Assembly (NCBI GenBank): GCA_002633005.1 | Contig: NMRA01000581.1 | Coordinates: 200,787-264,786, forward strand | Reading direction: 5' to 3' | From: Phoronis australis | Lineage: Eukaryota; Animalia; Phoronida | Length of the DNA: 64,000 nucleotides | Shown: positions 1-64,000 of the stretch, one piece after another | Layout of the letters: each line of letters begins with the position of its first letter | Numbering within the stretch: the first letter of the stretch is position 1 | Position numbers and translations under genes: made by a program | The notes under the pieces: generated by a model | Told to the model about the DNA's origin: nothing | The model's input: the letters and a program-made list of their open reading frames with translations, nothing else | The model's database searches: none

Positions 1-1790
1 ATCCATCATTTCCCGTACTACGTAATAGTTTGCAGTGACTAATAAGCCCCTCGCTGGTTCCCAGCGTGTCGCTAGGTGGTATCCAGTACGCAGGTATCAC
101 TTAATTTTCCTCGGGATTTTTTCACCGGCGTTTCTGATTGGCAGGTCGAATTCTCAACAGGCAGTGTTTTACGCAAACAAACTGGCATGGCTGGTGGAGG
201 AAGCGTAAATGTGGTTTGTTCTACAGAAAAATCGGTGCTAAAAATTCATGTTCAAGAAATGTGAATCCCAGAAAATTGTGGTTGCGCCTTTTCGGAGTAT
301 GTCTTTCTACTCTCACTGACTTTTGTTTATGATGCTGTCCTATATTCTCACTTTGTTATAAAGCCAACCAATGACTGTCGAGGTTACATGAACCAATGAT
401 AAAGCGCGTGCTACTGCTACCCGTGTGGTGGTTAGCAGCAAGCAGGAAACCAGCGAGTAACAAGCCCAGGTGCTTCAAGTAACATCGGTCACCGTAATAA
501 GTTTATTTTTTTCTCTGTATGTAGTAACGTACACCGTGACTTTGTATCGACGCTTTTTCATTGTCCATACTATTGATGCTTCTCGCAACTAGATTTATAA
601 GGAGACTAAACTCAGTTTTGGCCTATACAGAATCTTACTGAGCAGTCTGCGGATTTCGTCAATAACATAAAAACTAAATTTAGTAAAAAGGAAAGGTAGA
701 TTGATAGAAAAACAACGGTACCAATAACTCTAATCAAACTTTGTTTCGTATAAGTCTTCAGATGAGATTTCTAAACTATCGTCTCTATTTCGTTTTTATG
801 CAGCTTTAGAATTTTTTCTTGAAAATCATCCGGGTCTCTTTAAAATGGACTCCTGGCAGCGTTTTGGAGGACAGTGTATGAAAAATAGTACCTGAAAATG
901 TCATTTGAAACAGATATCAGCAAAAAACTCCCTATCCAGATAACTTAAATAGGAATTGATAACTCTCTTGAACCTCAAAGCTAAAAGCGTGTTTCCAGTT
1001 GAACTCCCTAGTGGTACATAAATGGTGATATGCAACCGCCAGGTCTCAGAGTGGTTGAAACACCCAAATATGATTCATTGTACTTTTAAGCTTGCGTACA
1101 TCATTAAGTCATGCCATTGTCGTGGAAATCGCCTACACTTCGTGAAGCCGCTCAAAAAATATTTCAGCAAATTTTTACAAGCTAAGAGTAGCTGAAACGA
1201 AGCCCAGTTTGTTTAAAATCGGTAATAAACTTGCCTAATGTCACAACACTAACTTTTCAATTAGAGAAGTTATTGTCAAGAAATTGGTGTGAAATTGCTT
1301 GCTAGTGGAATCTATTATTGCTTGAGACAAGGCGTGCGTTCTGTAACACTAATATCTCACGCAATCTCGCGAGGTCTTGCTTTTTAGAGAGTACCTCACG
1401 TTACTGGACTGTAGGCAGGCTCTACAAGATGATTTTCACGGTGTGTTATTGGATTTCCCGAGCATCGGTTTGCTTCAATGGCCACCTACCAGTCTAACGC
1501 GAAAATTAATTTCTTAGACAAAAATGTGAATCCACGGCCTCTTTAAAAGGTCACTTGGCATTCCCGATATTACAAGANNGCTTTTTTCGATTGAAAATAC
1601 CCTCATATGGTAGCATGTGGGGACAATTCCAAAAGTAAGACAATATTCGCAATTGTGGGCTCATGAAGCAGTTAGGCTGCACTTGACTGACTTCGCCGGT
1701 TCTGTCAGGTCGACATGTATTTGTTCTGTTAGCCAGAAGTTGTCCAAAAGATGTTTAAGGTTATCTCAAACCTTATTTCGTGACCTCCAT
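1..1790. repeat. Diverged paralogous copy of the upstream region of transporter copy A (~30724-32230)
   Basis: Collinear blocks such as AACAACGGTACCAATAACT, AAGTCATGCCATTGTCGT..AAATCGCCTACA and AAGTAAGACAATA occur in both places in the same orientation. Confidence 0.85.
50..457. mobile_element. Unclassified MITE with ~25-bp TIRs and a 10-bp target-site duplication
   Basis: Left end CTCGCTGGTTCCCAGCGTGTCGCTA; reverse complement of right end CTCGCTGGTTTCCTGCTTGCTGCTA. Flanked by TAATAAGCCC (40-49) and TAACAAGCCC (458-467). The paralogous region at ~30773 has a single TAACAAGCCG (empty site). Confidence 0.75.
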
Positions 1791-2872
1791 TCTAACTGGT
1801 ATATCAAAAACTAAGCTTTGTCGACTAGTAAAAGTATAATATTTTCTGAAAGAAAAAAGATCAGGGAATATATTTTTGTATTTATGTACCATCATTATAA
1901 TTACGTAAATTCCATTTTAAATCAAAATTTCAGTTTTAAGAAAGGTACATTCAAATATAATAAATAACCCCTTAGTCAATTTTAATTAAACTGTTTTTAA
2001 TGAAAGCTTGACCAAGTACCTCAAAAACGCTGTTAGGAATTTTCGATTAGTCTATTTGTTTGGTTTCTATGACAAACCAACTCGCTAAACGTAAGGTATT
2101 TTTTGTAGAAAATAGAAGTCGTATTCGTCTTCGTTGTATTCGTCTTCGTTACATTACGCAAAAACTAGGCATTTATATCAAAAATCCTAAGAGCGTTTTT
2201 GAGAATGACGACTATTAAATTTGGAACTTTTCAGCGAAATCCATCAAACCGTTTTCGAGAACGTACGTGTAGGAGTCCTAAGTTCAAATAAAGTCGATTT
2301 GCCGAAGCCGAGAAAAAAGCCAATTAAACTGGGACGAGTGAAAATCTCAAAGTCTTCGGTTAATTACAGTCGGTGAAAACTTGTTTTCGGTAAACATACC
2401 CTATACATGCTATTTCAACATTCACTAACTATGCCAACTGAATTTGCAGTGCGTTATTAACTTAATTATCAATACGTACCGTTCCCAGCCACCATTTGGG
2501 GTAAACGTTACTTGTACTGTACATGTAGGTCACAGTTCTTTGTCATACATATATCCTGTACACGCCACGTGCAAAGAGACTGATACCAAACCAAGTAAGA
2601 AGTGGATAACAAAAATCAAATCGGTGGTTAAAGTATGTCGTTAGCATGAGATCGGAATTTGGGAGAGGATTTATCTCTTTTCACAATTGTCAATGTTCGT
2701 TTAACCACAGATGCGTGAGGCGACTGGTAGCATTCGTTCTCAACGCCAACGGTCGGTTTGCACTGTAGGTGCACAATTCCATCAGGATCAAAAGTACGTT
2801 TTGTGTTTGTTTTCCCCGAAACCATTCTATCATAAGTACACCTCGTTGACTCAATATTATGGCGACTAGGTA

Positions 2873-3234
2873 CCCAGTAAACATGCAGGCACTGGGCCAA
2901 TACTGGCCTTGAACTGTCGTCTGTATTGGCCCAATGATGTAGGCCAGTACTGGCACAGTAACTTTTTTGCGCACCCTCTTGTATTGAGCCGGTATAAGAC
3001 TGCGATATCGGGCCAGTAAAGGGCCAGTACCAGGCCATTACTGGGCCAACACACCAAAAACCGCTTTCGGTCCTATAAAGGGCCAGTACTGACAGACTGT
3101 GTTGGCCCTGTACAGTGATGGGCTCATATTAAGCCTGTATATTAATTATATTGGCGAAAGTGCAGTGGTTGGCAAGTATTGAACCATTAATGTTGCCTTT
3201 ACAGGCCCAATGCAGGAATATTACTGTTTGTGGG
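2873..3234. mobile_element. Non-autonomous DNA transposon (CCCAG-type termini, TA flanks, internal GGGCCAGTACTGGC-like repeats)
   Basis: TA|CCCAGTAAACA ... TGTTTGTGGG|TA, with many direct and inverted copies of GGGCCAGTA/TACTGGCC inside. Resembles animal EnSpm-like MITEs (inference). Confidence 0.6.
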
Positions 3235-4251
3235 TATACAAACTTCGTTAAAGGCACGACTAGACTTTTTGTTAGCAACGGTTGATACTGGTACCTTCGT
3301 AATTTCGGAACAGTCTCCTTTCTTCTGGTGTGCAGGTACATGTATGAAGTAACAGACCGAGAGACATAATAAACAAACAAAAACAGTAGCTTTATTTCGT
3401 GTATTCATGCATCAGGCAATGAGTAAAATGGACATATACACTGTTTATTTCGCTCAACTCATTACTTTTTACAAAACTGTCTCGGGCTCGTTATTGAAGT
3501 GGGCAACAACTCTGGCAGCTTCACACAGTCTTCGTCCTTCCTCCCTGTCGACAGCGTTTCGGAACCTGATGCCTGTCTCTTTTACTGTAAAGCTTGCATT
3601 AACATTACTGTGATCCTTGATCACAATCCCTGAACAACGCCTGCTTAGTATATTGGAGTACAAACTAATAGACTCCACTATTCTTTTTCCAATTAAGTTT
3701 TGCAATATAAGAATTATCTAAAGAAACTGTATACCAATCCAACACGAAACTCATTTGAAATGCATAATCAGTAACATACATGTATATGTTTCATCCTTTG
3801 TCAACACAAGTATTACAGCCGGTTGTCGTATTTCAGTTTCTTGTAATAAATATTTTCAGAAGCGACTTTTTATTCATTCTATTTCTTCTCAAAATGTCTA
3901 TTTCGTTACCATTTTAAGATCCTTAAAAATACTTCACAATCTATAACAAAAAAGTCTCATGAGCATCCATTGACGGTTTTGCTGTGTGTTTACAAACAAT
4001 TGACACTGATGTGACCTTTTCAGCTTCGTCCCCAAGCCTCAAGATGGCACTGATCGGTTAGCCACTTGAAGCTTGGTTATGGGAATTACCATCTGCGAAA
4101 TGATTGACCGATGCCCTGACGTCATTCAAACAAAGGTAGATTGTAATTATTTTCACATTGGAGCCATTCATGCGACACAAGGCATTGTTATAGTTATTGT
4201 CTGACCTAAAGGTTGTAATTATTTTCAAGTCTTATGTATGAGAAGTATTAA

Positions 4252-7200
4252 GAGACAGTCCATATAAAAACCAGTAGATTTTCAAAAATCAGTCTATACG
4301 TCAAAATTTAAAACAACTTCATTTTTTCTACATGGGTAGGTATCCTAACAAAAACCCAAATGCCAAATTTTGTGCACTCAATGACCCCTAAATTCGCCGC
4401 TGGAGCATGATAACATAAATTGGCACAATTGGGCATATTAGCCGTCTCAAAAATCGCATGTTTTCAACAACAAAAATGAGTAACATACAAAATAGATCGA
4501 AAGCTATATTTTAGTGGCTGAAATAACCAACGTATACTGTACATAATTCTGTGCCATTTATTGAAATCTGACAGTTTTGTGCTAGACAGGGGAGATAATC
4601 CACAGACCACTTTTTGGGGCTAATTTTAGTGGCCACTTTTGTGACGTTCTTACTGCCATAAAACACCTTGTAGCCTTATGTGACGTTTTGAACGTACAGT
4701 TAAAGTATTAGTCTTGATGACTGAGCAATAAAAAATCTTGCCTCAACTTTGCACCTTGGTGAAAATTGTCTTGCATAACCGTCTATTTTCATAGTTTGGA
4801 AATGACGAGCAGACTTTACAGACCATTTGAACAAACTTTTAGGCAAGAAGTCTGCTTTAAATAGTTATAGAAACCAAGTCTAAACTCTTTCAAATGAAAA
4901 CAAGATGTTTTCCGGGTCTATTACGCGGCTAGTATCAAACCCGAACCCGATGACCTTTGCCCACTGAGGGAGTCAGTTGAGGTTAAGCTTGAGGATATAT
5001 AAAAAATGTACGTGTAACCCTATTGTATTCTTTCATTTCTTTTACATTATCAGGTTAATTTAAGCACTCTGTAGAAATTTTAAATGGAAATAAATGCCTT
5101 TAAGATTAAACGAGAATGAATTGATAGTTGTAATGATTGGTTTTGAGAGAAGCAAGTGCATTTTAAAAAGACAAAATGGCGGACGATGTCGATGGGCCTT
5201 CATGTTCCTTTAGAGTTTATTCTGCAAAAAATCCGATCACAAAAGCTTTGTGCTTTAGTGAGTTATGTCAAAGACACCACTGAACATTTGAGATACAGGA
5301 AACTACCTCACAAAGCAAGGCCTGTGCCAGAGTACGCACTCGTACTACCCAGAGTCGGTGAATTTCTGAGTGAACAGGACCAGTTATGGAAGAGTCAGGT
5401 AATGCTGGATGTTACCACTCTGCTCCTCTCCTCCTGAACGTAGCAGCCTTGTCAAATTCTACCGGCATTTCTGTTTCGAGATATGACTTTAGTGAAAGTC
5501 AGAATGGAAAGGATCTCTGTGATCGCAAGATCGCTCCACTCAAACAACATGCAAAGTACTTTGTAGCCGAAGGTAAAAATATCATAAAGTTTCTGGATTT
5601 TAAAGAAGCATTACTTTCCAGTGGCCATGTGAAGGGATGTTATGTGTATGCATGTTCAGTCAATGCAACAAAGTCTTTTCCAAAATACCCAGTTCCTGAT
5701 ATAAGCACATTCCCAAATTCCCACTATTCCACCCAAGGAATTCGCGTGTGGAAATCATTGCATGTAGGTGACGGTAAGTTCGTACAAATACTGAGAAAAT
5801 GCGAAACCTATTTCTCTAAAATACACTAACATCTCTAGACATGGCGGAGTTTCAACACCAAGAGTTAAGGTTGGCATTGTATCTAGTGAAGAGCCTCAAC
5901 AAAGTTCCCTTGTACCCAGCAAGGTTACTCGAAATTTTTTGCTACAGACGCAGAACTAGGTCAGCATTTGGATGTGGGTAACTACACTGAACATTTACAG
6001 AGGGAAACCCCGTATGACCACATAGCACGACAGTGGTCAGAAATGCTTTCAGATGCAAGAACCGGAGCGTCATTTGAGGCAGCCTCAGAGTACTATTTGG
6101 ATGAGACGAATGCTGAAGCAATAGGTTAGGCATTGAAACAAAGTAAAGTGTCAACAAGATTTTCATCAAAGGTTAAGAACTTTCTGACGAACATATTCGA
6201 TGAAGGAGATAAGTCAGGTAAAAACGTTCACCCTCGGAAGAGCCAAATTGGAGAAAACATTACGAGAACCCACTGGTAAAGTATTCACCTGTGATATTAA
6301 GTGAATCGCATATTGGTGGATTTTTTCGAGGTTGTCTGCAGCAATGTTTATGACGATGCAATTTCTGCTGAAGATGCTGTTATATCGTTAGATTTACTGA
6401 ATGAAGTGGTAAATGAGCTCAACGTTTAGCCTAGTTTTGTATCATACCAGTCAAAGATGTGTGATATATGAAGTCGAGACCGTTACTTCTGTTTACTTCA
6501 TGTCTGTCATGAATGAGTCATTAATAAAATTGTCTCTCGTGAATTATATTCTATCGACTGTGAATGTCTACCTTTTTATACCACTGATGATCGCACTGAC
6601 AGAAATATTCAGCGTTAGGGTGCCCGGTGTATGGGGGGAACACCAGATTCCTGGCGACTGGTGGCGACTAAAATTTGTAAAAACCAGCAGGGACATTACA
6701 ATATGAACCCAAAGTTACAATGACTATTGACAAGTTGAAGGATTTATTGCACTGAACACTAGGGGGCCATATCCACCTTGGGTGCCTTCCTTTGCCTGTG
6801 GCACCAACAAGGCAGATAGAAAACAAGGCAGGGGTGAGTTCAGTAACACTAGAACCTTTATAACATTTATCCAAAACCACGTGTTCTCATTTAAAATGCA
6901 GGGCAATATCTCGCGAAGTCTTGAATTATAGCAAGGTCCTCGTGTTACTGCTCTTAGCTCTTGTTCTAGATGCGTCTTCAGTCTCTACGTAAACAAAAGC
7001 AGCGCCATCTACTCATTTAGAACCACGCATGCCAGTTGATTTACGTTACATATTTTTTGTAATAAGCAATAATCCTCAATGCCGTTTCCAGAGAATGGTA
7101 ATTAATAATGCTGTCTGCCTTTTCTCCAAAATACAAGGTTTTTATGTCGTATTTCGCAAGCTAATTATATGTTCCAAGAGCCCCCTATTGGCAGCAGAGG

Positions 7201-7750
7201 CAACTGAGAACCTGCAAAAGGACGAAGTGCAGTTCGTGTAAAGCTTCGTACGCATAAACTAGATTAGAGGCAAGATTTTTTATTTTAGATTATGAACAGG
7301 TTAGGAATGACTAAACAAATTATTATAAAGTCAATTTCAGGAAAGGTGCGTTATGGCTTCTACAGAGTGCCAAATTTGGCCGAAAATGGCTTCAGCGAAA
7401 ACCTGAAAAATAGCCGTTTTTGCCTCACAAATTCATAACGTACAAATTTAAAAATGGATTTTGAAAGTTATACCATTAAATTATTCAGCCACTGCGCTTT
7501 CAATTCGTATTATTCATTTGTTTTGACCTTACCACACATGCTAGTAAATTGCATTCAAACATGCCCACTTCGACGCCCAACTTTGTTGCAAAATGGAGGT
7601 ACAGGTCATAAAAAGAAAAATAATGAATGAAAATTCTTAAAAAGTGAGGTTTTTCTACATCTCAACAAACCAAACTCATGTGCTAAGTTTCAAAAAAATC
7701 GATGATTTTGGGTATAGACTCTACCTGTTGGTTTTTATATGGAGTCACTC
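4252..7750 (+). mobile_element. Sola3-type DNA transposon, internally deleted
   Basis: TTAA TSD (4248-4251, 7751-7754) and GAG...CTC termini with TCCATATAAAAACC in both ends. Patchy inverted homology extends ~490 bp (AGTGGCTGAA; AAAAATCTTGCCTC at ~4732 vs ~7268). Internal transposase fragment present. Confidence 0.75.
5386..6340 (+). pseudogene. Sola-type transposase fragment (catalytic core to C-terminus)
   Basis: SGNAGCYH (usually SDNAGCYH) ... RYDFSESQNGKDLCDRKIAPLK. Frameshifted downstream remnants HLDVG and STRFSSKVKNFLTNIFDEGDKSGK. Confidence 0.7.
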
Positions 7751-8229
7751 TTAATCTGTTTTCGAATCAAAAACATCATTTTTGCAATAATTTAGACCTA
7801 CATGTAAAATGCTGTAATATACCGTTAGTTTTCATTTTTATATAAACCTGCAGAAAATTTCCGAAATTACTCGTGATATTCCGGCAATTTCCGTAAAAAT
7901 TCTGGCACATTTCATTTCCCGTAACCAAGCCTGAAGTGACTGATCAGCGCCATCTTGAGGCTTGGAAACGAGGCTGAGTGCCGCTTACATTGTACGATGC
8001 CGCGCGTGCACAAGGTCAGCAAAGTTGTCGAAGAAGTAAACACAGCAACAAAACGGAGATTGTTTACGTTTCACAGGATCACCAATGACCCGCATTGTTT
8101 TGGATTTTGATATTTGCGACACTAACAAGAGATAGCACGGAGGTTGTTTGAAATCCCGAAAATAAGGAAAAAACATCTTTTTGAGCTCGTGTATACCACT
8201 AAGCTATACCAAGAACTACATATCCCTTG

Positions 8230-9075
8230 TTGATGCTTGGTAACAGGCATTACATACTGAATGTTCCAAACGGGTCCCAGAATTCGCCTGGAGCATGCGT
8301 TGTCTCTAGCAATAACGAAATGTCAGTTCTTTGCAAGACCGAAAAATGATTTTCATCTGGTTACGGAATAAGTTGAGACTTATTCTACAGCGTTATCCGA
8401 AGTAGTCTTTAGCAAAAAATAAGTTTCTTCGAGCGAAAGCAGGTTCGTAGCCGGTTTAAAACGATCACTTGACATTGCTGTACATACGCCTACCTGCACG
8501 TGGTAACATTCGTGGATATTGGGGGAATTCTGGGTAAATATCATTAATGTAATATACTCTAGTGTTGGCTCACGAAGGAATTGATCAACTCCGTCGGTTC
8601 TGACCGGTCAACCGGTTTCGACATGTGACTGCTCTGCAAGCAGAAAATTGACGCCTTAGGTGGTTGATCGAGCGGAACCGACGAAGTCTATTAAGTGCAG
8701 CCCGGCATGTGTTACAGAATCGAGTCAAGGTTTTCCTACCTAAACAGGTACTGTCCTGCTATCTAACTTTGTGCAGGGAACCAGTCTGTAAAATGTTCAG
8801 TGCAAATCGTAATGGAGGCTGTGTCACGAGTTGTTCTCTCGTTTTGCGCTTGAAAAACCAGTTACGTACATGTACATGTACGTATTTTCATCTTTTCTCG
8901 GGTTGTACTATACCTGAAAATATGAGGAACGTAGCAAAGTATTGGATCAAAGATTACAAGTTTCAAACAAAGCAAAATAAAACTGATTCCAAAATGTTTC
9001 CATGTTTTACGATTGCCACAAATGATTGCAGCTGGCCACTCCATGAAAACGAACAAATTTACACAACTATAAGCT
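8230..9075. repeat. Diverged dispersed repeat homologous to ~31830-32440 and ~1440-1760
   Basis: Shared collinear blocks: TCTTTGCAAGACC, ATTCTACAGCGT, AAAACG.TCACTTGACATT, GCAGCTGG..ACT.CATGAAAA.GAACAAA. Confidence 0.65.
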
Positions 9076-9952
9076 AAATTTGTATTTGAAGGGTAAACCT
9101 CTCAGTCATTTTTACATGAGGTATGTGACTACTACAACCTGGAAAAAATATTTACAATGATAAATTGGATTTTGAGAAATTCCAGGCAAAGTGGTCTTCT
9201 TTTTTGCCTAACTAGCTTTTATAGGGTCCGATAATGTTCGTAATTTGTTTGATGTACACTTAACTAGATTTCATATTGCTGCACAACTATGTACTGGTTG
9301 GTTGAGTTAATAAATGTTTCATCATGAAAAAAAACTCTCAAGATGTACAAGAGATATATATTCGGGTCATATAGTAGTCCCTTCACAGATGACTTTGACA
9401 TCTTACGGCAACAGAGAAAACTACCCGTTTTGCTCAAGCCATATGTCTGCAAAAGTTCAGCTGTTTACCTCTTTCTCTTCACTGTAATGTATACTGCTCA
9501 AGGCAACGGCTGTGAAAATTTCTATGTTTAATATCTATTGAATACCCCATGTATGTATAAGGTATACCTGTATTTTTTTAAGTTTGAAAGCACCACTACA
9601 GTGTGAAATGTTTTGCCGGATTTTCGATGTAATTGGACTTGTTTGTTGACTGTTATATCGTCTGCATTTAACTTCGGTTTCGCCATAAGCGAATCTGGTC
9701 TTAAGTTTTCTAAGGAAATTCGTTTAGTTTGGGATACTAGTTAATTTTAATACCGTAGAAATCTAGGAATGGAATGTCAACTTTGACCTCGCGCGACTGA
9801 TGTTACGCTGCGCATGCGTGGCAGCATTCTTTTGAGTGCTACCACTGCCTCGCCCATAAGCGTAACCTAAAGCCATCTGGACGTATTTCAATAATTTCGA
9901 AAGCTTGCAAATTTCCTTAAGATATATCCATATGATCAAAATCTTGAGCTGC

Positions 9953-10057
9953 AGTACGATTCAAAGATCCTGTGCCATGGACATTTAAAGAAGAATACCA
10001 CCCGTAGTACGATTCAAAGATCCTGTGCCATGGACATTTAAAGGAGACTACCACCCG
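9953..10057. repeat. 53-bp tandem duplication containing a possible Kolobok-like terminus (TTAA|AGG)
   Basis: AGTACGATTCAAAGATCCTGTGCCATGGACATTTAAAG... starts at 9953 and again at 10006. The second copy continues TTAA AGGAGACTACCACCCG. Confidence 0.7.
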
Positions 10058-11649
10058 ATTTCATTAGTCTTTTTACGTCCTAATCGGTCTATATCCACAT
10101 CGCCCTTATACGGTCGACCTCACCTTGCCGAGAGGTGTCGTGTTAACCTGTGAGGAAGATGAGAAAGGACGCAGCGACGTCAGTGGTTCATCTACATAGA
10201 GAATGCCGCATCGTTCCCGCTTGTCCGAACTATGAAGCTGCGAAGAAAGCGGGTATAGACCTAACTCGGCGCGGAGGACATTAAAATCCAAAGCGAGGCT
10301 CACTGCGATAAATAAAGCGGAAGTTCACATTACGTGAGTTAAATGGCCTGCCTTTCGAGTCCAACCTGGATATTAAATCGTAAAAATGTGTCAATAATTA
10401 ACTACAGAGAAGTAGAAAAATACATTAGAGAGCAAGTCAATGTACCAAAGAGTTGTCTGACGAAAGGGTATATTTTTTTCGGAAAACTAGTTTCGAATCA
10501 TGAAAAGTGAATAATGACCAAATTGCGGCGATCGTAGTGTTACGGATTAGGTATTATGGTGAATGCAGGGTTACGTTTCTTCCTGTAAATTGTTGATAAT
10601 GCTTTCTACACGAACCAGGTCATCTGCTCGTATTGTTGACGAGTTGAAGATAGATTCAGCAGTGGTGGCTCATCATATTTTGCTGCGATGTGCAATAAGT
10701 CACATCTGGTTTAATGTTTTGATCAAGCATAGCCTAGGTCCAGGTGAGGTAGGGACTACCGGGACTAATAGTTGATTTGTCATTGATCTGAAAGAATAAT
10801 TGATTTTATCAAATATATTTTTTATTAAAATAAATAACTAGTCTTGTAATTGAATATAAAAATTACTCGAAAATCAATTCTGTTTTCTTGGTTTTAACAA
10901 TTCTTACGTCTATTTGATGTTTCAAATATCAATCTGGACCAAGTTGAATTTTAAAATTAAAAAACCTAATTCGTTCGTCGAAAGTATAATCTTGATTAAG
11001 AGCTCAATTTCAGTTAACTCGACAGAGCAAGCATAGTTATCATGTTTCTTCAGGGGCCTCGTTGTCCGAGGGGAAAGGTGCCTATGCCTTCAGTGAGAGG
11101 CGAATTTTTTCGCCGAGTGATGGGAAAATCTATCCCCCGGTCACCATCAATGACACCCCGCAAGTTCTCAAGTAGCATTTTCTGCTCGTTCAAATTGTCA
11201 CCTGTGTGGTTAGGTAATTTGAACTTCGAAGAGAAATTTTCAATCACCAGGAGAATTTTTAGACCACCGGTGGGGGGGGGGGTATTTCGCGTGAATTTTT
11301 AATATTTTTGAGAGAGGAATAGGGAGGATGTTCAGCCCCAAAATCGAGAGATTGAGGGCCCTGTCCTTTATTGAAAGAAAAATGCATAATGTTTCAACCC
11401 GCAGTCTTTTAAACACAGCCTGGCTGGCCGAAGATTCTCCGGTTGTTGCTATGATGCTCGGCAACCGAGAAGTGCAACAAAATATGATCTAAATTTTCGA
11501 AAACACTTATAAATTTTACACGGACATATTTTCCTTCGTTGCGGCGTCTGGCAACGACCCCACGCTTCCGAATCTCTACGTCCTTAGGGATTGTAAAACA
11601 GACAGTTGAATGGCCGCGTTGTATCCGTTCGAGCTACGCGAAATACCAC

Positions 11650-11730
11650 TACCGTATTCGCCGTAATAACCGCCCATGCCCCTACAAGCGCTGCCCACGC
11701 GTTTTCAGACTTTGCTGAAATAAGCGCCCA
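11650..11730. mobile_element. Tc1/mariner-pogo-like terminus (partner end not found)
   Basis: TACCGTATTCGCCGTAATAACCGCCC...AATAAGCGCCC resembles TA|CCGTA termini with repeated ATAAGCGCC motifs. Confidence 0.4.
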
Positions 11731-12685
11731 GTCCATGAATGTGTACATGCGAACAATGACGTACCTACATTCCTAAAACTCGGCTACAGTAACGTCTTCA
11801 ATTCATGGAAACATTTTTGTACCGGTCTTCTTGACCACCAGCGGCACTGCATCGTTTGTATTTAGCAGTGACTTTACACTTCCGACGCAGCGCGCTTCAA
11901 AGGGAACGCAACAGCGTTGCTACGCTCTCGCGACGAACGTGTCCCACTATGTGGTCTGACCTTTCAGTAGACACATCGACTGTGACAGTCGATGTGTACT
12001 AATGAATAAAAATAACTCGGTGTTAAACGCACGTGGCCAGGAAGCGCGCGCTACACACATGAACCTGTCATCACAGACATTAGTCGGGAACTATCCATTC
12101 ATGAAACGGATAGCATTGCATCGATAACAAATGAATATTGGCACTAATTTCCGACAATTTCTAATACTATAAAACATGTTTGCGTTATTTTTGAGATGGA
12201 TTGTTTGATTAACCATAATTGGTGCTTTTAAGCCGAATATCCGATAAAATGACAACTGACAGTGAATGCTTACACACTATTACACCATAGATTATAGACA
12301 ACAGATTCGCAACTCCGGCATATTCTTACGAGCTGAGCTGAACTCTCCTGACCTATCTGCTGCAGTTTCCGGTCAGTGTAATTTGACGAGAAATACTTGC
12401 ATCTACTTTACAGTCCAAAACAGCGAAAAAACATTAATTCATATTAATTTCGGTATTGAAACGCTTTTCAGTCTTTCAATAGTAGAAGTGTTGGTATTGT
12501 GAGTACTTTTGGCTATGCTACTGGTAATTAATTTCAAAATTCAAACTTCGGTTCCGACCCTTTATGTCGTCTGCTTGCCCAATAGCAGCATAGTTATCGG
12601 ACAGTTTTTGATTTACGGTTCACATAGGCCTACTGTTTATAAATCAACATTCTCAAGTGAGCAGTTCTTCTGGGAAGTGTTGAGT

Positions 12686-12701
12686 GGCCCTTAAAAGGGC
12701 C
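12686..12701 (-). promoter_or_regulatory. Histone-mRNA-type 3' stem-loop (distal copy), followed by an HDE-like tract
   Basis: Minus strand: caaccaac GGCCCT TTTA AGGGCC actca. A 6-bp stem/4-nt loop fitting GGYYYU-UYUN-ARRRCC with A/C-rich flanks. CAGAAGAACTG (12672-12662) starts 13 nt after the stem. Confidence 0.85.
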
Positions 12702-12726
12702 GTTGGTTGTAGGTATAGCGTGAAAT

Positions 12727-12742
12727 GGTTCTTAAAAGAACC
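12727..12742 (-). promoter_or_regulatory. Histone-mRNA-type 3' stem-loop (proximal copy)
   Basis: Minus strand: ttcaac GGTTCT TTTA AGAACC atttc, 10 nt after the TGA of the PHD ORF. Confidence 0.8.
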
Positions 12743-12752
12743 GTTGAATAAT

Positions 12753-13070
12753 TCAACATAAATCACACAGTATACCATGCTCACTCAAGTACTGAAGGTC
12801 CTCTTCATTAAAGTTTTCATCTGGAAAGGTTGGATGAAAACAGAGGAGATGACAATATCGATGACAGTTGTAACACCTTAGATAGATATCACCGTTCACC
12901 AACGTTGTCACGAACCCTGCATCGTTCAGTTCTTGTTCCTGTATCCACAAATAATCCTGAACTGTAGGAAAAAAATGACAAACAACACAACGAATCAAAT
13001 TTCGAAAATCATCGCCTTCGTACGATTCCGTGTTGCTGTCACCAGACTGATGTTCTTCTCCAACGTCCAT
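12753..13070 (-). CDS. Small intronless PHD-finger (C4HC3) protein, 105 aa, with acidic N-terminus
   Basis: From ATG 13070: MDVGEEHQSGDSNTESYEGDDF, then C-x2-C-x34-C-x2-C-x4-H-x2-C-x24-C-x2-C with the stop right after the last Cys. Followed by two histone-type stem-loops. Confidence 0.7.
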   Translation of the reverse strand: MDVGEEHQSGDSNTESYEGDDFRNLIRCVVCHFFPTVQDYLWIQEQELNDAGFVTTLVNGDIYLRCYNCHRYCHLLCFHPTFPDENFNEEDLQYLSEHGILCDLC

Positions 13071-13356
13071 CGTAAAAAATCGACGTTGCAAGTGATGGAA
13101 ACTTGTCTACGCTCTCGTCCTTTGTTTCTAACCTTTAACCCATTTTTTAATAAAGGGGTGTACTGTTTTTGGCTCATGTTGATAGTGCATAATCTATGGT
13201 TTTACAATGTATTAATAGTGTTAAATGCATATATATGAACTGGTCTCATTGAGGTGCACAGCAAATAAATTAACTATAACAAATTAAAGTTTTGAAAATA
13301 TAAAGAGCAGTAACAGACTCCCTAAAAATTAGGCTTGTTTTCGAAAGGTTTGCGCC

Positions 13357-13396
13357 ATTGGTGATCCGATTGGTTCAATCGCTTGCGGCGGGAAAA
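13357..13396 (-). promoter_or_regulatory. Putative promoter: E2F site plus two CCAAT boxes
   Basis: Minus strand TTTTCCCGCC (13396-13387), CCAAT (13373-13369) and CCAAT (13361-13357), about 290-330 bp upstream of the PHD ORF ATG. Confidence 0.5.
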
Positions 13397-13561
13397 TTGA
13401 TAGACCCAGTTATTGTGCGCGTGTACACTGTATCAATGCTTTGTATCTTATTCTTATTTGTCTAATCTGTTGATACAGTAAATTTCCTTATTTATGCCCA
13501 TCCTGATTTAACCCCGACTTGAGCTCCTTGGGTTTTACCATATTGGGGCTGTCCAGGGACT

Positions 13562-13716
13562 CACGTGCATGCGCGCACCCAGTCTTCAAAATGGGGGGCT
13601 CGAATTCCTGACGTTATGGAACTGTTGTTAACAAGAGAGCGGGCAGACCTTTTTGCCCACTTCGCCAAATGGGGGGGGGCTCGAACCCCCCCCCTCTGAG
13701 TTGCGCGCATGACGTG
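13562..13716. mobile_element. Short MITE-like hairpin element, copy 1
   Basis: CACGTGCATGCGCGCACCCAG ... CTGAGTTGCGCGCATGACGTG inverted ends; internal GGGGGCTCGAA shared with copy 2. Confidence 0.55.
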
Positions 13717-13980
13717 GTGCTTACTCGAATGAGTTTCATTTTAGCGGCTATTTCCAATTGTGTAGGTGAAGTAAATTAACAAAGTGGATGATTATCATCA
13801 CCGGTATTTCATCATTAGTATTTTTGTCGGCCTCTCAAGTTTTCCGTGGCTAGGGATTGTCACATCTGTAAGGTAGACGTGTTTCAGTGAACCTCCATGT
13901 TTGTGGCGTTATTTATACCTGACCAAACTTTGAAAAAGAAGCCCGCGTTTAAACCAGGAGCTGCATTGGGTGCAATTTGT

Positions 13981-14158
13981 GTAGACGTTTCATGCGCGCA
14001 CCCAGCCTCTAATACGGGGGCTCGAATCTCTGGCAAAGTGGACCTTTTGCTAACAAAAAGCGTGAGAACTAAAATAAAAAACGGGGTGCTGCCGTATTGT
14101 GGACTTTCGTCTCTTTCTCTTGGACTTTTCCCCTGGGTGCGCGCATGCGTTTGTCTAC
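13981..14158. mobile_element. Short MITE-like hairpin element, copy 2
   Basis: GTAGACGTTTCATGCGCGCACCCAG ... CTGGGTGCGCGCATGCGTTTGTCTAC inverted ends. Confidence 0.6.
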
Positions 14159-14895
14159 GTTGCTAGTTTTTATAAAGGTGGGCCTGTCTGTAGCCAACTA
14201 CGGTAAATTCATAAAAGGTCACGTGCAGTGCAACTCAAGTTCATTACAAATTAAAAATCCGAACTTTCAAACCGTTTGATCTGAGTTGACATCTCAAATC
14301 AAAATTATGAAAATGCCACATAAAAGTATGAAATTGAAAATTAGCACACGTCAGCTTCACGTCCCTACCACCCCCTTTATCTTGCTTGCTACCTCTTAGG
14401 GTTCATTTCCCTTGCTTCCGAGGTTTTTCGTTATTCTGGTATTTTCATAGACTGCAGCGTACTTGGCTAAGATGGTTCAAGTTTTGTGCGGCATACAGTC
14501 GACATAAATAATTGAGTATGTAACCTGCTGTTGAATTGCGGGATAGATTTTGACAGGTCCAGGTATTTATTTCTGAAGTATTAATGTAATCTTTATTTAT
14601 GTTAAAGGTTTTACTAGCGTCCTATTTATTTGTACACGAATGTGAATTTGTTGAAATCGCTGATCCAAATCCTGGCCAAATCTGCGCATTATGCTGAGAC
14701 CAACCGTCTGATCAGGGCCACTGAAGAGTAATTTGGTTAATTCGCTCACTAGACTATGGCTGAAGGTCCTCGTAAGGACAAGAGTTCACCAGTCACTACC
14801 ATTGGAAGAAATTTAGCGGACATTTTTCGTCAAAAAGTTTACCAGATAGTTTTCATCAAAACGGAGAAAAGAAAAATGGATTTGTGAAGACAGGA

Positions 14896-15117
14896 TTAAG
14901 TAGTAGGCCTACCAGAGCCTCTTAAAAAACACCCATCTTCGAAGTGACGTGAACAAATGTACAAGTTTTTTTTGGAAGAACAACTTCCATTCACGTCGAC
15001 GCGAGAACATAACTTTTTCTCCCACAGCGGATTTTGGGGTCTCCGTACACTATGGAAGCTAACGCCTCTGCAATTCGCCTGCGTAGCCGAACAACCGGCC
15101 ACACAGCAGCCGACCAT
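14896..15117 (-). pseudogene. THAP zinc-finger ORF, probably the 5' remnant of a DNA transposon
   Basis: MVGCCVAGC...VSFH...W...ICSRHFEDGCF is the THAP C2CH signature. It stops before the AVPT box, and no transposase follows. Confidence 0.7.
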
Positions 15118-16067
15118 GATTAGCAGACGACGTACTTGCCGGAAATTACATCGGATAATTTAGCCAGGTGTCGCCAGTGAATAATGACGTAAGGGCTTGT
15201 GCGCAAGCTCAAAGATTTCGTCCATTGAAAGTATACGGAGTTGGCGGTCCATGCACTATAGTCTATGATTACACCGAAAAATAATTGTAAGATACTTACC
15301 TACGCATCCACCTACACGGCGACTAATATGGGCCTTACCGAGACAAATGTCGAAAGTTTTTAGCACGAGACCGGCAAGTGCTGAATGAAACACGCTCTGG
15401 TTTAGGCCTACTGCTTGTGCAAATTTCTTTAGACACATCTACTAGCTAGTTAATTAGATTGCGTGGCTCTGGCCAAAAGACGGTCTCTGCTTTGGCAAAT
15501 GAACTCTGTGACACGCACGCGCTCGCTTACTCGCAGACGAACTTCAAAACAAAGTCACGTGACAACAACATGTGTGTTCGTCCAGTGGCAAAATAACCTT
15601 TTTTACTCTCGCGACATCTAGCGACCAGATAGCGTTTTGATGACATGCGCGTTAATAGAATGACCCGAGTTTTCACAAGTGGAGGAGTTTTTATATAGGA
15701 AGTAAATACTTGCGGAGGTCGGTTTTCAAATTACACTGCAGTTGTATTCTTTGATAATTTGTAAAGGTGTAAACAAAAATACTCCAAGTCTATAGCCTCT
15801 GTGCTTATGATGTACCTCGCATTTTGCCTAATATAACATTCGATATAAGTAATTGGCTTGTAAAATGCACACTTTATCTATTCAGCAGTCTTACACAGTA
15901 GGTCACAAAGCCGATGTTTTGTTTATTTAACGCTGCATGGTTGTCAATACTTGCATTTGAAGACAATATGTTCATCTAATCAGATTTTGAATTTGTCAAT
16001 GCCCCAATAACATGCAGTGCTGCGAACACAAACCAATTTGCAAATGTGAGGAACTGGCCGTACTAAT

Positions 16068-16392
16068 CAGTGGCGGATCTATGATACCATGGCATAAGGG
16101 GGGCCCAACATGTTGCCTCGGGAAATTGTGCAAGGTGTGATTGGCGTAGGCAGCCCAAAAGGTGAGGGAGCCAGCCTGTGGAGGTGCACCTTCCGTTCAG
16201 TAAAATCTACCATTCGACTAAAAAAGGAGCAGCCACTCCGCGGCAACCTGGACGTTCACCGCTACCGGTCCTACTTCCTAGACTCAATATTTCCTCACGC
16301 TCCGCTCTGTTGCTCTTTCATTTTGCTTGCGGCAGCTAACGGGGGGAAGGGGGGAGCGGGTCGTGCTCCCTGGGCCCCCTAAATCCGCCTGT
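16068..16392. mobile_element. hAT-like MITE (CAGTGGCGGAT terminus)
   Basis: CAGTGGCGGATCT ... CCCCCTAAATCCGCCTGTG with G/C-rich subterminal tracts. TSD not clean. Confidence 0.55.
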
Positions 16393-18012
16393 GCTAATTC
16401 CCGTGAATTCTAAAGGTGTTTCTTAAGTCAAGAGGTAGTTCTTCTTGGTAAATGGAAATGTAATCCTATCAAGGTAAAAACTATAAGAACATTTTATATG
16501 CGTAAAGCGAGGTCTTATTTCATTTCTTACAGCTAAATGGTGTGCAATGAAGCCTAAAGTCAAAAATAGAATGTACATGTAGGCTAATTTCAACAATCTG
16601 AACACCATAAAACTTAGCGTAAGAAGAAATATTGCATTTACCATCAGAGTAAACAACATAGAATTTGTAGTTTGCAGGTGATTCATTTTATTTTACATTG
16701 TTTCATGACACATAAGAACTATGTTTAAGGATCTGTATTTCTAGATATACAATATTAGTTAGCATTGATGAGACTTATTCAAAGCAGGCACCTGCAGAAC
16801 AAACGAAGTCTCAAACAACTGAGGAAGAATAAAAATGATCATTGTATAATTTGAAATAAAAATCTCATACACACTGAATAGAGGGCTATAGTCGAATATG
16901 GCATAACCAAACTTTTGAGAACCAGTTTGATGCCTATTATTTAGTGGAGAAACTAGTTCACAAAATGCGCCACATCTGGCTTAACGCTGTGTCTTATCCA
17001 CGTGCAACTCGCAATTTTCAACCTGTTGCAACATTTTGCGTACAAATACAAATTTCGAAATACATATTTTACAAATGTTAGACTTTATTATTTAGAAAGA
17101 CAAGGATACCCACTATAGTTTACATTTTCAGAAAAGAAATAGTTTTGCAATACAAATAATTACGTGCACACAGCTAAGAGAATGGCAAGTCAATGGGTAA
17201 CTTGTTATTAAATAGGTGTAGCTTATAAATGAATGCCCCTCTGACTAAACTTGTTCTTATTGAAAAACATGCTTTTCCTTGTTCTGTGGATGTTGCTAAA
17301 GAGGGCTTCAAGTTATGCATTCAGCATTGCAGTGATTGCTCAAAACAACCAACCACCTTCCAAATGAACAACCCATCCCCTCAAAACAGATGTATTTTTA
17401 TCCTAAAATATAATTACAAATAATTTACACCAAAACAACAGCAACACTGAGTACTGAGAATGGATGTTTATTGTTATCAAATATTGACTACAACTTGATG
17501 CAGAGTATGTTATAGAACATCATCAGTTGTGTTGTTGTCAACACTTTCCAACATTTGAGCACTTTGGAAATAAACTGGCATCTAAACTGATGCGAAAATA
17601 ATAAATAAGGCCAGTAGGTGACACAATACAACTTATCCATCTGAAAATAAAATAAGTACTGTAAATTTACAATGATTGGTGAAATGCCTATAGATAAACA
17701 TTAATTATTAAACAACATTTTTTCAATGTAGTAAACCCAGAATTCCTAACCCAAGTCCTTAGGAGTTTAAAATATCACTAATATAGTTCTTGAGTCATTT
17801 GAATCGGGAATAGATCGTTTTCACGTGTTAGTACCAAGCAGGCCAATTGTAAAATACAGTCAACATCAAAGAGAAGCTGCAAACAAAAAGACTATTCCAA
17901 AGCATTAGAACAGCAACTAGATGAAAAAATGCATACTACTCACAACGTAAACACCAAGGAAAATATGATTATTGTTTTTTTAAGTGATATCCATTGCCAA
18001 ATCTGTACAGGA

Positions 18013-20278
18013 GTTTTTTAAGTGATATATATTTATTGAAGAATACACAGAACATACAAAGAAATAATAATAAACCCAGAAACCTCGAAGCATTATATCT
18101 GGGTTGTAAACAATTCATCAATGATACTTATATACATAGAGGTATATACAATTAAGTACTATCTATAATAAGTATTCCAATAATTAGATATGCAATTACA
18201 GATATATAAAAGCAAAAATATGTACAGATTCATGTAGGGAAATCAGATGCAACAATATTGATAAACGGTACATAAAAATTTATTAACGTTGCTTAGGAGG
18301 AATTCGTTGAGAACGAAGTTGAAGTTTAGAACTATCATTCAATAATAATGTAACTCTAGTAGGGATATTATTACAAGAATTTAGAGCGTTAACAATTGAT
18401 TGGTTTGCATTGAGTGCACGAAAGAGTGAGTCTCTCAGGTATTCGATGAGGGGACATTTGAAGAAAATATGAGGATAAGATTGATGGTCACCACATTTAC
18501 AGTTTGGAGAGACATTACTTAAGTTGTGCCTGAACTTGTCAGAGGTGAGGAAAACGCCACATGTTGATCTGTACAATGCTATTTCGTTATCGCGGGTAAG
18601 GGAGAATTGAGTCAAGGGTGTTGAGTTATCAANATGAGGATAAGATTGATGGTCACCACATTTACAGTTTGGAGAGACATTACTTAAGTTGTGCCTGAAC
18701 TTGTCAGAGGTGAGGAAAAGGCCACATGTTGATCTGTACAATGCTATTTCGTTATCGCGGGTAAGGGAGAATTGAGTCAAGGGTGTTGAGTTATCAAAAT
18801 TATGAAAAACAGTTCTAAAGTTATTTTTATACTCGTAAAAGACTTGCTTTCCTTAACAGAGATTGGAAGAGAATTCCAGTTGTTGATGCACATGACTGTA
18901 GACCTTCTGAATGCCTGACTGAACGACGGGGGAATTGCATAAGGGGTGGAGGATCTCAAATCACTATGATGGCCTTGTCTAGTATATAGATCAAATATTT
19001 TTTTTAACAGACACATTGTTAACATTGTTTATTACCTTGAAAGTAAATGTGGTCATGTGAATATTGCGTCGAGTAGACAGTTTGGGCCACTTGAGACTAT
19101 TCAAAACCTTAACACTATTGGATCCCCTGTCAGCTCCGGTTATGAGTAAGGCGGCTTAATATTGTAACTTCTCCAAATGTTGGAGTGCACCCGTATTGGC
19201 AGACTGATATATAATATCACAATAATCAATGTGTGGAAGTATAAAGGATTTGAACAAAACTTCTAAATGTGTAGAATTCAGATGATGAGAGACAAGCTTA
19301 AGTGGGTTAATTAGTTCCTGAGTTTTTTGTACGAGCTCCCGAACGTGAGGGGTGAATGAGAGTTTTTCATCTAACAGTATACCCAGATGTCTGTGCGACT
19401 GTTTTCTAGGAATGATTTCATCATTAAGTTTAAGGTCATAAGACGGGTCAACAAGAAAGAGAGCATTAATAGATTTGGAGAAGGTGAGGTCAACGCTTTT
19501 TTCTGGTTTAAAATTCATTCTTCATTCTTGTGACCAGTAGCTGAGTTTATTTAAGTCGTGTTGAAGCTGCAAAGAACATTCAGGGCTGCTCCCTGCGAAG
19601 GGGTAAAAAGCGCCGTGTCATCTGCATAAAGGTATGTGCTACATGACAGGTTATCAGGAAAATCATTAATATAAACCAAGAAGAGAAGAGGGCCTAATTC
19701 GCTACCCTGCGGTACACCTGCGTTTACAAATCGAGGAGGGGATAAAGTTGAAAGTACGCCGTCGACACGAACACTGTATGTTCTTTCGGAGAGATATGAG
19801 GTGATCACGTTTAAAAGATTACTAGTAATGCCATAGGATCGAAGTTTGTGAAGTAGAAGGTCGTGAGGGACACAGTCGAAAGCAGAAGCTATATCTAGAA
19901 AAATGGACCTGACACTCTCGCCCTTCTCAAAATATAAATGAATCTCATGTACTATTGCAACAAGTTGTGCCACGGTGCTGTTCCCACGCAAAAAAAAAAC
20001 AAATTGACGATGATAGATCAAGTTGTTTTGTTTGAGAAATGTAAGAATACTTTGAGCAATGATCTTCTCGAAGATTTTGGACAGGGTGTTAAGTAAAGTT
20101 ATTGGGCGATAATTTGAAATTTCAGTTTTGGAGCCTTTTTTGTGTATAGGGACCATAATTCCATGTTTCCAAGAAGACGGATATATACCTATCTGAAGAA
20201 GTTTGTTAAACAGATTGGTCAGGGGCATGGTAATTTCGTTGGCAATCATTTTGATCATCTTACTGGTTATTAAAGCTG
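18013..20278 (-). mobile_element. 5'-truncated non-LTR retrotransposon (CR1/L2/Crack-like) with broken RT ORF
   Basis: YRPITLLNTLSKIFEK, FLDIASAFD, GVPQGSELGPLLFLVYIND, YADD, HRHLGILLD, PHIDYCDII and C-terminal CKCG..H..C across ORFs 19551-20258, 19156-19518, 18777-19025 and 18283-18780. AATAAA at the 3' end; candidate TSD TCTGTACAGGA (18002-18012, 20279-20289). Confidence 0.92.
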
Positions 20279-21628
20279 TCTGTACAGGAATTGACGATGA
20301 ATGGTGTGAAAACAGTAGTTGACAAGCAGTAGAGAGTGACCTGTAAGCACTTAGACAAGCGCTATAAATTCTTTGGTTTCTTGTGATTTACAGTACGTAT
20401 GTCCAGACAGACGCTGAGTGTCCCAATGACCACGGTAGTTGAATTGAACTACACGCTAATGTGTGTAACTTGGAGGTAAAATTTTCTTTTTGATAAATGT
20501 TTCATTAAATTCTCTACTGTCATTGTTGATTTTTGAGAAACTTTAACTGCAGTACCTATAGACGCACAGACTTAATGGATCACAAATAGATAACATTGAC
20601 GAATAAGGTGGCCTGGAAAGTTGACGTTATCTAACCTCAGATTTTTGTAGGGTGTGACAGGGAGTTTTTTCAAATGTAGTTTTAATTTGCGATAGTATGT
20701 GCGTGCGTCAGAAATGCGGTTTGAGTTTAAAGTCAAACATTCAAACAACGACTTGTTAAGGTTCTTTGGTTGACTTAATGTTTAAATGTAACTTTATTCG
20801 TAGTTTGTCGACACAACTTGTTACACAAATAAACCAGGAAATATTATTAACATAACGCAAATCAATGACAACACAAACAACAGTTTGATAATTTCAGGAA
20901 AAAAATTAAACTGTAATTTAATAAATTTAATATATTTGGTGATAGAATGCCGAACTTACTCGAATTTGTCAACGTCGATTAGTTTTTCAAAACACCGTTT
21001 CAATGTGCCTGAAGTTTCTGGGCTCGAGCTTGGAGAAAAAAACTCCGGAAATTCAAGTTTAAATGAATTGTTGTGATGTGCATTGAAACTAATCGTGATC
21101 GCCCAATCGGTTACAATCTCCAAAAGTGGCGTGCCCAGTGCATTTTCAGGCAATAATCGCTGAAAGTTTCATCAATTTCCCCTCAAAACTAAAAAACTTT
21201 AGCAATCAAATGTGAATGACATCATAGGCTCAAATCACTTCCAAACAATTCAAGCGCAACCAAGAATGGCGAAAACAAGATATCATCACCTTTAACCCAA
21301 AGATTTGAAACGAACACCTGGACACGTGACCACCAAAGTTAACACAAATTATTCTTACACCAGCCTGTTTTAAGTAAATTTTTGAATATTTTTCTGCACA
21401 TTAGCAACCTATGGGAGATCAGTTGAAAAATGAATGGGTTTTATCCTGCCAAATAAGCATGTCATATTAAAGTTTAGTCGAGTCTCGACTCAAAAAGTGA
21501 CCAATCACGCAGCATGAAAACTGGTAGTCACCAGGGCTGTGTTGTCAAAATACATCAAATAGAGAAGTGATTTATTTACAGTGATGAAATAAACACTAAT
21601 TTTCCTTATATAAGCTTGCATAAATACA

Positions 21629-21740
21629 CAAAACGTACCGAGAGAGGCGTACATGAAGTAATATCCCGCGGACTCGGTCTATACGCGGAATAAGGTCTCG
21701 TGGGGTATTACTTTATGTACGCCAATCTAGGTACGTTTTG
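21629..21740. repeat. Imperfect palindrome with ~45-bp arms
   Basis: CAAAACGTACCGAGAGAGGCGTACATGAAGTAATATCCCGCG matches the reverse complement of CGTGGGGTATTACTTTATGTACGCCAATCTAGGTACGTTTTG. Confidence 0.75.
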
Positions 21741-22723
21741 TAATTATTCCATACGCTTCGAATTCCCAAGTTTTTTTCATTTTTTCAGCAGATTTTGTAG
21801 GTACTTCACACAGTTTGTTCACGTGGCGGATCATACCCTATACTGTATGTACTTGCCCGTTAGGTTACATGTTTTCTCTACTAAAAGAAACAGTTTCAAA
21901 TATGACGATTTACTACTTGAAAAGAGATAACAAAGATGAAAAAACGCTAACTTTGCATTGAACTTTTAACATCCCCTGAAAATAGTTAAGTAACAACAAA
22001 ATTCGATATTTTAGTTACCGAGGAATCGGCGACTGAGTTGCAGACGATATAATATTTATCAAATGAAAACTGAGACCGAACTGTCTTATAATTAACAGTC
22101 CTGTTCCAGATGTTACGACTGAGCCCTTATTGCATGTTATTGGTGTTATTTACACCGCAACAGTTGTATTACTTAAATTATTTTCCGAACGTTTGATGAC
22201 CTAACCGGCTAACGACGTCGAGTCGACATTGCTCTACCTTTGAACTTTCCATGTCAGAGGTCACTGTTGAAGTAGTGAGGAAGGTGAATACGAAAAAACA
22301 TTACTACATGCCCGTATTTCCCTCGACAGATTCTACGCGTATAGGATAAATGCATCTTCTTCAAAAAATCTTATTTGAATTCCATAAACGCAAGAATATC
22401 GCGAGTAACGCTGGTTAGGTCACGTGCTCGACACGCAATGCATAGTGATATCTCTCTCGCGCGCGAGATCTTGTGTTTCCGTGAAATTCTTGCTTCTAAT
22501 GAACGCTGGTCCTCCAGACTATTTCAGCATCGTTTGAATACAAAATTTGGCAAAAACAACGGTGACACGTGGTCACTTAACTGTTGTTTCAACTCCTACT
22601 CATGTCCTTATAGGGATATTAGTTATAAACATTATTAGCGTCACAAAATTCCCGATTCTGAGAATACGTGTAGAAAAACACTAAGGTTCTGTGGATTACT
22701 GAGAAAGGACCTCATGGAATCTG

Positions 22724-23744
22724 TTAAGTAGAACATTCCGCTTCTTCAGAAGTTACAGTTACGCTTTCACAATTTCGATTTCCGGTTCTTTTATGTCTGC
22801 TGCCTCGCCAAAATCCGGCAGAGTACATAAGCAAAGCAACGAAAGTTGCAGACGCCATAGAAACAAATAGAAAATATATAGTATGCTGGGCACTATGATT
22901 TTGAAGCAAATATCCAACAATTAACTGAGTGGTTAACCCACCCATGGCTACAAAGACGTCAGCGAGGGACGTCAGAACGCTGGTGACTTCAATGTAATGG
23001 TTTTCAAAGGCTAGTCCTCCCGGAAATATGGGTCCGTACAGAAAAGCAGTAGAAATCATGAAGCCCCATAAGTGATATGTACTGTTTACCCCCACGTAAC
23101 AAAAACAGGCAGAGAGAAAATTGTTGTACCAAGAAGAAACGGTAGCAACAAAAACTGTACAGGAATACGAATAGTTGCAATGAACATAACAAGCCGACCG
23201 ATGGAAAGTGCGAGGATTTGCATGGCGTCCAGCCAGGCGGCGTCTTGCTTTGTTAGTTTCAAGTTGCTCTCGACTGCATACGTCAACATGTAGGTCAGAA
23301 GGGTTTCATCCGCACATTTGCAACTAAATAAATAAAGAATTAAACAACAGCACATGAAGCTGCCATAGACACAGTTTCCTTCTGCGCACGAGCCCGGATG
23401 TAAAAGATTTTTTAACGAAGTTGAATCACCGCGTGATTCAAGAGACTTCCGCGTCTTCTTTACCGGTTTCTTGATTTGCAGCAACGCGCAACCTATAGAG
23501 GGAAATAAAAATGCTCCTGCAATAATGGAATACGGTATTTCGATACGGGAAGCTTTCCCGTATTCAGTGCTGTTGTTTGTGAAAACTATTCCGGTGCCGT
23601 TGTAGCTGCTGTTACTGATTGTGCCGAGAAACGGTGACGCAATGAACGGAACGAGAACCATGGGAAAGGCTGATATAGCGTACACAGCGTTCACAACTGT
23701 GCTGGCTCTACTAGTCCAGTTATTCAGCAATATGTAGTTTCCCA
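22724..23744 (-). pseudogene. Copy A exon 4 (frameshifted)
   Basis: tttcag|TG GGA AAC acceptor. SRIEIPYSII, PGSCAEGNCVYG and LTYAVES match B and C; the frame changes near 23115. Confidence 0.85.
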
Positions 23745-25639
23745 CTGAAAATCAACAAGAACTTTTAGTCAGGTTAGTTGAAAGGTAATAACAATACCAA
23801 TAGGTCAACTATAACAAAACAACAATAATGGTGATATGATAATAACAATAATATGACCAATATTATCACCACCATCGACTGGAATAGACACGTATTCTCT
23901 TATGTTGCTTGAGCAGGAATTTTACTTGTCATGTCAAAATTGTGTTGTGACGTGAACAGGAACAGTCGATCTCTTTGCAGATATTTCCAAAGCGTTATTC
24001 AAGTCCTTGGCTGTGTTAATTAATAAGGTCAAGCCGAAAATAAAACTTCAAACTGGAATAGATTAAGTCAGTGATGTCGAATCTTCCCGTTGAAACATTC
24101 AGTGAATCCAGCTTAGTCCATGGGGTTGGTGTGGACATTTAGGAGTTGTAGCTCACCCATTTTAATTAAAAAGTTCCGAACAATACCTCAAACACAAACC
24201 ACAAAAATTAACCGATTGCGCTTGATAGGACTTCAAGGTCAAAATTGTGCTATATAGCTATTTCTACATACTTAGAACTATAGAAAAGTGACTACCAGCT
24301 AAGCTGCAATAAAACAAAAACACGATTGCGCGAAGATATTTTGTAGCAGTAAATTTTGTTTGCAATTGTAACACATACTATGCACAAATTATGAACTTTA
24401 TTATAACACAATATAAAATATCTAGGAAAGAATGCAAGGTTTTCGCCAGAAACAAATCCAATGAGAGTAGAAGCACGTACTTCCATCCACAAAACTTTTT
24501 AACCACTCTAGAGCAATGCCACCGGCCTTGTCTTGAGTGCTTGACAGCACTCGACACAGTCGAAAATGTAAGCTCGAAAATACTAGTGATCGCTTGTTAT
24601 AGCATGCTCATTCCATAAAACATTCGTCCAATTCCGTGTGAAGTTGTATATTATAATGTCGTACGGAAAATGAATGAGCGCGTCTTATTCTGGATTAGTT
24701 GACGTAAATAACGAAATTAGATCTGACCCTCGAGAGAACAATGTACATGTAACTGATTGGGACCGCGTCTCTGACCTGTCAGTGATGTGGCAAGGTCAGC
24801 ACGGCTACAGGAATACTAATTAAAATCTGCCAAAATGAGTGACATACAAATCGTTATACGACCATCCAAGTCAATAATTGGTTATTGCCACGATCGAAAA
24901 ATTTGAACCACTGAGTATTGGCAATCACAGTTTCATTTTTCAATGTGGTATTGAAAATAGAATTTTTAATTGTTCGTTGATATTCCATATTTCCAAATTC
25001 TATTTTCAAAACGAAAATTGAAAATCGAAACATGGATACGCTTCCTAATTTAAATAATAAATCGTCTATAATGTTTTGACTCTTACCTGTAGTTTCATAA
25101 TTCAATTTGAATTGAATCTTGGAATTGGAAACCAATGCATGTCATTCAATCCCACGAGAAAATGCTTTGTTTGCAAAGAACACTATTCTGATACACGTTA
25201 CGCATTTACCTTCCGATTTGTTAAAGGAAACAAAGCAGTTACTCAGCTGTTTTCATCACGAGCTTTAATTTTTCATTTTCCAAGCAGACGCCACAATTTA
25301 AAGCAGTATTTCGCACTCTTTAGCTGGCAAAATGCTCACATGGCCAGTCTGCTCACGCTGGAATGGGGGGCCCGAAGTATACATGTACCCCACAGCCTCG
25401 GGACCGGGCATAATTAATCCCTCACTGACTACACTCAAAATTAGATCACTTAAAGTGTTGATATTAAATAATCCTCGTCAATCTTCAAATTGTTGGAATA
25501 AGTTTGAAAACGTCATACAAAGTCTTCCAGCAAAAACATGATTTCCTTATTTGGCAATGCTAAATATGCCGGCAATGGTGTTTTATATTGTATCAATCAT
25601 GGTGAAGGCAAGGCGAAGGCATGGTGATGACATTGACAA

Positions 25640-25790
25640 TGATCATAGTCTGATTTCGATCAGATAGTGACGGGGTGAATATGATGACGATGGCCGTGGT
25701 GACGGTGAAGGTGAATGTCATTATGATGATCACGACAATGATAATGACAATGACAATAATGATGATAATGACGACCACGACGACGATTGC
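25640..25790. repeat. Degenerate (GAT/GAC/AAT)n trinucleotide tract in intron 3 of copy A
   Basis: ATGATGACGATGG...ATGATGATCACGACAATGATAATGACAATGACAATAATGATG. Confidence 0.8.
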
Positions 25791-25801
25791 AAAGAACTTA
25801 C

Positions 25802-26012
25802 TAGACATGATTCCACCCAAGTCCATTCCTTGCACAAAGTATAGGGCGCCAAACAAATCGACTTTCCGCACCCATTGTATGATGAAGGTACTGCCACTAA
25901 AGGCTAGCGACATAACGCTCAGTACCATGTCGTCATAGTTTGGAAATCTTCCCAACAAATAGCCCGTCATCAAAGATCCAACCACTCTGCCGGGATGTAA
26001 TAGAGAAATCGC
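25802..26012 (-). pseudogene. Copy A exon 3 (211 nt)
   Basis: ttttag|GCG...AISLLHPGRVVGSLMTGYLLGRFP...GGIMS A|gtaagt. Confidence 0.85.
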
Positions 26013-26408
26013 CTAAAACGTACATAATTTCATGTCCTTGGGTGACGGGATATTCATTTGAATATTACAAAAAAATCAAACGTTAGCACTTTTAAAATGT
26101 TGCGTTTTCAATGTCCGCACGAGTTGGTCAACAGTGATTATGACATTTTGAGGACATTCCAAGTTTTTTGTTCGTTTGTCAAATCCAGTGTATTATAGAA
26201 AAGATGTCGCACCCGTAAAGAAAATTTGAGTTTTCAAATAGAAACAAAGTCTTGATGACAAAATTTTACCCTGTCGTTGTTTAAGATATATGCACCAGAC
26301 ACTGGATTCTGTCTTCACGAGTTCCAAATCAGACAGATAACAGCAAAACTGATATTTTCAATATCGATGAATAAACATAACAGCAACACCAAATCCAATC
26401 ACGCTTAC

Positions 26409-26489
26409 CTGTGAAATACCTTCATAACTAGTTTGCGCTCTTTCAACAAGGTCTATCATCGTCGAGCCAAGTAACTATGACACCATATA
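26409..26489 (-). pseudogene. Copy A exon 2 (81 nt, premature TAG)
   Basis: tttcag|YMVS*LLGSTMIDLVERAQTSYEGISQ|gtaagc. Confidence 0.8.
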
Positions 26490-28127
26490 CTGAAAAAAAT
26501 ACATCATGGTTCAATGTGAATGTGTTTACTGAGTCCAAGGAGTGTACTTACTAGTACAGGAGAGTTCACTCCGCCACTTTACCATTCGCCGCAATGGTTA
26601 CCGGTCGAAACACTTGCGCCCCAAGCGGTGAATAATCAACACTTAGTTAGGAGCGCAGTCCGAACAATGTAAACACTGATAAATTCATACTTTAATGACG
26701 TTCGACGTGCAATAAAATTACTGTGTGATTGAAAATGGTTAGAATACATAAACTAACATCCACTTACAATCGAATGAGAAAGAAAATGTGTATTTTAATC
26801 AATATTAAAGTGTATGTGTTTTTATTCTCTTGAACCTCCCTTCAAACTCTGTCATAGTTTTGTTTCATGCTTGAGTTCTTAACAAGGCAATCATCGTTCC
26901 TTATAACAGTTCATATCTCCATGGACTACATAATTTGAATGATTGCTCCTGGGGTTCAGGGGGGAATTACCCCAGTTGCCAGCTAAGGGGGTACCAGGCA
27001 AAAACCAGATGGGCGCCAATTGGGTGTTGACCCCCTCCCAGGGGGGTTACATGGGAGGAGTGCTAAACAGGTAAAAACCAATGGGTATGTATGCCACATG
27101 GGTGTTGAGCCCCTCCCATCGTCATACATTTTGGTTGCTCCCCTGACCATTGACAAACATGTTACTCCCAGCTCACTGCTGGTTTCATCTCCACCCAACA
27201 ATTTCGTATGTGTTATCTATTCAATGCACCAGGCCACTAGCAATGAAGACAATTGTTTTGTGCAGTGGGTGTTGCACAAGTGAGAAGAAGAAAGCAAGAC
27301 AATTCATCACTACCACAAAATCGTAATACAATTTTAGAACATTCCATTATTTCTTAGACATGCCAGTATATGGTAAACTCAATCTCACTCTGCCATTCAC
27401 CAACAGTTACAAGTCAGTTGCTAATCTGTACAATACATGTAGCTCACAACTTACAAAATGAAGTAACATTGAGTATATCATCACTCATAACTAGTCAAAG
27501 TTCAAAATGTCATGACAAAAAATTAAGAGGTACTGAACAGCAATCAAAATATTCACTACACACATAGATTCATACAACAATGAATTAAAAAGACTTGGAT
27601 GATAAAACCAAAATGTTAGTTTATATACCCACTGTTCCTATTATCAGTAACAGTAAATATTTCATGTAAGTTAAAGCCAGACCACAAGATCATATCTGAT
27701 ACCTAGCCACAACTTGGGACTTAAATTAATCACAATCTTCAAAAACTTACAAAATAGGCAACACATACACCAACCAATAAAACAAGAAAATCTGACCAAC
27801 CTTCCCACTCTCTATTAATTCTCTAGTAAACAACAGCTTTTTTCGCCAAAGAAATGCGTTATAAATAAAGCTGAAAACTAATTTACTCACAGAGGTGTTT
27901 GTCATCGAGAAGCAAACTGATGCGGATAGCTTGGGTTTGTCAAAATTTCAGCCCACCATTCAGACTCTGAAAGATCCATCAGTTTCACTTTGGCTCTCTC
28001 CAAATCACAGGCTAACCTTTCATAAAATGTTTCAATCTGATCAACCTTAGTAAAATATGAAAACCAGACTTTGACTAATCGTTCTTTCTACACGTGATGT
28101 CCAAGAACTTGCTTTGTGAGACCATAA

Positions 28128-29253
28128 TCAGACATGCAAAAAAGCATATTCCAGAGCCGTAATATACATAATTTCCGGAGAACTTTTTGACATTTTCAAT
28201 TTTGGTGGATTCGGGACATCAAATATTGTTGGCACAGCATTCCACACCAGCTTGTGCTTCATAGAATTCATGAACATGGACTCCTCGAAGTGATGAGAGC
28301 ATAATTTGCAGTTCTTGGACAAGTAGGCTGCATCTCTATTCATAAAGTCGGCTCCCAGCGCTTGCACCTTAACAGAAATCAATGAGAGACTCAGGAACAA
28401 ACCGCATACTGACCAGGTTCATAGAAGACTGGTAGCCTACACTACACTGCACTGCACTGCACTGCACTGCACTGCACTGCACTGCACTGCACTGCACTGC
28501 ACTGCACTGCACTGCACTGCACTGCACTGCACTGCACTGCACTGCACTGCACTGCACTGCACTGCACTGCACTGCACTGCACTGCACTGCACTGCACTAC
28601 AAAAGTCCTGTCGCACCGTGCTTGTGAAAGAGACAAAACTGTCTTGGTGTTAACTAAAAAAACTAGGACTCAAATATCGATCGACGGATATTTTAAGGGC
28701 CGCGTCTCCGCATCATTGGCGCATAGAAATAAGTTTTTATTGACACACTGCTTAACTTGAACCAACTGAAACATTAAAATTATGTCGATTTTTTCATCTT
28801 TTCAACGAGACCCACAAATTCTCTAACTTGACTCATGACAGACTTGAGGCCGCCCTGTGACTGTGATTGCGGCCATGTCACCAGTCATTCACTCATAGCC
28901 ATCGGTATGTTAACCTAAAATTATGCGTGCTATCGTTCGGTAACATTTTGATTTAAAATACATGGACTGCAAAGTATCCAAAAAGCTGAAGATCACATCG
29001 TTAATCGTAGTCCTTCCGCCGGCAGCTCTGTTGTGCAGTAGGCCTAGCCTGCAATGTAGACAACAGTGGCACAGGGACTGCGATCGATTTGTCTTCCAAC
29101 CGTGAAAAAAACATACAAAACGAAAGACACTATGAATAACAGATAATCCTTACCTTTTTGGATCCTTAGGAAACCTAAAAAAATGACACGTCTGGGGTTT
29201 TCGTGGATGAATTAGTGCAGTTTATCGCACTGTAAAATGTGCCCTTCCCCCAT
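28128..29253 (-). pseudogene. Spliced THAP-domain remnant (exon 29253-29154 and exon from ~28367)
   Basis: MGKGTFYSAINCTNSSTKTPDVSFF(+1 T)RFPKDPK|gtaagg ... ttaag|RCKRW then, after a frameshift, CKLCSHHFEESMFMNSMKHKLVWNAVPTIFDVPNPP. Confidence 0.8.
28445..28594. repeat. (CACTG)30 pentanucleotide microsatellite
   Basis: Perfect tandem CACTG units. Confidence 0.98.
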
Positions 29254-30596
29254 TGCTTTGGCGCTTCCTGGTTGACCGTTGCTTATTCACCACTAGGCGG
29301 CGCTACTACTAGCGGTAACCGAGAACTCACAAGTGAACTCCCCTATACAACTACACTCCTTGCTCCAATACCCTGGGTCTGGAGTACGTGCACTTCAACC
29401 CAATCAGTTAATATTTTTTTAGATTTTTGCAGTTTACGTGTTTGTGAAAATTGAAGCGACTCACTGTGAAAGAATAGACGGCAAAGATGAGAATAGTCCT
29501 AATGTAACGATAACTTTTCTCAATCATACGTTTCCTGGGCCCAACTTCATCCTCTTTTTCAACGGACAGTTTGACGTTTCCGTTAATGTCTTTTGAATTT
29601 TGACAGTCGGCCATATCGCTACTTCCAATGAAAATCGCCTCTCTTTGCATTTTCANNNNNNNNNNAGAAATAAGTTTTTATTGACACACTGCTTAACTTG
29701 AACCAACTGAAACATTGAAATTATGTCGATTTTTTCATCTTTTCAACGAGACCCACAAATTCTCTAACTTGACTCATGACAGACTTGAGGCCGCCCTGTG
29801 ACTGTGATTGCGGCCATGTCACCAGTCATTCACTCATAGCCATGGGTATGTTAACCTAAAATTATGCGTGCGATCGTTCGGTAACATTTTGATTTAAAAT
29901 ACATGGACTGCAAAGTATCCAAAAAGCTGACGATCACATCGTTAATCGTAGTCCTTCCGCCGGCAGCTCTGTTGTGCAGTAGGCCTAGCCTGCAATGTAG
30001 ACAACAGTGGCACAGGGACTGCGATCGATTTGTCTTCCAACCGTGAAAAAAACATACAAAACGAAAGACACTATGAATAACAGATAATCCTTACCTTTTT
30101 GGATCCTTAGGAAACCTAAAAAAATGACACGTCTGGGGTTTTCGTGGATGAATTAGTGCAGTTTATCGCACTGTAAAATGTGCCCTTCCCCCATTGCTTT
30201 GGCGCTTCCTGGTTGACCGTTGCTTATTCACCACTAGGCGGCGCTACTACTAGCGGTAACCGAGAACTCACAAGTGAACTCCCCTATACAACTACACTCC
30301 TTGCTCCAATACCCTGGGTCTGGAGTACGTGCACTTCAACCCAATCAGTTAATATTTTTTTAGATTTTTGCAGTTTACGTGTTTGTGAAAATTGAAGCGA
30401 CTCACTGTGAAAGAATAGACGGCAAAGATGAGAATAGTCCTAATGTAACGATAACTTTTCTCAATCATACGTTTCCTGGGCCCAACTTCATCCTCTTTTT
30501 CAACGGACAGTTTGACGTTTCCGTTAATGTCTTTTGAATTTTGACAGTCGGCCATATCGCTACTTCCAATGAAAATCGCCTCTCTTTGCATTTTCA
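28725..30596. other. 931-bp near-identical direct duplication across a 10-N gap (probable assembly/haplotype overlap)
   Basis: 28725-29655 equals 29666-30596 except ~4 substitutions; the junction is the N run at 29656-29665. Confidence 0.85.
30406..30555 (-). pseudogene. Copy A exon 1 (150 nt; duplicated at 29465-29614)
   Basis: MADCQNSKDINGNVK...YRYIRTILIFAVYSFT|gtgagt, paralogous to exon 1 of B and C. Confidence 0.8.
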
Positions 30597-33500
30597 TTCC
30601 ACGTCTGTGCTTTTTATTATCCATCTATTGATTACACGGGTCAAGAAGTACTCGTATCACTTAATCAACTGTAGCATCACGGCGTGGCCACGATATCAGT
30701 TACTGACACCCATTCGATACCATATTCGTCATTTCTCGTAAAACACAATAGTGTACTGTGGCTAACAAGCCGAGAGGCTGTGTTTTTAAGTAACACTCGT
30801 CACTGTAATAAATGCATTTTCTCTCTATATGTTGTAAAGTACACGATCACTTTGTATCGAATGAGTTTGAACTCTTCAGAATCCGGCTGTCAGTTAGTAC
30901 TGTTGACACGTAACAACGCTTTTTCGTTGCCCATACTATTGAACTTTTAGCTATAGATGTCTCTCGCAACGAGATCCTAAAGGAGACTGAACTGAGTTTT
31001 GGCCTATGAAAGTGAGGCACGGCTTTATTCAGCAGTCTGGCTGCGTATTTTGTCAATAACATGAAAACAAAATTTAGCAAAAACGAAACGTAGATTGATA
31101 GCAAAACAACGGTACCAATAACTTTAATCAAACTTTATTAAGTTTAAAGCTTCAAAATGATATCTCAAAAACGATGTTGCAGATTTCTAAACTAGCATCT
31201 TTTTTTTTGATTTGTGCAGCTTCAGATTTTTTTTCTTGAAAACCATTCATTGCCCCGCATGCAAAATTGATCACTTGAAAAAGAATTCCTGGCAGTGTTT
31301 AAAGCTCCTTTATATAAGGCTTGATAATTCTCGTGAACCCTCAAAGTTTAAAACGAATTTTGAAAACGTCTTGTAATGTCTTATAAACGGGCAAGCGTGA
31401 CCTAAGCATTAGCTGAGTTTCACAACTGTGCGTAAAGGCATCACCCACAAAGAACCATGATATCCATTTGCAATACAGTGAGTAGACGTGTTTTCAGCTG
31501 AACACCCTAGTGGGACATAAATGGTGACAAAGCAACGGCCAGGTCGAGGAATGGTTGAAATCACCAAAATATGCTTCATTATCCTTTTAAGCTATCGTAC
31601 ATCACAAAGTCATGCCATTGTCGTAGAAATCGCCTACATTTCGTGAAGCCGCTCAAAAATATTTCAGCACAGAATCAAGATTGAAACTTTTACAACTTTT
31701 CATATAGTGGAGCTATACAGTAGTGTCATGAAAATGGTGTAAAATTGTTTGCTCGTGAGCATCGGTGTGATTTATGGGTTTCAAAGGAAGTGGTCGTTTA
31801 TTATTGTTTGAGACCAGGCTGTACATGTACAAGTTGACTTTTTACGGAGTGTCATTGAACTTACCGACCATCGGTCTACAACAATGGCGAACTACCATGA
31901 TGTCTTTGCAAGACCGCCAAAACCATGTTTCACCTAGATAAGGAACAAATTACGACCAATTCTACAGCGTATCCTTACTGGTCTAATGCGAAAATTAGTT
32001 TCGTAAACAAAATGCGGATCCACAGCTCCTGTAAAACGGTCACTTGACATTCCCGATTGAAAATAGCCTCGTGTGCCGGGTAACATGCGGAGACAATTCC
32101 CTAAGTAAGACAATACTCGCCAGTGTTGGCTCGTGAAGCAGGTACTGTAGACTGCACTTGACTGACTTCACCGGTTACGTCGGGTCGACATGTGACTGGG
32201 CTGTTAGACGGAAGTCGTCCAAAAAGATGTTAAAGTGGTTAACCCGTCGAAGAATCGATTCAAACTGGTTTTACAAAATTCAAAAATATAAAGAGCGTAG
32301 TACTTGACTAAAGATTTTTCAAATATCAAACAAAATGAAATAAATCTGAGGGATTCCAAAGTGAATGCCTTCACGTATTACGACTACCACTGTGAGCGCA
32401 GCTGGTTACTTCATGAAAATGAACAAAAATATACAAAATTGCCGGATTTCATCCTAAAACCTCCATTCTTATGCGATTACATTGAACCAACAGGCAGTGC
32501 ACTTAGGCTGCCAAATCATTCCACATTCAAATAATTATCTTAATGTGTCTTTCCCGTCGGTTATCCATGCTTCTTCAAAATGGCGCCATCCAAGATCATT
32601 TTCTGCAAAGTCACGAACGTAAAATCACCCGTCAAGAAATTGTGGAAAACACGTCAATTCGCTAAGTGGAGCAAGATGTGCTGCGTTTGAAAGTATTAGA
32701 GTCCCTTTTAATTGCTTTTGAGAAGCCTGTTTTGAATGAGCAGCAAACAGGGTCGCGCCGCACGTTACACTTGTTTGCGTGACTTTCCTGTTAACCCTCT
32801 TCATTAGTCATTCTTTGCAGTATTTCACATCCGCCGTGTCTCACTGTGTGTGTCGTCAGCTTATACTCTGTGGTGGCATTACTGCGTCATTTTATCTTCA
32901 CTTGAGAATGAAACACTGGAAGTATGTTTCGAAATATCGTGTGTCTTTTAATTATGTCGCTAGGTCAGTTACTGTATCTACAGTATGTTCAGTTGAGAGT
33001 AGAGTTTTGTTCCGAAGTACGAACGTAACGGAATAAAGACTGTGAACAATGAAAAGTGTCGTGCGTTTGACAAATTCTGTATAACCGAAAACTTGCTCCC
33101 GAAGTACAGCCAGTACATGTGTACACAAAGGTGTCATATCATATCACATCTTTGAAGAGATTAAAAATCCTAAAAATATCTTTCATAGCTTTCATACTCA
33201 AACTGGATAGTCACCAATTTCTAAAATAACGAACTGGGGAGAAAAAATTGAATGTGGTTCAAAGAAATAATGAATGCGCAACTAAAAGATGAGAAATCTG
33301 CTGCCAATTTGCAGGCGTGGGATTGAATTTCTGAGGCTCTCACAGAAGTGGACTTTTAGAAAATACCAGTTCAGCGGAGACACAAAGCTTTCCTTCTCGC
33401 GGTATGGTTCGGTGAGGGTTTCCGGCGGTGGGTACCGATCCTTTCCCCTTGCACTTCGGTTCTGGAAACGTCCGAAAACCATAAAAATTTATTATTGTGA

Positions 33501-34966
33501 TATTTAAAATGAGGGTGGCCTCTTCAGTGATAGCACAGCTTTCCAAGAGGGCCCTCAACAGCATGTCAGTTTTAAGAATGACATGAACAAGTTTACTTCA
33601 ATTGCTTGGGCAAGGTGCTCTCTTATACAATATTATAGTACTTCATGATTGTTTTGTTTTAATGTGGCTTTGACTCAAACGTTTAATGCAAAGACATGCT
33701 ATAGCTGTGTCGCGTTTATCTTCTCCTGCACTGCTACTCCAAACTTCTGTTGACTGGTATTAAAATCTATTATATTCGTCCGTGGATTAGTTCCAGCCTC
33801 TCCTCATAATTTTGTAGTCTTGATAGGTAAACTAACTGAGTCCAGTGAAAACATACACTAACACCACATATGGCAAAAATCTCAAAGTTTGCGCCATCTT
33901 CACACCAATCCGATCTACTCTTTTCAAATGTTTACACCAAACATCATGTGCCAACCTTGAATTACGGTGAAATGTCAAACGCTTACGTTAACCCTGTACA
34001 GAAGGGTCTGAAACTCGGCGTCTAAAAACAACAGGCGCCGTGTCTGCATGCAAATTTTATAGGCCTATGCTGTCAAACACACACAGGCCTGTGCTTGATG
34101 TAAGTGTTGGCACGTGCGTGAGAGGAAGTTCCAAACGTGGGCACTAGTGTGTGTACACTTTGTGTAATGAGTGACAGACAAAGTTCGTTTGCGATGTAAT
34201 TGACCTGTCGCCAGGATTTTGAGTGACGGTTTAATTGACCAATCAGAACGCAGCATTCTTCACACATCTTCATTTCCAAGACGCCATTTTACCCGACAAA
34301 CAACACGTTGCCGGGTAAAACGTATTGTTTTTTAGCCGACATTACGCAAGGGGGCGGAGCTTGTGACAGGTCAATTGTCGTGAAAACAAGTACTCCTGAA
34401 AGCGAACGTATTTTTTATTTATTGACAAACATATCTGACTTAAAGTCTCATGCAGCGATAGTTGTGTCAAGCCGAAATTTCAAATTTTAAACTGAAATTA
34501 ATCAAACCAGCGGCGGTGAATCTTTTCGACTGGTTGTAGTAATTAATGAATAAGATTCAGTCATTTATCGTGTGTAATTAGGACTGCGACTTGCCGTATT
34601 AGAACACTGTTACGCACAAAACACGAACGAACGTCAGAAGGCGATGAAGATCGCAAAACCTCGCCCCGTGATTTACAACTGTCCTTGTCTCTTGCCTTTC
34701 ACCATACATGCCTTAGACAAAGATAACACAGATAGACTTTAATCGCCTATATTCGGCCTTTTATCAATTTCATGCTTGATCTACATATGTACTTCACATA
34801 ACACCATACTCAATATGAGTATCTTAACGGTTCTAAAACCTGTAATATAAGAGCAACCTTTGGTGTTTCGTCATCAATGGAGAAATCAACAGCATCGGAT
34901 ACGGGAACCCCACCACAGCAATGATATGACACATCGTTGATGAATCGATCTAAGACTTGACGGAAA

Positions 34967-35973
34967 TCACAACATCGTCAATTTCCCTGCACGTGCTCGT
35001 CTTTTCGCGCGTTCTTTCCTGTCTCCTCTCCAGCAACCAACAGAGTACATAAGCAGTGTGAAGAATGTTGCCAAGGCAATGCTAATAAAAGCAGAATACA
35101 AAATATACTCCGGACTGTGATACTGAAGCAGGCCACCAGAAATCAACTGAGCCGAGAAACCACCTAGGGATGAGCTCACATCGAAGACTGCGCAGAGAAT
35201 TCCGGAAATAACCATGTACTTGGTCCAGAAGGACAGACCGGATGGTATGCTTGGTCCGTAGAAGAAGGCTGAAGAAATTGCAAACACCCAGAGATATATT
35301 CTGCTGTTTGTACCGAAGTAGCATAAGCATCCCCAGCAAACGGTCGTGCTCATCAAAAAAGGTAGAAATGTGTACTTTGTGGATACACGGAAACTTAAAA
35401 GTGACACAACTGCGCGACTTGCACACTGTGCCAGTGCTTGCATTGAATCCAGCAAGGCTGCATCCTTCTTCGCTAACCCGCTCTTCACGGCATATGTCAT
35501 TAAATACACGTTAAGAACTTCGTCCGTATTTCTCAAGCAATATGCAAAAAGTATAATGGCGAAACACATGAAAGATCCGAACAAACAATTCCCTTCAGCA
35601 CATGACGCTGGGTTAAGGAGAGCTCTCACGGGGGTGCTTTGCTTTGACTCTGTTTTTCTCGCTGTTGTGTCCGTTTTCATCAAATATAAGAAGACAAATG
35701 CAGTGCTAGTAGACGCAAAAATCCCGCCTACTATGCCATACGGTATTTCAATTCGCGACTGTTCCCAGTTGGCATCTTCAGCAGTTGCATTTCGATCAGA
35801 CGACTGTGTGACGTCATATCCGGTTGAATTACTCTCACCTTCGTTGACAGATCCTAAGAAGGGCAACAAAAGCAACGAAGCAGAGAACATGCCGATTGTT
35901 GAGACACAGTATGCAGCGTTGAGCACAACCGATGCTTTCGTCGTCCACAAACGCAGACACACGTACATACCAG
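34967..35973 (-). CDS. Copy B exon 4
   Basis: ttttag|CT GGT ATG; open 333-aa multi-TM frame. Confidence 0.92.
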
Positions 35974-38900
35974 CTAAAACAAAAGAATCATCAGATTTGC
36001 ACTCCGAAGTTTTAGGGAAATATTTAGTAAGCAGTTGGTGTGAAATTGGTGCTTTACTCCTTCTTCTTCGATTATTGTGTTTTTCTGCTCAATGTGGTCA
36101 TCTTTACGACATGTTTTGCGAAAGGTTGTACGCCTGGTCGTGGCAAAGAAGGTCGTGGGTTCGTGACTGCTATGAGTACAGCGTGTTTTAAGACCAAAAA
36201 CAATTGAAGATCTTCAATAAGACTTTGTTCAACTGTGGCTCAGATGCTACAACTGGGTCTATCTTCACTCACCACTTAGTAGTGAATCCTCCCGCTGTTC
36301 ATCTTGCAACACCGGATCCTCGCTACTACTGGACGTTCAACCGGTAATGGTCGGATATAACGTGCCCGAATTTCGAGAACCAGTTTCCTCTACAGAATAA
36401 CGAACATCAATCTGGTTTTCAAAATACGGAAAAGTTATATCCGACGATTGCCTTTTGGTCAGCCGGCCAAAAATCCGCAATTTTAGGTTTGATGGCAAAG
36501 TCATGTTAGAAGCAGACTCAAACAACTTCTAATGGTCCTCCCTTGAAGACTAGGGGGAGTTACCAGGCTGAAATATGCACCGCTGCCATGGTAACCAGGT
36601 ATTTTAACACCTAAACTCGTCAATTTCAGGTTCAATTGTTGAAACTTGGGGGTAATACCAAGGTGAAATTTGTCATGGTAACCAGGTATTGAACGGCACT
36701 GAAAATAGGTTCTATTTTATTTTTGACAGCAAAACTATGCTAGTTGCTGATAATGAATACTTAGAGTACCAAACTGAAGACTCTTTTAGAAATTTAGAAG
36801 TAAGGGGGTACCCAAGCTGAAACATGCATTGTTGCCATGGTAAAATTACGTAATCTAACTGACTTACAGTTCTAGACTGAGCAACACGCAAAAATTTTTG
36901 ATTTCTGAACATGCATTACCTCAATTAAAAAGTTGAATTTTTCAAAGGTATTTCAAAACAATTTTTGATAATTCAAACATGGTTACCACGGCAACTAACA
37001 TAAAAAGAAGAAATATCATTATTAACAGCAGAGTAGTTGAAAGAAGCATGAAAAAGGTATTCGATGAGAATCGTGTATGCAAAGTAGATTTAAATTTATC
37101 GTTGATAATGCACCAACCAGTCTGGTAGTTTAGTTATCGCCAGACTTTCCCACTGGACAGTGACACTGACCTCCACACGCTCAATCTGGGACTTTTACTT
37201 AACTCTGATAAATTTCGACACAACTTCATAGACGTCTCTCCGTTGAACAAGTGTGGGAAAGTTCAGACTATAATTCACTTTCTGTTGGACTGTACAATTA
37301 ATATTCAACTACGACAGAGACTCTTCCAGATCATTGAAAGTAACTATGATGTTTTCTTTACATTTAACGAATCCGGTAGTTTGCTAGACAAAGCCAATAT
37401 CCTCATTAAAGGTTCAAGTAAATTCAATGTAGAAAATAATCTTATGCTGATTCAATCTGTCGCATCATTTGTTTATCATAGTCTGCTGTTGTATTAATGT
37501 GTTGTAAGTCAGTGTCACTTTTCTCTTTTTCTTGTGGGCAATTCTGTGAAGCGGTCAACCTAGAGACAAAAAATTAAAATTTGGTCTAGATTAACATTTC
37601 TGGTGTCATCTGAAAGCCTAGTCTCACTAATTTCATGGCTTATTGTTGAATTTCCTATAGCTTTCGATTTTTTTCCTAAACTGACCCATTTTTGGAAGTC
37701 GCCTTACACAAAAAATTCCCACGTTTTTTCTGGAGTTGCTAATTATTGTCATAAATAAGCTAATTATGGGCGTTTTGCTATATTATCAAATTTGTGCAAT
37801 CAAACGAAGCTTAAACTTTCTAAAAAGTATAATTTGACCTGTATTGCATCGTCGACCACGTTGGGCCTACTCCTGGATGCCATGGTCTCGTACATCCGTC
37901 ACAAAAAATTGCTAAAAATTTTCGTCACGTCAAGTTTTCAATAAAAATTAAAATAATGTCAGATTCTCCTTTAACTTGTTTCGCAATGATATTGACAGAA
38001 TTTTTAGACCCCAGGGATTATTCGTCAAGTCAGAAATCCCGTGACACACGTACGGAAAATTTGTACTTCGTCACACCCATGAAATTACAATTTTCCAGCC
38101 AATAAAAATAACCTTAGGTCTTATTTTTACTTGCCAAACTTGCAGAAGACGGAATTTGACCCATACCTAAGAACTTAAAATGATTAAATATTACAAAGAC
38201 AGTCATAAAATCAAGTAGAGAAGATGCTCCGTGCTTAAACTAGATGCATTGGACTTTTTCAATTTCAAAAGTATTTGCTGAGAAGTTATACTTTATGGTG
38301 TAATCTAGTTCTTCTTAAAATATTTCAACTTGTAAAAGTTAGACAGTGGGACCACATAATAGAATGTAAATAGAACAAAATATTAATTTAGTGAAATTAT
38401 TGTTTTTGTGTTAGTGCCCCATGTTTGTAAAGAAATTCGTACTTTTTGGAAAACGTCTGAAGCAAAAAGTATGTCAGACTTCCATGAGTGCTCTGGAGTT
38501 AAATAATACGAAACCGAAAGGAATGCATGTCAAGCTGGAATCATCATGTTGTTTTCGCTATGAATCCCTATGCTGCTTTTTAGTGAAAAAGCCAATTCTG
38601 GGCATTTTTAAGTGGTAGCAAACTGTGAGCTACCTTATTAAACATTTTGTCATACCTTCAGTGACTATTGTAGCTCTCGTGTTTTTCAGTGTCTTGGGTG
38701 GCTTGTATGAAGTGATTTCATAGCAAATGATAACATTGCTTCATTTTACATATTTTTGGCAAAACGAGAATCTTGATCTCGCAATTTTTTAGAAAGATTT
38801 ACTCTTTTTCTACTGATATTCGAGGAGATTGAAGCAGCATTTAGAAACAAAATATGAAGTGTTGGAGACCAAAAGCAACTGGAAGAAGAAACAATATCTA

Positions 38901-41900
38901 CTGGAAAGTTCCCTGAAACTCGAAAAAATGCCATCATGGATCAATAAATTCATAATTATATTTGCATGAACCGTAAAGCGAGCCTAATTCAATGCAGCCT
39001 TTAAAACTGAAAAGAAGGCAATATTGAATTAAAAAAACAATTGAATGCTTGGCCATCTATTAATACACACACGTGCTCTGATCTGTGGTTGGAAGAGGTG
39101 GTTGTCTACATATTTCAACCTCTGCAGTTTCAGTTAGTAGTGCTAATGTATTCGACTTGAAGGTGGTATGGATACGTCAATTTTGCAAAGCGACAGGGAA
39201 TAACTGGGCAGTTCACTTGGAATCCTAAAACAATGTTAAGAATTTCGGGACAACGAACAGTAAATTAGTATTTCATTGCAGACCTGGATGACGGGAGACT
39301 TGTGGGAGCAAAAGGTTTGTTACTAATCCTATTCTTGTAGAAAGTGGTTAGTTACAGTTTTCTGAGATATTTCTCAACGTGTGTTAATTAGAGGTGTTGA
39401 AGCACTACTGAAGCAGACTGAACATAAAAAGGAGATAGATACAGCTACAGACAAAGTCAGAAAAGTCAACAAAACAGCTGACTCCAGATTGACGGAGCAC
39501 AACCGAGTTGGGAGTCTTCAATCAAACTAAACACTAGGTTGGCATTACAAGCTTCAAATTCAAACTGAAACAATGACTATGATGTCTAATAACTTCAGTG
39601 TCATAGAATTTGAATGGGATTAAATTTACCAGTACAAGTAATCTTCGTAGAAATTAAGTCTAAATCAAATTTACGGCTTCCACATTATTGGAAAGCAGAC
39701 CTACAAGAAGTTTGGTAGGTATGTAACCATGTTTACTATTGGCTAGTGTAATTATATTGTCCAATGAGAATGGTGCTTACTAAATAACCTGATGACATAT
39801 CGACCTGTGTCTCATTATAATATAACAGGTTTGCTAAGAAATAAATTTTATTAATTTGTAATTTTGAGCTTGATAACCCCCAAACAGTGATCTGCAATGT
39901 CTTGAGATAATTCTTACATGTGTTACTTGCTTCTAACATGACTTTGACATCAAAATTTTATTTAGATGACTTTTCAACACATGATGAAATCGAGCTAATT
40001 GCAGCTCCCTCCATTCGAGAGGGTGAAACAAGCTCTAGGCAGTTACCATAGAATATTTACCACAAAGCTAAACCCGATCACTCTAACCCCAACTCAGATC
40101 GGAACAACTTTAACTGTACGCAAAAACTTTGTATCATGAACAAAAACTGCAACCACACACGTCACTTTTACCACGAACAAGTAGTCACAGTGCTAACTGG
40201 TCACCACACGATAGTGCCATGTTATCCAGAAATTCTGAAATATTTTCACGTCAGTGATTCATTCTGAGTTCTGTCACTAAGATTTAACCATGCCTTCTTG
40301 GTTCTATGAACATAAAGTACTCTTGTCTTCCAAGTATATTTTCATCCCAGTCAAGGTACGTACCATGGTTGTTTCTGGGTTAGAACTAGTAAGTTAACAA
40401 TTTGCTGCAGGCTCGACGTCAGAGGGTACCGGCGTTTTTATGGAGGCTTTGCGGGTGGTTTTGGCTTGTGTCGAGTTTCTCACTTAAGTGTATCAATAGT
40501 GGTGAATAATCATCAAAACACAACGACATCTGACAGTATGAGTAGAAAATATGTCAAGTAGTCTATCAGTGATTTTGCTAAAATGAAAAACCAATCGTCT
40601 CAGTGACAAACATAACAAGCTGCCGCCACACGTTGGTCACTCGCATTAAATAATGTCCGTGGTAAGAGTGCCCGTGTGCAGTCCGTGGTAAGTTTGTTTC
40701 TCCTCCGTAATCTCCTCTATTGCAGCCTAAATTTGCATTCACAGCACCTCTGATTATCGTCTGTCAACGAAAAAGCAGTTAGCTTGACATAAATGTCGTA
40801 AGAGCGACTGCACGAGAACGTCAGGCAAAAGTGGGAACATGACATATCACATAATTTCTTTACAGATAGCTTATTTGAACACCTGGGTGAAATGATTAAT
40901 AACTGAAATACTTTTTAATTTGCAAAATTAGCAGCTTCTTTAAAATTGGCCCTCTTTCACTTTGGGGATAAATGTTGATCGGTGATCACGCCAATTTCGA
41001 CAAATTCCAAACAACTGTCGTGAAATACTCGGGTCACCGTGTTGAGAATCCTTCGGGGTAACAGGTTATGTAGATATGCACTTGATTTTTTTCAGCGGCA
41101 TACATTTATTTCATAAAACAAAAACATGTTTAACAGCTAAGGGAACCCAAAAACGACTGGCCATTATATTTGGGAGGGACAAATTGCACCAAGCTTATGC
41201 TCGTGCACTTAATCCGGTTGCCGGTTCAGCCGGGTCAACCGACAAAGACTTCTGATTGGTCTGCATGCCGGAGTCGTCATCCAGAACCAATCAACTGCTC
41301 ACCATGAAGGTTGGTCTGGGTAATTATGATGTAAAAAACCTACTTGACATGACTCCTCCCACAGCTAGCCCTTGCACAGCGCAAATGGCGCTCAGCACAT
41401 TGGCGGCACGCGCCCATGGCGTAGTTATGACACAGATGCCGTAAAACAACGTTATTACAGCTAGCGCCAAGTCGTCATAGCGAGGGAATCGGTCCAAGAA
41501 GAACCCAGTTAGGAGGGAGCCACCTGCTCGACATGGATGCAAGAAAGATATGGCCTGAAAAAAGACAAATACTTGTTAACGCGATTTTCCACGGAGAATG
41601 CAGTCATTTTCACAAACTTTTGCAAGAAATATTATTTGTGGTTTCACCCGTTCTTCTTAAATTTCGCCCGGTCACAACTTAACCCCAACTCGATCGGGGG
41701 AAATGCGCCGCCCGCAAGAAATTTAGACCCACATTCGATTGTTCTGAATCCAGTGAAAATGAAAGTGATACACTCAGCAGTGTTGACTATGAGTGCACAG
41801 GGCACTGTTGACATCTTTCTTATGTTCAGCTAGTCTAAGATGCAAAATACGAGAGGTCATGCCAACACATAACTCGTGGTAATCTTTACAGCTCACCTGA

Positions 41901-44900
41901 TGATCCTCATTCCTACTTTGCACGGTGTTCAATTTGGACTTAATCTTGGACAAACATTCTAGCCTATTACATGGCCTAAAAATTGAAACAAGGTTAACTG
42001 ACAGGGCAATAACTGTTAACAGTCTGTGTCAAACTTTTACTCCTTGAAGCTATTCACATACATGCCATTCATGCTTAGGGGTCATTCAGTAGAAATGTTG
42101 GTAAATACACACGAGATGGAGCTGTGGTAGAGTTTTTAGTTCACAGATTTTGTCCCATCAATAGCGAATGTGCAAATCCGCCATCTTGAATTTGCCGCCG
42201 CAGTTGTGATGTGAAGTGAACGTTTTGTGGCGATAAATTATTTTCTGTCTACTGGTGTACATGTACTTAGTGATGATGTTTCATTAATATCGAAACATCG
42301 TTTTCATGTTGCACTCTAGCGTCTTTTTGTTTTCCATTTCCTATTTATAAATTGGTCAAAAAACTATAATTGTTAAGGCCAGTTACATTGGCGCTTCACA
42401 TTAAAATAAACCGAAAATTCCTCGTAGGTCTAGCCATAGTACTCTCGCGTGTGATCTATGTTTTCTGTTATTATATCTTACGGTCCTCAGACTTGCTGCG
42501 AGAGTTTGTACTTTGAATTTCCGACTGCCTGCTCGACTGAGTTTTGGTCGAGAGTTGTCGGGCAAATCACAATGATCCATCCATATTCGGTGGCCACTTT
42601 TGGTAAAAAATGAAGGTTGTCATATAACTGTAAAAGCTAGGTTATTTTAAAGTACCATCATTCCATGTTTGTAATCTAAAATATTTTTGCACAAGAACCC
42701 CCGAATAAAATCTTATGGCCTAATACATCGCAGTTGTATAAAAGGGTACGTACACTACAACTGGTGGTCACAGCCCACTTCTATCATGCAAAAATTCATA
42801 GGGTAGCTGTTAATTTAATAAGTTATTGATCAAACTGAAGAAATATCACATACTAAAGTAAAAAAGTTATTACCGTGCTGATCAAGTTGTTCTAGATGAT
42901 GATACATTGCATGTCTTAATACAATATAATGAGAACTTCTTCTCTTACAATGATTCTTACAAAAAGAAAATGACAAGTGTCTACTTTCTTCAAAAACTTT
43001 ACTGGTGCTATTTGCCTAGTTTTCAGCACATTCACCTGTTGGTCAAAATAGTTAAAGCAATGCTAGGACCAGTGTTCAACTTTTAAACAGTAAAAAATGG
43101 TACTGGTTGGGGGGTACGTACACTACGCACAGTCAATCAACGTCAAATTTTGACTAAGTTACAAATGTATGGGATGGTCTCGAGTTTTGTGCTGCCTCTT
43201 CTAGTGGTTTTGTTGCAAGTTGGGTTGAGAAATAGGAAACTTGCCTCTGCAACATAAGTTGCCACATGACGTGTCTTCTAGGATGTTACTAGCCAAGTCC
43301 TGTGTGGCATTTTATTGCCCACAAATTTAATAACGTTCATTGTTTTTGTCAGGCTGGATGTATTCTGGAAATATCAGCATTGTTCATGAGAACAGCATTA
43401 TGTAAAAATACTTGCGGACAATAAATTATAGCACATAGGTTGAAGGAACGTACACTACACAGGGGTACGTACACTGCATTTCAATGAATTGTCAGGTTTA
43501 TAAAAATACATAGAATCTACTGAGAGTTAGTTCATTTACCAAATCTATTCAAAGAGAAAATAAAATAATAAAAAGTACAGCATAAATGTGTATATCTGTC
43601 TGCCAGTCTTTGAAAACAGGCACATGTTATAGGGGTACGTACACTACACAAATGCCAATAATTTTACTTAAAACAGATGCATTTATAATTAACATCCTTT
43701 TAACCTAACATTTTTAATGGTGGAAACTGTGACAAATATTGCGTATTTAATAAGTTTGTCACATTTTTGTAGATGTCACTGCATCCTGAATTCTTACAGC
43801 AGAATATAATTTTGTCAGACGGCACAAAATACCAATTAAAGAAAAAGATGTATAATTTTGACTAAATTCTTCACAGCAACTGTGAGGGATCCATAATCGA
43901 AAACCTTTGTCCTTATAGGGTAAAAATCTTTTGAATCATTGAAACTATTTCCCTGTTGATTGAACTAATTCATTTATATAACCTCTCAGGCCCAATTCCT
44001 TTTAACAGTATTGTCGCACCCGATTATTTTTCACATTTTGGTAGCACTCTAGGTTTTTAGAACTAAAAAGTGATTTAAAAACCAGATATGGGAAATGATA
44101 ATTATTTATAAATTAATTTATTTTTCTTTTGCTTCTAGTATAATCATACACTATCAAGAACCGATAAAGGACTTTCTAATGACAAGACTCTTATGCAATT
44201 CGGTCGAAAAAGGGCGAAGTTGAGAAATGTTTTAGTGCCAGTATGTTCCCTAACAAGAAACAACACCAGAACAAACGAATGCAACCAAAGTCGCCGAGTT
44301 GCCGGTGCCGCCGGAAGTGTAAGAGTTGTGAGCTCTTCAACCACTCAATAAATTATATTTGCGTCATCAAACTGGAGTGAAGACTCTTGAATCCTACATA
44401 ATGGTAGGTAAAATATATGTCGCTATATTTAACACTTTTAAACTCGTAACCTAAGCCGCTATCATCCAAGATGCCCGACCCATTCAAAAAGTGAGTCAAA
44501 TTTTGACATAGTTTTAATAGTCATAACGCACCATGTAATTTTGATATTTTTCCGGTTTTGTGGTGCAGACAAAGATACCTTTCGTTTGATGTAAGATTTT
44601 ACCTTCAAAGCGTAAACAAAAGTTTCAGTTCACCCGCTTCATTATGTGTCGAACCATAAATTCAGAAGAATCATTCATAAGTAAGAGCTAAATCGCCTTT
44701 AAATAGTGCACAAATCAGAAAATTTTATTAAAAATGACACGAGTTATTCATATCAGCCTAAAGCTTGCCTCTAAGGGTGTTAACCGTTTTGGCTACTGGC
44801 AACAAACAAATGCGTCATCACCCACGGTGAGCTGTGAACGTTTTTTAATGGGAAAATGGTGTATGGATATTTCCGACAGCATTGTGGTCTCTAAAATTTT

Positions 44901-47149
44901 GGTCCTCTTTAATTCTTTCTGGTTAAAACCATTTCAAATATGGTGAAGTTACAAAATACATCCTTTTAAAATATTTGGACCTTTTAGAACAAAAAATGAA
45001 AAAGCCCATTTGAGACATTTTAAAAGCTTCTTTACACATCCAAGATCTATCCGTTGACATATCTTGAATGTCCACATTCCCGTAAACTGGCTTGTAGGAG
45101 CACTTGAGTCACACACGCTTTCAACACTACAAAAAGTGCTCTCCAGAGTTAACTCAACTGTCACGTGACGAATGCCGCAAATTATCTGCAACAATGTTGT
45201 TTTGGAGTCTTGCTAATACGTTATATGTTTTCTCTCGTTGCATGCAATGTACCCGTTTTTTGATATTGGAATCTTTTTTTCAGTATGCAAAAACGTGCAC
45301 TATTTTCTTTGTGATCCTTTGAAGGCCCATAGGGAAAAATTCAAAAGGTCAATAAGTGCAAAATTGTTGATTTTTCTATCTGGGACACACTATGACAACT
45401 TTTACACAAAGATTAAGCGAAACCTAAATGTGACCTCTGCAGTGATTATATTATATTTTCTCGTGGAATGGATCTTAACTATTGGCCTATCTCTTCAGCA
45501 AAAATATGAATCTCGGCTGCCAAGGGGAGGACAAGCCTTCAGGTTTGAAATATTCGAAATCAGCTACTAAAAACCCCCTTCCGACCTTCCTTCCTCTCGG
45601 CGCTACGCGCCTCGGATTCGCTCGAATCCTAACCCCCCTCCCCTTACTGAAAACGTAGATCTGCCACTGTCATCTGATAGGAATGGGAGATGGTGAAATC
45701 TGAAAGGATGGGTCTTCAGATAGGATAGAGGGGCTTTCAAATGGGAAGGGTGGGATCAAAATGGGAAGGACGGGACGTGATAAGAAAAACGGGAGGCTAC
45801 GCTAAAACGGAGTCGTGTGGACAGGGCTTAGGTGTCTAATACCGTGTGATGGAGTTTGACTTTGTGGATGGATTTATTTGTTACCTGATACTCGTGCGGT
45901 AGAGGAGTGATTATTCACGTGCAGCAAACCAAAGTTTGTTCGTTTGAGTAGACTCAACCTTGAAGGAACTTAACACATTCAAAGGGCTGCGACATTCGAG
46001 AAAACAAATGCAGCCCACTGTGGCCCGAGACACATTAGCATGTAGAAAACGTCCCGCCTAAATATTCGTACTACACGGGAAATCGCTGTAGCCCTACCTG
46101 CGACATGCTTTCGTGGGTGGTATTCACTCTGTCAATCAGGTCAGGCATCGAAGTACCCAACATCTTAAAGGACATGCCCTGAGGAAAAAAGTTTTATCCT
46201 GGAATATTTTAAATCACAATACTGCAATACAGGAAAAACAAGATACGATGGGAATTTGTATCGAAAATATAACTTATGTAACGCCATGTTACACAGCGTA
46301 GTTGGTAATTTGAAAGGGTAACCTACGTTACAAGAAATGAAATGGATTACATAGCCGTATAAAAGTGGATCTCGCATTTCCATCATCGAACTCTCCTCTC
46401 ATGTTCATAAAAACCAAACTGTTTTAATTTTTAAATCTATCGACTCTTCTCATAAAACTTTTTCTGGAAATGAAACCATCCTCAGGCTTAATTATCCAGA
46501 ATGGAGATAGGACTGCCGTCGCTAAGGACGGACCTTCTGATGGGAAGGCTAACCCTGAAAAGAGGACTTGGCACTGTTACGGGTTAGGGTCCTCTCCCCA
46601 CGGAAATGAAATGGCGTGAGGTTTTGAAAGCAAGTCATTAATTGATTTGTTAGTACGCCATTAATATCACTAGTTTTGTTGAATATACCATTTGGCTTTA
46701 TGCAGCTTCAGTAAAACAGTAGCAACTGTATCGAGGGTTGAACCATACAACGTGCTAAAACATTGTCTCACGGCTTTTATTTACGATTAAGGGATTTGCG
46801 AAAACGTCGTCCAAGAAATACATATCGGCCTAAATGCGTCTTCAAAACATTAAACGAAATCCAATTAAGACGCAAAACAACAAGAAAATTCTAATCCTTG
46901 TTGCAGAACATATTACCGCACTCTACACATGCTCAACGTCGACAATGTGTGTCGCAACAGCTATGTTTGACTGAACTCTCGCGAGAATTGAAAACTTACA
47001 TTGCAGGCGTAGACAACAAAGAGAACAGCAGTCTTGACATATCGGTATCTGTTGGAAAGGTGGTAGTCTGTGTTTTCTTTGGCTTCGTCATTTTTTAACG
47101 TGAATTCTTTAGTAATGTTTCCATTGACATCTTCGCTTGAATTTGCCAT
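34967..47149 (-). CDS. MFSD4/NaGLT1-like MFS transporter copy B, 482 aa (exons 47149-47000, 46178-46098, 41554-41344, 35973-34967)
   Basis: Four exons with canonical GT-AG sites splice in frame (1449 nt). Many hydrophobic helices, MFS motif-A-like GFFLDRFPR, LGTSMPDL and PGSC/PASC motifs typical of the family. Confidence 0.88.
36550..37000. repeat. Repeated GGGGG.TACC...CCATGGTAAC motif cluster, probably DNA-transposon subterminal repeats
   Basis: Related units at ~36551, ~36646 and ~36801, plus an inverted GTTACCACGGCAAC at ~36982. Confidence 0.5.
37150..37500 (+). mobile_element. 3' fragment of a LINE related to the 18013-20278 element
   Basis: Translates to LLLNSDKFRHNFIDVSPLNKCGKVQTIIHFLLDC, versus LFLTSDKFRHNLSNVSPNCKCGDHQSYPHIFFKC in the larger element. 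Confidence 0.8.
41344..41554 (-). CDS. Copy B exon 3 (211 nt)
   Basis: tttcag|AISFLHPCRAGGSLLTGFFLDRFP...GGVMS A|gtaggt. Confidence 0.9.
42744..43647. repeat. Five dispersed direct copies of GGGTACGTACACTAC (probable transposon subterminal motif)
   Basis: Copies at ~42744, 43112, 43445, 43463 and 43633 (two with one mismatch). Confidence 0.65.
46098..46178 (-). CDS. Copy B exon 2 (81 nt)
   Basis: cctcag|GMSFKMLGTSMPDLIDRVNTTHESMSQ|gtaggg. Confidence 0.88.
47000..47149 (-). CDS. Copy B exon 1 (150 nt)
   Basis: MANSSEDVNGNITK...YRYVKTAVLFVVYACN|gtaagt. Confidence 0.88.
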
Positions 47150-47879
47150 TGTGTTGATCTATTTGAAGCCGTCAGACACGATGCTTCTAGGGTTCAAGAC
47201 TGAGATCGAGGGTTCATCATACACATACACACAGGATTTTAATGCTAATCAAAAGGTCAAGTGACAGCTCTTGACCTCTTCTACCACGTGAACAGTTACT
47301 ATGGTTACATCTCATTACATTCTATGTGTGACACATTTGTAAAATACAGAACTAGAGGTAAACGTCTAGACAGAGCATGATCTCGTTTTATGAACTTCTT
47401 AAATTGTTGAAATACAGCAGTTAATATAGGCCAGCGTTCGAAGTACACGCTGGCCCGGTGTCCCGGGGCCAGTGGATTTGCTGCGGGCCAGTAACTTTTA
47501 AAAGATAACTTGGCACCTGGGCTAGCACATTTATCTCCTGAAGTTCGAACACTGAATGTAATTCAGATAGTAAACTCTCCGATGCTGTAATAAAATGAAA
47601 TATGAAAAAAATTAAGATAGATTCTTAGTTTTTTCAAGACGCAAAGTCTGGTTTGTTTCGTAGGTGACTCTGTAGATATGTTTCACGTGTCGTGGACGAT
47701 TTCGCATAATGGAGGTCTACGCTAACACTGAATATTCTTCGGCGTGTGAGGATGTATAACACACACGAAAGACTAGCGGTTGAAAACATGCAAACCTCAA
47801 CGGTTACTTTATTTTTTGCCAATGGTCTTCTGCGGTCAGTGCTGATTTCCTCTTCATACACTATGACAAGATTTAACAG

Positions 47880-49375
47880 CAATACAATGTGTATGGATTG
47901 GTTCCGAGAAACATTTGAGACAAACTTATGTTCTCAAACAAAGTTAAGATGGGCCAGTGAAACTTTTACCGTATTGGGAATTGCATATGGAATAGACTTG
48001 GAAAACTTTAAAAAATTAAATTACCATGGAAAAAGGAAGGAAATAAATAAAACATTGCATGTCTGGTAAAAAAGTAGTCTTACGAAGCTTGGGAGAGTTT
48101 CAGTGGTAAAAACTATTCTATTACCAAAATTATCTCATCTGTTTATCACACTTCAGTCTAGTTCCCAAGCGTTTATAAAATAATTAAACTACACGTTTTT
48201 TAAATTTATTTGGGGAAAGAAAAATGATAGAATAGCTAGATACGTTATGAACCTGAAGTATGACAATGGATGATGTAGAATGGTTCAGTTGGCTTCTTAC
48301 ATAAAGACTCTGAAACTTACGTGGGTCCGTAGATCAGTAAATACAAACCAAAGTTGTGGATATCTTAGGAATGAGACGTTTTTGGAAAATGTATACTTCC
48401 GTGGTGTTTTGCAGATGACTATTGTAATGGGATCTTTTACCAAATTAAACATAAGTTCTGGATGGAAATCTCATTTATCAACCGCTCCGGCACTATTCCT
48501 CAATTAGAAATATCAAAAAGTCAGTATTTTAAGTCATGGAACGATAGAGGAGTAAGATTTGTGTATGATATTATGGATAATGATGCAATTTTTCTAGATT
48601 TTTACGCTTTTTGTCAAGTTTTCGTTTAGACCTATGGGCTTAGGAAAGTACATGTACTACTGTTTGCCTGGCTCGGTGATAGAAATCCAAATACTAGAGT
48701 ATTGTATATGCTCCGTCTACCACATTATCCGGAAGTGCTAAATCAGATAACAAAAAAATAAAAAGGTGTAGATCAATGTATGATATTTTTATTCGTAATA
48801 TGACTAGAAAACCGATCCCACATGATTAATGGATTTCTGAGATGAGTAATAAATTAACTATGTGTTGAAAACAATGCACTTAAATTGTTTTTCAATTTTT
48901 CTCTAGATGTTAAATTGAGATGGTTCCAGTATCGATTAGTTCACAGAATATTATGTACAAATTCATATGTGTATAAAATAGGCGTCTCGGAGTCTTCTGC
49001 TTGTACATTTTGTAATAAAGCCCCAGAAACTTTCATGCACTTATTTGTACATTGAAACTTCACCAGAACCTTCTTTCCGGAATCAACAACTCATATCCAT
49101 CTACAAACTTAATTTTGCTTTAGCGAAATATCACATATACTGTCAAAGATTGGGTGGCACTTTATTATCTATTAATGCTTCTAAGAATATTTTAAAATAG
49201 TATTTATCTCTCAGAGAAATATATGTAAAAAATTATACAGTTTGATAGATTTAGAAATAGATGGTTAAAATTTGCTCATATTATTGAAAATTAAACGACC
49301 ATTGAGTGAGTGTGTGCGTGTATGTAAATGCTCATTGTTATTTACATTGTAATACTAATTATTAATAATAAATGG
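47880..49375 (+). mobile_element. Degenerate 3' part of an L1/Tx1-type LINE
   Basis: Remnants FTVLGI, W*KSSLTKLGRVSVVKTILLPKLSHL, FFKFIWGKK and zf-RVT LRWFQYRLVHRILCTN...CTFCNKAPETFMHLF; AATAAA at ~49366. Confidence 0.85.
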
Positions 49376-49801
49376 ATTTAAATGCGCCAGAATATATTTC
49401 CGCTGGAGTAATTTACATGTAGTTATTTATGGAGAGAAATTAGGAACGCTGACATGGCGTTTTGAAAAGTGTTCCACCCGAAATATGAATCAAATTTCTA
49501 AGCATGGCGCTGTCGAACGTAATATCCAGTGTCATGATTAGCCGTTGTCATTGCCTTTAGCGTGTCAGCATACAACATTGTCAAAGAGTGCACCGCTGGA
49601 GCAGTTAGGTCTTTCATATACCACATTTTCTTTCTCTGCTTCAGATAACACCAGGTCAGTTTGAGAATCTTATTTTTTATAACCTGTAATATAAGAGCAG
49701 CCTTTGGTGCGTCGTCATCAAATGAAAAACTTTAACAGCATCGGACTCGGGAACTTCAGCACAGCAATTATGTGGCACATCGTACATGTATTTGAAGCAA
49801 T

Positions 49802-50844
49802 CTAAGACTCGTCAGAAATCACAACTTCATTCACAATATCATGCCATTCCCCTGCACGTGCTCGTCTTTTGGCACGTTCTTTCCTGTCTCCTCTCCAACA
49901 ACCGGCTGAGTACATAAGCAGTGTGAAAAATGTTGCCAAGGCAATGCTAACAAAAGCGAAATAGAGAATATACTGCGGACCGTGATATTGAAGCAGAATA
50001 CCAGAAATCAACTGACCAGAGAGCCCTCCCAATGCTGAACTGATATCGAAGAGTGCGCAGAGGATTCCGGAAACGACCATGTAGTTGTTCAAAAAAGACA
50101 GACCGGCTGGTGTGGTTGGTCCGTAGAAGAAAGCTGAAGAAACGGCGAACACCCAAAGATATATTCTCTTGCTTGTACCGAAATAGCATAAGCACCCCCA
50201 GCAAACCGTTGAGCTGAGCAAAAAAGGGAAAAATGTGTACTGTGTGGAAACACGAAAACTTAAAATGGACACAAGTGCGCGACTTGCACACTGCGCCAGA
50301 GCTTGCATTGAATCCAGCAAGGCTGCATCCTGCTTTGAAGCCGCTAACCCGCTCTCCACGGCGTATGTCATTAAATACCCGTTAAGAATTTCGTCTGAAT
50401 TTCTTGCACAATACGAGAAGAGTATAATGCCGAAACACATGAAAGTTCCGAACACACAATTCCCTTCAGCACATGATGCGGGGTTTAGGAGAGATTTTAG
50501 GGGGGTGTTTTCCTTTGTAGCTGTTTCTTTCACTATTTTGTCCGTTTTCTTGAAATACAATAATACAAGTATAATACCGGTAGACGCAAAAATCCCACCT
50601 ATTATGCCATATGGTATTTCAATTCGCGACGGCTTCCAGTTGGCATCTTCAGTCGTTGAATTTCGCCCAGCCAACTTTGTGACGTCATAACCGGTTGCAT
50701 TATTCTCACCTTGGTTGAGAGATCCTAAGAAGGGTAACATAAGTAACGAAGCAGCAAACATGCCGATTGTTGAGAAACAGTATGCAGCGTTGAGTACAAC
50801 CGGTGCTTTCGTCGTCCACAAACGCAGAAATGCGTAATTGCAAG
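49802..50844 (-). CDS. Copy C exon 4
   Basis: ttttag|CT TGC AAT; open multi-TM frame ending VVISDES*. Confidence 0.92.
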
Positions 50845-53800
50845 CTAAAACAAAGAATACAGATCGGATGTCATATTCATTGTTATGTTAAAGTTTTGGG
50901 TAAAACATTTAGTAAGAGGTTGGGGTGAAACTGGAGCTCGTCTTCTTCGAATATGTTTTTCAGTTCAATGCGGTCATCTTTAAGAGGCAAGGCCATGTTT
51001 TGGATAGGATGTACCCCTGGCCGTGGCGGAGATAGTTACAGTCTCGTGCCTGCTGAGGGGATAGTATATTTTTTAAACCATAACTTTCGAGTAAACGGGC
51101 AGATGACAACACATGTAATCAGTTTTGCAACATTACCGTGACCTTCGCCACCAACCAGTAATTTTTTTACCTGTGGATAAGATACCACAGCTGAGTTTGT
51201 CTTCGCTAAACTCACCTTACAGTAACGGATTTTCGTCCTGACTTGGCGTTCGACCTGGGATGAAACTGGCGCTATTCCAGGGCACTCCAGTCCAAAAGGA
51301 GAAAAAAGGATTTACCACTTGCCACAGAACTCTTACTATGAATCAACTCTACTCAAAACATTTTCCTCAAATCGGAAAAACGTCTTTCTACGCACATGAA
51401 TTCCTTCCACGGAATAAAAGCCAAAACCACCGATCTACGACTTTCACCACGGACAAGTAGAAGAGTGTGCTAATTGGATACCAGAAACTGCTGTCATGTT
51501 GTCGAGAAAACTTTATTGTGGCAACATATATTTGACAACAGTGATTCATGAAACGTCCAGTGTTATTTTTATCGCAGTAAAACCTGTATCAAGCCTGATT
51601 TTGGATTAGAATTGTTAAGTTTGTAATACACATTTTTCCATTCTCAGGGTTAGAGGCTCTTTGCCTTGTGTTTGTGTGTTTTGACGGTCTGGTTGCTTTG
51701 TAGGTTGCGTCGAGATTCTCAAACGAGCATGTTATGGCATCTCTGTCCGTGACTATCATAAAACACAAAAATCATCTTCCAGTATGAGTACAATATCTGC
51801 CTATCAGCCTATCAGCTCCTTGGCCAAAATGAAAACTCAAAAAGCCGGTGGCCTCACCTTTGTTATACGTTTAATAATAACACATCATACTGCGACTCAC
51901 GTCGGTTACGTGTGCTAAGTAGTATCCGTGGTAAAAGTGCCAATGTGCTGTTTTATAACCTACCTATAATTGTTCTGTACTGCAGTGTTGGTTTAAACCG
52001 TATTCACAACGCCACTGGTTACCTTCACACACTGAAGAGACATAGTGGGGTATGGTCAAGTATGGCAAGCGAAGCACGTGACCACACTTGCTTCCTTAAC
52101 GAGAGTCTTGCGTCTGCGAAACTCTACCCTAGTTGATTTGTAAGTCGGAAATCATCATTTAGAACTAATCAGCTGTCTTAGCGGGTTAACGAGGCTAGGC
52201 CTTAGTGCAGCATCGCAATGGCAATTGTCTAAGCATGATGCACTTGATTTTTTTCAGCAGGATAAATTTGCTGCATAAAATTAACACAAAAGAAAACCCA
52301 GAAGCCACCAATCATAGCTTCTGCACACGTACTGTACCTGACTTCCGTTGCTGGTTTTGTCGGGTCAGCCGACAAAAGCTTCTAATTGATTTGTCAGCAA
52401 GACTCGTCAACGAGAACCAGTCAGGAGAGCTGACCGGTTTATTAGAATGTAAAAAACCTACTCGACGTGGTTCCTCCCATAGCCAGCCCTTGAACGGCGT
52501 AAACAGCGCCCAGCACATCGACGGTACGCACCCATGGCGTAATAATGACACAGCTGCCATAAAAAACCGTTGCCACAGCTAAAGCCAAGTCGTCATAGTG
52601 CGGGAACCGGTCCAAGAAGAACCCAGTTACGAGGGCGCCACCTGCTCGACATGGATGTAACAAAGATATGGCCTGAAAAACACAAACACTTTCTTTACGC
52701 GACTTGTCATAGTAATTTCCACAAACTTGAGTTTTCTCGCACGAAGTGCAAACGCAGCCGTCTGGACAGGGCTTTTTATACCTTAATTGGGTGTTAAGTG
52801 CTATTCTGTGGGTGGTCGGTGATCAACCACAGTAGAGATAGGAGTACATGTATGACATGATACGTGCACTAAACGGAACAATCTTTCTGTTTATAAGCAG
52901 AATGAAAGATTTTTAAAACTTAATGTGATGTTTTTATGCTTTTAGTTTCAGTCTCGCATATACGATACTGAGACGAGAGTTGTAAGAAAACGTTGTTTTA
53001 ACGCAAGCCGCCATATTTGAATAGATTCAGTTGTGATCATGAGCTTAGTTTTTATGCCACGTACTACATAAAATACAACACTGGCGACGAGGATGGCGAT
53101 GAAAATTCAGTACGACGCGTATAACGGAAAATACACAATTATCTGGAAAGGTTAAAACAATTTCTTCTGGCGTACACCGGACACGAACGGAAATGCTGTG
53201 AAGCGCAAAGCTGTATTATTAAGTAGTATCAGGGTGGACGTTTATCCGGTTTTAAAAGACCTTGCTTTTCCCGAATTTTCAGCGGAAAAATCATACAATG
53301 ATTAAACCAACAAAAATACTGATAGCAGAACGATGTAGATTTCACATGTTGACTCACAGGGAAGGATAATCGGTCGCAGATTTTGTCAGAGTACTAAGGA
53401 AAAGTGCACGGACATGTGAATTCGGGGACAATTTGAGAGATCGACTCATTTATAGTCTACTATCAGAATCGTGTAAAAAGAAGCTGCTGGCTAAGAACTT
53501 TTCGCTCGATGAAGCGGTAAAAGTGGCAATTGCACACGAAACAGCAACACACGACATGAAAGACATTCACACGACAACGATGCCACAACAGACAGAAAGA
53601 GACTCGGTCAATAAACTTACACGCAAAAACTTTCATAGGAATAAGCCGCCACAGTCTACGCAGAAACAGGGGCAGATGAAAAAGTGCCTGCGTTGTGCAA
53701 TCAAAAATCATGCACCGTCAGACTGCCATTACCGGAACACTAAGTGTTTTATTTGTCAAAAGGTGGGCCATTTGAAATCAGAATATAAGTAAGCTAAGGC

Positions 53801-56800
53801 TCATTACACAAGGGAAGATTTTGAAGACGAAAGTGAGCCCTCATTCCGTATTGATAGTTCTCCAGTTCCCCCTTCTAATGGTGTCAATCAAAGCAGAAGG
53901 GGTAGACATTCATTTCGAATTGGAATCGGGCGAAAGCTCATCATTTATTAGCTTTGCAAAATACCAAAAACATTTCAAGTACATTGTTTTGAAACCGAAA
54001 CAAACAAGTGTACACGGATATGCAGCTGCAAAGTTGAGTGTGGCTGGTGAAATTTACGTTGATGTGGAGCATAACGGTCAAACATTGTCATTACCCTTAA
54101 CGGTTGTGCACGCTAAACAACATGCNCCCCCCACCTATTGTTAGGACGATCACGGTTGAAACACTTGAAACTAGAGTGGCCTAGTCTGGTTACTACACAC
54201 GCAATTATGGAAGATTCCTTGGACGAATTCAAAGTCAAATACCCTGACGTCTTTAAAAAAGAACTAGATACGGTGAAAAGTGTACGAGCTTCATTGCGGT
54301 TACATGAAGACACACGTACCACCCCTGTATTTTTGAGAGCACGTACGGTTCCTTTCGCTCTACGCAACGCGGTGGAAAACAAGTTAGTTCGCATGGAAAA
54401 CGAAGGTATTATCCGTAGGACAAACTATAGTGAATGGGCAACACCTCTCGTTTGTGTTCCCAAGCTGGACGGTACACTACGTTTGTGCGGAGATTATAAG
54501 GTTACCGTGAACAAAGCGATTAAGGTTGACCAGTTCCCGATACCGACTCCTGAAGAAGTTTTCACCAAATTGGCTGGAGGACAACAGTACTCGAAAATCG
54601 ACTTGGTGTGCGCGTATCAGCAACTGTTGCTTGACGATCAAGCAAAAAGCTTAGTGACAATGAACACTCACAAGGGTCTGTTTGCGTACAATAAACTCCC
54701 TTTTGGTATCGCGTCGCACCCTGCCATTTGGCAGCGTTTCATGGACCAGGTTCTAGCCGGTTTCACTCGAACTTGCGGTATCATGGACGATATATTAGTA
54801 ATTGGTAAAGATGACAAAGAACATTTGCATTTGCATAACTTGCACAACTTATTCGCTCGGTTCAGGCGTCAAAGCCGACATGTGTAGCCTCATGCAACCA
54901 AGTGAGGTATACATGTGCAGAAGAATTACCAGAAAGGGGCTCCAAACCACACACGACAAGGTGGAAGTGATTTATAAAGCTCCATCCCCGCGAAACGTAA
55001 CCGAACTTCGGTCATGGCTTGAAATAGTTAATTTCCAATCGCAATTTATTCCGAACTTATCATCAATGATTCATCCCCTCAACACGCTTTTTGGGGAAGG
55101 TTCCATTTAAATGGACAAACTCGTGCGAAGAGGCATTTGATAAGTTCAAGGTCACATTAACGTCAAAAACCATCTTAGTACACTGCAGTCCATCATTGCC
55201 TCTAGAGTTGGTCGTGGATGCATCTCCGTACGGACTCGGTGTGGCTCTCGTACACGTCTAAGACAATGATGTGAGTAAACCTGTTGCTTACGCCTCACGC
55301 ACGTTGGGTAAGCACGAATAAGGTTATGCTCAGTTGGATAAGGAAGATTTGTCCATCATGTTTGAGTTGAAGCGCTTCCATACGTACCTCTACGGACGAA
55401 AGTTCACCATCTGTATTGATCGGAATCCCCTGGAACGAATCCTTAGTCCGAAAACGTCAATACCGACGCTCGCAGCGCACCGTTTGCAACGATGGGCAGT
55501 AACATTGTTCGAATTCAGCTACAGTGTATGTCATACGTTACATTCCGGCGAAGCAGAATGCTATCGCGGACGCTTTGTCTTGTTAGCCTCTACCGTCGGT
55601 GAGGGGAGATGAAGAAGAGATCAACTCCGTTGAATCAAAGATTATTGAAAGCCTTTCAGTTACATGTAAGGAGATCAGTAAGGCTACGCGTACTAATCCA
55701 CTGCTATCTCGAGTTCTAAAATTTATGAAATTTGGGTGGCGTAGCGGTTTGGCAGACAAGGATCTTGAGCCGTTCCTGTCACGTCGTCAAGAGCTTACGG
55801 TAGAGAATGACTGCATCTTATGGGAAATGCGCGTCATCATTCCACCTAAGTACCAACAAGCCGTACTCGAGGAACTGCACGATTCTCATGTGGGTATTGT
55901 CCGCATGAAGGAGATAGCGAGGAGTTTTGTGTGGTGGATAAACATAGATAAGAATATCATTAATCTTGTGAAACTTGTCATTTGCGGCAGCAGGTTAGGA
56001 ATTTGCCTGCTGTTGCCCCTCTGATGCCTTGGGTGTGGCACAGAGTGCATGCAGATTTCCCTGAAAAAGATGGAAATCATTTCCTAGTGATCACTGATGC
56101 TCACTCAATGTGGCCGGAAATTATAAATATGAAAAGCACTACCGCAGGTTCCACTATTTGTGAATTGCATGAGTTGTTTAGCAAGTACGGGCTTCCAGTC
56201 CAATTAGTCAGCGATAACAGGCCACAGTTTATAAGTAATGAGTTTCAACACTTTTTGAAAGTCAACGCAGTGAAACAAGTGTTAGTGGCACCATGCCATG
56301 CGGCTAGCAATGGTGCAGCAGAAAGAATGGTGCAATCTTTCAAAAATTCACTGAAGGCGAGTAAGTTTAGTGGAAGGTCGGTTGATCAACGTATCGCGAG
56401 TTTCCTCTTGTCATACCGATCTACAAAACATGCCACCACGGGTCTTTCACCAGCACAGTTGTTCCTCGGACGCGAACTCAGAACACGTTTATCTGCAATT
56501 CGACCAGATATCGAAACCAAAGTTTCGCATAGCCAGCTGTCGCAAAAGTTGAATCACGACTCCAAGATGGGACTTCGTGAATTCATGATAGGTGAGGAAG
56601 TGTTTGTGAAAGATTTCTATGTGAAGGAGAAATGATGGCCTGGTACTGTTATCGCGGAAAGATCAGGTCCTAAGTCGTACGTGGTGTTATTAAGTGACGC
56701 AAGAGAGTGGAAAAGGCACATAGATCAGATGAGGTTGTCTCGTCATGGCGTGAAACCAAAGATTGTGGCTAAGCCGGCATCAGAGTCGGATACAAAATCT

Positions 56801-59800
56801 GCTATATTGCCACAACCGGATAATGATCTAGTGCCGGAAGTTAGCCCGGAATCGCAGGATCCATCGTCTACGGACACGATGTCTGAACCGTCATCTGGTG
56901 TTCCGCATACACCAGATAAGAGTGAACCAAGTGACACTTTGATCATCCCAGAACCGATGCCGCCTCCGACCGATAAGTAGAATATTTCTCAGCAACCCGA
57001 TAAGATGACTCAATCGCTTAGAAGATCGACTCGGACACACCGGAGTCCAAAACGTTTGGATTCGGGATTGTAGTTAAGACATTTACCAGTAGTAATAGTA
57101 ACTATCACTTATTCACCTAAGAACTCTTAGCAAAGACTCTTGCTTAACATACCAAACTTTGTTTTACACCCGGGTTATTTGACGATGTAGTTTCTTTTAA
57201 GCTATCGTTGAAGTAGTTTCTTATTTTAGCTGGCACTCCATTTCTTCAACTAGGAGGGAGGAGTGTGAGGTTTTTATGCCTTTAGTTTTGGTCTCGCATA
57301 TACGATACTTAGACGAGAGTTGTAAGAAAGCGTTGTTGTAACGCAAGCGGCCATATTGGAATAGATTTAGATTTTATCATAAGCTGAGTTTTTATATGCC
57401 TCGTACTACATAAAATATAACACTAAAAAGAGATGGGGTACTTAAGTCTGACTAACTGGTTTACAACGTGGTCTGAGATACAGCAACATATAGAAAATGC
57501 ACAATTACATGTTTATTCTACTCGGGATACTACTGTAGCCTCACCTGCGACATGCCTTCGTAGTTCGTATTCACTCTCTCAATCAGATCAAGCATCGAAG
57601 TACCCAAAATCTTTGAGGTCATACCCTGAAGTAAAACATTTTGATCCTGGCATATTGTAAATCACAGCACTGAAATACAGTAATAGGGTGGAATCAGTTT
57701 CGACAATGAAGACGTGATTTGCTATTTATGGTTAAAGAGATTGGCTAAAACGTGTCATTTTCAACACAACAAATTACGATACTAATGTAAAACATTTTCA
57801 GTCCTGCTGTGTCACACAGCGTAGTGAACAAAGATTATGTAAATAACTTCACAATGAATAAAATGTATTAAAGGACGTGAAAAAATGAATATTGTATAAC
57901 CAATTTCAAGCTCCCTACGGATTTCATCAAAAACAATATTTTTACCCATGTAAAATCTACCGAGGCTTTTCATAACATACAGTACTTCAGTGAAACTAAA
58001 CCAGCCTTAATTATTCAATATCACGCGCGGATTGCAGTTGGTAAGGACACACTTTCTGACAGAAGGGCTTATTCAAAAAATGGAAGGCCGGGCGAGAAAT
58101 GGTAAAGACGGGGTTGTTAAAGTACGTTACTGTTTCATCTATTAGTACGCCATTACAAAAATCACTGCGGATCGATGTATTGAATGCGGGCAGGACCATG
58201 ATTTTTTGTGAAAGTCCTAGATTTTCGTGAGGCAGTGCGGCAGCACGTCTCCAGTAAATTACTGTGGCAGAAAAATGGATTGAATTTTTGGCTGTTTCAT
58301 GCGATGCTAGAATAACATTCAATTACGCGATCTGAAACCGGAAAAGAAACGAAGGCCCGTCCTTCTCATACGTTTTAAAGAAACTTATTTAGCGTGGAAT
58401 TTAATGTCATGTGCTTTCGTGCAAGGGTACATGTTGAGTTAACCACTGTGTACGTAAAGTGCAAGCGACGCGATAATATCATCCAATAACGGGATCTGAT
58501 ACTGCACAATGAAAAGAAAGCCCATAATCCCCACTGGAAAGGACACCACTCTTCCCATTTCCTTTATTCTTCCCATTTTAAGCCCATCTGAAGGTCATAG
58601 TTCCCATCGGTAGTATGAGCTCCACATTGGATAATAAAGCGTGTAAATGCTTCAGCAGTCAACAAATGCTGGACGTGCAAAGCAGTGTCCCGTGGGTTTT
58701 ATTCACGATCATTATACTATTTGTGAAAACGACAGAATGCACAACGCACTAAATGTGTTTTCAAAATATTTAATGGAATCTATTTCCAACGCAGGTGATC
58801 AAGAAATGTAAAAGCCCTTTCTAAGCATACGATTGTCGCATTCGACACGTGGCCGGCATTGACAGATATTCGGATGCATTACGGCGTTTTCCCGTTGCTC
58901 CCAACTTGTTCGATTCTATAGCCCAACAACTAGTTGGGAAGTTTACCCCTGTAGCCAATATCTTACACGACTGATTAACTCCATTCTGGCATTTATGGTT
59001 GGATCGCCAGCTCTCTTTTGTTCGATAATTGCTCTAATCTCCAAGAAGATCGTATCTAGCCTGACTGGGCTGTGCTGTTAAAAATATAAGTTAAGTTATA
59101 ACATATTTGAACATAAACCAATAGCATTTCTGAAATTTTCATCAAATGGTGATCATGTTCAGTTCTTAAATCGACAAAATCGCCAAAATCGCCCAACTGC
59201 AACCGAAGTTACGACAATCTATTCTTTCCGAATACACCAGTTCACTCTGAGTTTGACTGTGTTCACACGAGGTCTGTAATAAGCCTGGTAAATAATTGGC
59301 CTGCTTGTTGTCCTAACAGACAAAAGAGTTTGCTTGGCATTTAACAAACAAGCTAGATGTTATCACACGCTCACAACACCCTACGTCTGGTAAAGTCACT
59401 GAACGGGAAAACGCTGTCATGTTTAGTCATGACCTTTCTGCTACAAATATGACGCGATTTGAACTAATAAACAGGAATATGAATTCATACTCACATCACA
59501 TTTTCAACATCTTTGGATGTTTTGGATTTTTTTGCTTTTCACGTAACAATGGGGGAAATTTAGAAATTGAAATTTTTACAAAAATACATATTCCAATTAA
59601 TCGGTGTGCCAAGACAACGGTTGCACATATTGTATAATCTCAGTGAGATGAAAAGTATGGCGATTGACCAGTTCCATAGCTAGGAAAATCTGGCCTGATT
59701 GTTGTTAAGTTTTAATTTTGGCATCTTAATATTATTTCACGGGACCAGCAAGTCAAAATAACGTCTTGCTAAACAGGCGATCGTCGCCTGGGCGACAGCA

Positions 59801-60069
59801 TGCGTCGATGTTCACAGCATTTGTTGCCGCAATCACAATTTGTTGTTCTCTGGGGGACAATATATATGTCACAGCAGCCCTGATTGACCTACAACATCTC
59901 GCAAAAATTTATAACTTACAACGCAGGCGTATACGACAAAGAGAACAGCGGTCTTGGAGTAACGATATCTTTTGGAAAGGTGGTAATCCCTGGTTTCTTT
60001 GACTTCGTCCTTTTGTGACGTTAAGTCTTTGGTAATGTTTCCATTGACATCTGCATTTGAGTTTGCCAT
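49802..60069 (-). CDS. MFSD4/NaGLT1-like MFS transporter copy C, 494 aa (exons 60069-59920, 57625-57545, 52672-52462, 50844-49802)
   Basis: Canonical splice sites give an in-frame 1485-nt CDS highly similar to copy B. An in-frame upstream ATG at 60099 would add 10 aa. Confidence 0.9.
52462..52672 (-). CDS. Copy C exon 3 (211 nt)
   Basis: tttcag|AISLLHPCRAGGALVTGFFLDRFP...GGTTS A|gtaggt. Confidence 0.9.
52924..53080 (+). repeat. 5' LTR (157 bp)
   Basis: TGTGATGTTTTTATG...TAAAATACAACA, followed by the PBS. Confidence 0.92.
53094..57072 (+). pseudogene. Gypsy gag-pol with multiple stops and frameshifts
   Basis: CLRCAIKNHAPSDC and CFICQKVGH knuckles, decayed protease LESG, RT WATPLVCVPK/RLCGDYK/IMDD, RNase H DASPYG, integrase LHDSH..ARSFVWW, SDNRPQF and SNGAAER. 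Confidence 0.92.
57264..57422 (+). repeat. 3' LTR (159 bp)
   Basis: TGTGAGGTTTTTATG...TAAAATATAACA, preceded by the PPT. Confidence 0.92.
57545..57625 (-). CDS. Copy C exon 2 (81 nt)
   Basis: cttcag|GMTSKILGTSMLDLIERVNTNYEGMSQ|gtgagg. Confidence 0.88.
59920..60069 (-). CDS. Copy C exon 1 (150 nt)
   Basis: MANSNADVNGNITK...YRYSKTAVLFVVYACV|gtaagt. Confidence 0.88.
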
Positions 60070-60451
60070 CGTGTCAGTCGGTCTGAAACTGTCAGCCATG
60101 ACGTTTCTAGGGCCCAAGACTGAGGTGGAGGGTTCAACGTGAACGCAAAGATTTTATAGCTAATCGAGAGGTCAAGTGACAACTCTAGGCCTCTTTTAAC
60201 GCATGAACCCAAACTATTATATCAATTGTAAGTGTGATATTTGATAAACACACTCTGTCGGTAACAAGGATTACTTCTCAAGGGACAATGACCTCCTTTA
60301 ATCAACTTATTCAGTTCTTGAAACTCAGCGGTTTATATCGTTGTTATATGAAAGATCTGAAGATATTTAGTCGCTGCAACCGGGTTAAAATAATTAATTG
60401 GTTCAGTTTAGACGATTTTTTGTATGGGCATCTGTCATCAGTTGCCATGTC

Positions 60452-60613
60452 CAGAGGCGGATTTAAATGGGGGCCAAGGGGGCCATGACCCCTAAAATTC
60501 TCCCAGACTCCATTAGGCAATTCTGGGGTGCGAATGTCTGACGGGCAAAATCCTGGCTAATACTCTGCCCTGCCCTGCCCCCCCCCCAACTCAAAATCGT
60601 GGAACCGCTCCTG
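60452..60613. mobile_element. Short hAT-like MITE
   Basis: CAGAGGCGGATT...GGAACCGCTCCTG inverted ends with G/C-rich subtermini. Confidence 0.5.
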
Positions 60614-62171
60614 ATGTCTCCTAAACCTCTTTGCAGGTCTTCATTAGATTTGGTAAATGTGTTTCTATGAAGCTGACGCCAAACGGTGACTTGATTAGGA
60701 ACGATGCGACCACCACCGCGCCTCCTAGAGGCAATTTATGTTGTTTTCATTTGCTTTTGTATCCTTGTGATTACTTGACGAAGAATTTTTTCATGAAGTT
60801 TGGAAAATTTGGAAAATATGTTTTATCAAAAAGTGGAGGACGCTTTCAGATTTTTGTCCGGATTCGGGGTATTCCGCGCCACCTGGTATCCATTTTCATT
60901 ATTTTCGAGTCCTGTCCTCCCTCCCGACTCTCCATCTGACATAGTGTTTGACGGATTGTTAGGGATATTGGTAGATGTGTTAGTACTGAAGAGAACACGG
61001 CTGGCTTTGCTGATTGAACGAGTCGCTCTTTTATGATGCCCCGCAGTTTCAAACATCCTTGTAGGCATATCGTTTGCTGTGCAGTACCGTAGACGTATTT
61101 CAATGCTTTCCGATGCTCTCAATGTTATGAGTGACCTAAAAATCCGAGTAAAGTTTGGTAATATCACGCAAGATAACGCTTTAGCAAGACGTAGACATTG
61201 TCACACTTCCACAATTGCCGCAGTTAAACTTACTTTAAACAGGCAATGTTTCTCTGCGGCCAGTTCAATCATCAGCATGATGACGTTATCTCAGCACGTT
61301 GAATACTTTAGTTTTAAAAACAACCATTTCCACCGATTGCTCAACTGGGCTTCCCGTCCTTATGCCGGAGACGAATCTCTTCTATGTTGGCAGCTACTGG
61401 AAGGTTTCATCTCGTGAGACATTTCCTCCCACTGATGTCGCTGATCTAATTCTTGGTGGATCAGTCTTCTCCGCATGCAAGGAGGAATGCTGGCTAAGAA
61501 TTGGTTGTCCGTGACAAAGTTTCGCTGCCTCTATGGATGCTGTGAGGCCATTGATACTGTGGTTGTCTACCTGGATATTTTCCTCCACCGTCTTACTAGA
61601 AGTGCTCCTGACAGCTCCTAATCCTTATCCCTAAAGTCATTTCATGATTCCCTGATGGATTTCACTCTTCCCTGGCTCTTCCGAACCTTGCCACAAACGT
61701 TACATATATTCGTTGTAGTGTTGTTACCGTTTGTAATCTTTCATTGGGTTCATCTCCAATCCCCCCAATCGGAGAACCCTCTTGTTACGCTTCCTTGTGG
61801 TTACTAGCAGCAAAAATAAAGGGTATCCTCTCATGGAGAACCCCGGTATTGGACAGCTAAGTCTTCCAACCCGTCGGTCTTTCCTTGACGTCATTCGTCT
61901 TTCCGTACGTCACTCGTCTCTCCGAGTCACTGGACTTCATCAGATCTTAGACGTTCTTTGAACAGGTGATGTTTCTCTGCTCCCCCGTCAATCATCAGCA
62001 ATATGACATCTTCTCAGTATGTTTCGGCCTTTTACTTCACACGCTCCAACCTTAGACTTCCGAAGTTGATCAAGCTCTGGTTTCACGAGGATTCTGTCAC
62101 TAATTGGTCTTCTAGAACCACCTCCACTATCCGTTGCAGCAGCTACTGACTTCATCGCGTACGTCCTTGCA

Positions 62172-62628
62172 TCAGCAAAAATGGTGCGTTTTTATGACAA
62201 AAGAGTGAACATTGTACTCATACAGACTGGTTATGACAAATGCAAAGATTCCTCGTGCTTGGTCAGTAAGTGGTACATGCCAATAACCTTTTAACAAATC
62301 AATCTTGGTGGTGAAGAATGTGACACCTTCAGTTTTTGGTATGAATACAATGAATTGGAAATGAATCTGTCTTGGCAATAGCATTTACTTTACGGTAATC
62401 GGTGCAAAACCTTATGCTGGCATCATGCTCAGGCACAAGAACACAAGGTGAGGAACAAATGTACGGGATTACTAAGCCCTGATATATAAATATTAATTCT
62501 CCCATATGTGATCGCCGCCTAGTGTCTACGTCAGACAACTTGGCATCAGTGTTCTCAAGAACTTCACAGAAGGTCAATTTAAAAGGGTCCACCTCAGGTT
62601 TAAAAGTGATGTTCACCGCGGTCTTCAT
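62172..62628 (-). mobile_element. Gypsy reverse-transcriptase fragment (second family)
   Basis: SSPCVLVP...IRFCTDYRKVNAIAKTDSFPI, then TKIDLLKGYWHVPLT after a frameshift. Confidence 0.85.
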
Positions 62629-64000
62629 TATTCCTCATAATCACAAATTCAATGGGATGGTTGCTATTAATCCAAAGGTTTCTCAAGAACAAGATAAAAA
62701 GTCAACTGCGATTAAGCAGTAGCCAGTCAGGCGATTGTGTTCCGTCGGTCTAGATCCTAATTTTCTGTACAGTGTTTAAAGTACATGTATATAAAATTAT
62801 ACTAACTCAAGATTGGATTTTCACAAGTAAAGGATTTCTACACAAAGCACACATGAATATCTGTATTCAGATCCGATTTTTTTTTGCTTAACCAAATGTT
62901 AAAGTCTCGTGTAAGCTCAGTGTGAGCCTAATTGCTAGATGACGTGGTCACGGTGAGGTCGATGTTAACTACCTAGTCACTGTTAAAGTTACATGTTTTG
63001 AACTCCAGGTAGTAAATTTAGAACCTTGCGGAAAGACGTCCGCACACTCTAATTGGTCTTTTAATCTTGCTGCCGTGCTACGCTTGTCACCAAAGATGAC
63101 ACAGTGTTCTCTAACAATAATGAAACGTCAGTTTTTTGCGAGATTCAAAACTACATTTCATGAGGTAAAGATGAGACCGTTTTTACAGCGGTAACTAGTC
63201 TAAATCAAAAATTAGTTTATCGACTGAACGCGAGAGAATAGCCGTGTCAGAATAAATTTCGAGTATGTTATTAGTAGAGTAACTTCCGTTTAAGTTGTCC
63301 AAAATTTGTCCATGTGTACTTTTAAAACCATGAGGTCAAGCATGTTCACTTGTACATGTATTTTGATATAAATATCTATTCTTAGACGTTTTTTACCTTT
63401 TTGGTTCCGGGGTCAGTGCACTGTAAGGATTCTAGAAATTTCTGAAATCAGATCGTAACAGTCATTGATATGATTAAATAAGATCATTGAGTTTCTATTA
63501 ACCAATCGTTAAGAAAGTGCATTATTGTACTTTGGGCAGAAGTCTGGAAAATAGACAGATGGAATTTGGGAGTTGAAGCTATAGGACTTGCTTCAGTGTA
63601 CAGAAGAATTTGTACAACAGAGCCATACCGTGGATTTGGGGGATAGAGAGGCGGCGATAAAAACATAAACAATACGAAAGGGCCAACAAGTGAAGCGAAA
63701 TTCGTCGTGTCTGTCCGAAAATTTGAAGGGGTTGTCGTCTCTTTAATAGTAAAATCTTTGCCATTTTTAATGAAAATCCATCAGGGATCTCCAAAGGTAC
63801 ATTGGCAAAAGTAAAATTGCCTCTAATGGTAGAGCGATACTTTGATCGGCGTAGAATTCGTCGTCGTCTGTCGACAGCTTCATATGGACACATATGCAGG
63901 CCATTTACGAGGTACAGCAGCGGAAGCAGGACTTCCGGACTGACATGACGACAATACGCACCCACGTGTAAATAAGTGGGCACAAAAAAGGCCGTCTTTA

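Follow-up and report, generated by a model that had tools for sequence, protein, structure and literature searches.

Within the 64,000-nucleotide stretch of Phoronis australis DNA analyzed here (contig NMRA01000581.1; hereafter the window, whose numbering is used throughout), an intronless ORF of 105 codons, the main ORF, is closely followed by two stem-loops of the type that ends histone mRNAs. We consider it moderately probable that this locus belongs to a multi-copy family of intronless genes for an acidic, likely PHD-type protein, a family likely derived from a transposon or a Polinton, and that it carries the signals of the S-phase histone mRNA route. The feature is real, and it is part of a recurring set that challenges the textbook exclusivity of histone mRNA ends. 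This exclusivity is clearly expressed in the literature: the relevant passages of PMC4604434 know of no non-polyadenylated mRNAs in the cell other than the replication-dependent histone mRNAs and report that no expressed non-histone target of SLBP was found in HeLa cells, and those of PMC5054213, which also describe the pairing of the histone downstream element (HDE) with U7, treat the stem-loop/SLBP/U7 route as likewise exclusive to histone mRNAs. The terms "non-histone" and "transpos" are absent from the available text of a preprint from 2026 that deals with how this machinery evolved (10.64898/2026.10.14.759114), and a literature search, beyond whose reach lay supplements and most subscription journals, found no publication in which histone stem-loops are ascribed to a non-histone gene or to a gene of a transposon or virus. 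To the preliminary description of the locus we add here an upstream promoter cluster, a THAP-domain remnant, a population of divergent copies with a third-position bias, and tandem stem-loop arrays in other public DNA.

The histone-type character of the 3' end is supported by several analyses. Canonical stem-loops had been claimed 10 nt and 51 nt after the stop codon, and both a pattern scan and folding bear this out. The proximal stem-loop (12727-12742, minus strand) is recognized by pattern and does not attain the Rfam gathering score; the distal one (12686-12701, minus strand) scores 36 bits with Infernal against the Histone3 model (RF00032; gathering score 34 bits, E = 8.3e-7) and is the sole Rfam match in the window. 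The two stem-loops, each with the 16-nt consensus and A/C-rich flanks, are the only pattern matches in the 64 kb, as against a chance mean of 0.07, and not one of 100 shuffled sequences contained two; the minimum-energy fold contains them both (z = -3.4). Beyond the distal stem-loop lies a purine-rich tract (12673-12664, minus strand; 7/9 purines), a candidate HDE and thus a putative site of U7 pairing, which agrees at 6/9 letters with the sea-urchin HDE consensus. No such purine-rich element was found behind the proximal stem-loop. Cleavage is predicted from these signals to occur about 5 nt past the distal stem-loop, at about 12681. The absence of AATAAA between the stop codon and the stem-loops, noted earlier, is confirmed and extends, for both AATAAA and ATTAAA, along the minus strand from the stop of the main ORF to 11900 (850 nt). 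The window is, as had also been claimed, devoid of any detectable histone gene: none was recognizable by eye among its 47 ATG-initiated ORFs of at least 80 aa, and the histone families of Pfam had no match in 77 frames, 70 of which lie at 9.5-17 kb while the other 7 are larger ORFs.

The main ORF itself (13070-12753, minus strand) is organized as originally reported, with no introns, an acidic leader (8 of the first 21 residues are Asp or Glu) and a terminal cysteine, Cys105, immediately followed by the stop codon. Its product is acidic overall (20 D/E vs 4 K/R), and the start codon has an A at -3 and a G at +4. Eight putative zinc ligands are all present in the C4HC3 order of PF00628, with the spacing C28-x2-C31-x34-C66-x2-C69-x4-H74-x2-C77-x24-C102-x2-C105. 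A relaxed C4HC3 pattern matched only the main ORF in the six frames of the whole 64-kb window and nothing in 60 random 64-kb Markov sequences. The ligand order of the claimed PHD finger therefore stands, but to call it complete and canonical is an overstatement, because loop 1 is an atypical 34 residues long and the Pfam score with PF00628 (10.1 bits, E = 0.88) is far below the curated cut-off of 24 bits. When the PDB was searched by sequence, the best match was 1wev (E = 0.26), labelled RIKEN cDNA 1110020M19, which we take to be INTS12, and PHD chains of KMT2D appeared at E = 5.6-6.6. The ten best family-bearing matches in the Atlas all belong to the PHD family or clan, with cluster scores of 0.85-0.88 among the matches listed, a result that we rate as a lead only. 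Two AlphaFold models of the protein are of low confidence (pLDDT 53-54), and fold searches with both of them gave nothing usable (best Z 3.6), an outcome that does not count against a PHD fold. The best hit of a PDB profile search, picornavirus VP3 (E = 0.049), was rejected as chance-level. The Pfam, PDB and Atlas signals, each of them weak, all point in the PHD direction, and on this sequence evidence the product is likely to be PHD-like.

The region 5' of the gene presents a second group of signals. E2F, CCAAT and CHR consensus motifs are tied to cell-cycle promoters, and about 270-325 nt 5' of the ATG there is a cluster composed of an E2F-type site, TTTSSCGC (13388-13395, minus strand; one of 6 matches on both strands of the 64 kb), two CCAAT boxes (13373-13369 and 13361-13357, minus strand) and the CHR-like hexamer TTCGAA (13340-13345), the last common in the window and weak on its own. 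Judged by these consensuses, this would be a promoter cluster of the S-phase type. It is followed by a TATA-like run (13229-13235, minus strand), and RNA depth climbs downstream of about 13200. Four ATGs intervene between the promoter cluster and the main ORF, three of them at 13190, 13230 and 13249 and the fourth beginning an out-of-frame upstream ORF of 60 codons (12995-13177, minus strand) that overlaps the start of the main ORF; they may hinder translation of this copy.

The surroundings of the gene are a mosaic. The window has about 40% G+C and is animal-like, TE-dense DNA with MFS-transporter ORFs. At 1.8 kb upstream of the main gene, on the same strand, is a 73-aa remnant of a THAP-domain ORF (14896-15117; PF05485, 33.6 bits, E = 6.7e-8), which has no relative in the viral contigs searched and is separated from the main gene by MITE-like inserts. 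One high-copy insertion of this kind (13549-13712), marked by a peak of depth, is missing from other alleles or copies, in which 13548 is joined to 13713 (runs X5 and X10). On the other side of the gene there is a junction to different DNA in other copies or alleles at 12634/12635, where runs X1 and X6 both show loose ends, and RNA depth reveals a separate and more abundant repeat at about 12000-12635. No convincing pair of terminal repeats bounds this copy, and Pfam detected no transposase, pPolB, integrase, capsid or ATPase in 70 frames at 9.5-17 kb, although Pfam likewise missed the likely polymerase of locus L011 described below. Elsewhere, the window holds a decayed LTR-type pol with reverse transcriptase and integrase (53878-56980), a decayed LINE-like reverse transcriptase (18286-20387) and a 4-kb stretch between inverted repeats of 39-66 nt (4020-7977), which is a decayed DNA transposon and has fragmented transposase-like ORFs (5147-5829) with no Pfam match. 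Three related MFS-transporter-like ORFs, apparently intron-poor and one of them matching PF07690, are arranged in tandem on the minus strand (22724-23661, 34967-35968 and 49802-50761). A 931-nt tandem duplication of 99.6% identity beside a CTGCA microsatellite (28725-30596) and a duplication of 165 nt whose seam contains an N (18466-18808) are possibly assembly artefacts.

The main gene is present in many copies. The DNA run X1 supplied 99 contigs on 12340-13540, of which 13 have a likeness of 99% or more, 15 of 95-99%, 27 of 90-95% and 44 of less than 90%; the divergent pieces span the main ORF, the hairpins and the upstream sequence to 13346, and hence most of the promoter cluster. Near-identical pieces also occur in a marine metagenome and in runs labelled as two other organisms; runs X7 and X8 furnish only a small share, in short pieces. 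The 16 best-supported variants in the main ORF, drawn from the best 40 of 277 rows, fall at third codon positions in 13 cases (P = 1e-4); considered one at a time, 9 of them leave the amino acid unchanged (P = 0.004-0.03, where 23-30% would be expected), a signal of coding constraint in this multi-copy family. Decay is visible too: some contigs have indels at 12799, 12880 and 12976, one listed variant would be a stop codon if taken singly, and contigs of X6 and X7 lose the match at 12974-12989, at the first Cys pair. Word-based protein searches retrieved two relatives, P0002 (96%), in which a Pro replaces His74 and the tail is unrelated, and P0003 (68%), which has neither the first Cys pair nor Cys66. 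Both look like broken copies, and the lack of putative ligands in each of them counts against our preferred reading. The same searches found no relative among longer proteins, and tblastn found none in viral contigs, metagenome contigs or prokaryote genomes; no PHROG family was matched. From the past constraint and the many broken copies we infer a likeness to transposed cargo.

Similar 3' ends occur on other genes. A scan of JGI metagenomes for tandem stem-loops gave 14 loci with 15 arrays, 6 of the 14 loci being at the Rfam gathering score, and the corresponding scan of prokaryote genomes (596 Gb) gave none. The tandem pattern is biased against ordinary single-hairpin histone genes, and the histone share of all hairpins is not derivable from it. 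Three arrays with less than 100 nt of upstream sequence were uninformative; among the 12 with at least 800 nt, 8 are preceded by an ORF or last exon of at least 75 aa that ends within 100 nt of the hairpins, and the other four (L007, L012, L014 and L016) have none of that length within that distance. None of 87 upstream frames matched a Pfam histone family. At L004, an intact-looking ORF (1475-3232, minus strand) encodes a 585-aa piggyBac-like transposase (DDE_Tnp_1_7, PF13843, E = 3e-94) and is followed by 7 hairpins at 24-nt spacing (1238-1398); an E2F-like motif lies 62 nt 5' of its ATG. The ORF of L011 (1-947), whose stop is 6 nt ahead of a hairpin pair, contains what we take to be B-family polymerase motifs and scores 0.97 in the Atlas against a DNA-polymerase cluster and 0.95 against another in which 16% carry PF03175 (DNA_pol_B_2). 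Because of these motifs and scores it is likely a Polinton-type pPolB gene, despite having no Pfam match; no relatives were found in viral contigs or phages. Histone genes are without introns, and since L011 has an apparent GT-AG intron at about 568-653, only 300 nt ahead of its tandem hairpins, splicing and hairpin processing possibly coexist there. L013 is a compact multi-ORF contig of virus-like layout with two convergent hairpin pairs (82-168 and 1077-1163) and ORFs that match nothing in Pfam, and at L005, L006, L008, L009 and L017 non-histone ORFs of 75-348 aa, with no informative Pfam family, end 13-83 nt before tandem hairpins. A purine-rich 9-mer (at least 7 purines) follows 11/15 last hairpins and 4/27 inner ones, a comparison that is biased because the inner windows overlap the next hairpin. 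E2F-like motifs were present in 4 of the 9 upstream regions examined. With such hairpins behind one gene for a transposase and another that likely encodes a DNA polymerase of the virus type, mobile DNA by analogy likely borrows the histone-message pathway so that it is expressed while DNA replicates. The broader proposition, that the DNA transposons and Polinton-like viruses of marine invertebrates systematically use tandem hairpins and E2F promoters and that the main gene encodes a histone-tail reader or decoy, is in our estimate somewhat less probable than not.

A separate observation concerns an RNA virus. The contig L002 (IMGVR_UViG_2716885016_000001, 16,248 nt) encodes a pestivirus-like polyprotein (Peptidase_S31, E = 1e-94), within whose coding sequence the exact sense-strand histone stem-loop pattern occurs twice (1660-1679 and 2636-2655). 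Neither match is at the Rfam gathering score; a simple estimate of the chance of two matches is about 3e-13 per record, and SLBP-binding sites in viral RNA are a possible explanation. Of eight distinct viral contigs with single-hairpin matches, seven had one match, located within ORFs and on the strand opposite to the longest of these; the matches of these seven were treated as chance.

The copies, the surroundings and the arrays elsewhere together bear on whether the main gene is mobile. Its promoter cluster, coding constraint and expression would fit equally well a host, non-mobile and lineage-specific family that was expanded by duplication and uses a histone 3' end for cell-cycle control, and the failure to find element ends or a transposase linked to the gene is in keeping with such an origin. 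The many broken relatives and their variable flanks, the restriction of relatives to near-identical sources, the density of TEs around the gene and the recurrence of its tandem-hairpin layout at a transposase gene and at one that likely encodes pPolB nonetheless argue against a host family, which we regard as unlikely. The earlier idea that the gene is cargo of a mobile element is strengthened by analogy with L004 and L011 and by the repeated nature of the family, but it has gained neither element ends nor Polinton core genes.

The RNA evidence is less favorable. Raw reads of three RNA runs under the same species label (X9, X10 and X11) were mapped at 85% likeness with all copies pooled, and they cover the main ORF at depths of 79-92, 44-62 and 7-14, respectively; at 13207-13340 the depth is 10-22 in X9 and X10, a difference that may partly reflect less efficient mapping of divergent copies upstream. 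First mates are mostly in the + orientation in X9 and X10, as expected of sense RNA if the libraries are of the dUTP type (the type is not on record), and antisense-oriented reads are plentiful. A depth of about 50 continues through both hairpins and beyond in X9 and X10; counted for the + orientation alone, it drops across them from 49 to 19 in X9 and does not drop in X10. No sharp RNA end or pile-up of ends near the hairpins was listed, although a cleaved RNA pool is compatible with this read-through because the selection of the libraries is unspecified and the copies were pooled at 85% likeness. The reads do not support cleavage, and this is the main result against our preferred reading. 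The S-phase-restricted mRNA that had been postulated has a promoter cluster of the appropriate type in its favor, and against it RNA that passes both hairpins with no sharp end.

These same reads could also come from genuine, selected hairpins that are not cleavage sites at present: they may serve as SLBP sites or decoys within a longer RNA that is polyadenylated, or this copy may be a dead relic whose only transcription is as a portion of other RNAs. Such a state agrees with RNA that runs through the hairpins without a sharp end, with the presence of both read orientations and with the upstream ATGs before the main ORF, and PMC4604434, in the part concerned, describes the binding of SLBP to a polyadenylated long isoform of H2AFX. 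On the other hand, the 850 nt past the stop contain no poly(A) hexamer, a purine-rich tract stands behind the distal hairpin, where most other arrays have one too, and this copy retains an open ORF with its eight putative ligands all in place; we judge uncleaved hairpins to be slightly less likely again than a host family. That the hairpins came by chance, from a histone pseudogene or another repeat, to lie behind an unrelated ORF is suggested by the patchwork of repeats in the region, but it is improbable: no histone remnant was detected among the 47 ORFs viewed and the 77 frames compared with Pfam, the first hairpin is just 10 nt from the stop, the layout recurs on unrelated genes, and ORF and hairpins are joined in single contigs of several runs (X5, 12644-12939; X6, 12634-12760; X1, 12648-12837), the last of them divergent with 26 other letters. 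It is more improbable still that the main ORF represents the last exon, or a broken-off end, of a bigger gene, for instance one for a PHD-bearing transposon protein or a RAG2-like protein; the variable N-terminal region with indels near the start and the THAP ORF upstream on the same strand would permit it, but there is an in-frame stop just upstream of 13106, the gene has its own promoter-like cluster, no GT-AG joint crosses the main ORF in the RNA reads, no longer relative was found, and the ligand spacing is unlike that of the invertebrate RAG2L PHDs described in the pertinent section of PMC7204232. The stand-alone intronless gene originally proposed is accordingly supported by the lack of a GT-AG joint and, more weakly, by that of a longer relative. 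One RNA joint (12371-12989, 9 reads) was set aside, its GT..AC ends being those of no canonical intron.

If the main gene is indeed mobile-element cargo that follows the histone mRNA route, its expression can be envisaged as follows. Transcription would rise at G1/S through the E2F site and the two CCAAT boxes, motifs that are observed and from which the timing is deduced. SLBP would bind both stem-loops, the proximal one acting as an extra SLBP site, and the U7 snRNP would direct a cut about 5 nt past the distal hairpin, the only one with a purine-rich tract, to give a non-polyadenylated mRNA. This mRNA would be translated during S phase and destroyed once replication stops. The acidic protein, presumably with two zinc ions, might then act for the element as a reader or decoy that binds the basic tails of histones, which is the weakest step. 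Numerous relatives, several of them broken, would be expected of transposed copies that decay after insertion.

The consequences of such a scheme would not be trivial. Should the full set of signals work on the non-histone family, the transposase and the polymerase genes, these would constitute a second class of clients of SLBP and U7, and mobile DNA would have a simple way of timing its expression to replication. Genes of this kind would be systematically missed by poly(A)-selected transcriptomes. A systematic hijack of SLBP and U7 would, if true, put an end to the rule by which both are reserved for histone mRNAs, and the product of the main gene would arrive just as chromatin is rebuilt.

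The main gene resembles several known systems and differs from each of them. With the replication-dependent histone genes of metazoans it shares the absence of introns, a hairpin of consensus sequence soon after the stop codon, a purine-rich tract, the lack of a poly(A) hexamer and CCAAT boxes in the promoter; but it encodes no histone, carries two hairpins, belongs to a dispersed family with broken copies, and its processing is only predicted. Polinton/Maverick elements and piggyBac-like transposons resemble it in having genes or likely genes with tandem hairpins (L011 and L004) and in forming multi-copy, decaying families, whereas around the main gene neither a core gene nor a terminal repeat was found. 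The PHD finger of PF00628 has the same C4HC3 order and the same spacing from Cys66 to Cys77, but the main ORF has loops of 34 (loop 1) and 24 residues (loop 2) and constitutes a stand-alone protein. PHD fingers usually have a Trp before the last Cys pair, and in the main ORF an Ile stands at this position. In the invertebrate RAG2L proteins, the PHD has the spacing Cx4-7Cx14-16Cx2-4Cx4Hx2Cx11-18Cx2C and is accompanied by a kelch domain, and the passages of PMC7204232 devoted to these proteins make no mention of histone-type ends. The main ORF, with Cx2Cx34Cx2Cx4Hx2Cx24Cx2C, no kelch domain and no detected RAG1L partner, is ruled out as a RAG2L by its Cys spacing and missing kelch. These proteins nonetheless provide, in the same passages of PMC7204232, a precedent for a PHD carried by a transposon, and the sea-urchin RAG2-like PHD, which binds methylated H3K4, a precedent for a histone reader encoded by a mobile element.

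Follow-up and report, generated by a model that had tools for sequence, protein, structure and literature searches.

Why would a small gene that does not encode a histone end in two histone-type stem-loops? The question is raised by a 64 kb stretch of Phoronis australis DNA (hereafter the window, to which all coordinates refer), on the minus strand of which two such hairpins follow the stop codon of an open reading frame (ORF) for a PHD-like zinc finger. We favour the reading, to which we assign a probability of roughly 0.55, that the hairpin pair is the present or past histone-type 3′ end of a transposon-derived PHD-like gene. The hairpins and their flanks, the gene and its relatives, and the copies of the locus in the species are taken up in turn below, followed by the explanations that compete with this reading.

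The hairpin pair and its 3′ flank

The proximal hairpin, SL1 (GGTTCT-TTTA-AGAACC; 12727-12742, minus strand), starts 10 nt past the stop codon and the distal hairpin, SL2 (GGCCCT-TTTA-AGGGCC; 12686-12701, minus strand), starts 51 nt past it. Their starts are 41 nt apart, the gap between them is 25 nt and CAAC lies 5′ of each; the twin arrangement, the spacing and the CAAC flanks described in an initial annotation of this DNA could all be reproduced. Against the Rfam family RF00032 (Histone3), SL2 scores 36.0 bits, above the gathering cut-off of 34, and is the sole gathering-level Rfam match across the window. SL1 stays under the cut-off with 22.8 bits and an E-value of 0.0064 despite its 16-nt consensus. 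Searching both strands for the strict histone-consensus hairpin returned two sites in the window, namely SL1 and SL2, where the expectation under a base-composition model is 0.004 for single sites and about 6e-9 for pairs. Within 12640-12760, the minimum-energy fold contains both hairpins, with a z-score of -4.56, and none of 200 shuffled sequences was equally stable. A chance origin is ruled out by the composition model and the shuffle test, and the proposed identity of SL1 and SL2 as true stem-loops of the histone type is borne out.

Stem pairs 3 and 4 are not the same in the two hairpins, and this covariation had been taken as a mark of structural selection. That suggestion is weakened; from two copies, an old duplication followed by compensatory change and two captures are inseparable. 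The hairpins of mouse H2a (GGCUCU) and fly H3 (GGUCCU), as given in the accessible part of PMC3884669, also differ at stem positions 3 and 4, and both variants at this locus thus fall within the ordinary variation of histone hairpins. Selection on the structure of the hairpins is plausible.

The arrangement resembles a metazoan replication-dependent histone 3′ end in its 6-bp stem, 4-nt loop and G-C pair at position 2, in the U that occupies the first and third loop positions, in a 3′ flank ending with CA, in a purine-rich element about 15 nt downstream, and in having an intronless ORF and no nearby poly(A) signal (neither AATAAA nor ATTAAA is present in the 786 nt downstream on the minus strand). 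It departs from histone genes in that the ORF is a non-histone one and the hairpins are two, the first being 10 nt from the stop codon; moreover, it is known from DNA and its processed end is a predicted one. Cleavage is predicted after 12681, at the end of the ACTCA flank of SL2 (12681-12685, minus strand) and 5 nt beyond the stem; the prediction is modelled on histone pre-mRNA and on the cleavage distance stated in a figure legend of 10.64898/2026.10.14.759114.

Downstream of SL2 lies a stretch, rich in purines and like a histone downstream element (HDE), consisting of CAGAAGAACTG and the next bases (12655-12672, minus strand), which is a candidate for pairing with U7 snRNA. The sequence CAGAAGAACTG itself occupies 12672-12662 and begins 14 nt after SL2. 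Such a stretch had been ascribed to the distal hairpin only, and the composition of positions +12 to +22 agrees with this, with purines at 7/11 positions after SL2 versus 4/11 after SL1. The purine core GAAGAA begins at +16 after SL2, and in the mouse H2a substrate, according to the accessible text of PMC3884669, AAAGAG begins at +17. Using a mouse U7 5′ end taken from a published oligonucleotide, which the available portion of its source says targets the first 17 nt of U7, the 35 nt after SL2 pair with -10.6 kcal/mol; this value, obtained with the mouse U7 and not that of the host, is marginal, since an equally good pairing occurs in 5.9% of random windows (n = 3982) and in 2.5% of shuffles (n = 2000). 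The sequence after SL1 gives -4.7 kcal/mol. Two small structures are also predicted on the minus strand: a weak hairpin of the 3′ flank of SL2 and the HDE-like element with downstream sequence (12684-12644), which could mask the latter, and a hairpin at 12743-12757 in which the 5′ flank of SL1 would pair with the stop-codon region.

The stop codon is separated from the conserved 26-nt element by 46 nt for SL2 and 5 nt for SL1. Since the range for histones is 25-60 nt in the part of 10.64898/2026.10.14.759114 available to us, the spacing of SL2 fits that of a gene end and that of SL1 falls outside it. A termination codon is followed by a barrier of roughly 15 nt, as described in the accessible text of PMC12775136, so that SL1 would sit under the terminating ribosome. 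SL2 is likely to be the processing site, because SL2 has the HDE-like element and lies at a usual spacing from the stop codon, neither of which holds for SL1. The binding of two SLBP molecules to the pair is possible, judging from the sequence.

The PHD-like gene and its transposase-linked relatives

The gene that carries the hairpins is a non-histone, PHD-like one, a point absent from the initial annotation and more surprising than the pair itself. Its ORF is intronless and intact (12753-13070, minus strand; stop codon TGA at 12755-12753) and encodes 105 amino acids, comprising an acidic N-terminus and a stand-alone C4HC3 PHD-like zinc finger. None of the 69 stop-free frames of at least 62 amino acids in 1-21,000 matches a histone domain of Pfam, and with a PHD-like ORF in this place a histone gene or pseudogene upstream of the hairpins is ruled out. 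The ligands occur in the order C28, C31, C66, C69, H74, C77, C102 and C105 and are conserved in the family alignment. This C4HC3 order is shared with PHD3 of MLL1, PHD6 of MLL3/MLL4, Pygo and the NSD-like PHD fingers, which are the best structural matches; unlike these known PHD fingers, the window protein stands alone and carries 34 inserted residues between its first and second ligand pairs.

The Pfam PHD match of the window protein is below the cut-off (E-value 0.88). Its AlphaFold model has a pLDDT of 81.7, and in a structure search against 48,161 chains the top nine matches are all PHD-containing, with a best Z of 4.8 (none reaching 5) and an rmsd of 2.5 over 59 residues. Foldseek, run with an earlier model, gave a best E-value of 0.026, a fold search of BFVD returned nothing at an E-value of 0.001 or less, and the PHD-type neighbours in the ESM Atlas, at only 0.85-0.88, are a lead at best. 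RING-variant domains, for example the C-terminus of SLX1 (E-value 0.068), have the C4HC3 pattern as well, and the finger may, on its sequence, be a RING-variant instead of a PHD.

Among the ORF variants found in reads, 10/18 substitutions are synonymous and 12/18 are at the third position (p 0.013-0.025 under transition-weighted nulls). These 18 substitutions come from 40 of the 417 variants, in which alleles and paralogues are mixed, and are a modest sign of selection on the encoded protein. Upstream of the ORF, two CCAAT boxes (13373 and 13361) and TATA-like stretches (13275-13373, minus strand) lie at a distance of 200-300 nt and form a possible, weak promoter. Close pairs of CCAAT are common (10 among 140 sites of the window) and six ATGs, one of which opens an overlapping 60-codon frame, intervene before the start codon, in contrast to the short 5′ UTRs of histone genes; we therefore give this candidate little weight.

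A word search with the ORF alone found two proteins and a full HMMER search eight, including a phage-like repeat protein that was spurious and was dropped. A profile search could then assemble a family of 23 proteins of 77-169 amino acids (E-value 4e-24 or less), for which the literature searched holds no description. One member, P0021, is DPMN_041554 of Dreissena polymorpha, and another, P0001, from an independent assembly, is near-identical to the window protein (96% over 77% of the query). Compared with Pfam at an E-value of 0.1 or less, 15/19 aligned members match PHD_NSD and 13/19 match PHD. No longer, fused PHD form was found among 7988 candidates of 196-2000 amino acids, which is weak evidence.

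Genomic neighbours are available from nine metagenome loci, of which eight (L003-L010, from two assemblies) were counted and L011, with a spurious match of 27 residues, was excluded. In seven of the eight, the homologous PHD ORF is followed by sequence matching the transposase of L004. This transposase matches DUF7869 (PF25273), a type we take to be Sola-like. In four of the loci (L004, at 2165-2171, L005, L006 and L007), 6 nt separate the PHD stop codon from the transposase ATG, a tight two-ORF layout that suggests a possible termination-reinitiation arrangement in an animal DNA transposon. The Dreissena model likewise continues into transposase sequence (60% over 40 amino acids), and this join of a PHD with 40 residues of transposase probably arose as an artefact of gene modelling across a transposon. 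Every neighbour known for the family is a transposase of the DDE type. The window ORF is like the PHD ORFs of L003-L010 and Dreissena in length, acidic N-terminus and ligand spacing; unlike those of L003-L010, which have transposase behind them and no hairpin, it stops at the last Cys and is followed by the hairpins. The last Cys is also the C-terminal end in P0002, P0006 and P0023, and P0024 stops there or shortly beyond, whereas the transposase-linked members have a nine-residue tail. The window protein is 38% identical to the L003 ORF over 99 amino acids and about 40% identical to the transposase-linked group, from which it is separated by a long branch (1.71); in a tree of 25 sequences it groups with P0002 on a long branch, with an unsettled placement.

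The presence of transposase behind seven of the eight homologues, the Dreissena model and the diverged copies in the species itself (see below) favour a mobile origin, and the PHD-like gene probably derives from a DNA transposon. Within the window, tblastn of five transposase stretches found no transposase of the DUF7869 type (best E-value 0.37), and no convincing pair of terminal inverted repeats surrounds the ORF in 7500-18500 among 25 of the 243 pairs found. IMG/VR holds no true viral relative of the family, two loci that matched over only 10 residues having been dropped, and no relative was found in the genome-contig collection. The histone hairpin was found in none of the eight loci L003-L010, either by Rfam at an E-value of 1 or less or by pattern. 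This is the main result that speaks against an old link between ORF and hairpins, and conservation of the link across species thus appears unsupported.

Copies and RNA reads in Phoronis australis

The gene lies in an interspersed repeat (12002-13440; ends undefined) which is of low copy over the ORF and hairpins and of higher copy over 12002-12330. It was compared, at 80% likeness, with one contig set (X1) and three RNA-seq runs of the same species. Reads less than 90% alike number 257/536, 215/431 and 14/61 in the three runs, that is, about half in X2 and X3, and short indels occur within the ORF in a minority of reads, some copies being frameshifted. Several diverged copies therefore exist. 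Some reads join 12371 directly to 12989 (six in X2 and three in X3) and others have loose ends at 12989 (32 in X2 and 16 in X3); together these joins and breaks point to copies that lack the PHD core and the hairpins. Among 40 of the 417 variants, none is inside the hairpins.

A contig of X1 departs from the window at 12711 and continues for 255 nt in a different upstream sequence. It appears to keep SL2 and about 48 nt downstream, with three listed differences just before the purine core, and the module of SL2 and HDE is thus probably present behind a second, different sequence. The contig may come from a histone gene or from another non-histone gene that shares this end module.

The three RNA-seq runs, whose libraries are unsuited or of unspecified selection and in which the copies are mixed, list no accumulation of molecule ends at the hairpins. 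The depth of RNA-seq reads runs past 12681 and the hairpins in both orientations. Given this continuous depth and the lack of an end pile-up, a cut near 12681 and an mRNA expressed as a discrete species remain predictions. The variants in 12540-13440 are dominated by A>G (92) and T>C (70) versus G>A (23) and C>T (28) in X2; this excess is seen in X2 and X3 and is absent from X1, and could stem from A-to-I editing of repeat RNA that is double-stranded, or from decay of the window copy.

Competing readings and the wider window

If the hairpins serve the PHD-like gene in the way that we favour, RNA polymerase II would transcribe the ORF on the minus strand, SLBP would bind SL2, the U7 snRNP would pair with 12672-12655 and CPSF73 would cut near 12681. 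The resulting mRNA would be short, would lack poly(A) and would be translated and degraded on the histone schedule, in S phase or through storage in the oocyte. SL1 would not direct cleavage but be retained in the message, where it would be a relic or a further place for SLBP to bind, and the encoded finger would bind chromatin as a free protein. We infer every step of this processing from established histone biology. This reading is supported by the strand, the stop spacing, the HDE-like element, the lack of a poly(A) signal and a real, conserved ORF. It is weakened by the eight homologous loci without hairpins, the absence of an RNA end pile-up, the deletion copies and the lack of a transposase in the window, and further by the long branch, the marginal match to mouse U7 and the six upstream ATGs. 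A fuller version, which we consider less likely than not, would have the PHD gene as the first ORF before the transposase in one lineage and, at this locus, turned into a mimic of histone genes; its mRNA, lacking poly(A), bound by two SLBP molecules and timed like that of histones, would give a free chromatin reader at the time and place of nucleosome deposition in dividing cells or eggs.

The hairpins could, instead, be inert here, a decayed non-autonomous repeat having passively taken parts of host histone 3′ ends beside a leftover PHD ORF; selection on the hairpins would then have acted in the histone genes and not at this locus. The homologous loci without hairpins, the patchwork of repeats, some copies of which are frameshifted or deleted, and the lack of an RNA end in the RNA-seq runs are all in keeping with such a capture, and SL2 with its roughly 48 nt behind other sequence in X1 could be the donor. 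However, one would then have to put the strand, the intact stop codon, the normal distance of SL2 and the spacing of the HDE all down to coincidence; the 69 stop-free stretches of at least 62 amino acids in 1-21,000 include no remnant of histone coding sequence, and the synonymous excess in the ORF would be left over. We consider passive capture rather unlikely.

Domestication offers another account, in which the PHD ORF has long been out of its transposon and is a host gene co-regulated with histones, the other copies being paralogues or pseudogenes. The window without a transposase or terminal repeats, the long branch apart from the transposase-linked proteins, the intact ORF and the occurrence of the near-identical P0001 outside this assembly would suit it. 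Both flanks are nevertheless repeated and have deletion forms, as for an interspersed element, and the reads hold no discrete transcript; a domesticated host gene is therefore improbable in our view.

It is very improbable that the locus is a fragment of a Polinton-like or viral element in which each small gene ends in a histone-type signal. The module of SL2 and HDE common to a different upstream sequence in X1 is what such an element might show, but there is no true relative and no twin-hairpin pattern in IMG/VR, no Polinton-type domain (polymerase, integrase, ATPase or capsid) among the 69 frames in 1-21,000, and the known family neighbours are all DDE-type transposases. Lastly, that the pair provides two alternative U7-dependent 3′ ends, as had been proposed, is very unlikely, since SL1, although its stem, loop and CAAC flank are retained, is followed by no purine-rich element (-4.7 kcal/mol with mouse U7) and, only 10 nt past the stop codon, lies inside the barrier of about 15 nt described in the accessible part of PMC12775136.

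The twin-hairpin pattern was absent from the prokaryote genomes as well as from IMG/VR, and a single hairpin with the CAAC flank was likewise absent from IMG/VR. A looser pattern gave six matches in IMG/VR, which are ascribed to chance; all overlap long open frames on either strand and none is just past a stop codon. A literature search, outside which lay most subscription papers and all supplements, found no report of tandem stem-loops or of transposon or Polinton genes that carry histone stem-loops. According to the accessible text of PMC4604434, no cellular mRNAs other than the histone ones are known to be non-polyadenylated, and CLIP of SLBP in HeLa cells gave no real non-histone target. 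If the reading that we favour is true, a transposon-related PHD gene in the histone 3′-end pathway would break this exclusivity, and would give selfish DNA a means of being expressed in step with S phase or with maternal storage. A natural pair, of which one hairpin has an HDE and normal spacing and the other has neither, would also be a test of a second SLBP site and of the distance between stop codon and hairpin. The locus thus appears to combine a signal of known type with an undescribed gene family of putative function.

The remainder of the window is animal-type DNA with paralogues of the major facilitator superfamily (MFS), a LINE and an LTR element. On the minus strand at 14896-15117, a 73-codon ORF encodes a THAP domain (Pfam E-value 4e-08) with no transposase core behind it and is probably a transposon remnant; it was considered as a partner of the PHD gene and no tie was established. 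Nested inverted repeats (4020-4058/7939-7977 and 4247-4273/7729-7755) surround decayed ORFs at 4020-7977, which looks like a terminal-inverted-repeat element. The minus strand further carries a decayed LINE reverse transcriptase (18286-20387) and at least three paralogous, tandem MFS transporter genes (22700-52800), with a match to Pfam MFS_1 at 49805-50887. An LTR element with reverse transcriptase and integrase and a 132-nt direct repeat pair lies on the plus strand at 52924-57395. A repeat of 99% identity at 28725-29965 flanks a gap of 10 N (29656-29665) and is probably an assembly overlap.
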